A DNA stretch of 64,000 nt, from contig OY253675.1 in NCBI GenBank assembly GCA_958009085.1, positions 806,001-870,000 on the forward strand, in the 5' to 3' direction. This DNA is from Protoeuglena noctilucae. Lineage: Eukaryota. The notes beneath the pieces were generated by a model. It saw nothing but the letters and a program-made list of their open reading frames with translations, was not told where the DNA came from and searched no databases. This document shows positions 1-64,000 of this stretch, piece by piece; position 1 is the stretch's first letter, and every line of letters starts with the position of its first letter. The position numbers and the translations under genes were made by a program.

Positions 1-201
1 GAGGACCTGGAGGCTGCCGTCCTCCGCACCGTGGAGATGGGCCACATGACCAAGGACCTGGCCGTGCTCGTCAAGGGCGGCGCGGACAAGGTCGGCCGGG
101 GCGACTTCATGATGACCGAGCCCTTCTTGGACACGGTCCGTGCGACCTTCGAGGACATGCGGTGCGAGCGGTGCCACGTGGGGGGCGAGGAGTCAGATTG
201 A
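1..201 (+). CDS. IDH: NADP-dependent isocitrate dehydrogenase, C-terminal part (gene starts before the window)
   Basis: Frame 1 reads EDLEAAVLRTVEMGHMTKDLAVLVKG...DFMMTEPFLDTV and stops at TGA 199-201. MTKDLA is the conserved C-terminal motif of NADP-IDH. Confidence 0.85.
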   Translation, partial: EDLEAAVLRTVEMGHMTKDLAVLVKGGADKVGRGDFMMTEPFLDTVRATFEDMRCERCHVGGEESD

Positions 202-499
202 GAGAGTGGGGAATTCCAGGAGGGTAGCGCCAGGTGCAGCAACCCATCCAAGTTCCATCCCAGCTTTGCTTTGCCAGCCTGCATGTATCGCAGGCCAGCC
301 AGCGCAGTGCTGGCCCTGTTTGCGCCCCATCGCGCCCTGTTCGCCGTTCCTTTGCATCACTTCACCGCAGTTGCCACTTCCCACAATCGCATTCCCTTGC
401 CTATCAGCCGCACCGCATCCTAGCCACGCCTCGCTGTCCAGCCTCGGTCTGGGTGAGCATGCGAGGTCACGAGGCCCACGTTTCCACCGATCGCACCAG

Positions 500-3400
500 T
501 CACCGCGCCTTTGAAAGGATCCGCTTGGAGAATTTCTGGATCGTCTCGTCGGGGGATCTCGCGAGCCGGGACACCAGGTCCGAGAAGCGGGGGGTCATGA
601 GGGCCGTCCGGCAGGAGGGATAGGCGCACAGGTTGCCCAGAGAGAAGAGGGCGACCTTGAGGGGCGAAGACCTGCGGGCAGGGCCGAGGAACACGCTTGC
701 TGCCATGGCGCCCGGTGCTGCGCCTTTGCCCACCGTGCTGCACGCCCGCTGTGCTGCAAGCGTGACGGCGTGTGCAGCAAGCATGCAGCGTACCCGTCCG
801 GCTGGTCGTCGCCCTCGCCGCGCTCGAGGACGCCGACCAGTCTGTCGAGGGCCCCGCACGCGAGGATCTCCTGGCAGAGTGCGTCCGAGTTGCGCACGAG
901 GTTGCCCAGTGCGCCCGCCGCGTTGGCCCGGGTCTTGTCCTCCTCGGAAGCCAGGAGACCCACGAGCGGCCGCACGGCCTTGCGCAGCTGCGGATACAGC
1001 TGGTCCGTGTGGAACCCCGCGTTGCCAATCGCGAAGCACGCGAACTTCCTGCGTGGGGCGGGCACGGACGTGAGTCGGCAAATGATGCAATCACGCTCCT
1101 CCCAGCTGAGGCACGGGTCAGGATGTCCATGCAGGGTTGACAGGCATCTGGAAGCGCTCGACTCGCCTGGCGGTGGGGTCCGGGTCGTGGCAGAGGTCCA
1201 CGAGCGCGTCGACAAGGCCGTCCTTCTCAAAGGCACCGTAGAAGTAGGGGCTGTGCCGGCACATGTTGCCGATGAGGTTGCAGCACTTGGCGCGCACGCC
1301 GGCGTCCGGGTGGCGCAGGAGCGCGCCCAGGTGGGCGTGGACGCGGCCCTTGGCGATGGCCTCGTAGTGCTCGCGGCTCACGCGGGCCACCTGGCTGACG
1401 ATGAGCAGCGCGTCGGAGAGCAGCGGCGCGGGGTTGGACGGGGCCAGCACCAGCGACATGAGCGGCGCGGCCAGGCCCCCCGACTCGACGAACTGCTGCA
1501 GCAGCGGGGGGTGCGTCGAGAGGAGCCGCCATATCAACGTCAGCGGGGGTCCCATGGCCGTCCGCGACAGGCTGGGCAGCGCCGCCGTGACGGCAGCGAT
1601 GGCGCCGGACTTGGACAGGACCTGGATGAGCGCCCCTGACTGCTGCGAAGCGTCCGGGTCGGCGATGGGGCGCGCCAAGAGGTCACAGACGGAGGCCGTC
1701 ATGACGTTGACGCCGTCCTCGCCGCCGCCCAGTCGCACCGGCCACGCCTGCGCTCAGAATTAATGAGCGGGGCGACGGGTGAGCATACCGACCGAGCAGG
1801 CCAGCCAAGCAGGTCATCCCTGCCTCGCAAGCAGTCGCGGCACATGCGCAACAGGTAAGAGCTCACCAGGACGTTCTTCACGTGGCGAGCCTGCAGCAGG
1901 CCGACCAGGTAAGGCACGAGCCCCGGGGTGAGGAGCAAACGGGGCCCCAGGCAGTCGGGCGCCACCAGGCTCGCGAGGCCCTGCACAGCGGCCACCACCC
2001 CACGCGGGCTCAGCTGCAGCGCGGCCGGCCAAGGCTCCGCCAGCATCTCGGCCAGCAGGTTGCCGAGCCCCGCGTGCACGGCTGCCTGCGACGCCGCGCC
2101 GCCCCCGCCCAGCAGGGAGGCCAGCACCGAAGCCGCGCCGTCCGCCGTCCCCGTTTCTGGCACCGACCCCTCCGCAGGCGCCAGGCCCCGGTCCGCCTGC
2201 CGGCTGGACAGCACCCGGCGGATCGCCCCGAGCCTCGCCGCCGCCGCCCCGTCCGCGCCCAGCGGCTGGGGCGCCCTGGCCCCGTTCGGCGACTGCAGTG
2301 CAAACGCCTCCAGGACCCCAGCCAGCGCCTCGCAGGCGGCCGCCGCGGCCACCTCGTCGGACGCGAGCGTCTGGACCATGCCACCCAGGCGGTCCACCAC
2401 GCCCGCGTCCAGCGGCCAGTCCGGGGTCGGGGCATCGCGCGCCGAGGATGAGACTCGCCCCAGTACGAGGCTCCGGGCCAGGGCCGCCACCGCCAGGAGC
2501 GCCTCGGGGCCGCAGGCCGACTCGCCGAGGTCGAGGAGGCGGGGCAGGACGCCCAGCCGGGCCAGCTGCCGGGCCGCGGACGGCGCCGCGCGGCACGCAT
2601 GGAGCACGGCCAGCGTCGCGCCCCTCCGCCCTGAGTCGGACACCCCCGGCGCGGTCGGGTCCAGGCACGCGATCAGCGCCGTCGCCCCGGCCGCTTCCGT
2701 CTCGAGCGCCGCCGCGAACGCCGCCCGCATGCGCCCTAGCTGCGCGCGTACGTCGGTCCCCCGTGCTAAGTCGACCTGGGCCAGCGTGGCCGCGTAAGGG
2801 AGCATCGCCGCGGCGCGTTCGGGGGGCTCGACTCCCTCCGGCTGCAGCATGGCGCCGAGGAGGCGGAGCAATCGGTCTTTGAGCGAGTGGAGCGCCGCCT
2901 TGTCAGCGGCCTTGCCTTGGGTCGCCAGCGCCGCCAGCGACGCGAGGACCTTCCGAGGGAGCGACCCGGACGCCACCAGAACAGCCAGCGATCCCACATC
3001 CTCCGCCGACATGCGCCGCGGGTCTAGCAGGTACGGGTGCGCCCGCTCAAACGCGGCCTGCGGGGTTAAAGCCACGTTGGTCACGATCAGCAGCACACAT
3101 GGTCGGCACTAAGCACATTGCGCCGTCATGATCATCGACAAATCTGCAGCATTCCCGCCGCCACTCACATGCAGTCCTTCCGCCCCGGCCAGTGCCACCT
3201 CCACAGCCCCGTCCGCACCGTCGCCACCCTCCCGCTGCACCAGAGCCAGGCTTTCCAAGAACAGCTCCGGAAACCCAGGCCCCGACACCAGGCACCCCTG
3301 CCATTCCATCCCCGACGCGAATGTCGCCCCATCCGCCGCGGCCAGGCACCTCAGCGCCGCTGTCAACACCCCGCGGCAGGGAGGACCACCGACCAGCGCT

Positions 3401-5269
3401 GCCCGGGCGGCCCCCACCACCACCTCCAGCGTGGCGGCGCCGTTGTGCGCCCCCGCTCCCGACGCTCCCAGCATGCGCTGTAAGACTTTGAGACTCCGCT
3501 GCCCGCGCCGGCCCGGGTCGCTCGGCCGCTCCTGCAGCGCGCGCACCGCCCCCACCAGCTCCCCCACCACCTCCGCGTCCTCCCAAAGGCCATTCGCCTT
3601 GCTCGTGCTCGCCAGGGCGGCCCGCTCCGCGCGCTCCAGGGCTGACGCGGCCACCTCTGCCACCTCCGCCTTGGCAGGCGCTTTGGGTGCCGCCCCATTG
3701 CCCTGGGCTGCACCTGGCCCCGCAGCGTTGGCCCCCAGCGCTGCCCTGGCGCTCCCACGGGAGGGCAGCCGGTTGCGGAGGGCCTCCAGCTTGCCCTTGT
3801 TGACGCCCCGCGCGCTCTGCTGCGGGGTCGACCCGCCTGACTCAGGGGCCGCCGACCCCTGGCTGCTCGAGCTCTGGCTGCTCGTCCCAGACGCGCCCCC
3901 GGCCTCCGCCCTCCCCGGCCCTTTCACCGGGGTGATGGCCCGGTGGTGCAGGGCCGCTGCAGCCCCAGCCACCGCCCCGCCCTCGCCCTTCCACCCCAGC
4001 GAGCCCTCCGCGGCCTCGTACGCCGCCTCCAACCGCACCTTCCGCAACTCCTTCTCTTGCTCCGTTTCCCTCACGAACGGGTGGTTTAACAGGTCGGGCC
4101 ACGACAGACGCTCCTGCACACCAGGGATTGCGATCGCGTCATGTGCCGCAGCCCTGCGGCACTGTTGCCTACGCGGGGACGGCGAAGGGTGGCTCACGTT
4201 GGGTTTCTTGTTCAGCAGGCCCTTTAAGAAGGACTTGAAGTCGGGGGACATGTCGCTCGGGTAGGTGACGGGGTCGCGGACGATCTTCTGGATCAGCGTG
4301 TAGATGGAGTTGGTGAAGAAGGGGGGCTGTCCGACGAAGAGCTCATAGAGGATGATGCCGAGAGACCACAGGTCGACCGTGTGGTTCTGCAGGCACAGGC
4401 CAGGGTACGTGGGCGTGGCGAGGGTGGCTGGGATGCAGTGCGCCGCCGGAGATGGAATGCAAGCGCAATCCACAGCCCGCCGATAGCACGACATTAGCCG
4501 ATTCGCGCTCCTCACGTAGGGCTGCTCCTGCACGAGCTCTGGGGCCATGTAGAGTGGCGTGCCCTTGATGGACGTGAGGACCTGGGTGTTTTGCGACATG
4601 GCGCGGGCGAAGCCGAAATCGCAGAGCTTTACCGTGCCGCCGTTGCCGACGAGGATGTTCTGGGGCTTCATGTCCCGGTGCAGGATGCGATTCGAATGGA
4701 GGTAGTGCAGCGCACGGACCAGCTGCTTGGCGATCGCCTGAACCACGTCCTCCGGCAGGCGCTTGTCGTCCTCCAATATCTCGAACAGCTGCGGGGGCCA
4801 TCAAGCGACGCGACGGCGTCGGTGAGGCAGGGGAGGCGAGCCATTGTCAGGGACGTCACCAGGCCACGAAAACACCCCCCGCAACGGGGCGCGTTGGCTA
4901 CTGCGCATCCACATGTGCACGTCACAGGTGTAACAGGCAAGCGCCGCCCCTGGACGGTCGCAAGGGCTGCAGGAAGCGCAGGACGGGGCCGAAAGCAAGT
5001 CGGGAACTCACCTCGCCCTGGGCGAACTCTGTGACGACGCAAAACTCGTTGCGTGTCTCGAAGGTGTCAAGCATCTGGATGATGTTCTCGTGGCGCAGGT
5101 GGCGGAGGATCTCGATCTCTTGCCGCAGGTTTCGGCAGTCGCGCTCACTCTTCCCGTGCTTGAGGATGAACTTCATGGCAACGATCTGCCCCGTGAACTT
5201 GCGGCGACCCTTATACACCTTCCCGAACGAGCCCTCGCCGATCGGCTCGATGACATGGTAGTTGTCCAT
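500..5269 (-). CDS. STK36: FUSED/STK36/TIO-like Ser/Thr kinase with C-terminal ARM/HEAT repeats (multi-exon)
   Basis: Kinase motifs [44 protein letters not shown] and [15 protein letters not shown] region [16 protein letters not shown] and [14 protein letters not shown]. Confidence 0.93.
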
Positions 5270-5555
5270 CGTTCGCCCAGCCCCCCTGGGGCAACCACTG
5301 TGCTCAGCGGCGAACAGGGCTCATCAGCACAAATCCGGCTATCAGATTCACCACGCAGGCACAGCAACAGTGCTGGGAAACGGGCGCTCGCAGGGCGATT
5401 GTCGGTTGCACTCGGCGCTCTGGCGCCTGCCGTTCGTCAGGAAATGCTGCTCAACAATAACGGCAGCTCGCGACGCTGGGGAACGAAAGCGTAGGGGGTT
5501 GCTCGACCGACGCCGCGGACTCGCAGTGCGCCTGGTGTCGCATTTGGAGGCGAAG

Positions 5556-7131
5556 ATGGAGGGCGGTGGGGTAGGAGGCGATAGAGGCGATAGCGAGGAT
5601 CTCAGGGACCAGACGCTGTCTCATTTGTTCCAGGAAGCGTATCAGTTCGTCAGCGAGGTCGAGGAGGGGCGCCAGCCCACGGCTGCGGAGTGCGAGCGGC
5701 ACGGAGCGGTCCTCTCGGAGTGCGGTGAGGGTTCATTTGCAATGCAACAGATCGCTACTGTATGCCAAGTACAACATTTATGATCCGCAAGCTCGCTGTT
5801 CGCCCTTACAGAGAGGAAGGTGGAGGAGCTGGCCCTCTTCAGCCGCAACGAGGACGCCGATGACATCCAGACGGCTCACCTGCGCTTCATCCTTCTGCCT
5901 TATCTTCTTGGTGAGTGGGGTGCCGCCGCCGCATGCTGTGGCGGCGTATGGATGCCGCCGGCCCGCACCGGGCGCTGCTCTTCCACGCAGGGACGCTCCT
6001 GAGCTCGACGCCGGAGCGCGACGCGGTCGACCGGGGCCGGACTCTCGCTCGTGCGCTGGCCCAGTACAACGTATATGTCTCTCGCTGCCTGGACTGGAAC
6101 CTTTTGGGCCCTGAGGCCCGCGCCGAGGCATCGCGGGACCCGCATGAGGTGACTTGGCTGCGCTCCAGCCCCACTGCGCCCACTCGTGCCGTGTAGGGGC
6201 ACTTTTGACGAAGGAAAGGTCATGCATTGCAGGTCGTGGGGCCGTCCAGGATGAGGGACGAGAAGGTGGCCCGGTACAAGCGCGAGAAGTTCATCAAAGG
6301 CCGCCTGACACAGCTGGAGGCCCAATCGCGGGGTTTGCGGTCCGGGGAGGAGGGCGAGGACGGCGACTTTCCCCCAGGGATGGACGTGAGTTAGCTTAGC
6401 TGGCGTGCTTGAAATGTCTGAGCAGGTGGCAGATGGTGTATGAACACTGTGGACGCTGTGGTGAACGCGTGCAGGAGGCCGAGGTCCGGGAGGTCTGGCT
6501 GCTCAGGCTCGATCTCGCTGCGCTGAAGGCGCTGGCAAATAAGGGCATGATCCAACAGGAGCTGGAGATCCTGCGGCTCAAGGCGACGGTGAGGGCGGGG
6601 TGCCTTGGCGGTGGCAGGCAACAGGGTTGCGGCACTGTTATTGGCGACATCAGCACAGCTTCGGCGTCCCTTGCAGGTCGCGGACGAGGGGGATGAGGAG
6701 CAGGAGGACGCTGGGCCGTTGCCAGCCATGATGAGTCGATTGCAGGACATCTCGCTTGCCCTGACCGGGTCGCGTCGGAACGACATCGCGCAGTCCGTGC
6801 TGCGGCCAGGGCACCAGCTCCCGACGATGACCCTCGCGGAGCTGGGGGAGCGGGAGTACCAGGAGGCGGCGGAGAGGGATGAGCGCCAGAAACGAGCGGA
6901 GGAGGAGCGCGCCAGGCGGAAGGAGGCCGCTAGGGAAGGGAGCGACGACGAGGACGAGCTGCGGCGGCAGCGCGCGTTCGACGACTTCAAGGTGTGCGCG
7001 GCAAGCTAGGTGGAAGGGATCGTAACTTGGCTGCGATGCCAGCGCTGAGTCCGTGAAGTGCGCCCTTGCTCTGGCCGCAGGACCACGTCAAGCGCGGGAT
7101 GGGCAACTCTGCCATCAAACCAACCCGGTAG
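5556..7131 (+). CDS. TAP46: TAP42/TAP46/alpha4 PP2A-associated regulatory protein (multi-exon)
   Basis: LFSRNEDADDIQTAHLRFILLPYLLG, RDEKVARYK, VLRPGHQLPTMTLAE and C-terminal RAFDDFKDHVKRGMGNS all match TAP42-family motifs. Confidence 0.9.
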
Positions 7132-7138
7132 CTGGGGT

Positions 7139-8664
7139 TTAGGTCTCTTGGACGGGTAGCAAGCACGACAGGCTGATGCACTCGTCAATGGCGTCGCCCT
7201 TGGCCGGGTCGCTGTACACAAACACGACGTGGAGGCAGCCGCCGTCCTCCGGGATGCCCAGCAGGACCTTGGCCGGCTCCGTGAGCTGCTTGGCCCGCAG
7301 GATCCGCAGAAAGAGGGACGTAATGACGACCACGCGCGCCCCGTAGCCCGCCTGGAGTGGGCGGCACACCGGCGTCATAGATGGGCCGATGCGCAGCGCG
7401 GGTGCTAGCAGGCAGCAAAGTTGGGTCCTGTGTCACCTCAACCGCCTCCGCCAGCCGCGTGTGCGCGGAGGTAGCCGTCGGCGTGAACCTCTGGCCTGCG
7501 CCCTGGTCCGGACACACCGGTAGGTGGCTGATCTCAGAGCCCAGGAAGAGGCCCCCGCTGTCGACCTCCAAGTACAGAGACCCCGACTTGGCGATGCCGA
7601 GCGTGACGGTGGGGCTCACGCGCTTCAGCTGCTCCACGATGGGCTGCGATGGCGTGCGTGGGCAGCACGGTCGGCACAGCGTCAAGAGAGCGAGACAGGG
7701 CAGGTGGGCTCGCCCAAGAGGCTCACCTGCAGGTCCGACACCTGGGCCCCGATGTCCAGGTACCACGAGAGAGGGTGGAAGTGATTTTTACAAGCGACCA
7801 GCTCGTTGATGCGGCTCGACGGATGGGGCTTCCCCACCGGCAGCTCCTGTGTCAAGCGCAGCTGCTCTCCGGGCAGCTGGAACGACAAGGACGGCTGCGA
7901 AAGACACGAAAGCACGGCAGATCGCACCTGCCTCGGGACCCTGTCATCGGCTGGGTTGCAACCACTAGCCGCTTCCACCTGCATGGTCAAGCAGGTCACC
8001 TTCTTGGCTGCCGGACCTGCAGGGGAGGCCTTGATCTCGAGCAGCGAGAGCTTGACCTGCACCTGCTCTGCCGCGTGCTTGATCGCGCCCTGAAACACCT
8101 TGCCCAGCTGCTCGAGGTCCACCTCCGTCGCGATGAGGTTCTGCGATGAACCATGGAGGTGCGACGGTCAATGCCAGGCACTGCCAAGCACGCCACATGC
8201 AGCCGGAGCTGGGCGGGCGAAGCTGGTAGGGCGCTTGCCTGGTGACGGCTCTCAAGGACGAGGCTCCCCGGGACCCACAGGACCCCCGCCTGGATCATGA
8301 CCACCAGCTGCGCTCCTTGGGTGTCCTGCGCGGGCAGCGGCGGGCCCAGCGTAAGGCGGACGCAGCCCTGCAGCAGATGCAGGCATAAGAAAGCATTGTA
8401 TCTCAAAGCGGGGCCGCACCTTCTCCTGCATAATGAGGCTGAGGTCCTCTTCGGAAAGGAAGAGGTCGGCCCGCTTCCCAAACCGCTCCAGCGTGGGAAT
8501 GAAGCGGTGGAGCATCTGGATACCCCGCTCGGAGATCGTTGCCTGTGATGCAGAAGGCGCGGCGGGGAGAGGAGCATCAGCGGCGCCGCGGACGGAACCA
8601 AAGCACGCGCAGCGTGGAGTCCAGCTCCCAGCGCACTCAGCCAGGTTCTTACCCTGAACTTCAT
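7139..8664 (-). CDS. HUS1: HUS1 checkpoint clamp (9-1-1) subunit (multi-exon)
   Basis: MKFR/ATISERGIQMLHRFIPTLERFGK...LESRHQ/NLIATEVDLEQL...LTQELPVGKP resembles the plant-type HUS1 N-terminus and core. Confidence 0.8.
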
Positions 8665-9121
8665 CCTCGCTCATCCTCTATATCAGCTTCATGCAGATGA
8701 TGTGCCCCAACCCACACCACGCGGCCCACGCCGCGACTTTCCTGGTCTGCAAAGTGCAACCCTCGCGTGCGCCGTATTATGCGGTGTTTCCAAAGCAGTG
8801 CGACGCTTGACGACACACACGCAGTGACATGAACAATAAGAAAAGTCCGAGAAGGGCTTATCTCCGCTCCTGGAAATTCTGACGACAGCGCGCCAGCTCC
8901 TCCCGACCAATCCGACGCCCTGCAGCACGTCCTGGCACCACCATTTCGGCGTTCACGTAGTTTTGCATCGCTGGTCCTGCACGCGCTCTGCGGGGCGCAT
9001 GAGGCCGGCGAGGCGGACGCAGGTCGATGCATTGCAGCGGCAATCGCGGCTCATCGCTGGCCCTGTCCGTCGTTTAAGTACACGGCTGGCTGTGAGGTCG
9101 CCGAAGCAACTTGGGGAGACG

Positions 9122-11531
9122 ATGTCAGCCAGCGATCGCGCGGCGGGCGCGGGCGTGGACATCGATGCAGTGCTGGCAGCGTCCTCGGCCTTCCCCGTCG
9201 GAATCAAGCCGCCCTATGGCACGGGTGGCTTTCGTGCCGAGGGATCGCAGCTGGAGTCCACCCTCTTCAGGTCCGGGGCCCTTGCGATGCCTGCCCTTGG
9301 CATGCATCCGCGCGTGCCGACGTTGCTCAGAGAACCGCTGCTTCGTCGGGACGTGCAGGTGCGGGTCGATCGCAGCGGTGCGGGCCATGTCAACGAGGAA
9401 GAGGATCGGTCTCATGGTCACTGCGTCGCACAACCCGGAGCCCGACAACGGCGTGAAGCTGATCGATCCTGATGGGTCCATGTTCCCCGTCGAGCTGGGT
9501 GGGCAGGGGGCAGGGGGGAGCTGCTGCGCCAGGATCACAGCACCGAGCATATCTCCAAGCTGGCAACTGACTGTGATATGCTCGTCCCCTGCGCCCATGC
9601 GCAGAGGGCCCCGCAACAGCCGTGGTGTGGGCCGAGAGGCCTGAGGAGCTGCGCAGCTCCCTGGAGACCCTGGTGGCCAGGAGTCAGGCAATTGCCACTC
9701 ATGTGCCGATGCCTTTGATTGATGGTCCTGGCGAGGGCCCCCGAGTCATCGTGGCCCATGACACGCGGCCTACGTCAGGTGCCCTCGCGTGCCATTGCTG
9801 CCATGCCCTGTGCCTCTGCACGGCCCTGCCGTCGCCGACAACTTCGTTCTGTGTGTGCCCTTGCAACCCTCAGAGGCCCTCGCCGCCGCGGCTGTGCGGG
9901 GCATCGAGGCTGCCGGGTGCCGCGCCGACCTCCGCGGCCTGCTCACGACGCCCCAGTGCCACTTCGCGGTGTGGTGCTCGAACCGGGGGAGACCCGAGAC
10001 GGAGGACTACTACTTCGACACGCTCGTCTCTGGCTTCCGAGCCCTGACGCATGCCCAGGCAGGGGCCAGGCCCCGCGCGGTCGCTGTGGACTGCGCCAAC
10101 GGGGTGGGCGCTCCCAAGATGGCGGAACTGGCCACGAGGCTCATGCCGCACGGGTGAGCTGCCCGGGTGACGGCTGGGTTCGTTCATCGACCACTGCACA
10201 GGTCTGTGCCCCACATGAGTGTGTGCCCGGGCCTCGTCTCCAGGTTGGCATTGAGTTTGAGGAACGCCGGGGAGGGCCGCCTCAACCACCTCTGCGGCGC
10301 GGACTACGTGCAAAAGGCGAAGCGGGCCCCGCCGGGGTTCGAGGCGGCGGGGAGCGGCGGGTACAGCGTCGATGGGGATGCCGACCGTGCCGTGTACTTT
10401 GAGACGGCAGCAGTGGAGGCGAGGAAGTTGCGAGAGTGCTGTGACGATTGCAATATGGCGTTTGAGAGCCTTGACCCGAATTCGCCGCTGCTCCTACAGG
10501 GCCAGGCTGGCGAGGGAGGCGTCTTGCTGTTTGACGGCGATCGCATCGCAGCCCTGCTGGCCTCTGAGGTCAAGGCTCTCATGGACCGACTGCCGGGGCT
10601 GTCGCACGGTCGTCTGGGTGTCGTGCAGACGGCGTACGCGAACGGGGCCTCAACGGCGTACCTGAAGGACTCCATGGGGTGCGAGGTGGTCTGCACTAAG
10701 ACAGGTCAGCAGCGTCGCCTAGCACTGCTGGTCTCGCTCGCTCATGCCGTGTACGGTTCCGGCACGGCATGCACTTACAGTACAAGCACGTTGCGCCCGC
10801 AGGGGTGAAGCACCTGCACGCCGCAGCGGTGCAATTCGACGTGGGCGTCTATTTCGAGGCAAACGGCCACGGCTCCGTGCTGTTCTCGGAGGCGCTGCTG
10901 ACAGAGCTGCGAGCGCTGGTGGAAAGCGGTCCTGAAGAGAGCGCGCAGGCAGCCCAGGAGCTCCTGGCATTCTCTGACATGGTCAACCAGTCGGTCGGGT
11001 GAGGCACTGGTACCGGTATTTGTATCACCATGCGCAAGGTGTGTTCTGCTAGGGTGGGGATCCCAACGGCGCTTTTGCCATCGCAGGGACGCCCTGTCGA
11101 TCTTGCTGGCCGTGGAGGCGGTGCGGATGCGGCGGGGATGGGCGACGGCGCAGTGGGCGTCAATGTACCGAGACCTGCCGGCCGCGCAGTTCACCGTCCG
11201 CGTCAAGGACCGCTTTGCTTTGAAAACGAGCGAGGTGACGAAGAGACGTCGCCAGTATGGCATGTCAGGGCACGTGACTGAACCCTGTGCGTCAACCACC
11301 ACCACGCCCTCTACCGTGCTACTGCAGGACGAGACGAGGCTCCTGGCCCCTGCCGGCCTCCAACCTCGCATCGACGAATGTCTTGCGGCGCACCCGGGGT
11401 CTCGGGCCTTCTTCAGGCCCTCAGGAACCGAGGACGTCGTGCGGGGGTACATCGAGGCACCCAGCGAGGCCACCGTCGCAGACCTGAGGCGCGAGCTGGA
11501 GACAATCGTGGTGGAGCATCTGTCCTCCTAG
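9122..11531 (+). CDS. PGM3: Phosphoacetylglucosamine mutase (multi-exon)
   Basis: [60 protein letters not shown] and [14 protein letters not shown]. Confidence 0.93.
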
Positions 11532-11610
11532 TGCCGCGAGGCGCCGATGCCGAGGCCCGCTGGGAGGCCGGCGTCGCACATGGCCGTCCGCCCCAAATGG
11601 TGGCTGCTGC

Positions 11611-13286
11611 CTAGCTCCAGCCTTGCTCCAGGGGTCCCGCAGGGGACGCTTCCCTGACCTCCCCGATGTCGCCTGCTGGCATGTCTCTCCTACCGTTGGG
11701 CGGCGCCTCCCCTTCTGCCTCGCGCAGCCCGCTCAGGTTGAGCACAATCTGGTCTCTCGTCGGCTGGTGGAAGTACAGCGCACGGTGGAAGGAGATGGCT
11801 TGGATGGCGCTCTGCAAGCGCATGAAGCGATGGAAGTCGAGCGGCATCCATGCTTCTAAGAGCGCACTGCACCCTGCTGGGTCCACGCCTGGCTACTCAC
11901 CGCCAGGACTGCGACGAGGACGCAGGTGGAGAGCAGCATGAACAGCGCGGCGACCATGGCGTCTGCGTTTGAAAGAAGATTCGGCGGCTGTTACCCAATA
12001 TTAGAATCACAAGTGCGTCTTGGTCAGCGCAGCACAGCTGATGCCAGTGTCGCGCACGCACCGACCGTCTTGCTCCGAACCCCGTCCGCCATTTGTGGGA
12101 TCTGGTAAAGGCCTTTCGGCACGCACAAGCACTCTGCAAAGAGGCAAGGGTTACTATGAGAGAATGGCTCCCACACCCATCCACATGGTCAGGCAGCTCG
12201 CACAACACACGAGTGCACGGTCCATGCTCACTTCCTTGGTGAAGGAACCACAGAGAGCTGACGTCCACGCAGTGCGGTGGGCAGTTGTTGGCGGCCGACA
12301 GCCCCTGCGGCTTGTTGAAGCGCTCCACCACCTTCCGGACCGCATCGGCATACCCCAGCTTCTGCGCGGTGGGGGCAGGCGTCGCGGTGACAAGCCCACA
12401 GGCAGGAGTGGTGTCGGATGCCTGCGCAGAGCGCCAGATATGCTTTAGCCTCGCCTCGAGCTCGCAGAACCAGAAGGGCTCGGCACTGCAAGGCGTCCCC
12501 TTGGGCGGGAGCTTGAGGCCACCTCCGCCGCCCCCGAAGAACAGGGACGCCAGGTTGAGCGCGTTCCTCAAAAGGTCGTCGAACTTCTGCAAACGGGGAC
12601 GGACGTAGAGAGACTCGGGACGAGGGGTTGAGGGCCCGTCATAACGCGACGCCGTGCGAGCTGCTCGCCTTGATCAGGGAGTTGGCCTTGCCCAGCAGCG
12701 GGTCGACGAGCTTCAGAGCCCCCTTGACGGCGAGCTGCAGCGCGACGGCCGCCCCGTTCCACCACGCGTCGATCCCGATCGAAACCCCGGCGAGGATGGC
12801 GATGCAGTAGGCGTAGACCAGGCAGAGGACCGCGAGGACGAGGAGGGCCGTCAGTTGCCATTCCTCCGGCACCGGCGACGCGCCCTCGCTCTCGGCCTTG
12901 CGGCGCGCGTACTCTGCGCTCGCCCGCACGGCCGCGAAGAGGGAGATGAACACAAACCCGAACACGAACGCCACCAGGAACCACCGCGTCAGCTTCGGCA
13001 GCTCCAACCGCAGCAGGCTGGGCGCCGCGAAGCCTGCGGTCGCGAATGCCTGCTGAGTCCTGCGAGGGGCGCGAGCGCGCGGTGGGCAGGCGCCGCATAT
13101 GCGCATGCAAATGAGCTGCCGATTCCCATCTCACCGGGTCAGCGCGTCGCCATTTCGACCCTTCCACACGGACAACGCAATCAGGAGCGCGAGGAGGGCG
13201 CAGACGGTGACCCAGGGCACGGTACCCAGCGCAAGCAAGGCCCGCTCCCGGGCCGAGCGGGAGGGGGGCTTGGCGGGCCCCTGCAT
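11611..13286 (-). CDS. Four-TM membrane protein with a Cys-rich loop, PLP/DM20/M6-like topology (multi-exon)
   Basis: Four hydrophobic segments (VPWVTVCALLALLIALSVW; WFLVAFVFGFVFISLFAAV; LLVLAVLCLVYAYCIAILAGV; AMVAALFMLLSTCVLVAVLA). A Cys-rich loop containing CPPHCVDVSSLW..ECLC lies between TM3 and TM4. Confidence 0.6.
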
Positions 13287-13551
13287 GGCCTAGTCAGGCA
13301 CTCGGTCGTTTAAGCAAGAGTTTGGCGTCAAAGGCGCGCAGATTAAAAGAATGAGCGGCGCGGCGTCAGCTTAGCTTGCCGCGGCACCCCCGGCATCCAA
13401 CGCGACAGCCTCTCGTTTCGCGGGACTACGCGGTGCGGCTGCTTTTCGCAATTGAAGTTACATGTGCCGTCGACAGCAGGATCGAGCGGCTGAAACCGGT
13501 CGTCGGGGAGTGACCTGACGCTTGTCAGACAGGGCAGCTCAAGCTGGCTTC

Positions 13552-14868
13552 TCAGTCACGGAGGAGCTCCAGGACATCTGCGGACTGCCGGAAGTAGCCC
13601 CCGACGACCGCCAGCAGCACCCCCGCCTGGTCGCTGGTTTTGGTGCCAGCTGTCGACCGCAGCATGTCTTCGCAATGTACTGCGGGGGAAGAGCAGCAGA
13701 AAGGGTGTCTATAAGGGCCAAGGGAGGTCGGGGCACATGGGCTGAGTTCATGGTCCACCTCTGTGTCCTCGCCTGCCAGGGAGTAGAGCGCGGCACACGT
13801 GTCGGGGTCCAGGGGCTCCTCCACGTGGCAGAGGAGGCTGAACATCCACTGCCCCGCCGGCCATGGGAGCGTGGAAGGCGACGACGTGATGCAGGCCGCC
13901 AGCTCCTGCACGCACGACGACGGGGCCATCTCACACGCCACGTCTGCGTTGCTGCCTCAGTCACGGCTGCCGGTGGATCCACATCACGAAAGCCCCGAGC
14001 CTCGCACCTGGATCAAGCGAGTCGTCGCAACACGGTCCATGCCGCCGACGTAGCTCAGCAGAGGCCGCATGTCGAGGCGCGTCTCAGATTCCTGCCATGA
14101 ACAGGACGGCGATATCATGCTGATCTAGCAGGCATGAAAGGAACCAGCAGTCCACATCCGAGGTGCTTGCTGGGCGCACCATCACCTGGCCGCCGTAGAT
14201 GGACTGGGCGAGCCTCGCCGCGTCGCGACGGGTGTGGATCCCCAGTTGGCCGCCCGCAGAGCCGGCGGGGTCGTCATGCCCCCCCGCTGCAGATTTGAGC
14301 CTGCCGAAGTCCTCCACAAACGATCGGACCCACTCGCGGCTCAACACCGCGGACAGGGGCTTCCGCACTGCAGGGGGAGCTTGGGATGGCCCCGCCGCTC
14401 CCCCCTCGGACGACTGCGCCTGTCCCCGTGCGCCATATCCTCCGTAACCAGACTTGGTTGAGGCGTCGACATCGACAGGCGCTGCCAGGGCCGCATCGGC
14501 GGGTGCACGGGAGCCCGACGGCGCTGCGGAAGGGTTCCCCTTGCTCATGTACACCTTCGGCAGCTTCCGCGCCTCCTGCGGCTCGAGCAGATTAATTATG
14601 TTTCATACATACTCTGGACAAGCCGTCGACGCCGTCGGCATCGCGCCCGCTCTGAGGCAGCTCAGCTGCTCACCATGCGGACCATGGCCAAATACTCCTC
14701 CGCGGAATCGGGCAACCCGACCGTGAAGTCGACAAAGTCTAAGCCCACCACGTCGGCCACGGGCAGCGCCAGCGGAGGCATCATTCCGCCTTCATCCGAA
14801 GACGTCCCATCGTAGTCGTCCTCCCCAACCCATGCTTCCTCCTCCTCTTCCACAACCACGTGCGCCAT
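13552..14868 (-). CDS. GEMIN2: GEMIN2 / SMN-interacting protein 1 (multi-exon)
   Basis: GLPDSAEEYLAMVR..EARKLPKV, WVRSFVEDF, WMFSLLCHVEEPLDPDTCAALYSL and VVGGYFRQ match Gemin2 motifs. Confidence 0.82.
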
Positions 14869-15082
14869 ATCAAGCTGTGCGGTCTCGCCAGCGCGTGCTC
14901 CTTCCTTTCTACTTCCAAATCGAGGAAAGCAGGCCCACGCTGGGTGCGATTGCTTCCTTGCAATAAGATTAACGACCCATCAACATAAGACCCTATGCTC
15001 TGTGCCACATCTAAGTTCAACCTGCGCATCAGCTCATCGACCTTATCAGCCGCGACGGCGGCAGGGTTACCCCAGCTGTCTG

Positions 15083-17527
15083 TCAGGAGTAGCGCTCGAA
15101 ATCTGACAGGGGCGCTCCCCTCTTGGATCCCCGGCGGTCCCGATCCCCGCGGCCCCTGCATTGGAAACATCACATGCCCATGTCTGCCACACATGTGCAT
15201 GTGGCCTGGCTAAGAGGTCGCCTCCCACCACAGCACCTCACCTCCCGCGCCCTGCGCCCCCTCCCCTGCCACGGCCTGCATAAGGTCCCGCCCCCGCTCC
15301 GCCCGCATCCCGGCCTTCGTACCTCCCCCGCGTTTGCTTGGCAGGGACGGGGTAGTCGACGCCCATCTGCACCTTGCACGCCGCCTGCTCCTCGGCCGAC
15401 AGCCTCCAGGGCTCGTGCACCATCGGGGCCGACACCGCGCTGATCTCGGGGATCCAGTGCCGCACGTAGTCCCCCTCCTTGTCGTAGTCGTTGGCCTGCT
15501 TGGTGATGTTGAAGCGGTTGATGCGCCCCCCCGTGAGGCCCGCCGCCGCCACCCAGTTGCCCCAATTGGACGCCACGTCATAGTCAAGCAGCAGACTCTC
15601 GAACCAGTCGGCTCCCTGCCGCCAGTCCAGGCCCAGGTCGTGCACCAGGTACGACGCCACGTTCTGGCGACCGCGGTTGGACATGAACCCCGTCGCAGCC
15701 AGCTCCCGCATGTTCGCGTCCACCAGCGGCATGCCCGTGCGGCCCTCCTTCCACCTGCGGGGCAACTGGCAGATGCAATCCACCACCAGTGCGGGGCTGC
15801 AGAGTGCGGGCGCGTGCATGCAGCTCCTCGCGACCCACCGCCGCAGCAGATCGGGGTTCGCCCGCCACGCAGGCGCGGCGCCCACCACGCCCCCCGAGTG
15901 GAATATCCTGTTGCCGTGCTTCAGAGCAAAGAAGCGGTAGTAATCGCGCCAAATGAGCTCGAAGATGACCCAGTAGGTCGACTTGTTGGCCACCACCTGC
16001 GGCATGCGGATCGAGTGCCCACAGTCTGGCACCGCTACCTGCGGTTTCAGACCCACACCTCGCTCGATGGCACTCCCAGCAACTCACTCTGCAACCCCAC
16101 CCCTCACCTGGTCCTCAAACTTCTTGATCTCGTGGTAGATAGTGCGTGGGGACAGGCACCCATGCGCGAGCCACGGCGCGAACTTGGTTGAGTAGTCCCC
16201 GCCCAGCATGCCGTTCCGTGTCTCAAAGTAGTCCGCCAGGAGACGCTTCTCGCCCCAGATGTAGTACCGGAGACGCTCTAGCGCCACCGACTCACCCCCC
16301 ACGAAGTTCAGCACCCCCTTGGGGTCCTGGGCCTGCCTGCGGGATGCCAACGAGCCGATGCGGTGTGCACGGTGGCATGACCACCTACAAATGACAGCAT
16401 TTGGCATATCTAGCATACATCTGGGCCTGGCCGCCAGCAGGACTCGCCTGGGGACCTTGGGTTGCATGGGGAGGTCGTCGTAGGTGGGTGTGAAGTCGAA
16501 GGAGAGCCCCGTGCCAGCCAGGCACTCCGCGCTGGGCAGCGGCAGGTCGCCCTTCCGCAGGGGCGGCAGCTCCGCCCGCACGCGAGACTGCGACTCGACC
16601 TTGTTCTTGAACGGCGTGAACACGTCGGGCATATCGGTGAGGCCCTGCCTGCGTCAGGACACATGACGCAGACGTCGAGAGATACTCGGTGCCAGTAGCG
16701 CAGTCGAGTCACTTCTGGCAATGGCATCGGCGACGCACCGGAATGGGAGGTCGGCGAGGTGGTACAGCGTGTGGCCCCACACCCGTCGCAGCTCCCCACG
16801 GCTCCCCACCGCCGTCTTCACCTCCGCGTCCACAGCACGTTCCTCAGACGTGACCTCGTCCTGCGTCAGGACCGTAAGGCGGTCCGCGGACGGGGCGACC
16901 TTCGCGATGACCTCCTCGGGCTTCCCAACCGCCACGAGCAGGTCTGCATGAGATGGGGGGCGTGTGACGCGGGAGATGGAAGCGGGCTGGGGGCTGGTGT
17001 GAACCGGCAGCACAGTGCAGCGCATGGGGTTAAGCTGTCCGAGGACAGCCGCATCTTACCGGAGCCCAGGGCTCGGAGGCTCTTCTTCAGGTCCAGCACT
17101 GACTCAAGCTGGAACTGGGCACGGAAGGGCCCCGTCTTCGGGTTGCCCCAGGGGGTGGTTCCAAAGAAACGCGGGTCGAAGCAGTAGAGAGGGAGCACCT
17201 CCGCTGCCCCGCCCCTGCACATGTCCGCCGCCTGCTTGAGCGTCTCATTGTCGCGGACCCGCAGGTCGTTCCTGAACCACACCACGACCCGGCCCTTGCC
17301 TCGGTCCCCGGCCATCGCAGACGTCACCACGAACCGGCCCCGACGGGACACGCGCTGCGCGCCCTCTGCCTGCGTGGATTGCGTTGCGCGGCAGCCAGTC
17401 TTTGCGTGGGGTCCCCGTCTGGCGCGCCGAGCTGCTTAAACGATGCGCAGAGAGGCGCGTCGGAAATTCGACTCACGAATTTGAATGCTAGTGCACTCCT
17501 CGCGCACGGAGCGGCCGCCTGTTGCAT
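15083..17527 (-). CDS. CRYD: Cryptochrome DASH with probable N-terminal transit peptide and RGG-rich tail (multi-exon)
   Basis: WFRNDLRVRDNE, YFETRNGMLGGDYSTKFAPWLAHGCLSPR, FELIWRDYY, GFMSNRGRQNVAS and DYDVASNWGNW. The start codon and last exon are inferred from splice sites. Confidence 0.92.
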
Positions 17528-17717
17528 AATGCGGCGCGACCCGGCAACTACGGACGAGGAGTGCCGGCTGCCCTCGTCCCCACCGATCCCTACGCTTGCA
17601 GGATATGCAATGCACATAACATTGCCAGGAGGAGCAAAGAAACCGGCAGGGCCGCGCCAGAAAAATGCCAGCGTTAGATACGCCACCATTCGCGCAGCCC
17701 AAACGACGCCTTCACGC

Positions 17718-19331
17718 TCAGCCCTCAGCCTCACGAACCGCCATCTCCACGTGCCTCTTCAGTCCCTCGAGTTTCTTCTGCGGACAGAGGCGCATGTTTT
17801 CGTTCGAGCCAGCTAGACGTGGCGGCAGTGCCGACGGTGAAAACAACCCCGTAATGTCTCACCCGGAACTCCTGCATCATGAGATCGACGCACACTCGCG
17901 CGTTATGCTGTCCGACGGGCTCCACCCGGAACACAAACTCGTCCATTTTTGGCCGGATGTCCACCAGGCCCGGCTTGCCGATCTCCTCCGCGAACTGCAG
18001 CGACGAGCGGTGGCACCGCGATGCGGAATACCGCTTTTCGCAAGCGAACCTGACTGCCCGGACCGGCGACTGCCCGCACCTTAATGCACTCCCCGTCGTA
18101 CTTGTACTTCTCGCCCTCGTCCACGACCTCGATCTGCTTGGTCATGTTGTTGACCCGGAAGATGCCGTTGGGGTCCGACGCGAGGAACTGCTCCTGCATC
18201 GGAGAGGGCGACGAGCGGGGCTCAGTCACCACATCCGCCACCGCACACCAGCCAAAGGCCCCATGCAACGTCGCTCCGCCGCCCTCACCCGCTGCTTCTC
18301 GGTCAATGTATCTGCCAGACCCTGGTTGATGCGGATCTCCGGCTTGTACTGGAAGACGGCCGTGGCGACGGGCTGGAACTTGGCGTGGTCCTTCCCGATG
18401 CCCTTGCGTGCGGTGGCTGCGCTCCAAAGGTAAGCATCCGCGGCTGTCCCAATGGACCGCGCTTGGGATACCCAGGCTTATGTGCACACAACAGCCGCCT
18501 GGCCGCCTTGCCCACGGCTTCATCCGCACGCACCTGTGAGCTTGATGCCCTGGCCAGGCCCCAGGCGCACGATGACGATGCCCCCCGTCCTCGAGCCGGC
18601 CTGGTAGTCCTTGGGGCGGATGTTGGGGAACTGACGATCCAGGTTGAGATGGTTGGACGTGACCACCAGCTGCCCCTCCTCAGTGTTGTGCACGTCCAGC
18701 GTAAAGTTTACCTCGTTCGGGAAGTCCTGGGCCATCATCCCCACCTCGCCCCACTCCATGTCGCCCCACTGCAAGCGCCGCGGTAGCGGGGATCGCGCTT
18801 CCGCAAGCGAAGCCCGGCGAATCCAGGCCTGCCTCCCAAGACGCAGACGGCACGGCCCGCACCTCCGCGTCCGTCTTGAACTTGTTCACGACAGGCCCGC
18901 TCACGAGCGGGATGAGACCGAGCCGATGAGCGATGAACTCGTCGTTCAGGACGCTCGTGTTCTCCTCGATCCCCACCAACTCGATCGCCATCGTCGGGAC
19001 CCACGACAGCTGCGGCCGACGGGTCCCAAGGCGATGTACAATGACTACACGAAGTCCATATCAGCACGCCGAGCGTGCGGAACTCCCCTTCGGGAGCGCG
19101 GCCTCACCATGACGCGCCGCAACGCGTTTGCGACGCTCTGGTGCGTGCCCTTGAGCACCTGCGCAGCGCGGGGAGCACAGGTACGTGTCATGAAGGTCAA
19201 TGGGGCAAATGGCATTGCGGACCAGCTCTACGGGTCCCCAGGCGGGCGCCACTCACGAACTCCAGCTTCTCCGCATCCACCTCCCTGATGGCGACGACAG
19301 GATCGCGCAAATGGCCCCCCGCCCCCACCAT
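17718..19331 (-). CDS. RPB3: RNA polymerase II subunit RPB3 (multi-exon)
   Basis: [56 protein letters not shown] and [19 protein letters not shown]. Confidence 0.93.
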
Positions 19332-19533
19332 CACCCCGACAGGTGACGCAACAGCCTGTGTGGCCACTCTGAGATTGCAGCAGGCTCCTGAGCGGTCAAG
19401 AAATTGCAGCAGCGGTGCTTCAGCTCTCGTGCGCCAAGTCTCGCTCAGTCCGCGGGTTTCTTCCTACTCATGGGCGTTGTCTCTCAGATTTCCATGCATC
19501 CATGCGGTAATGGGAACTCCCCATTGCGAGGGT

Positions 19534-19570
19534 CATCGGGAAAACCGCGAGTCTGGCGTCAGTCGGATCA
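19534..19570 (+). repeat. Left terminal inverted repeat (13 bp perfect, about 37 bp imperfect)
   Basis: CATCGGGAAAACCGCGAGTCTGGCGTCAGTCGGATCA versus the reverse complement of the right end, CATCGGGAAAACCCGGCGATTTGACGTCACTCGGATCA. Confidence 0.88.
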
Positions 19571-19700
19571 TCCCCGTGATACCCAGGAATCGTGGGGATC
19601 ATCCCGCTGATCCCGGGGTATCAGAGGGATCATCCCAGTGATCCCACTGACGACACAGACTGTAATGTAAACCCTCATTGAGCCCAGTGATTCCAGCCGC
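19565..19700. repeat. Left subterminal repeat array (GGGATCA/TGATCCC motifs)
   Basis: GGATCATCCCCGTGAT and TCATCCCAGTGATCCC are exact reverse complements of 16-mers in the right-end array. Confidence 0.8.
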
Positions 19701-20910
19701 GCGCCCGATCTCCCTGGGGAGGCCGTTTTACGCGGCGCGGTTACGGCCACGGCGCACCCGGGATGCGAGAGGCCGCTGGGAGCAGTTTCGCGGCATTTCG
19801 TCGTGGTCGGGGATCGCGGGGAGCGGGGCCCACTCGGGAGCGCAGCGGCGCCGGAAGCGTTAGCCGAGGCTATCCCGCCGCCTATCTTCCTTCTCGGCCG
19901 CGATCAGACCTATCTTGATCGCGATCGGACGCATCTTTTGGGCACCCGCGCTCCGGGGCCCGCGCGGCCCGGGGGGCTCCGTTCGGCCCGTAATCGCTCC
20001 CTAGCGTAGCTATTGGTATTTCAATCCCTACGCCGAGGTTACATGACCATCCGTGACGCTCTAGGCAACGCACTCATGCACGCACATGCAGCCGGACTCG
20101 GGCGGCCGCAGGCGCGACGGGAGCGCGCAGCGACCACCGCCAGAGGCACCGACCGCTTGTTCCGGACGCTGCCGCTCCATCGGGGAGCGGCGCTCCGGCA
20201 CTCGGGCCAGGCACTCGGGAGATGGTGGCGTGCGCGACTCCGCCGTGCCGACGGCCGCCCCAGGAGTCGATGACCACCGCTGCGGGGCGCCGAGGACGCC
20301 AGACGACAGACAAGGGGCATGGGTCGGCGGACGAGCCATGGCGGGCCCGGCCAGCACCCGACCAGCGCCGGAACTTGGGACGAGGTGGCACGTGCGCCTG
20401 CGTGCTTGTTAGGCGAAGTTAGAGTCAGTCTCGGGGTGAGAGAGTGCAGGCACGGTGCCAGGTACAGTAAGCAAGTACAGAGATACCACGCTGGCGGACC
20501 AGCCCTTCGTCCCTCCCAGCCAACCAACCCCCCCTTGCACACCTGACCGTGTCGCAGACCCCACCGGTAGCGCAGCAGACCAACCGCGCACCTCGGGGAC
20601 AGCGACAATGTCCGACCTGATCTAGTCATGCGTATGCTGCATCTCACCTCACGGGAGCTGGCCCCTCCCCTCCCCAGCCACGTCAGCACACCTCGCAGAT
20701 GGCTCAGCAGCAGGCTGCACTCTCACTCTAGAGAGGGACGATGATCCAGCGCTGTTCGCACCAGCAGCGCCGAGCCTCGCCTGTGCGCGGTGCTGTCGCT
20801 GCAGCCCTGCAATCCACCCCCGCTTGCCTGGAGGACTGACGACCCCTGAGCCTGCCTGACCCACAGAGCGCGCGCTGGACTTTCCTCACCTCCGCTTCCA
20901 CGCCCTCACC

Positions 20911-23900
20911 ATGCCCGCCTTGAACCCTGCATCGCAACCTGCGCTGCAGCTCACCATGCTCGAATGCGACGCGTGTGGAACGCAATTCGATACCCCGGCC
21001 AAGCTCGCCCGGCATCAGCAAAGATGCCCTGCGCTGTGGGGCTGGAGATATGGCGAGGAGAGCCGCCAGGAAGCACCCCGCCCCGCCGCCCCACACGAAC
21101 ACTATGTCTCTCCGTCTCTGCGAGGCTCGGACGGGCTGGCACGCGACAGCGCCAGCGCGGGACCAGACCAAGAACTGCGGGAGGAAGACGGGACGGCGGA
21201 CGTTGCTGCGGGCAGTGATGGCGAGAGCGAAGATGTAGGACTCGCGTGGCTCCACTACGCCGACACGGACGTGGATATGGACGTGGACATTGACTCGGAG
21301 AGGGGTGAACCGCCCGAGAGCGCCGGAGCGCATGATGCGCCCCAAGAGGACGCTCCTGGAGTCTCCTACCTTCCTGCGCCCGGGGAGTACGAACCGCTGA
21401 AGCTGCCGGAGGACCTGGAGGCATGGCGGGCCAGGAGCAGGGACAGTGACGATGAGTACCTGAGCCAACTTGAAGCAGGGGCGCAGTTCATGGCATCGCT
21501 GACGGCAGCGCATTTCGATTGCTTCGTGAAGCTGCGCCCCGACATCCGCGACGACCTTCTCGACCTCGGGCGCTCCCACCGCACGTTCCACACCTCACTC
21601 AACAGCATCCATGGCCAGTACGAGGTGCGTCACGCCGCGGTGCCGCTTGTGTCGAGGGCCTCGGACGCGGCCGAGGGGGCTGACGCCAACCAGTGCACGC
21701 ACGGCCTGCAGGTTTTGCAAGAGGAGGGCAGCACAACCATCATCTACCAAACGATAACGGTGCTGAGGGACATGCTGGTGCACGCGGAGCAGATCAAGCC
21801 CAAGACGCTCGTTAAGTTGATGCGAGACTTCAGCGAGGCACGGGAACGGTCACGCCAGGCGAGGGCGAGACCACATGAGACGCATCCCAGCATCCACGAG
21901 AAGCTCACCTTCTCCCGGGCGAAGGGGTATAGCGACATAGCCGAGGCTGTCGCTGGCAAAGTCCGCCCCGAGCTGCACGCCCGGCTGCTCCTCGTGCCCG
22001 TCGCGTACAGCATCGACGGGGTGGAGATGACCAAGGGCGCATCGACGACGCCCATCCACATGCACCTCCTGTCGCCTTGCAAGGCCGTGAGGACAGGGAC
22101 GCCGCGAACCGTGGCCACCGTCGAGTCCATGAAGGCGAGAGGAGGATTGCCGGCGTTGCAGCCCACACGTCCACCACCACGCCGCGTGTATGAGTTGTCG
22201 CTCGAGGCCCCCGCAGGTGTCCGGGATCACTCCGGGGTCACAGGCAGACCTGAACAACAGAGAGGCCATCCAGCGGCGGCTGGCTGCCGTGGACCGGCAG
22301 CTGATTGGCGTGGCGAGGTCCGGTGGGGTGTGGATGACCCTCCCCGACGTCGGGAGAGTCATCGTCTTTCCCGTCTTGGCGGCGCAGCTGAACGACATGA
22401 TGGCCAACTCGTCCACGCTGGCCGTCAGGTCGTGCCCGCTGTGCCTCCAGGATGACTGCCGCACGCCTCGCACCGTCGCGCTGCATCGCCTCCAGGTGCA
22501 GCACATCCTGCGCTTGAGGAGGGACGTGGGGACGGCCAGGGCCAACGAACAAGCCAGGGAGAGCAAAATTCATCCTGTGGTTCCTGCCCTGTCGTACTGG
22601 GACGAGTTCGGGTCGGACTTGTATCAGGGCCAAGCACCTGACCCCATGCACACCGTGGAACTGGGAATGTTGGGCAAGACTGTTCCCTTCTGCATACTGA
22701 CCGTCCTCTTCAACAACGCGGCAGCGGGAGAGTCTGCGACAAAGGCAAACGCCCTCTTGGCTGCGTTCGCATCGATCATTGCGGATGCCAAGGTGAGCTG
22801 CAGGTCAGGCAATGGCGTGCGTTGCCTGCAGTGGCGCCGCAGCTGCTCGGTATTCACCTGGCATGTCCATCGTCGTGTGGGTGGAGCGCAGGCCCCGGCA
22901 TGGATCCACGCCCGTCCGTGGGGCGAGACCTTCCAGATCGTGCTGAGCCTCGTGGACCCGTTTGGGAAGATAAAGGCGTACGAGGCGAGGTTCTTGATCC
23001 AAGCTCTGCCTTTCGCCCTCGTCGAGCTCTTCTCTCGAGGCGAGGCCGACAGTCAGCGCTGCGAGGGCATCGGGAGGAGCTGCGGGTATCGCGATGCGGG
23101 CCGGGGAACCCCGGGAGTGTTTCCCCACCACCACATCCCTTGCAGAGCCTACGGGCAGCAAAGACGTGCACGACGAGAGGGTTGGGCTCGTGGCCGTAGC
23201 CCTGGCATGCCTTCAGCTCTATGCCGAATGGTCCCTGGAGAGCGCCACCATCGCAGGGGCGCAGGCGGCGGACGCGCAGCTGAATAAGGTCCTCCACGTG
23301 AGGCCTTCTCCAACACCAGCCCCATCGTTCGCTGCCCCTTACTCACTCTGGAAGCCTTGTCGCTGCCGTGTCGCCGCAGGTCGTGCTCAAGACGCTGCTG
23401 CGTGGCCACGAAATCGTCCGCACGGAGAAGCCCCTCTTCAGCAAGATCGAGAACAGCCAGAAGTGCCACGCGCTTTCGCATTTCCCTGCAGTGGTGGCGA
23501 GGAACGGCTCCATCATGTTGGGCAGCATGAACGACGCCGAGCGCATGCACAAGCCCATTGCCAACGCGCGCACGAACGGCAAGGGCGACGTGCAGGTACA
23601 GGCAAGAAGCGCCGCCCAGCGTAGGCGACGCGGGGAAGCCCACGCAGGACGCGTTTCTTGCGACTCACACGTCTCGATGCGGTCGCACGGCGCTCGACCC
23701 GCGTGCCATGCTGAGCCGCGCTGGACTGACCCCCGAGCCCTGTCGCAGGCGAGCACCAGCGTCATCTCTCAGAGGGCGGCCTCCGTCATCAAGAGCCGGG
23801 CGAGGGCGGAGCAGCCGGTCCCGTCCCAGCCCGAGGACCAAGTGAAGGGCGTGAAGACCGTCCTGAAGAAGAACGACCTGTGCAGCGAGGGACGCGCGGA

Positions 23901-24486
23901 AGACTTCGTTTCTAAGGCGGACCTCCTGAACGCCCTCAAGGGCGCGGGGCTTCCCTGCCACGTCTTGGGCGAGGTCGCGCTGACCTCCACGGTCGAGATC
24001 GGGACGGCCAGCGGGGACCGGGCCAGGATCGTCGCCACCGACGAGACCCTGTCCTTCGTCGAGTACCTCCCGGACAGGGGCACGCTGCAGACGGGCAGGG
24101 TCGTGTGCGGGGTTGAGGCGAAGACCAGCTCCGGTGCCGGGACCTTCCTCTGCGCCCTGGTGGCCCCGGTGCACAGGGCCCCATGCGACCTGAGGTACCT
24201 GTCCAACCAGTGCTTGTCGTTCTACACCAACCTGGGAGCGCTGCAGCCTCCCCAGCTGTCGCTCCTGGAGCCTGCGGAGGGCGAGGCTCTGAAGTGCGTG
24301 CCCCTCCGCAACCTTCGGCGGCAGCTTCACGCCGTGAAAGTTGCTGGGAAGCTTCTTCACTGCGGCCACGTGCAGCAGGTCTGGGAGCACCACGCCAGCG
24401 GCGGCGAGGAGTGGGTAACCCAGGAGCTCCCCGATGCTCGCGGTGCCAGGTCCCCGACGCCGGCGATGTCATCTGTATCGAGATAA
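20911..24486 (+). CDS. Plavaka/EnSpm-type DDE transposase with N-terminal zinc finger (about 7 exons; start uncertain)
   Basis: CDACGTQFDTPAKLARHQQRC finger; VAYSIDG; LNDMMAN..CPLC; APDPMHTVELGM (DxxH); KCHALSHFPAVVARNGS..AERMHKPIANARTN. Spliced frames join without stop codons. Confidence 0.82.
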
Positions 24487-24956
24487 TTCTCCGAAGCCAG
24501 CCCCGCGCCCCCATCCGCAGCGCCATGACGGCGGGGACGGCTCACCTCCCATGCAGCAGCCACCTCCGTGCGGCGTAGCCGGCAAAGGCGCCGCAGCTAG
24601 CGAGATTTAGGTCACCTCAATCCATAGGCCAAGCGCTGCGTGCCCGATCGCGGCCGCGGCGGCGGTAGGCCTGGTCGAGCACGGGGACCTCCCCGGCGCC
24701 CCCGGGGGCCCGGCGAGCCCGCGAGCTCCCGCTCATCGCATAGATATGGACATCTCACGTTGAACAGCGGCGGCGCAGGGGAAGCGGACCCCGGATGCGT
24801 CGACGGCCCCCGTCTGCATGCTGGAGCAAGCTTTAGGACGCGAGAGGGGCCTCCGAGGCAGTCATTAGCACCAACTAGCAAATGTGCGGTCTCTCCGCCT
24901 CCTCTCGAGCCCCCTGAGCAAACGCGGGGGCGCGCACGCGCGTCAGGGCCGCGGCC

Positions 24957-25105
24957 CGGGATCGCTGGGATCACTGCGGCAGTGGCGGGGATCGCCGGGA
25001 TCACGGGGATGATCCCGGCGATTCCCGGGGATCACTGGGATGAATCCAGTGATTCCCGCGATCCTTCTGATCCGAGTGACGTCAAATCGCCGGGTTTTCC
25101 CGATG
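24957..25105. repeat. Right subterminal repeats plus right TIR
   Basis: GGGATCGCTGGGATCAC..GGGATCGCCGGGATCACGGGGATGATCCC..GGGATCACTGGGATGA, ending in GGTTTTCCCGATG. Confidence 0.85.
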
Positions 25106-25237
25106 GTGTGCCAGAGCAGGACTGAGACTGACGGGCGCGGGGGTGCAAGAAGCGGCTCCAAGTCTAGGGGTCACTATGCAGTCCTTCCACCTCACTCCCC
25201 GCTGCATTGCTCACGAAGGGTGGGCGTAGGGCAGACC

Positions 25238-25856
25238 ATGCCCAAGCTCAGCGACTACAAAGGCCGTGGGCCTGCTGGGTCACAGCCGGTGTCTAGCGAA
25301 GGGCAGGAAAGCGCAGGGGCGAAAGATGCGCAGGATGTGGCAGTGCATAATGCGATCTCTGCGCGGCGGGAGCTTATGAAGGCAGAGCAGCAAAGGTGAG
25401 GCTCGCGCTGCAGTCTTTGCGCCGACCGTGCAGAACCCGCTTTTAACCGCACTATGTTGCTCTTCATGGCCAGCAGCGGATATAATATTTCACAAAGATT
25501 GCGCCCATGCTCGCGCGTGCCCTGCGACCCGAGGCGCAAGTATATACAACATGACGACTCTTCGCGTCTCTCCAGGGCCGCCGCGCTCGGTCCGCCGCTC
25601 TTCAGGCATGAGGACGGCACGCTGCAAAAGACCAAGCCACCGCAACACCCTCGCACGGTCGCCGCGCGGCAGCGGTGGGCGCAGATGCGGGCCGACGCCC
25701 TGGCCGCTGTGCTATGTCAGGTGAGGGACGCGAGGGCTGCTGAGGGAGCGACAGCTGGCGTGATGGCCCGTGAGCTCCACCACCGACAACCCCGCGCAGG
25801 ACCCTAGTAGCACCTTGGCCGCCCTGGACATCGTCCACAGCAGCGTGGCCAGCTGA
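25238..25856 (+). CDS. Small hypothetical protein (3 exons)
   Basis: MPKLSDYKGRG...MKAEQQR, GT-AG intron, AAALGPPLFRHEDG...VLCQ, GT-AG intron, DPSSTLAALDIVHSSVAS*. Frames are consistent across the introns. Confidence 0.5.
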
Positions 25857-25940
25857 CCTTTACAGACTTCAACTGTGCAGCTACTGGCAAAGAGGCATGC
25901 AATGCCTAAGGCCTGGTCCCGTGTTGTCACCTCTGTTGTG

Positions 25941-27299
25941 CTACTGACTGTCGAGAGCGCCCCTCGCGGCCGCGTCCCCGCCGATGCTCCGCTGGAACAC
26001 CCGCTGGTACATTCCCACCCCGAACCCGCGGGCGTTGTTCTCCTCAGACCACGACTTGAGCTCCTTCACCAGGCCCTGATCCTGAGCCCTCTGCCAGCAG
26101 CGCATCGGGTCCATGCAGTAAGCCCCTGCGCGGAGAAACCACACCCGTCGGCTCAGCAGAAACGTTCAGAGCACTGCAGCTGCCATGCCCCAGTCGCCTC
26201 GCCTCGCACTCACCGTTGCAGTGGATGTCGTCCATCAGCAGGATGTGGAAGGTCGGGTTGGCCAGCGGCATGAAGTTCACAATGTCCTTGTACGGGACGT
26301 CGCCGCCGTGCCCGCCGTCAACGAGGATGATGTCGCAGCGGATCTCCTGCCCCGCGAGCGAGTGGACGAAGCCCGGGACCGTCGCGAGGCTGTCCCCGGC
26401 GACCAGCGCCTGGCGGCCGGGAAAGCGAGAGCCGAGGAAGCGCTGGGCGACCGGCGCGTAGTCGTGCATGAAGATGTCGAAGGACGTCACGATGTTGTCC
26501 GGGTCGGCCAGGAGCCAGAGGGCCGAAGAGTGCCCGGCGTTGAAGCCGAGCTCGCAGATGTGCTTGACGCACGGGTTCTTGGCCACAGCCTGGTACACCT
26601 TTCTGCGGGAGCCAAGGCGGCGTTAGGGTTGGAGAGGATCCAAAGCCCCCGGCGGTGTGCCAGCTGCCAAACTCTACGGTCGGTGGTTAAACGCACCTCT
26701 CAGCGATGAGCTGGCCGCTATGGCCCTCCGTGATGGCCACATTGTTTTCCTCCAGGTACGCGTTGAGGTCCTTGTGCAGGCGATCGAGCGCAGAGAGGTC
26801 CTCGTACTGTCATGCTCCGTCCAAAACGGACCTCAAGTGCGCCTCGCACGCAGCGACGCTCGGAACGCGGCCTGCGACGTCGGAATTCCAGTTTGCCCGT
26901 GTGCCGCATGAGGCGGGGCCCCAGACCCGGGCGCGGCGCTTCATCGAGGGCACCGGCAGACGTTCATCTTGCGGCCGTTGAGAGAGGGCGATGAAGCCCA
27001 CACGGCGGCGGGTCACCCGTGGCGGAAGACACACAGGCGTGCAGCCAAACTCATCTAAGCATCGCCGCGTCGAGATGCGGCCATCCCACAGCATCCATTC
27101 CGGCCAGTATAGGTGCAACGCGCCCACAAATTCAGCCTGCGCACTCACGGAACGCGACCGGGCGCCGGGACACGAGCACGAGGACGACGAGTGCCACCGC
27201 CCCAACCGCAGCGACGATCTTCCAGTGCTTCAGCAGCACGCTTTGGGAGCCACCATGTGGCTTTGACTTGCTATCCGTGGGGAGGGAAGACCACACCAT
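25941..27299 (-). CDS. Type II membrane class I SAM methyltransferase (Methyltransf_24-like, multi-exon)
   Basis: N-terminal anchor WKIVAAVGAVALVVLVLVSRR; catalytic motifs ICELGFNAGHSSALWL, SFDI, LVAGDS, CDIILVDGGH and LLMDD. Confidence 0.8.
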
Positions 27300-27591
27300 C
27301 TTTCTCTTCAGATACCGGCCGCAGCAGAGTTTGAACTGCGCAAGACTGATAGCTCCCCGGACTGCGAGCACGTGGCGATGTTTTGCTGGGTTAAGCGCGC
27401 ATCCCAGCGGAGTGGCCACCTTTTGCATGGCCGCAGTGCCCTGCACATTGCGCAGCGCTTGAACCTGAGGGCACTGGCACTTCGCCGCGAATTGGCGCCG
27501 ATCAGCGCCACAGATCGCGAATTTTTCTTCCTTGGGAGATGACGGCACCTCAAAGCTCACATATGCGCTGATCGGCAGAGTGCAATTGGCT

Positions 27592-29739
27592 ATGCTTGAG
27601 AGGATCCGCCTCCCTCTCGTCCTCGCCCTCCTGACCGCGGCCGCGCTGGGGCTCGGATGCGTGACCTGGTTCAGCACCCTGCACCGAGTTGCCCAGGAAG
27701 TGCACCATGCGCCACTCACGTTCGACAACGCTGTCGTCATCCACGCCGCCAAGCCCATGCGCAAGGGTGCATTGGACGTCACCACCCGAGCTCAGTGGGA
27801 GGTGTTTCGGACGAATTACCGGGAGAGACATAAGCGCGAGCCCCCTGCCATTCTCCGACGCCTGCTCGCAATGGAGAGAACCTGTCCCGACTTCCCTGCA
27901 AGCAGGCAAGGCCGGCCCACCTGCGTCGCTGCGTGCGGCGATGCGCTGTTGGATGACCGCCAGCTGTTTTTTTTCGACGATGGCTGTCGCGTTTCGATCC
28001 CAGGCTGTACGATCGGATCCAGTGGGACTTGGCCCCATGGCGGGATCTCCGCCGGCGCATGGGAATCGCCGCCCTTCAGGATGCGGCCCATGCCGTCATG
28101 CATTGGCCGGCTGATGAGCACGTCACGGTCATCACCGCACCAGGTCGCGAGGGGGCATCAATGGCGCACGTGTTCGGCCCACCAGGGACCTGGACCTGGG
28201 GCCTCTGGCCAGAGCTCCAGCGGATGCTCGAAGACGTGATGGATGTCTTGCCGCCGGGCATCACCTTCTCTTTCGAATACGGAGATGCCGCGAGAGGCTT
28301 CAACGCGCTGGGAGGAAGGCCAGAGAAGTACTTCCCGCCCATGCCGGACGGGTTCGTCAGGTGGGCGGCAAACACCAGCCCTGCCCTCTTATCTCGCCCA
28401 GGCACCCGCACCAGAGGGTTCCATGCCACATGCTGCACCTCTCGCTCGTTTCCACAGCTTCGCGAGCCCCCGCCCTGGCGACGTGGACCCCAAGTTCGAC
28501 ATGGAGCTGGACCCACCAGCCGAGGCGCTGCGGCAGTTCATGGCCCGCACGTGCCGGCTGAGCGACGACCAGCTGCGCAACCATGTGTTCCGACATTCGG
28601 CGATGCACGCGCACAGGGCGCACGAGGACGGTGTCAGGAGACCCGTGGCCATCTTCTCCCAGGTTGGTGCTGGGTGCAGATCTGCCAATTGACACGGAGC
28701 ACTGCCGCATGTGCGCGCGCCTTGAGCGAGAGATGTCACCTTTTGCAGAACAAGGTGGACGGCTGCATGGTGGACATGCTCTTCCCTACGCCGTACTGGG
28801 TGGACATTCAGCCCGTCGAGGGATCGAACCGGCCTTGGGAGGAAAGAACGGCGCAGCCCATCGTGTGGCGGGGCACCACGACGGGTGCCGCCATGGAGCT
28901 GGCCGAGCCGCACGGCTTCGATTGGCGCAAGGGACACCGCATCCGCCTGGTGACGGAGTTCAGCCAGTCGACGCTGGTGGACGCCAAGGTGGTGGAGGTG
29001 CTGCAGTGCGGGGACATCTGTAACGAGGTGGAAGAGTACATTCGCGAGGGCGGGGGCATGGGGGGGCGGATGCCTCCTGACTACGTGACGCGGTGAGGGC
29101 GATAGGGGCTGGGAGGGAGGCAGATGAGTGGCGGGTCGCCAGCTCCAGACCCGTGTGCGCCCGTGGGCTTCTCGCCGCAGGTACCGGCACTTGTTGGATG
29201 TGGATGGGAACGGTTGGTCATCGCGGCTGCCAATGCTGCTGTGGTCGCGTGCGTTGGTGCTGAGGGCGGCGGTGTTTTCGTCGTTTGTGGACGGGCTGCT
29301 GGAGCCGTGGGTGCACTACGGTGAGCAGCAGCGGAGGGAGCGAGTCATTGGATGCGTGATGTCGGGGGTCACGTCAGGGTAGGGCGACGAGGGTTAAGCT
29401 AAGCTTGCGGTGGGGTGTCTGCCCTCGCAGTGCCGGTGCGGCTGGACTTTAGCGACCTGGAGGAGAAGGCGCAGTGGGTGCTGGACAACCCAGCAAAAGT
29501 CAGGCGAGCGCTGCGGGCAGGCGGATGGGCGAGGGCCCCAGAGTGGGTGCGATGGGGCAGGACCTGTGGAGTGAGTTGAGCTGGTGGCCATGGCGATCGC
29601 TGCTGTGCGTCGCAGGGAGATGGTGGCGAACGTGGAGCGGGATTTCCCGTCCCCGGAGGAGATGTATGACGCCATGGTGTGCTACGCGTCGTACCTGCTG
29701 CTGGAGTACGCGTGCCTCTTCTTCGACATCTGCGAGTGA
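27592..29739 (+). CDS. Glycosyltransferase family 90 (CAP10/Cxt1/KDELC-like), type II membrane protein (multi-exon)
   Basis: Anchor LPLVLALLTAAALGLGCVTW; PVAIFSQ-NKVDGCMVDMLFP, PWEER..IVWRGTTTG, HRIRLV, YRHLLDVDGNGWSSRL and LEPWVHYVPVRLDFSDLEEK. Confidence 0.88.
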
Positions 29740-30081
29740 TGTGCAACGACAATCGACGCTTGATATCTCCTAACAACAGTAGACTACACTAGGCTCAACA
29801 ATGGGTTTCTTTGCTTGCGCCGGAAGCTGGCCATTCCTGCTTGATTTTTTGGCCCCTAATATCCGAATCTGCGATGTATGCCCACCTCCTCACCTTTTAT
29901 AGATACTCTAACACATCCCCTGCGGCACCCTACCCTGAACCGCGCGATAAATTTCCTCCCTGCCTTCTTTGAAGGCTTCACGCAGATTGGGTTTTCAAGA
30001 GCTCTTGATCTCCTCCAAACCGCGATTGTCGGTGACAGAAAATACGCACTGAACCCGCTGTCCTGAGGTGCGGTCTCTGCT

Positions 30082-31583
30082 ATGGGAGAATCGGACCTGC
30101 GCGGGGCAGGTCCGGTGTGGCGGGCGATTTCCCAGCGTGTGACCCAAGGGAGCCTCGTCTTGGCAGCCCTGATCTCTGTCGTGGTGGTGAGGACTTCCGA
30201 ATTCGAAGAACTGTCGATGGCGGCTCGCAATCGGCGTCATACGGACCTCTTCGGTGCGCGCAGTGTTCCTTGGCCTGGCTGATCGGATCCTTGTCCTGCG
30301 GACTGCACGCTGCGCCCAACAATCGCATGAAGTTTGTCAGCGTCGACCCGTACCTGCCTTTTCCAGGCCCTGTGGGTGCCCTCACCGTGGTAAGCTGATT
30401 TGTTTGGACTTCGGGTTGGCGCGCCGAGTTCATTCCGCCTGCGACTAGACGGTGCATGCGATTCCTTGGACGCAGTACAATGCGGGCCTGAGGCTTGTAC
30501 GCATCGGCAAGGACGGGGATGGGGGCTACCCCATCGCCGACCTGGGCCGCGATGCCTACGACGTGTACGTGGCAGGAGGCGTCAACGACGACACCAGTTT
30601 CGACCGCGCCTTCCTCGGCATGCACGACATCCGCCATGGTTATGCGTTCGATGGCACGATCGAGCAGGCCCCGCCGCTCCCTCCCAACCTCATGTGGATT
30701 AAGCAGAACATCGGCTTCGGTGAGCGCAGGGGACGCAGCGTACAAGTGGGTGTGACCCAAGCAGTGTGGATGAGCCCGGCAGTGTGCATAGCGAGAATAC
30801 CTTGCATGCCATGGAGGCCCGGTGGTGTCACCTTTGCAGGGCCCACTACGAACGACCTGACCGAGTACCTGAGGAAAGGAAAGGACGTCTTCTTAAAGAT
30901 GGACATTGAGGGGGCGGAGTGGGACTGGTGAGCGCGACAGTAAACGGTGCGTGGCGCATCCTCGAGCATGGCGAGACGGGCAGCGTCTCACGACACACCC
31001 CGGACTGGCTTCCAGGTTGCATAAGATTGACGTGTCCGACCTGCGCCGCATCAAGCAGATCGTCATGGAGATCCACGACCCAGGTGTGGTTCATGTGGGC
31101 CTTAACGTGGCCAGTAGCCGCTGCCAGCGCAGGACTCGCGCCGACCCATGCCTCCCATGCCTCGCAGGAAACGAGTCGTATGGTCTGACTTCGGATGTGA
31201 AGCTCCAAATTCTCGCCAAGCTGGCTTCCGAGTTCGTCCTCGTCCACGCGCACGGCAATAACAACTCGCCGTTCCACAACGTCAAGGGCGTGGCCGTGCC
31301 GCAGGCGCTCGAACTAACCTATGTCCGCAGTGGCATCGGCAACGCAGGTGCGTACTTATTCTGAACGCCTGACTTTGTCGCATGGCTGAGTGTCGACCTT
31401 TTGGTGAAGTCGCGCCTCACGCGCACCCCATCCGCAGTAGTCGGTCAGGTGCCGAGGCGGCAGAGTCCGCTGCCGGACGCTTCGCTGGACCAACGCAACT
31501 CCTACCTCTTCCCCGAGCTGCTCATCACGCACCCGCCTTTTGTGATGGTCCCCGGGGAGGCAGCCCTGCATGCCGTCATGTAG
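30082..31583 (+). CDS. FkbM/Methyltransf_22 (METTL24-like) SAM methyltransferase with N-terminal TM anchor (multi-exon)
   Basis: TM GSLVLAALISVVVVR; RIGKDGDGGY, GVNDDTSFD, YAFDGT, VFLKMDIEGAEWD, KQIVMEIH, LVHAHGNNN and LELTYVR. Confidence 0.82.
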
Positions 31584-31898
31584 ACCAACCAAGCTGACAG
31601 GAGCACTGCGATGTGTGTGTGCCGCGATGCGTCTTTCTCACCCTGTTGTCCTACTTGCTGTTTCTGGCCACTCACGGCTGCTGCAGTCGCCACGCCAGTG
31701 GCCAAGGTTTGGCAGACGGGCGAGCCTAACTCCCCTACCTCTCAGACCCAATAGTTTCATGAACTGACGTCAGCACCCAGGGACTACCTGATTCAACCAA
31801 CATCCAACGGCGCTCCCGTCGACAGCCAGGTCGGGGCTGACACTGCACTGACTAGCAAAACCTGAACTACGCGTCCCGGTGGCCTTGCGATCAGGCCT

Positions 31899-33867
31899 TC
31901 AAGAGCTGCGGATGGCGTCGCAGTAGCCCCGCGTAAGCGCCCACACCGTCGCCTCAAAGTCCCCCGCGCCCCACTTGGGCCCACCCGTGCCCAGCCAGTC
32001 CTTCGACTGGAAGTACCCTCTCAGATGGCCCAGGCCGATCCCCTCAGGGAATCGGTGGTCCCGCTCCCCCAGCTGCGGCGGCACCCCCGCGCACGTCCAC
32101 TCGTGGCGGTTGGCGTGCATGAAGAGCAGCTGCCCATCCGGCGCCGTCTGCGCCATGGCGTTGCCCTCGAACCCCGCGCCCTCAAAGTTGGTCCCCACAG
32201 CTCGCACGCCGTGCAAGATCATGGCGTAGTCCCCGCCCGCGGCGGTGATGCCCCAGGCGAACGACTCCTTGTCCCCGATGCCGGCGCTGTTGGAGAGGAG
32301 GTACTCGAACGTGCGATTAGGGTACGCCATGAAGAAGAGGGCCAGCCATAGCCCAGGCAGGTGCCGGGTGCGGTCGATGACGAGCTGCGGGCAACATGGC
32401 AGTGGCGAGATTGGAGATCGTGGCGAGCGTGCACTGCCGGATGACTTGCCACACATCACGTCCAACACCAGCGGTGTCAGCCTCACCTGCCCTGACTCGT
32501 GTGTCTTGCGCGGTGGGGCGAAGTTGGCAGCCGCAAGGACCGTCTCGTAGTCCAGCTTCCCCACAGAATCCTCCTGGGGCCTCGCCGGGACAGCCATGCG
32601 AGGATTGGCCTCGGGCGCGGCGTCGCCGAACGCAGGCGTTGCCCCGGCCCACGGCTCCCATCCCCGTGCTGCCGCGAGGTCCCGCGCCTCCGTCAAAACC
32701 TCCACCAGCTGCGGGTCCGCCGTCAGCCCCCAGAAATCGGGCCAGAGCACGGCCCCGTACCGCCGGTACAGCGGATCGTCGAACAGGAAGGCGGGGTCGC
32801 GGAGCGGGATGTTGTCCGCGTCGAGCAGCAGCACCTCGCGGAAAGAGCTCATGGCCACGGCGAGGACCTTCATGGTGAAGAAGGACACGTCTCGGTGCAG
32901 CTTGTCGGAGAGTACCGCCGCCCCGCCCCCGTCGGTGCCCCGGACCAGTGGCAGCAGTTCGTCCACCACCACCACGCGCGCCCCCAGGTTCCGCTGGAGG
33001 AACGCCTCGATGCTCGCACTGGGGCGCTCGAAGGCGAACGTCCACAGCTCGGCGGGCAGCGTGGACCTGGTCTGGCGCAGGAACCACAGCGCAACCATCG
33101 ACTGGGCCAGCACCCGCCCACCGCCCACCACCACGACCCCGCGGCCCTCCCCGGGCGCCCCTGCCCACATGCCGTCCACCGGCACCTCTCCCATGAGCCG
33201 CATGAACTCCCCGACCTGGGCCGCCAGGACCGCCCTCTGCTCTCCGGGGTACCGCTCCCCGTGACGCACGTAGTCAGACCCGCGCTCGACCCGGCTCCCG
33301 ATCGGCGCCGCCACCCAGGCCCTGGCGCTCGCGCGGCCCGGGGTGGCTGCCGACCGGTAGAAGGCGCGCGCGATGTTGAGGTTGAGTTGGCCCCACACAC
33401 GCATGGCAGCATCCCTCCAGACTAGTTGGTCCTCCGGGGTTTGCGGCGCAGGCAGCAGGGGCGGTTGTGAGCGGCTTCCAGCCATTGTGTCATCGGAAGG
33501 CAAAGCTTGCGAATACGGCTGCTCACTTGTGCCAGCGAAGGTGCTGCAGATGTGCGGAACGACGCCCCCGAGACGATGGACCTGGACGGCTCTCGTGTGA
33601 AGGACATGGACTTCACGTGCAAGCCCTGCGTCGCCCATACTCTCGCTCTTGCCCTGCGCGAATAGGCGACATGCGATGGGCGGAAGGGCACCGAGAGCGA
33701 GCTGCGATCCTTCAGCCAGCCGCTTTCGTGGCCCGGATGGATGCGGAAAACGAGCCAACTCACCGCCACACCCGCCCGATGGACGCCCATCCCCACATCA
33801 GCGACAGGACGAGGACGGCGAGGAACCCGGCCTTCGCCCACCTCCTCCACCGCGTCCAACGCGCCAT
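31899..33867 (-). CDS. Glycosyltransferase family 71 (MNN2-like alpha-mannosyltransferase), type II membrane protein (multi-exon)
   Basis: Anchor RRWAKAGFLAVLVLSLMWGW; RGVVVVGGG, STLPAELW, KVLAVAMSSFREVLLLDADNIPLRDP, GAVLWPDFW, ESGQLVID, GDKESF and FMHAN. Confidence 0.9.
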
Positions 33868-34138
33868 GATGGAGGCCTCGAGACCATCTAGCGGGCCCAG
33901 GGTCCCAGCGCGTGCAACCGTAGCAAACTTAGTAAGCCCTTAATCCACCGCGGTCCGCTCGAACGGCAATTATGAGGGGGGGCGCCAGCTTCGGGCATAC
34001 AAAACTTTGTGTTTTCTGCACAGATGCTCTCTCGTTTTATCTTCGACGCTGCTGCTTTGCCAACGCGAGCACAATCACCACCGAGTGCCATCTCTCGCGA
34101 ATGTGCGGGGATGTAAAAGCCCACGGAAGATCCTGACA

Positions 34139-36921
34139 TCAGCTCCAGCACTCGACTTGCAAGCGACCCTGGACCTCCATCGCCCTCAAAAACGACGCGG
34201 CGACACCGTCATCCAGCCCACCGTGAATTCGCACTGCGGGGATGGCAGGCCTGTGGTCAAGCCGGGCCAAACCCTGCACCGGGAACGGGCCTCCAGCCGC
34301 AGCGTCCTCACCCACGGCCTGGAGAGCTGCCCTCACATCCGCGGGCATCTCATTCGCGCTGCCACATATATACACGGCGGCGCCCGCCTGCAGGAGGTCC
34401 CACACGCGGCGGCCATGCTCCTGAATCTTATGCTGCACGTACACCTTGGTCGCCTGCTCCCTGGACAGCGCGTAGATCACGGAATCCTCGCTGCGGGTTG
34501 CAAAGAGCGAACGCAGCTCACTTCAGGCCGCGCGACGCACGCTGACGCCGGCACAGTCGCAGGGCACGCACCCCAGCAGCCCGGTCCTCATCAACGCCTC
34601 CCACTCGTCTGCGTACAGCTTGTCCTTGTCGCCCCGACACCCCGCAAAGAGCAAGACGGTCCCCGCTCCCCGCTCGGCCCTGTGCGCCTCCCGCTCCCAG
34701 AGCATGGACCGCAGAGGGGCAATGCCCGTCCCAGGGCCCACCAGCACCATGGGCGTGTCCGCCAGCCCGGCCCTGCGACGACGGGGCGGGTCCGCGTTTG
34801 CTCGAGCCCCGCTAGCCGCGAGGGTCCTGCCCCTGGGCATGTCATGTCACGGCCCATGTCACCTGTCCTCAGGCAGGCGCAGGCTCCCTGGCTGCATCCA
34901 CAAGGGGACGAGGGCGCCTGGTTTCAGACCCCCCAGCCAGTGAGTGCAGAGCCCTTTGCGCAGCCGCTTCCATGGCGTGCGGTACTCGACGACCGCCGCC
35001 GTGACGTGGACACGGCCAGGGTGGGCCGAGGGAGACGACGACACCGAGAACTGACGGGGCTGCATCCTGCGAGACGCGCGCGTTTGGTGCAAATCGCCAG
35101 GTTACAGAGCCCTGAGCCCTGTCCGAGCGCCAAGCAGCATCTGCCGCACCCTGCGCGCCCGACGCTCACCGGGGTACCACCTGCAGCACCCACTCCAACG
35201 GGAGCCTGGCACTCGGGAAGTCCACCAGAACCTCCAGCACGGAGCGCCTCTCGCGAATGCAGTACTCGTGCAGGTCGTCGAGGCCATCCACGGAAGCCAG
35301 CTCACGGAGACGCTCGGCCTCAGCTGCTGCGGGGATCAGCTGAGCGCACCGCTTGGCCGTGACTACGAGTGAGCAGCATCTAATGTCGGTGCCCGCATCA
35401 CTTGCCGCAGCAACTCGCCTTCGGGTGCAAAGTGGGACAGCACTTCAAAGAAGTACCGCCTCGGGCTCACGGAGAGCATATCCACCGCGCCCCGCAGCAA
35501 CGCCTCGACCGTGGCCTCCATCGACGCGGTAGGCGCGTCCTCGCCCGCCGCGTCATGGCTCTCGGCGCTCAGCGACAAGCGAACCCGGTCCTCCAGGCGG
35601 ACTCCCAGCCTGTGCAGCGTAGCAAGGCCTGGCAAAACTGAGAAGACGGCCATGCAGCGCCATCAAGGCGCGACGCCTCGACGGGCGAGTGTCACCTGCT
35701 CGCGCAGAACTGCAGGGCGTCGTCAGGGACCTGCGGAAAGACGCACGCGACGTCCCCAGGGCGGTAGTCCATTCTGCCGGGCTCCGCGCTCGACACGTCC
35801 AGCTCGATGTGCCGAACGTCCTGCCAGTGATCCGGCGCGGTCACACGCTGCGACCACAGTGAGGAGCCCAGCATGATGGTGCTGGTGCTGCGGTGGGCAG
35901 CGGGGTGGTCTGCAGCTGCCGGGGGGAGCACTCACTTGGTTGACGCGGACAGGCGCGAGGAATGGCCGCCCGATGTGATACCCAGGCGCATGAACACTGC
36001 TCGAGGACGCCCCGAAGGCGGCCCTCTCCAGGCGGTCAAACTCCCATGCAACCCTGCACCACTCGGCCAGCCTCTCGGACTCCGTGGCCTGTCAAGCGCA
36101 GGTACGAGATGCAGAGATAAGCATCAGCATACATCTCGCTTACACGGCCAGCCCCTCAAATCAAGATGGCTGTGACACACGCGCCCCCCACCCGCGGTGT
36201 GGGGTCGGTGCCCACCACCTCCACCCTGTAGCGGGGGGGGTCCAGGCCTCCAGCTGGCAGTGCTACGGGCGTCTGCACGTGGGCGAGCGCGGCCCACAGC
36301 CCGTCCAACCACGGCCCCAGCGATCCCTCGTATCCCCGCGGGTGCTGGTCATCGCCAAGCCCCAGCGAGCTGCAGCGCAAACGCAAAGTCAGTTTCCGCG
36401 ACAGAGCTCCATGCGTTGGCGCGGCGCATACCACGCCTACCTTTCCGTGGATGCCACCCACCACAGCTGCTGGGCACCCAGCTGGAGCAGCCTCCGGTGG
36501 AGCTTCTTGGCAGCCACGTTGAAGCGTGCGTAGCCCGAGTCGCCGAGCCCGAACACCGCGAATTGGAGGCCTGCCAGAGCGTCGTGCGGGAGGCCTCGAC
36601 GCAGCAAGACGCGCCAAAACGGCACCATGTTGCGGGGTGGGTCGCCCTGGCCCGTCGTGCTGGTCACAAACACCGCCAAAGGCTCCGTGGGTAGCTTGGC
36701 CAGCTCGTATGCATCCATGGAGACGAGGCGGGCTGCGCCAAAGGAAAAATCTCGGCGAATTGGTTCTGCGGCACTGCAAAAGCTGTCTGCGCTGCGCTTC
36801 GACAAGCCTGTCGCGGCCGCGTACCGCTGTAGCCCCTCCTCCTCGCCGCCCGCCATACGCCCTCCGCGACATCTCGCGCGTTGCCGGTCTCCGATCCGAA
36901 CAGGACCAGCAGGTCGAGCAT
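34139..36921 (-). CDS. NDOR1: NADPH-dependent diflavin oxidoreductase 1 (Tah18/ATR3, multi-exon)
   Basis: LFGSETGNARDVAE, STTGQGDPPRNM, FAVFGLGDSGYARFN, GLGDDQHPRG, PRQFSVSSS, VGPGTGIAP, YVQHKI and C-terminal RLQVECWS. Confidence 0.92.
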
Positions 36922-37281
36922 CAGTGCACGAACGTGCCGCTGCCGTTGCTGTGCGCAGGGCTGTCGTCGATGGGGCGAGGAAGACCTGCCTGAGGAAGAT
37001 GCCTTAGCATCGCGTTATTGCGGGAATGGCATTGACACGGTGCCATCTCACTAATCTCAGATGACAGAGCTGGGCGACTGGCGCGGGCGATGCAACTGCA
37101 ACCAGCAACATAGGCGCACGAGCTGCCAGGGCAGGAGTATGACTGTGACCTCCATTCTCACCACTGTCCCACTGGCACGCGTTGGCCACTGCCACTCGCG
37201 GGTTCTTCGCAACCTGTTGCTTCGAGCCCAGTCAGCGTCAAACGGCAGGGAAAGGGCGAGGCAGCTTAGGTGGCTCACATC

Positions 37282-40259
37282 ATGGGGGACAGGGCGGACG
37301 AGGAGGATCCCATGGGTCCGCCAGAAGAGGAGGGCGCCGGGCGTGAGTGCCCAACTCGATTCCCTCCTGTTCCTTGGCTGCAATGGCATGCTCGGACTCC
37401 TCGCGATTTCCTGCCTCATGCAGCTTCTCACGAGGACGTGGAAATCGAGCACTCGCGCAAGAGGCGCGCCGATTCGGAGGGGGAGGACGGGGCGGTGCCC
37501 GAGAAGCCCGAGAAGCGGTCTCGCAAGGAGAAATCCAGCAAAAAGGACAAGAAGAAGAAGAGAAAGAAGAAGGAGAAGTCGAAGAAGAAGAAGCGCGTCG
37601 TGAGCGACTCGGACGCCGAGGAGGTGGGCTGCGAGGGTGGACAGCGCAGCAGGGGACCTGGGGGAGCCGTTTGGAAGCAATTTCGCTGCCGCTTTGGCCG
37701 ACGTGCAGGGATATGTGTCCGATGACAGCGCGGAGATGGCCCCGGCCGAGGAGGAGGAGGCGGGAGGGAGGAGCGGCACACTGCTCTTTGGCGAGGGCGA
37801 GGGGGACTCGGACGACGACCAGTCGGACATCGCGTCGGAGGATTTGTTCGAGGACGACGACGACCGTGACCGTCTGGAGGCGCTGCCTGAGCTCGAGAGG
37901 GAGAAAGTGCTGGGAGAGCGTCGGGAGGCCATCCTGCAGGATCGGCAGCGTCGCAAGCTGCTCAGGCGAGCGAGGGTCGAGGGTTGAGCGCTGGGCGGCG
38001 ATGCTAGCTTGTTGCGCACGTGGCTGACGTCGAGCAAGTCGCCGCCTGCAGGATGGGCCGGGACACGCTCCCTGCCCCGGGCGAGGGGCGTCGGGGTGCC
38101 CGTGCGAGCACACGCAGCAAGCCCAAGACAGTGGCTGCCGAGGCGACGGACGCGCTGACGGAGATCCGCCACCGCAAGGACAAGGGGCGGGCCCGGACCA
38201 AGGTCTCGCTGGGCTCCGAGGCTGTCGTGGAGGTGCGAGGCTGCAGGCCGGCTTGTTACGAGTGATCCCTGCTGACGGCGGGCGACAGGGTGGGAGTGTG
38301 CGTGAGTATCGCAAATGTAGCCACGATGCGACTTTCTGCTGCAGGAAGCGGAGGGCGCTGCGGAGGAGGGCTACCGTTACCGGGATGACATGAGTGAGGA
38401 GGCTGGGGAAGACGAGGACGACGACAACCGCACCGAGGCGGCGCTGGCTGAGATCCGGAGCATCACTGTGACGCGGAAGCAGGTCGTCGCGGTGAGTTTC
38501 GCCGCGTTCATTCTGAACCAATGAACCTGGCGCTCCTGGCAGCCACGGCAGCGCGGCAGTCATGGCGTCATCCGCTGCACCCGACGCGCAGTGGCTCGAG
38601 TACCCGTGCTTTAAGGAGGTCATGATTGGGGCTCTGGTGCGAGTGAAGATGCCCATTAGTCAGAAGGAGCTGTTGCGAGCCAAGGAGCAGGGCCTTAAGC
38701 CGTGCATGTACCGGCTGGCGGAGGTGGTGGACATTGTGGAGCGGAAGGAGAGGTGAGGGCGTGGAGAGAACTGTTTTGAGCTCGATGCAGATGGTTTGTG
38801 ACCCCAGTTGCTCTCGACGCGGCAGCGGGACGGGACGGCCGCCGGCATCCCCCCCCGCGCAGCAAGGTGCGGGTCTTTACCGAGAGCTTCCCGTCGCCTT
38901 ATGAGCTGACCGAGGGTGGCGGCAAGACGCGCCTCTTCATGGTGCTCGCCATCGCCCAGCACCGCACCCTGTGCCCCTTCCGCTACGTGTCGGACCAGCC
39001 GGTGCAGGACGAGGAGTTTCTGCTCTTGAGAGACCAGCTCAAGGCGGAGGAGTCGAGGTGCGTGGAGCTGCTCAGCTTGCGTGGCTCACGGGGGATCGCA
39101 TGGGTGTGACGACCCTCACGCGCACTTCCCCACCCTCCGGGAGCCCTCAGAGAGCTCACGCACGGCTTCGTGCGCAAGGTGCGCGCACAGCTGCAGCGCG
39201 CCGAGCAGTTCCGGTGGACGGAGGAGGTGGTCCATGCCAAGCTGCGCGACCGGGGCGAGCGCAAGGCCGACGAAGTGGCGGAGAAGGCGCGGCTGCTGGA
39301 GAACCTGGAGGTGTGGTCCTCGGCGCTCGCGTGCCCGGAGATGCGCGCGGAGATGAGCGCACCTTTACGGTTTCTGCGTTTCCGAATGCGCAGGAGGCTC
39401 GCCAGCGAGGGGACTTGGAGCGCGTGGCCCGGGTCGAGGCGGAGCTTGCGGAGGTCGAGGCGCGCCTGACCCAGAGGCTCTCGGAGCGCAGCAAGGCGGC
39501 CCTCGAGAACATCAACAAGCGCAACTTGCAGGCCAACCACTCGAACATCCTCAAGGGCGTCGGCTTCCGGTGAGGCCTGCGCCGGGGCCGGCGAGGTTTC
39601 TATGGGACGCGTTTCGTCACATATGCACATGTCCACACTTTGTGTCCCTGGTTGCAGGTTAGACGGAACTCAGCTGCCCGAGTCGTGGGTAAGGAGGCGC
39701 GAGGTGCCCATGCAGATTTTCGGGAAGGGCTCCGAGGACCAGGCAGGGGCCACGGCAGGCGCAGCAAACGGAGGTGAGTGCATGGCTGGACAGGCGCGAC
39801 GCGCTCCAAAACGTTGGATCGCTTGCTGGTGGGGGCCAATGGTGCTGAGAGTAACTTGCTTTGCCGCAGTGGCCACGGGGGCCATGGGCGCCCATGCAGT
39901 GGCGGAGGATGGTGGTGCTGCCGATGACAACCCGGAGAGGCTGAGGGCGGTGCTCGGCGCGCTGGACGTGGCGAAAGTGCAGGCCGCTCGTTCCGCCGCG
40001 GCCACGGCGCCCGGAGTGGCAGGCGAGGGTTGGCAGTGTACGTGGCAGCCAGCGTGGGCCGCCAGCTGAGGTGACCAGCTAGCAGCCCGCTGTTGCTCCC
40101 ATGAACCTGTCCCCCCTCCCCATCCCTGCAGCTGGGCGGATGTGCGTGGGCCCCAACTGGCTCGCTGGCCTAACGGAGCGGCACGCGGAGCTGGAGAGCG
40201 CGAGCAAGATGTCTCTCGACGAGTACCAGCTGCGCGTGGAGCGGGCAGCGGCCTCTTGA
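37282..40259 (+). CDS. RTF1: RTF1/VIP5 Paf1 complex subunit with Plus3 domain (multi-exon)
   Basis: DDDRDRLEALPELEREKVLGER; ITVTRKQV..WLEYPCFKEVMIGALVRV; YRLAEVV; VSDQP; ALENINKRN; C-terminal MSLDEYQ. Confidence 0.82.
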
Positions 40260-40353
40260 CGCGGACAACCGTCCACTCTTCGTTAAACGACTGGAGTCTG
40301 CTACTCGCGCATGCGGCTTGCTAGAAGGGCTGGAGCCCGACCCGTCACGCGGC

Positions 40354-41051
40354 TCAGAAGAGCGTCACGAACGCGAGGGCGGCGACCACCGCGACGCCAG
40401 ACACGATGGCGCGCGCCGCGTTGGAGTTGACCAGCACGTTGCAGTTGTTGTCCGTGCAGCACGAGATGGCGCTGGCGACGGAGAAGGACTCGCCCCTGTG
40501 GGCAGAGAGAAGGACTGCTCATCTCAGAATTGCGCGTCAGCTGCCGGTACAGTCCCGGCGCCCGTCGCTTTTCTCACGTCTGCTTCGTGTAGGGGGAGTA
40601 GGGCGTCGTGTCGGTGGCGTTGAAGTGGGCCGTGGTGGACGCATCCGACTGGCACGCGAGGGAGGGGAGGCAGCCCACGGGCAGGGCCAGGTAGCCGTCG
40701 ATGGCGTTGCCATTGCTGTCCTTGGCCCTGCACATGGCACGGTGGCGTTCGATCGCCGGCGTTCGATTTTCGGAGGAGGTCGGCTAGGCTGCCTGGGGGA
40801 CCCAGCGCTCACTTGGTCACGGCGTCAGCGCAGTAGTTCGTCAGGTACGTGTTGTCGCACGTCACCGACGTGATGTTGGCGTTCTTGTACACGCAGTCCT
40901 TCGCCGCGCTCCAGCTCGTCTGGTTGGAGCACTTGGACGTCTGCACGCTGTCGAGGTTGTTGGTGTACTTGCACGTCGTCGAGGCCGCGGCGGCAGCGAA
41001 GCCCGCCAGGGCAAGCACCGCGACGGTGCCGACAGCGAACTTCCGGTCCAT
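40354..41051 (-). CDS. 126-aa secreted, probably GPI-anchored 8-Cys protein, Ly6/uPAR (three-finger)-like; 2 exons (41051-40813, 40495-40354)
   Basis: Signal peptide MDRKFAVGTVAVLALAGFAAAA; eight Cys ending in CCTDNNCN; hydrophobic tail AIVSGVAVVAALAFVTLF*. Confidence 0.75.
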
Positions 41052-41844
41052 GGTGCCTGCGTGCGCGAGGGCCGAGTTCTCGTTCCAACCTTGTAGGAGG
41101 TGCTCCACCGGCGCAGGACCGCTGAAAGGACCGCGATCGCGGTCTATTGCCTCTTAAAACCCGATCACACCCGTTTCTTTACGAAACGGCCGCCCTTCGC
41201 TCAGCGATCGCCGCGAATGGCCCGACATGGCCGCCCGGCAGCGGGGCCGCAAATTCGAGCCCACAGAGCGATCGCGTCCCGGCGCGGGAAAGAAAACCAC
41301 GGATTGAAGCCCGAGCCGGGCAGTAACAGAGCGCATGAGCCCTGGGACGGGCGCTAATCGCCAACGAACCCGGAACAGGACGTTCGGCCCCCTGGCCGAA
41401 ATCGCCCGCATTTCCGGGCGGCCGAGCGAACCGCGGCACCATTGGAAACAGAGGAACTCAGGGCAGGGTCGGGGAGCGCGGCAGGGCGGCCGGGGGCCGC
41501 AAGGTCGGCCCGCATGCCGGGGCAGGCCTTTCCGTCGCGGGCGGCAACCCCGCGCGACAGATGGACTGGCAGCCGCAATTGGCTTGCTCTGGTCATCGTG
41601 GGGACGGCACAGAGCTGGTACGCGAGGCGCAGGGGAGCGGGTGGACAGCGCGGCGCACCTTGAGAGAACCCTGCAGACTCAGCGGCTGCTGCGAGTGTAA
41701 AGTTCAAATTTGACTCCGCTCACGGAGCCGGGGACCCGGAAGAGGTCCCTGCTGCACGGGCTGGGCCCACCCCCTGACAGCTTGGCGTCAGAGACTCAGA
41801 GAGAAAGCCGCGTGGCGGCATCTGCAGCCTCAGCTCGCCCGTCG

Positions 41845-43528
41845 TCATTCTCCCGCAGCCGCGACTTGTGCAGCGGAGGCCCGCTTTGCGATCAGCCCCG
41901 CTCTCAGGCCATCGGCGACCGCCTGGACCCACTGCGCGACGAGGAAATCCGGCCAGGGGGCCCCGCGCAAGCCGTTCTCTTGACAGAGCCATCCGAGGTG
42001 TCCACCCGTCTCCGTGGTGACCTGCGCGACGAGCGGGGTCAAGTGAACCGAGATCAGGGCTCCACTGCGGTGCCGGTGTCGCACTTCTCAAACAAAGCGT
42101 ATGTCGCACTTCTCAAGCAAAGCGTACGCCACTCAGTGTCACCAGGACGCAGTGGGGGTTGGCTTGGATGGCATCGTACGGAATGGCCTCCGCTGGCGCG
42201 ATGGGATCGTCCAGCGCCTGCACGCACAGCAGGGGGACCGCCACGCGGGGGATGGCGTGGCACGACCCCGAGAGAGCGTAGTACTCGTCAACGCTCTGCC
42301 ACTTGAAGACTCGGTGCGTGACGGCCTCGTCGAACTCCCGGATGCTGCGGCACTCGGCCGCGAGCTCCACCATCACAGAGCCCTCCTGGAACAGGCCCAT
42401 GTGCTTGCGAAAGATGCGGCGGAGGTTGCCGGCCAAGTTGGCGTCGTAGACCTTGCAGAAGCCCCGGCTGATGTGCTGGTTGGAAATGGTCAGGTCGAAC
42501 GGGTTGCTGGGGGCGGAAGGATGCGAGCCAGGCATGGGCAGGAGGTGTCACCTATGCAAAACATGGACCAGGCAAGCATCGGCAGGGGCACGCACCACAG
42601 CGACACGGCTGCCGCGAGCTTGCTTTCCGTCTCCTGCTCCCCGAGGTAGTTGACCAGAATGTTGGCGCCCAGGGACCACCCCACGCCGACGAGCGTGGCA
42701 TGGGGGAACTTGCCGGAAACGTGGTCGACGACGAGGCCCGCGTCGCCGGTGAATGATGCTGAGTAGAACTGCGCAGAGGGCCGGGGGAAGGCGTCGCCCA
42801 CGCCCCTCACTCGCTCACGGCTCTCTAAGGCGGCACCGACGGACCTGGGGAGACGTGACTGGGCTGTCACTGGTGCCGCGGCTGTTGAAGACGACGGACA
42901 GGATGCCGAACGCCCACAGACGCTGGATCATGTACTGCACGTACGTGTCTCCACTGCCCCCCGTCAGACCTGGCACGGGCGGGCAAACCAAAGGTGAGTT
43001 GCCTGATTCATTGCTCACCACCCAGGTGCCAGCGAGCACCCAGCCATGACTCACCCGGGAAGAGGATGACGAGCGGGGCGTCATCGCTGACCATGCCTGC
43101 CTCCAGCGCTCGGACCTGCTCCCATGGCCAGTCTAGTGCCACGACGCCCCCGTCTGGAGTCGGCAGCAGCTCCCGCCGGTACGTGAAACCGAGCTTGCGT
43201 CGGAAGAGGGCAGCCGCAATGGTCTCGACGTGCCGGTTCGTGAAAAAGGGCAGGGGCTTTACGGGGCGCCGCAGATGCTCGAGCTTCGCCACCAGCGCCT
43301 CGTTCGTGGGCGTGCTCTGCGGCAAGCAGAACAGCACCTGGTCAAAGAACGGCGACAGAGCAGCAGATGCCAATGACAATCGGTCGCTTCCGATCTTCGA
43401 TGCGCGCCGCCCACCTGATAGTGGACGTGTGGCAAGCACGTCTTCCTCTGTGCGTCGAGGAGTGCCGCCGCGGTGCCTAACCCCGTTGCGCCTATCGCTG
43501 CTGTCGCCAACTTGCTGCCAGACCACAT
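41845..43528 (-). CDS. Alpha/beta hydrolase, ABHD1/3-YheT-EMB8 family (multi-exon)
   Basis: NRHVETI, PDGGVVALDW, PGLTGGS, VVFNSRG, GWSLGANILVNYLGE, REFDEAVT, QALDDP and GGHLGW. Confidence 0.88.
42077..42126. repeat. 25-bp tandem duplication inside an intron
   Basis: TGTCGCACTTCTCAAACAAAGCGTA followed by TGTCGCACTTCTCAAGCAAAGCGTA (1 mismatch). Confidence 0.85.
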
Positions 43529-43968
43529 GCTCGACGAAGCCCTGCGGCCGCGCCTCGCGAATGGCTGGCGAGACAATGACGAGCACTGCACGAGTGATGC
43601 AGAGAGTCGACAGCTCTCAGCGAAACGAGCTATGGACGCGGAGTGTTTATTGCCACCCTTGGGAGTTGTTGCGCCCAAGAGAACCTCGCTAGCTCGTCGC
43701 TGTGTCGTAGCGCCAGAGGGATTTGTCAGCGGCTGGCACTGCAGGTGTTAAAGAGCTGCGCTACTTATGACCCCTGCTTAGCAATCCAATAACCAGGGGC
43801 CTGGATGGTGCGTGTACTGCGAGTCAATCAGGGTGGCTTGCCTGGAGTTTTCTTCTCCCTCAGCTCAGCCAGAAAAGCCAACTCGTCTTCGTCCACACGT
43901 CGACGGGCAGCCTAGCGACAGATCCCTCGCGGCGGAGCCGGGCGAGCGCGCCCGGCGTGGTGCGTGCC

Positions 43969-45313
43969 ATGCGGCGTTCGCAACTCCTGCTCCTCAGGCT
44001 CGCGCGAGCGGGCGTGCCGGCCGTGCAAGATGGTGCTCTGCGTGCAGCATGGAGGTGTACGAGCGACGGAGCGGGCTTCGCGAGCTTGGTACGTGCGCAA
44101 CAGACACGTCCTCTTTTGGGCATGCCCGAGCACCCCAGGCGCTTGGCATGCCCGATGGAGGCGTCCGATCGCAACTTAGACTTAATGAGCCTGGATTCAT
44201 GGGGTCTCGCCTGTCGCTCACTGCGCGCAGGCTACGCGTGGAGTGCGGGACTTGCCATGCTTTGCGGCACATCGCGCGCCGGCCCGATGGCTCGCGTCCG
44301 CTGCGGGTGCTCATGCAGACGTGAAGATCCCGTCGTTGGGGGAGTCCATCAGGCGAGACGAGTGTGCATGTCGGGCGCTGCGGCCACGTTGACTGCGAAG
44401 CTCGCTTTGGCGGCGAGAGGCCCGCGATTGCCGGCCGCAGTGACGGCGTCATATGCGCTGTGCTCAAGAACGTCGGCGACAGTGTCGGTGTGGACGAGAC
44501 CATCGCCCAGATCGAGACCGATAAGGTCACGGTCGACATCAAGGCGCCCAGTGCCGGCACGCTTGCGGAGATTCTCGTGCGGAAGGAAGACACCGTGACG
44601 GGTGAGACAGGAAGAATGCGGCGTTGTGGGAGGCTGCGCTTTCATGCGTCCCTTATTTTTGGACCTGTGGCTTGCGACCTGGGCACCGCAGTGGGCCAGG
44701 TCATCGCGCGGGTGGGGCCTGCCCAGGACGGCGCCGGGGCGGGGAGCGGCAAGGAGCGCCGCAAAGCCCAGGAGCACGGGGCGGACGACAGACACGCGGC
44801 CGGACAGGACCCCAGCGCGCCTTCGTCCGGGGCCACGGCGACGCCTCCTAGGGTGGAGGGCGGGATGCACGCACACGCGGCGCACGCGGGGAGGACTCCG
44901 TCCCTTCGCTTCCCGCCTCGGGTGGCGCCCGACGGTCGGCGCATCAGCGACCTGCCTGCGAGCGAAGCCGCCAAGTACAAGGTGAGGAATCCCTGGGAGA
45001 TGCTATCTGCGACCTGGCCTGGGGGCTTGGCATGCGGCATGTCCCACGACCAAAGTACCCGTCACTTGCCTCGCAGGAGGGCGCCCACGGCGAGGCGCGG
45101 GCCCCGGCCAGTGCCCCGCCCCCCGGCGCAGCGCCTCGGACGTCCGCGCCCAGCTCTGGCGCGGCCATTCAAGTGACGTCCGTCGGCGGAGTGCAAACGA
45201 TGTACCTGGACACTGCTCCGCCGCGGCTGCCCTTGACGGATGCAGAGATCGAGGTTGTCAACCTGGGTGGGGCGATGCCTGACCCCCCCAAGCCTTCTCC
45301 TAAGAAGAAGTAA
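43969..45313 (+). CDS. Mitochondrial lipoyl-domain protein with KGD4/MRPS36-like C-terminus and no E2 catalytic domain (multi-exon)
   Basis: Arg-rich presequence; lipoyl domain VKIPSLGESISDG...IETDKVTVDIKAPSAG; then RTPSLRFPPR and RLPLTDAEIEVVNLGGA, followed by a stop. Confidence 0.72.
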
Positions 45314-45555
45314 GAACCAACATTTGACGTCCGTAGGAGGCAATCTAATGCTCCGGCTATGCATATGAATGCAAATCGTGCCATCCGGGGTCTCGTTCGT
45401 GAAATGCCTGGCATTTTGCGACCTTGCGTGCCGCAGCTGGAAGCTCCCCATGGTCCCCTGCTTCATTTGGAGACCTTTGTGTACATACTACGAACTATGG
45501 TTCTTGATAGGCTCTCTGAATATCGCGCGAGACGAGTCACGACGCGGGTGCAGTC

Positions 45556-46702
45556 ATGGGGCTGTGCGGGTGCTGCGGCGGGTCGGGTGAGGAAGATGCG
45601 GGGCCCAAGGCGGGCGCGACGAGCCCCCCGGTTTTGACAAAGCCGAAAGCAGGCCAGTCCGGGTACGCCGGCGAAGGGCAGAGCCTGCTGCTCCGCGTTG
45701 CGCATGCGATGCATCTCGACGACAACCGCGGCGGGTGGGGGTACGAGGCCACCATCACGGCCACGGCGATCAACGTTATCATCTATGTTCTCGATCACGT
45801 GAGGACGACGTGGGGCCGCAGGCGACGCGGTCAACCCATTGTCATGCCGTGCGTTGCAGTGCGTGCAATAGAAGCCGCCTCTTCCCTGTGCCCTCTCACA
45901 CGCGTGCCGCACTCATACGCGCGTGCAGATCCTCCACGTGCCCTTCATCCAGCGGCTTTATCTGAGCCCCAACAGTATGGCCTGGTACCAGTTCCTCACC
46001 TGCTGCTTTTGCCACGCCAGCTGGGCCCATCTGTCTGGCAACATGTTCAATCTCCTCTTCTTCGGGCGGATGATCGAGGAGGACAAGGGCCCCGTGGCGT
46101 TCTGGGTCACCTACGTGGTCTCTGGCGTCGGGGGGTCCATCTTGCACTACATCCTCTCCGGGAACACGGCGAGTGATTGTGGGCGAACATCTGCTGCCCC
46201 TGGCACCTACCATGCCCCATGCATGTTATTAGCATGGCCACACTTCAGAGGTGCACACAAGCCACTTGCTTGCAATGCAGGGACTGCGAGGGGCGTCGGG
46301 TGCGATCTACGGCATGTTCGTCGTGGCGGTCTTGCTGAAGCTCGAGGCCTCGGTGGGCAAGATGCTCGAGGTACTCATCCTTGGTCAGTACATGATCACC
46401 CAAGTGCTGAGCGAGGTGCAGGCGCAGTTCTTGGGCAAGGACCCCGGCGTCAGCCACCTGGGCCACCTGGGCGGGGCCACGGCAGGCGCTCTGATGATCT
46501 TCCTGCTCATGAGGGCAGTCAGGTGCGACGCGACTTTCGCATGTCCATACCTGGAGATAACTAGCTCACCTACTGCCACTGCGACTGCCTCTGCCTCTGA
46601 CTCCCACCGACGCTCCGCATGCGCCACAGGGCGGCCAAGAGGAACGCGGCCATCGCCGCACAGGCGGCCCGGACGAAGGGCTGGCCGAGGAAGGCAGCGT
46701 AG
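45556..46702 (+). CDS. Rhomboid intramembrane serine protease (multi-exon)
   Basis: WYQFLTCCFCHASWAHLSGNM, GASGAIYG (catalytic Ser) and VSHLGHLGGA (catalytic His). Confidence 0.88.
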
Positions 46703-46953
46703 CACGAGAGCATGGGAGGTGGCCCTGGTCCTCTACTGTTCAAAACGCAAGGCGCAGCTAGTGTCCAAGGGAAGAGCACCGCCGCTCAAAGCTGACACCA
46801 ACCTGCCGAATGCTGGCTGCTTTCGCGCGCGTGGTTGGCCGGATGCAGAGGCTCGGGCTGTCTCATCCCTCGGCGGCCGTCTCAGTCGCGGCATCGAGCC
46901 CCGCGCTGGCCCATTGGGGAGGGCAAAGGGAAGCGTGTACCAGGCATCATAGA

Positions 46954-49252
46954 TCAGATATCGGCGTCCATCATGTCCACCTCCTGCGTCGACTTCTTCT
47001 TGCCCGCCGGCGCCTTCATCGCGTCCCGGATGATGGCCTGCGACGGTCCGCGAAGAATCTGCAGCGTTCGAGCGACCCCGACGCCGCCGTGTGCTCGAAC
47101 ACCACCAGCGAGATCGCGCCACAGCCACTGAGCGTCGCTGGGAGCTAACAGCCAATGCCCCTCCCACTGCCTTGCCTGGATTTCCTCCTCAGACTGCATG
47201 TCCATGTGGCGCTTGCTCACGTCCTTGTCCTTCTTGCCGATGCCCAGCTTGGACAGGAAGCCCGTCTTGTCCCCCTTGCCCTCCACCTCGGCCTTGAGGT
47301 CCGACGGGAGGTTCTTCAAGAACCACGGGTGCCTCTTGATCTCGTCAATCGTGATCCTGCAGACGCGACGAGGCGCAGCGGCGGTCGCCTCGACCGCAGG
47401 GTGGGGCGCGCGCAACGGGACGCTCGCCACCCTCGCCCCCCATCGCAGCGCAGGACGACGGCATGGCACTCAGGAAGCCCCCGGGACGAGTCCGCTGCCC
47501 TGCTGTGCTGCCCCTGCCACCTCTCGCCTCTTGGTGGGGTCTGCCACGAAGATGGCCTCCAGCAGCTGCCGGCACTCGGGGGAGATGTGGACGTAGGACG
47601 GGATGGTGTACGACACGGCCATGATGCGCTGAATCGTCTTGCGGAAGTTTCGGGGGTCATCCGGGTCCTCGAAAGGGTACGCCCCCGCCAGCATCACGTA
47701 CAGCGTCACCCTGCGGCAGGGCGGGCACGAGGACGTCTCTCAGGCAACCCCGCGCTCCCCAGCTAGCTTGCACCTGCCAGTGCCAGCTGCGTCAAAGTGT
47801 CTCTACCTGTCCAGACGAGACTTCACTCACCCCAGCGACCACACGTCGGCGGTCTCTCCCTTGTACTCCTTGCGCTGCAGCACCTCGGGCGCGATGTAGG
47901 CCGGCGTGCCCACGGTAGACTTGGGCGCCGAGTGCGCCAGGGCGCTCTTGGAGTACCCGAAGTCGCAGATCTTCACCTTGGGCTGAGGCGAGCCGTCCAG
48001 GAGCGTGTTCTCGAGCTGAGGAGAGGAAAGGCGGGCAGGTCTGCTGCAACGCATCGCCACACTCTGCTGCAATGTGGGCTTCGGCAGACAGGCACGCGGG
48101 CGTCTCGCAGACGAGGCGCGGTGCACATGAACCTACTCGCTAGCCTCACCTTGAGGTCACGGTGGCACACGCCGGACTGGTGGCAGTAGGAGACACCGGC
48201 AATGAGCTGCTGGAAGAAGTAGCGCGCCTCCTCCTCCGAAAAGCGCCCCGCAGCGGCGATGCGGTCGAAGAGCTCCCCACCTGCTGCGTACTGCGGGCAG
48301 GAGCGGGCGAAGACGGGGGCTGAGTTGCACCGCAGGGCTGCAAGGAGCGGCTTTGGGCGGATGGGATGCAATGTGCGCGTGCGATGGCCAAGATGCTTCG
48401 CAAAACGAGGTAGCGAGGCGCCGCCTCGCCTCCATCACGATGCAGAGGTCAGTGTCTGTCAAGAAGACGCGACGGAAGCCCACGATGTTGCGGTGCGTCA
48501 GCTGGCGGTGATTCAGGATCTCTCGCTCTACATTTTTGTCGATCTTGTCGCCCCTGCGAGAAATCGATGGCGTCGCGGGGCGTGGGTGCGGGCGGGCGGC
48601 CGCCAGCCACCGCCCTGCCTGCACCAAGCCCTGCTCCGCACCGCTCGATAAACTTGATGGCGACTGTGTCCCCAGTCTTCTTGTCCTTCGCGAGATACGT
48701 CACTCCGAAGTTCCCGCTCCCAATCTCCTTCAGCTGCGGGGGCAAGCGCGGCGGCGGAAGCCTCATGCACGTGGAGGAGCAGGCTCCCAGGTACCCTGGC
48801 CGGCGCGCCGAAGAGCAGGCCCGCGGAAGGGCACGCGCCAGTCCCGGACAAGGACGCCGCACACCGGTGCGGCTCTATCACGGCCCCACGCAGCACGCCG
48901 GGCCAGCATGACAACATTGCACGCTGAGGGGGCCTGCCGGCGGGCTGCGCCGAAGATAACTGGCCTCGTCGCGTGCACGTTGCGTTCTCGAGACAGTCAT
49001 GCGAGATGGCGATGCGCGGGCGCTGGAATAAACCCCACAGCGGGCCCGGGACGGCCGAAAGGTCGCCGGATGCCACTTGGCCGTGGGGAGGCCCGGGGAG
49101 CAGGCGCGTCGACTCCCCGAGCACAGCCCGCACGCGACGTGGGGAGGTGAATGCCCAGCTCTCGCCCCAGCTGTCCAGGGAAAGGGGGGCGAAACTGGCC
49201 CGTCAACTCGAGGTGGTGAGCTCACCAGCTGGTAGTTTTCCACCTCCTTCAT
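46954..49252 (-). CDS. SnRK2: SnRK2-family Ser/Thr kinase (multi-exon)
   Basis: [85 protein letters not shown] and HPWFLKNLP. Confidence 0.94.
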
Positions 49253-49595
49253 CTCGCGCGCTCCGCCTTATCGGCCGAAACGGCGGATGGGTGCGGCGGG
49301 GCGGGTGGCGCTTCCAGAGATCACGAGCGAGGCCACCTTCGAGATATTCAGCAGAATTCGCAAGGATCGGATCGGACGACGAGTGCGCCTTTGAATGCGT
49401 CACGCGTCCCCTCCAATCGCGGCAGTCAACGGGCGCCAAGTGTGCCAGTAAACATATCAGCACTGAGTCAGCAAGTTGTGTTTCTGATGCCATGCAATTC
49501 TGCCAGTCAGCAAGAAACTCGCGGCGAATCGCGTGGTGAGACGTGAGAAGGGCCGTGACGAGGCGCTCCCCGCACCCTCCGACTGCGAATTCGCA

Positions 49596-52500
49596 TCACC
49601 GAGCGGAGAAGGGCCTCAGAGCTGCAGCTTGCGTCGCACCGCGGCCGACCACGGCCAGCGCCGCTGCCGGGTCCTGGGCAGGCACGACGGCGCGCGCCCC
49701 GTGCGCCCGCGCGGACGTCACGCGCCGCGCCTCGGCGAGTTTCTTCAGGCGGTCCGTCCTCAGCGGAGATTTCGGCGCATGGCTCGCATCGCCCTCATCC
49801 CTGAGGTCCCTTGCCGCCATGGATGCCTCCTCTGCCCGGTCGGCCAACTGTATCCTGCGCAGCGCTCTCAAAGCCAGGTTGTCCGGCCCGACTGGCAGCA
49901 AGTGCAACTCGATGCATGCTCGAGCGAGTGCCACGCACGCCATGGCTCCTCACCTGACGGGGGACCCTAGCAGCACGTCGCTGGACATGCCGATCGGTGC
50001 GGCCGTGTCGGGTGCAGGGCCGCGGCCGGCGTGCGGGGACTTCGGGGGCGCGGGAGGGGGCCGCGCGGCGCCGGTGGCCGGGTGCGGGATGCGGGAGGGC
50101 GACGCGTGGGGTGTGCGTGTGCCTGACCCGACACCTTGCACGTGCATGGGCGGGGCGGCGCGGGACTGCGGTGCCTGCCGCGGCGTCGGCGTGGCGCTGG
50201 ACACCTCGCTGGCCATCCTCTCGAGCTTGACGGTCTTGGTCGCTTGCAGCCGCCTCAGGCGCGTGACGTCGAACTCAAAGAGAGGGTCCGCAGGGGTCCC
50301 CGCACGCTGGGTCGTACCCGTGTGGGTGCTGGGGAGGACACGCGGGCGGCAAGGCCTCAGTGTGTTTGTGAGGCATCTTATGCTCACGGTGTGACGGTGC
50401 ACAGGCGCGTCCAAGCGCCAGCTGCGGTGTCTGGCTCACCTGTCAGACCGATGGGAGCTCGCGGTGCCAGTGCGGTGCGTCAGGTAGGGGCTGCGGGGGT
50501 ACGAGAAGCGAGTTGGAGAAGATGAGAATGTCCGCGCGCAGTGTGCTTGCCCACAATCGTCTCGCCCAGCTGTCTGTGAGGTCTTGCATGCGCGCACGAG
50601 CACGTCATTCACGGGGTTGGCGTCTACCGAAACTCCCAAGCAGACAGAGCGGCAGAGGCGTCGCTAAGTAGGCCATCTGTGGGCCCAAGGTCACCTCAAG
50701 GATGGCGTCCTGGAAGGAGGGCGATCGTGGAGGCTAGCCTCGGAACCCTGCACGCGCACGCAGGGCAAGACTTGAACATTGGCACAGACACCCACTTATA
50801 CCGCCACGGTATGAGTATGGATACCGCAAAAACCAGTCTGCAGCTGCGCCTCACCTCCCCCATGGCCCACTGGCTCCTCGCTGAAGGGGGCGGGTGGCCG
50901 TACCCGTTGCCTGCACCCCCACGCATGCCAAGGCTCCCTGCGCACAGATCCGGGCATGGAAAGGGGCGACGATTGTAATGTGCGTCATTTGCTCGCCACC
51001 TTCATGCCACACTCGCCGGCCCCTGCCCATGCACTGTTGGTCGCGACTCACTATTCAGCCACCCTCATACCCACCCCTCACCAGCCTGCTCTGCCAGTCG
51101 ATCCATTTCATCCACGGACGTGTCCACATTGACGTCGCTCGTGTCCACTGCCAGGCCGCTCGACTCGCGCCGGCCGCGGTCACCCCGGCCCCCACGCGCC
51201 CCAAACACTGACTGGTCACCCCCCCGGGGCCCTTCCTCGGCCCTGGTGACGTCCGCCGTCGTCTCTAAAACTGTCCGCGTCAGGTCCGCGTCATGGAACT
51301 CTGCCGCATTGTAGCGACGGGGCACGGCGGGGCTGCGAGGGCTGCGAGTGAGGCGCAGAGGGTCGGGGCACGTGTGGGTGTGCTGCCTGGAGTGGTGACT
51401 GGCATAGAGGTGCGCAATGATGCAGTGACTACGCTGCAAGGGAGGTACTGGCACCCCACATGCCCCCACATCCAAATTCGCATGTGCGTCCAGCCTGGCC
51501 CACCTGGCAAAGTTGGAAGGGTGGATGGTCTGCCGCGCGGTGGCGGGACTGCCGACGGACGAGTCCCTCCGTTGACCCTGACCCTGACCCTGAACGCCCA
51601 CTGCGGACTTGTCTGTCCCGTCCTCATGCCAGGCCACCCGGGTCCCGCCTGCACGGCACGAAAGACGAGCCCCCGGTGGGATCAACGATGCAAAAGCCTT
51701 CCATGGCACCCCATCCCACCCCACGCCATCGACACAAGGAACCTAACCCCACGCCACTTGTTGCACCTCGCCCCATGTCTCTCGACCCGTCCTCGCCCCA
51801 CACGCCCCACCCCCCAGCATTCGTCCCCCCCTCGACCCTGCGCCTATCGCCCTTCACGCCATCCGCAGCCCCTCGACCCTCGGCCCTCCCGCCCTCCTGC
51901 CCCACCCCATGCGCCCGCGATGCCCGCAGCTCCGTAATGGCTCCTCGGAGCTCCGCAGCCAGGGCTCGGTTGGAAGCTCGCAAAGAGTCAGCTGCCCGTG
52001 CTCCCCGGTCGACTTCGGCCTGGGCCGCATCCACCGCCACCTGCTCCCGACGCAGCCGGCGCTTGAGCTCCCGGTTGGTGGCCTGCGTGGGTCAAAAGGG
52101 TGAGGCGGTCAAGGGCGCTGGATGTCACGCTGGGCTGCACTGGGTTGCACTGGGCGACATTTGTGCTAGCTCCACCAGGCCTCAGGCATAGGACAGCGAG
52201 TGCCCTTCCCCGCACCGTACGTGCTCACACATGCAATGCTGAACACCTCCAGTCACCTTGAAGTACGCGTTGTCCTTGCCCAGCATCTCCACCTGGTCCT
52301 TGTACAAGGCCAGCAGCTTCCTCAGATCGTCTACACGGAGCTTCCCCAGCCCATCTGAGGGGTCCTCACTGCAAAAAACACAGCGATGGCCGACGTGGCA
52401 GTGACTGACATGGCCTTCCATTGATGACAGCGAATGGGGCCATCCACAGCACCGACACCGCAGCATCCTCAGCACGGCGCCATTGCTGTGATGACCTCCG

Positions 52501-55500
52501 CTGCAGCCCCTGCCCTGGGTGTCACACACCTGACGCGGGGCGTGGCCGACCGATCCCTGGCCTCCGCCCCGACCTGACTCATGACCTGACGCAGGTGCTC
52601 CGCGTGCCGTGCCTTGGCCGCCTCCGCCTCACGTTTGTGCTCCGACTCACGGGCCTGGAGGGCCGCCCTGTGCAAGCAACGATACAGAAAGGTGAGGCGC
52701 TGTTAAGAGAAGGAGCAAGCAAGCGAGGGATGGGGGCGCGAGCGCAGCACGACCGGCACGTAGGTGCGGAACGTGCTGTGCTGTGCTGCTTGCGTCACCT
52801 GAGGTCCCTGGCCTCCTGCTGCGCCTCCGCCAGGCGAACCTCGAGGTCCAGGGTTCGATTCTCGGCGGCGCGGCCGGCCTCGAGCGCTTTCGCCTCCGCG
52901 GCCACGGTCGCGCGGACCAGGGGCTCCAGGAGGTCCGCGAACCCGGTGGCTTGCAGGCGAGACCTGGATTGCATTGCATAGGAAGATAGGGCATAAGCAG
53001 CGTCCATCTACACGACCTTTCCTCAACGACAGACGGTCAGACGACGAGGAAAGGCGAGCGACGCAATGTCAATGGGCAGCACTACTGCCCCACGCTCCTC
53101 TCATCTCACCTCAGCTCCTCTCCCGCCCGCTCCCTCACAGCCCCCCGCGCCCGCCCCTCCTCCTCCTCCCTCTCGAGCCACGCCGCCTCTGCCTTCAATG
53201 CATCCAAGCGGTCTTCCGTCTCCCTCAACGCTGCCTCGTCCTCGTCCGCCAGGAAGCGGCCCTCACGCAGCGCCGCCTGAGCCTCGGCACGCGCCGCTGC
53301 ATGGGTTGCGGGTCATGGCTGTTTGAGTGCTGGGGTAAGAGAGGCATCTAGATAGGCAGCAAGAGATACCAGGTCAGGGTGTCGCATGCAGGGTGATGGG
53401 AGGCAGAGGGCAAGGCAGAGACGAGGCAGCCGGTGCACGCTGGAGTTGGCATGAACAGGCACAGTTGATGCTTGAAGCGAATGCGTCGTCCCTCACCGAT
53501 GGCGTCTTCCTCCTGCGCCCGCAGTGCCGCCACCTCCACCTCAGCCACGGGATCCCCTGCCTCTGCAGACACGGCCAGTCATGCTTAAAGCATTCAACAG
53601 TTACACTGCACTCCTCCACTTGTCGCCCCTCTCCATACCCCATGGTCACCACCACGCGTACATCCACTCCGCCCCTCACCTGCCCTCCCTCGCATGCTCT
53701 CGGCCTCCTCCTCCAGCTCGGCCATCGCCTGACTCAGCTCCTGCACCTGGTCCTCCAGGGCCCGCTTGCGCCGCTCCCGCTTCAGCTGCAGCTCCAGCCG
53801 CGCCGCCCCGCACGCCAACAGCTCGGCTCTCACGGCGGCCAGGCGGTCGCGGGTCTGCTGCTGCGTGGCGGAGAGGCCCTGGGATGCGCTCGCCTCCGAT
53901 GCGGCCTCCCTGCGAGGATGAAAGCATGACTTATTGTCAGGATAACGAATCAGGAGAGTGCCGTCGCTGTTCATGGTCGCGTGCTGTGTGTGTGGGACCC
54001 ACCGCGCTCATAATCATAGCCGGCACGACAACCGCATCGACGCTCACCGCACCCAGAAGAGGAACTCCTCTGACGCCAGCAGCCCCGCAGCCACCGCCGT
54101 GCCCTGCTGCTTGGCCGTTAGCTGCGCACGCACCCCCGCCAGCTCCTCCCGCAGGCCCGCCTCCACCCTCTGCAACTGCGGGCCAATCAGAGCCGACGCG
54201 GCATGTGAATGAGTCGCATCTCCACGTTCCAGTTAGAAAGCACCACCAGCGCGCAGCTGTCAGCAACCTCGCAGTGCCAGAAAGCACCGAAAGGGAGGCG
54301 ACTGTGAGGGATGGCTGCCCCGTCCACAGTCCACAGTCGTGGCCAGACCATCCGTGCCGTGACGATGCATCGCCAGTCTACGCATGCAGTATCGATACTC
54401 GCCTGCGTGAGGTCAGCCTCGGCCGCAGCCAGCATCGCCTCGAGCTCTGCCACCCTGGCCGCGCCCTCCGTGGGCCCCGCCCCCAGCGCCGACTCCCCCA
54501 GGCCCGTGTCGGCCTCAGAGAGCGGTGCAAGAACCACCGAGTCGTCGTCCATGGCGCCCTTGGTCGCGGGCTTCGAAGTCCCCTTGCTGGCCACACTTGC
54601 ACCTCCCATGCCAGTGGCCCCCGCTTTGTCGGGCGTGGCTGAGACCACTGACTCCAGCGCCCTGCAGTTCATGAATCCAACGACATCAGGATGAAGATCG
54701 GAATGGGAGAGATCCTGTCTGCCACCCACCCTCAGGGTGATACTCAGGGTCATTACCCTTAAACCCCATCCGCCCTCACCTGACGCGCTCCCTGAGGACC
54801 TCATTCTCCTTGCTCATCCTCTTGGCCGCCTTCTTGACTGCCTTGAAGTCCCTCATTTTCTCCGCAAAGATCGCCTCGTCGCGCTCCAGGTCCTCCACCG
54901 CCTCCTGGAGACGAGCCTGGGTGTCACGCAGCTGCAGAGCGAGGGCGGCGGGGCGCAAATCGTCAATGCAACCATCAACGCTGTCAGCATCGATGAACAA
55001 TACGTCATGGGGACATCATGGTGGATATGGCGAGCTGGTGGGCAGGGTGTGCTTGGTTCAGGATGTCGAGAGAGGCCACGGGTGTCAGGGTGCTGCTTGC
55101 GTGCCTTGCACGCTGGGCCTGCCGCTGGGCAAACACCCCATCCTGCCCTGCACCCCGCCCACTCACCTGGTTGTCCTTCACAGCCACCAACTCCTGCAGG
55201 TCCTCCACCGTCAGGTTTGCCCCGTCCCCGGGCCCTGCGTGCATGGCTTGCGAGGCTACCGTCAGGCGACTGTTCTACACACGAGTAGTCGAAAGGTGCA
55301 ACCATGCCTGAGGTCCAGTCGTCTTAGCTTTGTCTTGCAGCGCGGTGCAAGAGACCCCGCTCTAGCTGCCAAGCCCACCCTTCCTGCCACCCACTAATGC
55401 CCGGTGCCTCGTCCCACCCACCTGCGGCGCTCTTGGCCAGCCTGGCCAGGTCCCCGCTCGCCATCGCCCGGCTCCACCGCATCCCCTGCAGGTGCTGCAG

Positions 55501-58273
55501 CCGCGCAAGGGCCGTCCGGGGCCGCTCGTCGCCATCACCTGCCGGCACTGCCGAACCCACCGCCACGGCCGTCAGAGCCGCGGGGGTGCCTGGGACCTGC
55601 CCCCCTGCAAAACCACAACAAGTGCACGCTCATAACACATTGTTTGTCAGCAGAGCTGGCGCTGCAGCACTCCAGGCAAACACCCAGCCCCCTGGTTCGG
55701 GTCATGCATGACGCCACCCCCACGTTCCCCTCACCGTCATCCAGCGCCCCCTCGTGGCCCTCCCGCGCCGCGCGAGCCAGGCGCGCGCGCAGCACGTCGT
55801 TCTCCGCTCTGAGGCGGTTGACGTCACCCACCAGCGCCGCCGCGTCGCGCCGCGTTCGCTCGAGGTCCGCCCGCGCTCTCTCCAGCTCCTCCCCCATCGC
55901 AGCCACGTCGGGGGGCATCGGGGTCCCTTGGCCGGCCACCGGGGTGCCCAGCTGCAGGGGCCGCAGCGGCGTGGGTTCCCCGCCCGCCCCATCGCCCGGT
56001 GAAGGGGACGGCTGTGAGGTGGACGGCTGGGCGGACGAAGGGGAAGGGGACGCGCGGATGTGTTCGATGATGAGCTCGGCCATCTCCGGGCCCAGGGCAC
56101 TGTATAGCGCATCGGGCGGGGGGTGTTTCAAAGGGTCCTGCCAGGCAGAAGGGAAAGGAAGAGCTTCAGTGACGACACCCAGTCGGTTCTCTCGAGCACT
56201 GACAAGTGATGGAAGCCCCATGCAATCTTACCTGCAGGTGCTTCCTCAGTGCGTCGATCTCCGCTGCGTGCGCGTGGCCCTGGATCTGCGCGATGGCGTC
56301 CGCGACACTCTCCCGGTTGGCCTCGACCCTGTTGCGTATGCGCATGGCCCGGGCCGCGTACTTGAGGGTGCTGAGGGTCTCCTCCATGCTCCCGTCCGTT
56401 ACGCTGACGCACGCGACCATGACCGTGCGCGAGTTGCCGCCCAGGCTGTCCTGCAGCAGCCGCGTGAGCTTGGACTGACGGTAGGGCACGTGAGCACCCT
56501 GGCTGCGTGCGGACCGCCGCCCGTACCGCGCGTCCCCCGACAGCGCGGAGATGACGTTGCCGAGCGCCAGGAGGCCCTGGTTGATCGCCACGGACTCCCG
56601 GAAACGGCTGCCCACGGCGCCTGTCTTCTTCTGACGCTCGGACCCCGCAAGGTCCACCAGGTGCATCTGCGGTGCGGCAGGCGAAGGAGGTGACGCGACA
56701 GCGAGACACGCGGCGCTGCTCTGTGCGACTGCGCCGCTCCCGCGCACCTTCCCCACCACCACCTCGCCCCCGCCCCTCTCGGTCCGCTCCACCAGGACAG
56801 TCAAGATGGCGTGGCTGCGACTCGAGTGCACGTTCATGTTTGTCGCTCCCGTTGTCCTCGCGACCGTGCCCTCTTCCAGAATCCTCGCCAAGTCGTCCTC
56901 ACTCTTGGCAACGCGCGTGGCAGCCCCCGACACCACCACCCGGCCCTGAGAGCCAGAAAAGGTGCCACGGGTCGCTCTGAGCCGCTCCGCACATGTCATG
57001 CATACCATGGGAAGACGCTGTGTTGAAAGTACCATTCCCAGGCAGGGATGACCAGCAGCGATGACTTCATCAGCAGGCAAGTGGCACATGATGTGCCACT
57101 GGCTCACCGAGGGCCCCTCGCGAATGGCGACGTCCCTGGCCGAGGTCGCCGGACTCAGCAAATCGCGGACTTCCTCGTTGTATATCTCCAGGAACTGACA
57201 GCGCACAGACACTGCGTGGGCAAGGGGCTGGGCCCACCGCTGTCAGCGACATGGGGCGCTCACAGAGCTACAGAAAAGCCATGCGACTTGAGGACACAAG
57301 AGTTGGCGTAAAGCAGCTCGGTACGAGCCTGGCGCTTGGCTTGGCCACTGAGTGACCCTAGCACCAAGGTGTCACCTCGGGAGGACCGGTGGGCGGCCTG
57401 GTGATCGTGGATGGCAGCGAAGAGGTCCTGAACCACTCGGGGCACGATACCCTGTTCCACGCCCTCGCCCCAGCCGGTGCTCGAGCCAATACCCATCGTG
57501 TAGGTCTTGCCTGGGGAAGATAGGGCCACACACATGGCAGCTGCGTGGGCAGGCTGCGTCGCGGGGGCGCGCAAATCAAAGCCTGGGCACGCACCTGAGC
57601 CTGTCTGGCCGTAGGCGAAGACGGTCGCATTGTACCCATCGAGGAGACCCTTGACAAGCGACCTGCAGATGCAGCGAGGCGCTTGACAAGTCACCCAGGA
57701 CGTTTCGGCCCAGCCTGCGCCCGGAAGCCACAGCAACTGGACAGCACTGTAAGTAGGCACAATGGCAGGATCGCTCGCCTCACGGACAGCTTGTGGTACA
57801 CGTCGCCTTGCGAGGCCTCCGGTCCTAGCACGCAGGTGTAGCTGAAGAGCCGATCTGCGCCGACCAGGACCTCCTTGCGGACCGAGTCAGCAACTACGCA
57901 GGATCGGGAGCCTTCCGCGCGCTCCTTGGCCAGGAGCGGGCGCGCTCGGACCGCAACTGTGACTGCGACCTCCTTGCCGCGAGCCACCTGCGCGACCAGG
58001 GGACCCGGATGCCTTTTTCACACGCCAACAACTGCTTCAAATATCAAATTATCCTTCGCATTCACGGCAATCGCAGCTGAGACGCGGCGGCGGCACACTG
58101 CGGGCATGTCCGTGCCCCTTCGAATGTCGCGTCTGCCCTCGCCGCCGGCAGAGAGCGGATGTCACCTCTGCCTCCTCCGGTACCTCCACCCATGTTGGTT
58201 CGGCGCTCTCTTGCGGAGAGGGGCTCGGCGGCAGCGAGGATAGCTCCTCAGGGATCGCGAGGAGGTCGGCCAT
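49596..58273 (-). CDS. Kinesin-4 (KIF4/KIF7/KIF27-like) motor with long coiled-coil tail (many exons; tail structure approximate)
   Basis: [69 protein letters not shown] and HVPYRQSKLTRLLQDSLGGNS; downstream coiled-coil exons on the same strand. Confidence 0.82.
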
Positions 58274-58597
58274 CGACGTGCTGGGCGTCAGCACACCCGG
58301 GCGGGCTCAGCAGGCGGAATCGGAGCACGCATTGCCCACCATACAGCTCCCCAATCAAACAGCCGGAATCACAAGTGCACTGCTTGCTTCCAGCACCCCA
58401 TCTAGCCCCTTGCAAATTGCACAGGCAGCCTGCGAGTGAGCAGCGACTCCTTCAACGCAATCACTACCGATACATTTTTTTTTTGCCAATGAGGATTCAA
58501 AGATATGTCGAACACCACAGAGTCTGCCACTACAGTTTCAGCGAGTGGTGAGGGCGCGGGTAATGGTGCAGCACACGCGTTGCCACTTCCGCGTCCC

Positions 58598-61500
58598 TCA
58601 GCTCTTCTTCACGTACTTGCCCCCCTCCAACGCCAACTTGCCGTCCGTCACAAGCGCTCCCAGGAATTCACTGTGGAAGCGAGACAGGGCGCGACCTCAT
58701 GAGTTACACTCGAGAAAGAGACGAGGAATGCGAAGCTGCAGCGTGTGAAGTAGGGCACCTGAGGTCCTGCTCGGTCGCCGTGTAGCTGCCATCGATGACA
58801 AACATACTGAGCATGTTGTGGATGCGGCTCAGGGGCAGCCCGTCGTCGAAGTTGGTCAGCATGCCCATGATGTACTGCTCGTGCATCGCCATCTTCTGGG
58901 CCTTGTCCTCCTGAGCCGACTGCGGCGAGGGAAGGGAACGCTTCATGAGCTTCGATCGAACGCACCAGGTCGCTTCTGCTGGCAGGGTTCGCCTTTCGTG
59001 CTTTGCAGTGGACACCCGCTCCCTCATGAGGGACAGACCGCCCCACGCCTCACCGCCAAGCCGCCGGCAGCTTCTGCCGCGTCATCGTCATCGTCCCAAG
59101 CGCCACCCCTCTTCTCTAGCGTCTGCGCGCGAGTGTACACCGTCCCCGCCCCCGTCACCGCCTCCGTCACGACCCCCTGGGACACCCAGTACGCGATTCG
59201 CTTCTGCAGGACCGCCTCAGGCACGCCGCACGTCTCGGCCAGGGCGCCCAGCGGCCACGATTCCCGCTCCTGGAAATGGCAGACGATGGCCGCGAGTCCG
59301 GGCGTGACGTCGAACTCCTTCGTGACCCCGTCCACCTCGATCTCTGCGCGGCCAACACACAGCTCGTCTCGCACGCTGCTGCCAACGCCCATCTGCCCGG
59401 ACAACATACGGCCGACACAGCGAACCACGCGGTGGCCCTGTCGGCAGGAACACAAGGATGCGAGAGCAGCCAGGTACGGCGCTTGCCTAGGTTGACGCTG
59501 CCGGCCGTCTTGAGCCACATGAGTTTCCGCGGCTTCTTAAAGTTCTCGAACGCCTCGGTGTACGACTGGACGGCCGTCTCCACGTCGGCCGGCAGCCTGG
59601 CGTCCTCCTGCGTGCAACCATCCACGCTCACCCATAGCCGGCTGGCTGGCTGGCTGTAACATTGTGTCGAAACAAGCACTGGCGCACCGACCTGCAGGAG
59701 CGTGGGCCAGTACTCGTGCGAGATGACGAGGGTGCCGAACCAGTCCGAATGGCACCGCAGCGCCGTCGCCAGTCGCTTCGAGTCTGAGATGTCTTTCAGC
59801 ATGACCTCGCAGAAGTGCATCATGCGCTCGTCCTCGAAACGCATCTTGAGAAGCTCGAGGGTCCGGATGTCGCGCTCCACCTGGGCACAACGCGGCCGGT
59901 GCAGAGTGTCTGACTGTGATGCCGACAATCGCGCTTAGCCACCCAGCGGCACTCGCCTCGAAGCCGTGCCGCGAGAGGAGGCGGCTGGCCAGCAGCGAGC
60001 GATACTCCTCCAGGAACTGCTCCCGGTTGCCGTAGATCCCCACCAGGTACGTCAACAAGTCGCGTGAGTCACGGCTGCCCTCGGGCGGGGGTGGCACCCA
60101 CGAGGACGCCGCATGCAGAACCTGCAGAAAAAATGGCGATCACAAGGCTCTCATGCACTTGCCATTCCGACCACGCTCGCAAGGAATCAACGCAGATGCC
60201 CCTGTGCGGCTCGCAAACAGGGGCGGGGCAGCCAGCTACCTCGGCATCGGCGTCGGCGTCGTCCCCGTCGCTGTCCACGGCTTCCATCCTCGTCAGCTCC
60301 TCTTGCAGCGAGTCCAGCCCCTCTCCCTCGCTGGCGTCGCCCGTGAGCATCGACACGAGGCAGCGGATGGTGTCAGACCGACTGTTTCGCAGGTAGGCAC
60401 GGACGGGCGCCCCAGCGTGCTCCAGCACTGCGCCCGTCGGGTCCAGCTCCCGCAGCACGCGCACCACACCGACGTACTGCTCTGCGAGGGGGTGGAGAGG
60501 CGGGCCACCTTGGCGGGCGGAGGCAAGCAGCGGTAGCAATGATCGAGCAGCGCGTTGCCGGCGAGTCCCCACGCACCGATGATGGTGGGGGTGTCTGCGG
60601 CGGGGACCAGCAGCCGCGCCTTGAGCTGCTGACGGAGCTCGTTCGCCAGCGTCCGCTTGTGGAGGCTGTACACCATGCACGCCTTCATGTCTTGGATGGC
60701 TGGGGCCGTGTCGGGCAGGGACTTGATGATGTCGAATATCTGCTTGATGCGCATCTGGAGCAGCGAGTCGTAGACCGTGACATCGATCCTGCGGCCGAGC
60801 AGAGCGCCCCGACTCGTGCGTGGTCCACTGCATCATTTGTTGCCCACCTAAGCCGTGAAACGAGCGCATCGACCACGCACTTACTTGCTCATCCACGCGT
60901 CCAGCACACGCGTGTCGCGCTTGAATGCCGCGCTGCGAGACTGCCTCAGCCGGCCCTCCGCAGCGTGCCCCAGCGCGGCTGCCAGGAAGGGCTGGACCAC
61001 GAGTCGATTGTACTGCTGCAGTGCCGTCAGGCAGGGGGACTCCCACGCATCCTCCAGCGAGAGCACTCGCGCTCTGCATGACGGGCAAGGTCATGCAACT
61101 CAGCCCACAGCAAAGCGAGGCGCTTTCCGGGGACATGCCGTGCCGGGCACGCATCGATGAAGAGCTCACGCTAAGGTGAGTTAAGTAGCGGCAAGCATGG
61201 TGGTGCAGTAAGGCCCTCGTTCGGCAGAGAGGGCCCCACACCAGGTACACTCCCTTCCAGGGCGGGGCAGCAGTCGCACGCACCGCACATGGTCGAGCAC
61301 CGCAGCGGAAAGAGCTGTGCGCGCCTCTGCCGCCAGCCCCAGCGCTGAGAGGGCGACCATCAAGGCAGCCAACGACTCCTCCCCGGCACGGCCCAATGAG
61401 TTCACCATAGAAATCCTGCGCAAGAGGAAGCACATTACGCACGATTGCACTGCGAGGATATGCCCAGTGCAGTGAGGGGGCGCTTTCAAAGCCAAGGCGC

Positions 61501-62294
61501 ACCCGATGTTCATTAAAGTGTCCGTTGGCTCGCGGAACAGGAGCAGGGGAGCGTCTGCCGCCGCCGAATCGTCCCCATGAGCATCCAAGGCGACCTGCAG
61601 ACTCGTTGAGAACACGATGCTGTCAGCAAGCGACGCACGGCTAGAATATCGCGCCAGGAGACGCGGAGAGAGACCACACCTCGACCGCGCAGGCGTGCAG
61701 GGCTCTTAGCGTGAGCACGTAGAGGCCGCGCACGATGCCGATGACGTCCACCGCGCAGCAGGCTATTGATGCAGCGACCGCCGTGGTGAACCTGTACTCC
61801 GCGAGCGCGACATGACCCCGGGACGCCTTGTCCTGCGTCGAGCACGTCCCCTCGCGAATCGCGGCAGGCTTCCACGACACCGTGCACACGACATGCACGC
61901 TATCTGTGTGCTATCATCACAGCAGCCCACGCTCGCCCCTCACGACTCCGTGACTCGGCAGGGCCTCGGCCAGAAGTCCCTCGACAGCTTGTTGCACCTC
62001 CACCAGGGCGCCAGCAACGCCTGCGATTCTCCGGCCCAGATCATCCGGTGCGTCAACACCTGAGTGCTCCAACACCGATGCAGCCCACTGGTGTTCCCGC
62101 AGAGCACCCGCAAAGCGGGGCAGCGTGCTGGCCTGCGCGTGTGCAGTGAGCGCTGGCCATCTTCCACACATCCGATGGCAATGAGCCGGTCGCGAATGGC
62201 GGCCAGATGCATCCTTGCTTGTCACAAGCAAGGATTCGCATCGGCTCGCCTGGAAGAGCGAGAGGACCCGCGCCGTGTCGACCTCTTCCTCCAT
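58598..62294 (-). CDS. APC2: Anaphase-promoting complex subunit 2 (cullin-like, multi-exon; start approximate)
   Basis: MRIKQIFDII, RLLVPAADTPTII, LRELDPTG, YLVGIYGNREQFLEEYRSLLASRLL, IRTLELLKMRF, CEVMLKDISDSKR, YIMGMLTNF and RIHNMLSMF. Confidence 0.92.
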
Positions 62295-62496
62295 CCCCAC
62301 GCCCTCCCCCCATCCGATGGCCGCCGGGACCGACGCTGACGGATATGGGAGGCAGGAACCAAGGACAACGGAGGACGGCCGAAGAGTTCGCTGGCACTCG
62401 TGAGTGCCAGCGACTCACTGGCTGTCCATCCTCGGTCGATGGCGGCGCGATGGGCAATCAGTTCGCGTGGACATGGATTGAATCGGGCGATGGGGC

Positions 62497-64000
62497 ATGG
62501 CTGAGTTCGCTGAAGCGCTCAAGCGCCTGCGGGAGGAGGTGGACAACGCGCCGACCCATGGTCCGTTTTCCAAACGGATGGCGCGCTTATCCACGCCGAC
62601 GAAGCATGAGAGAGACGCGATGCTCGCTTCTCTCGCAGGCGTGAATGGCAGAGCACTTCTCCTGCGCTTCGCGTCCTCGCTACGGCACGACAGCGATGAC
62701 AGAGGGTCGCCGTATGCTCCAGAGGCCAAGCGCAGGCTCGTGGAGCTCCCTGACGGCGGCGCTATCGATCTCGCGGGTGCCGACGAGCCTGCGCGCGTCC
62801 TCCGCGGGCCGCCAGAGGGCCACGCAAGGGATGAGAGCTTCAGCGGCCCGGGCTACCGCCTGGACGCCTTCGCCCTGGGAAAGAAGGGTGAGTCGCGGGC
62901 CGGGCCGAGTAGGTGCCTGCTTGGCGAGGGTCGTTGGTAGTTCGAGATGAAGCATGCGACGTCATTTTCGCTCCCCGTCTTCCGTCCCCAGTGCCCCCCG
63001 AACACCTGCCCTTCGTCGCCTTCCACCCGCGCCTGAGGGTCTCCCGCCAGCACCGGCAGCACGCGGCCGTCACGCTGTTCCGCGGCTACCTCACTCTGGC
63101 ATGCGGCATGTTGGGATACACGTCACAGGAGGCGGCGGAGGCTTTCGTGGTATCTGACCAGGGCAAGAGGTGGTGGGCAGTGGCCAGGGACGCGGCCATG
63201 GCTGACGAGGCAGGTGACCCCTAGTGACGCTCGACATGGGCACCCCACGTTGGCCTGCCGAGCGACCAGAGACTGTCATGGGTATCAAAGACGGGGCCGT
63301 CGTCCTCTGCGCTCAGAGCTCATTTATCGGAAGTGCCCGTCCCCTGCTGAGTACGGCTTATTGGCCTCCCGTGTCCTTCCTGACGCGGACCGCCTCCGAG
63401 TCAAAGCGACGGCCCAGGGGCTGCGGCTGCTGCCCAGCAGTGCGCCCACGGCTGCGGTAACGGAACCCAAGACCCGGATTGGGCCACTCGGGTCACCTTG
63501 TGCATCAAGTGGCGGTGAGGATGGGCCGGGAGAGGTACTGCCGGGCCATGAGCCTGGTGGGGAACAGGACCAAACGGTTGAGAGGAGCAGGCAGGGCATG
63601 GGCGATGCAGCGAGGGGGGCTACGACCGCGGAGACGAGCTCCGATGTCATGCAGACAGACAGACGCATCTTGGGTGGAGGCGACGGGGGCGGGCCTGTGA
63701 AAGCAGCGAGGGCAGGTGGGAGCGTCAAGGGTCGCTACGATGCAGCGCGTACGACGGGGTCGAAGGGGCGTGTGCAGCGTCGGGGAGATGGAGGCGGGGC
63801 AGTGAAGGCGACGAGGATCCGGCAGAGGGTGGCTCAGCTCGCTCGTGAGGCTGGGTTGCTCTCTGACGCGTCGTCCGCGAGCGAGTCGTTGACTTCCACG
63901 TCATCCGGGTCTTCTTCTGGCAGTGAGACGAACGACTCGGGATCCTCTTCATCGGGGGACGAGGGGTCGTCGGCAAGCGGGGAGTCAGGGGGTGACGGAG
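62497..64000 (+). CDS. Hypothetical protein, 5' part (spliced, runs off the window)
   Basis: ATG 62497 is divergent from APC2. Two GT-AG introns lead to an open Ser/Gly-rich frame that continues to the window end. Confidence 0.5.

Follow-up and report, generated by a model that had tools for sequence, protein, structure and literature searches.

A block of two glycosyltransferase and two methyltransferase genes as a putative glycan-modifying set in a gene-dense eukaryotic locus

Four adjacent genes occupy ∼7.9 kb (25941-33867) of a 64-kb window, the whole stretch of DNA analysed here, and encode in order a Methyltransf_24 protein, a GT90 glycosyltransferase, a distant FkbM-like methyltransferase and a GT71 glycosyltransferase. 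We read the block, tentatively and with a rough probability of 0.45, as a compact set of four glycan enzymes of the secretory pathway, all most likely acting on one common glycan, either secreted or at the cell surface. For this reading we infer a Golgi location, the sugars and acceptor, and joint action on one glycan. A single N-terminal anchor would tether each protein to the Golgi membrane and leave its catalytic domain facing the lumen. The GT71 enzyme, which is of GT-A type and carries a DAD motif, would transfer a hexose, alpha-mannose by family precedent, and the GT90 enzyme would attach another sugar; free hydroxyls would be capped by methylation, carried out by the two SAM-dependent methyltransferases.

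Gene content, splicing and transcription of the block

The block runs from the final base of the gene 1 stop codon to the A of the gene 4 ATG, both on the minus strand (Table 1). The initial annotation had placed four consecutive genes at exactly these coordinates, the first pair head to head about 290 bp apart, each with a single N-terminal anchor, none a paralogue of another and all set among unrelated flanking genes, and this description is borne out: the two ATGs lie 292 bp apart, each gene model has one hydrophobic stretch, and the four families are unrelated. Its assignments to Methyltransf_24, GT90, an FkbM-like family and GT71 likewise stand, and only Methyltransf_22 drops out, PF13383 being absent from all scans of the exons and of 52 relatives of gene 3. 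The term "operon-like" does not suit the locus, as the genes are separate, spliced, eukaryotic and carried on both strands. The product that it proposed, an O-methylated xylo-mannan or N-glycan, is conjectural, as is a green-algal origin of the DNA; Atlas and PDB searches with a cryptochrome-DASH-like frame yielded no usable taxon. The four adjacent, non-homologous genes would belong to a common pathway.

Table 1. Coordinates of the four genes and associated features within the window
Feature	Position	Strand	Description or support
Gene 1	25941..27299	-	type-II anchored Methyltransf_24 (predicted), class I SAM O-methyltransferase-like; 299-codon model
Gene 1 exons	27299-27148, 26870-26697, 26602-26213, 26124-25941	-	spliced translation
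Gene 1 stop TAG	25941-25943	-	spliced frame
Premature in-frame TGA, gene 1 codon 71	26810..26812	-	DNA and RNA contigs
Divergent intergenic region	27300..27591	.	292 bp between ATGs of genes 1 and 2
Gene 2	27592..29739	+	type-II anchored GT90 (predicted); 518 codons, 7 exons
Gene 2 introns	27903-28000, 28358-28454, 28660-28745, 29092-29179, 29320-29429, 29501-29612	+	RNA junctions
Gene 3	30082..31583	+	SAM methyltransferase distantly related to FkbM; about 304 codons
Gene 3 introns, RNA-supported	30719-30838, 31081-31164, 31343-31432	+	1, 3 and 3 of 4 runs
Gene 3 introns, inferred	30187-30332, 30390-30448, 30928-31015	+	homology, GT-AG sites
Gene 4	31899..33867	-	type-II anchored GT71 (predicted), alpha-mannosyltransferase-like; 556 codons
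Gene 4 introns	32385-32486, 33441-33526, 33653-33762	-	4, 1 and 2 of 4 RNA runs

Genes 3 and 4 lie tail to tail. In the gap between genes 1 and 2 the RNA contigs end at 27399 and 27543, leaving 143 bp between them, the 27399 end being derived from the 252 unlisted letters of X7 record 15 rather than from a listed piece; a putative bidirectional promoter may be shared by the two genes. The flanking frames match kinases, TAP42, Hus1, SIP1, a photolyase/cryptochrome, an FAD_binding_1 reductase, kinesin and APC2, with no match to a further glyco-enzyme family among the 41 flanking frames scanned, and no paralogue of the four genes was found elsewhere in the 64-kb window. The window is gene-dense overall (roughly 24 coding regions per 64 kb). 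Its GC content ranges over 0.61-0.68 within the block and 0.63-0.68 in the bins around it (about 0.65), GC3 within the block (0.80-0.85) resembles that of the flanks, and the GC comparison revealed no outlier base composition of the block relative to its surroundings. The four genes contain 18 spliceosomal introns in total, which are no introner-type repeats, as they resemble neither one another nor any other part of the window.

All four genes lie under spliced RNA contigs from marine metatranscriptomes (four runs from three samples of one study). Contig depths of the genes vary in step across the runs because the abundance of the organism varies, and this parallel is no evidence of co-expression.

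Gene 1 scores 30.8 bits against PF13578 Methyltransf_24 (Pfam cut-off 26.3), its exon keeps all 14 of the 14 columns invariant in a 12-sequence family alignment, SAM-binding and acidic residues included, and each of its three introns is present in 3-4 of the four RNA runs. Its relatives P0005 and P0241 are 66-76% identical to it. The names that relatives bear in their sources are unspecific ("predicted O-methyltransferase YrrM", for instance), and among solved structures the family matches generic class I O-methyltransferases at weak E-values (0.0075 at best).

The six junctions of gene 2 are each found in 3-4 of the four RNA runs and leave the spliced frame open. A single exon, rather than the spliced protein, scores 21 bits against PF05686 Glyco_transf_90 (cut-off 24), and the score rises to 55.2 bits for P0001, the closest relative of full length (56% identity to the model). 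The C-terminal 100 residues of P0001 match POGLUT2 (E 6.4e-13) and POGLUT1 (E 1.6e-4), so that the solved proteins nearest to the GT90 are protein O-glucosyltransferases and not a mannose-directed xylosyltransferase. Known GT90 donors are glucose or xylose. A metagenome scan with the GT90 alignment returned one locus, the 2,420-base mRNA contig of P0001 itself.

Gene 3 is the most divergent of the four. Its exon reaches 14.1 bits against the FkbM family (PF05050 Methyltransf_21, cut-off 22.7) and NCBIfam gave sub-threshold FkbM matches only; five of its ten nearest relatives reach the Methyltransf_21 cut-off, two fall below it and three have no match, and many longer relatives exceed it. The homologue search returned 585 representatives at E <= 0.001; one relative, P0079, shares 42% identity with gene 3. 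A structure model of one relative (P0080; mean pLDDT 75) gave 72 PDB matches at E <= 0.001, the top fold matches being generic SAM methyltransferases with low TM-scores (0.23-0.31 on the query), and on this model the gene 3 family is predicted to have a class I SAM-methyltransferase fold.

Gene 4 has an open spliced frame and a strong match to PF11051 Mannosyl_trans3, the GT71 family (113 bits, cut-off 22). The residues of its DAD motif (D313, A314 and D315) are invariant in the family alignment (A3), and the Atlas clusters nearest to it are all Mannosyl_trans3 and named alpha-mannosyltransferase; a search for a close solved structure found none. Its relative P0249 shares 58% identity with it. 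The listed RNA pieces for gene 4 (X7, X10, X11 and X12) begin at 31944, with the last 45 bases of the frame (31899-31943) outside them.

Hydropathy (Kyte-Doolittle, 19-residue window mean >= 1.6, applied to the gene models) placed one N-terminal hydrophobic stretch in each spliced model and none further along, at residues 20-50 in gene 1, 5-30 in gene 2 and 13-33 in gene 4. The gene 3 anchor exon (30082-30186) lacks RNA support, an X7 contig being unspliced from 29613 to 30303, through the putative first intron, and the junction that keeps the gene 4 anchor in frame with its catalytic part occurs in one of four runs, with an X7 contig reading through that intron of gene 4. As judged from these translations, all four are predicted type-II Golgi proteins whose catalytic domains would be luminal. 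Five relatives of gene 1 (P0005, P0006, P0008, P0009 and P0013) also start with a hydrophobic stretch.

An in-frame stop codon in gene 1

Gene 1 is interrupted at codon 71 by an in-frame TGA, which lies past the anchor and ahead of the catalytic domain and at which the closest relative (P0005) has a tryptophan. The codon is present in RNA as well as DNA: the X7, X10 and X11 contigs span 26697-26870 with no other letters. Decoding of TGA as tryptophan under a variant genetic code was considered and rejected; since genes 2 and 4 themselves end in TGA, the codon is a stop here. A selenocysteine reading was also considered and no SECIS element was found, with nothing SECIS-like at E <= 10 near the 3′ end of gene 1 and no Rfam family reaching its gathering score anywhere in the window. 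The premature TGA therefore means that the gene 1 methyltransferase is either made as a read-through product only or absent in this population.

Evidence on substrates and competing explanations

Relatives of the two methyltransferases recur beside or within glycosyltransferases. Among 52 scanned relatives of gene 3, 18 have fused glycosyltransferase domains above the Pfam cut-offs (15 of the 40 long relatives, plus one weak match, and 3 of the 12 others), and the fused domains of the family comprise GT32, GT8, GT34, GT10, GT2, GT4 and F5/8 type C (discoidin-type). One single chain (P0109) combines GT8, a gene-1-like Methyltransf_24 domain, GT32 and a gene-3-like domain, its Methyltransf_24 domain sharing 35% identity with gene 1 (E 7e-17). 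Furthermore, a giant-virus locus (L038) carries both methyltransferase types among five genes of glycosyltransferase families (GT2, GT47, GT11 and GT4), together with two HtrL_YibB-family genes. Because of these fusions, P0109 and L038, both methyltransferase families plausibly act on glycans, which agrees with what the initial annotation had proposed for the pair.

A scan of a viral contig collection confirmed 224 stretches related to gene 3, of which 80 were kept, many of them on contigs labelled GVMAG. Of these 80 giant-virus loci, each centred on a gene 3 relative, two have a gene-1-like gene within 10 kb, one has a GT90 and none has a GT71, and around the GT71 relatives of 54 loci from the viral collection the other three families were absent (0/54); no locus among the 80 and 54 examined held more than two of the four families. 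Viral scans with P0109 and with the GT90 alignment returned no relative, and viral genes that resemble gene 1 (37% identity) and the GT90 (47% over 82 residues) do exist.

The strongest competing explanation, which we consider unlikely, is neutral adjacency, whereby four independent Golgi enzymes with different glycans or acceptors are chance neighbours in a gene-dense genome and have no common pathway or regulation. The compactness of the window means that short gaps are not special to these genes, and the families seldom meet in the viral loci counted above. GT71 enzymes extend mannans. The solved GT90 relatives, being protein O-glucosyltransferases, glycosylate protein domains, and the two transferases therefore need not share an acceptor. 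Against chance, a random-placement simulation with 8,000-16,000 genes, of which 100-500 were of the glyco class (family sizes being assumed and not counted in this genome), gives 2e-5 to 0.12 expected runs of four per genome, a figure to be read with the many windows scanned at the first stage, which make a chance run somewhere less unlikely than the per-genome value. In two sequenced cryptomonads GT71 and GT90 are small families, with 1 and 1, and 5 and 2, copies in the tabulated counts (PMC6260743), and the two methyltransferase families are joined in P0109 and common to one viral glyco-cluster, both of which argue against independence. Should the four genes have no joint function, the locus would be no more than a row of unremarkable genes for Golgi enzymes.

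A bolder version of joint action seems to us distinctly improbable. Here the block would be a conserved, co-regulated Golgi module, both anchored methyltransferase families would be the long-sought glycan O-methyltransferases of eukaryotes and cap a GT71/GT90 chain, and the fixed TGA of gene 1 would be a read-through switch tuning the methylation of surface glycans, possibly in an arms race with giant viruses. The FkbM-like type is rich in giant viruses, and giant viruses carry the same enzyme families.

The idea that the block, or part of it, was acquired from a giant virus or bacterium and gained its introns later, and could serve anti-viral variation of surface glycans in the way suggested for the outlier chromosomes of prasinophytes, has in our judgement very little chance of being correct. 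Gene 3 relatives are abundant in viral contigs, viral genes like gene 1 and the GT90 are on record, several glycosyltransferases of Ostreococcus chromosome 19 are described as putatively foreign and linked to virus resistance in the portion of the account compared (PMC5082852), and virus-resistant Gephyrocapsa are described as raising glycosyltransferases and sugar methyltransferases in the part of the study used here (PMC12489294). Contrary to such an origin, there is no compositional break in GC or GC3, the four genes hold 18 spliceosomal introns, no viral locus has more than two of the families, and relatives from the protein searches are closer to the models (42-66% identity) than viral ones are (29-41%). 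Equally slender is the case that one or both methyltransferases act on a lipid, small molecule or protein, either within the secretory pathway or, should the anchor models be wrong, in the cytosol, beside unrelated glycosyltransferase neighbours: the breadth of both families, the generic names, solved structures and fold matches of the relatives and the gene 3 anchor exon speak for it, and the domain fusions of gene 3 relatives, the gene-1-like domain lying between GT8 and GT32 in P0109, both types within the viral cluster L038 and the hydrophobic N-termini of the five gene 1 relatives speak against it.

Comparison with known systems and significance

Microalgal N- and O-glycans commonly carry O-methylated sugars. 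According to the passages of a 2020 review that bear on the subject, none of the enzymes of microalgal sugar O-methylation had been characterised (PMC7773692), and among later papers, covered at the level of titles and abstracts with subscription journals outside scope, we found none reporting such a characterised enzyme. The locus offers two candidate families of glycan methyltransferase that are predicted to be anchored, have glycosyltransferase neighbours and have fused relatives elsewhere, and whose luminal domains lend themselves to expression and assay. Acting together, the four genes would be a small case of pathway clustering in eukaryotic glycosylation and would link the glycan-tailoring enzymes of hosts and giant viruses.

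The two transferases can each be set against well-studied relatives. Like the yeast Mnn2/Mnn5-type GT71 enzymes, gene 4 has a strong PF11051 match, the DAD motif and a predicted type-II anchor, and unlike them it belongs to a protist or alga of the sea and not to a fungus. The GT90 resembles the protein O-glucosyltransferases POGLUT1, POGLUT2 and Rumi in that its relative P0001 matches POGLUT1 and POGLUT2, in the C-terminal part only, and differs from them in its predicted type-II anchor.

In giant viruses, glycosyltransferases and sugar O-methyltransferases are jointly encoded or fused, and they work one after the other on a single glycan; chlorovirus PBCV-1 is an example, with A064R, which has two rhamnosyltransferase domains and a methyltransferase domain, and also A061L, in the sections of the source compared (PMC9614988). 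Relatives of gene 1 and gene 3 occur in viral clusters and fusions of this kind; in contrast, the genes described here are cellular, intron-bearing, separately transcribed and predicted to be membrane-anchored, and both methyltransferase types meet in only 2 of the 80 giant-virus loci.

The closest precedent for this grouping of glycosyltransferase with methyltransferase genes is the small outlier chromosome of marine prasinophytes. In Ostreococcus tauri, chromosome 19 carries clusters of glycosyltransferase and FkbM-methyltransferase genes, and the authors suggest, in the portions of their reports consulted, that the FkbM enzyme methylates glycans (PMC5082852, PMC5371798). As on that Mamiellales chromosome, so far as it is covered in those portions, the setting is a marine picoeukaryote and glycosyltransferase genes stand beside methyltransferase genes that include an FkbM type. 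Unlike it, the present block has four genes only, shows no outlier composition and is intron-rich, and it brings together GT90, GT71 and Methyltransf_24, three families that do not appear in the descriptions of chromosome 19 with which we compared it.

Gene models and genomic setting

The observation of four adjacent genes is real. RNA contigs from four marine metatranscriptome runs (three samples, one study) were aligned to 25500-34300, where they gave at least 15 splice junctions, and from these junctions, relatives found in protein searches and tblastn we built four spliced models. The models bear out the ends at 25941 and 33867 proposed in the initial annotation, and the 292 bp between the head-to-head genes 1 and 2 match the spacing of about 290 bp proposed there. 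The families were correctly named as Methyltransf_24, GT90, FkbM-like and GT71, but the further assignment of gene 3 to Methyltransf_22 was not matched in any profile scan. Gene 1 scores 30.8 bits against Methyltransf_24 (cut-off 26.3) and retains all 14 residues invariant in a 12-member alignment. The single gene-2 exon scanned matches Glyco_transf_90 slightly below the cut-off; the nearest full-length relative, P0001 (56% identity), scores 55.2 bits against the same profile and is also similar to POGLUT2 and POGLUT1, protein O-glucosyltransferases of solved structure. The gene-3 family is large (585 representatives at E ≤ 0.001) and weakly recognised by FkbM/Methyltransf_21, and the predicted structure of its member P0080 adopts a class I SAM-methyltransferase fold, with matches that are generic. 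A DAD motif is invariant in gene 4 and its alignment.

Features of the four-gene block and its surroundings (window coordinates)
Feature	Position	Strand	Remarks
Gene 1, Methyltransf_24	ATG 27299, stop 25941-25943	minus	three introns, each in 3-4 of 4 runs
In-frame TGA of gene 1, codon 71	26810-26812	minus	
Gene 2, GT90	27592-29739	plus	six introns, each in 3-4 of 4 runs
Gene 3, distant FkbM-like methyltransferase	~30082-31583	plus	three introns RNA-supported, three inferred
Gene 3, 5′ intron	30187-30332	plus	
Gene 4, GT71	ATG 33867, stop 31899-31901	minus	clear GT71/Mannosyl_trans3, 113 bits
Gene 4, 86-base intron	33441-33526	minus	
Gene 4, 5′ exon and untranslated region	33763-34171	minus	
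FAD_binding_1 reductase-like gene	34142-35931	minus	
Cryptochrome-DASH-like photolyase gene	15241-16653	minus	

The 64-kb window has a GC content of ∼65%, and its reading frames combine very high third-position GC with short and numerous introns, suggesting that it is eukaryotic nuclear DNA; its sequence was matched in marine metagenomes, metatranscriptomes and runs of one cultured organism. The 41 flanking reading frames scanned gave no glyco-enzyme match, consistent with the original view that the flanks are unrelated to glycans; those matched were kinases, TAP42, Hus1, SIP1, photolyase/cryptochrome, FAD_binding_1 reductase, kinesin and APC2. Among solved structures, the photolyase best matches bacterial DNA photolyases and plant CRY-DASH. 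No paralogues of the four models were found elsewhere within the window, base composition does not break at the block relative to the rest of the window, and comparison of the block's introns did not reveal repeated elements. The window is gene-dense throughout, with a coding region about every 2.7 kb, so the close spacing within the block is not special. This tight packing is illustrated by gene 4, whose 5′ region, in an RNA contig reaching 34171, overlaps the 3′ end of the upstream reductase-like gene on the same strand.

Predicted N-terminal anchors and the interrupted reading frame of gene 1

In each of the four models there is a single strongly hydrophobic stretch; it is N-terminal and preceded by basic residues, the pattern of a putative type-II signal anchor. 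The single N-terminal anchor first described for each gene is recovered, with caveats for genes 3 and 4. No RNA contig supports the anchor exon of gene 3, and a contig from run X7, one of the four, extends from the final gene-2 exon as far as 30303 with no splice, through the proposed first exon of gene 3 and its adjoining intron. The 86-base intron of gene 4, which must be spliced for the anchor to stay in frame, is spliced in one of the four runs and read through by one X7 contig. Intron retention or an alternative 5′ structure is possible at both introns.

The spliced gene-1 message, like the DNA, contains an in-frame TGA that separates the anchor from the catalytic domain; in P0005, the closest relative, this position is occupied by Trp. 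RNA contigs of three runs cover this exon with no differing letters. The near-identical protein P0004, from another data source, begins just past this position, which is where a gene caller would start it if that sequence also contained the stop. Since genes 2 and 4 terminate in TGA, it is a stop codon in this organism; selenocysteine was also considered, and searches of the window and gene 1 found no SECIS-like element. Downstream of it lie 229 intact codons in which no invariant residue is lost. Low-level production of the enzyme by read-through is one explanation; the other is that the gene lost its function recently and persists as a fixed, still-transcribed pseudogene. UGA is leaky when followed by C, and Trp would be regained through near-cognate decoding. 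Either way, one of the two proposed methylation steps is in doubt for this population.

A probable glycan substrate for the methyltransferases

Domain fusions and viral gene neighbourhoods make a glycan the most reasonable putative substrate for both methyltransferase types. Among 52 gene-3 relatives scanned, a biased sample in which 40 were picked for a length of at least 330 residues, 18 are fused to glycosyltransferase domains that exceed the Pfam cut-offs (a weak match was seen in one other), with GT32, GT8, GT34, GT10, GT2 and GT4 among the fused domains, and F5/8 type C (discoidin-type) domains occur in two. One 936-residue protein, P0109, joins GT8, Methyltransf_24, GT32 and a gene-3-like (FkbM-like) domain in one chain; its cluster has seven members on contigs of up to 96 kb. 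Gene 1 shares 35% identity (E 7e-17) with the Methyltransf_24 domain of P0109, and the gene-3 model 33% with the gene-3-like domain. P0109 is a fused counterpart of both methyltransferase types that adjoin in the window. No close relatives of P0109 were found in the viral contig collection searched. The gene-3 family itself is abundant in IMG/VR viral contigs (224 confirmed stretches, 80 of them kept), many of the kept contigs bearing a giant-virus bin label (GVMAG). One of these loci, L038, contains a nine-gene glycosylation run at 5375-14342 with both methyltransferase types, in the order GT2, GT47, GT11, HtrL_YibB, FkbM-like, GT4, unknown, Methyltransf_24, HtrL_YibB.

Possible joint action, chance and known loci

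The likeliest reading, to which we tentatively assign a probability of about 0.45, is that the block is a small co-functional module building and O-methylating a secretory-pathway glycan. Spliced RNA of all four genes occurs in the contigs, which give presence rather than levels. The glycan product named in the initial annotation (an O-methylated xylo-mannan or N-glycan), its operon analogy and the green-algal host lineage it implies are unsupported. Chance adjacency of independent Golgi enzymes is a serious, though less likely, rival. It is favoured by the viral loci: of 80 built around gene-3 relatives, two have a gene-1-like gene within 10 kb, one a GT90 and none a GT71, and of 54 GT71-centred loci in the viral collection, none has any of the other three families; association of the four families across genomes is weak. 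A metagenome scan for relatives' DNA returned solely the mRNA contig of P0001. Random gene order, however, predicts just 2e-5 to 0.12 runs of four per genome, assuming 100-500 class members in 8,000-16,000 genes, and two cryptomonad genomes have few members of GT71 and GT90, with one and one, and five and two copies, respectively, according to the accessible text of PMC6260743. Very many windows were read at the first stage, which softens the argument from low chance expectation.

Within a literature coverage that leaves most subscription journals outside, we found no single locus combining GT90, GT71 and both methyltransferases. According to the available text of a 2020 review, not one microalgal glycan methyltransferase had yet been characterised (PMC7773692), and no later title or abstract within the same coverage reports one. 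The practical value of the locus lies in offering two candidate families for this unassigned enzyme activity. This kind of locus is already known, and the one described here is a further member. As described in the accessible parts of these sources, Ostreococcus and other Mamiellales carry glycosyltransferase/methyltransferase gene clusters on a small outlier chromosome, including an FkbM-type gene for which glycan methylation was suggested, and these clusters are tied to virus resistance (PMC5082852, PMC5371798); glycosyltransferases and sugar methyltransferases go up in resistant Gephyrocapsa cells (PMC12489294); and giant viruses have the two enzyme classes clustered or fused, as in A064R and A061L of PBCV-1 (PMC9614988).
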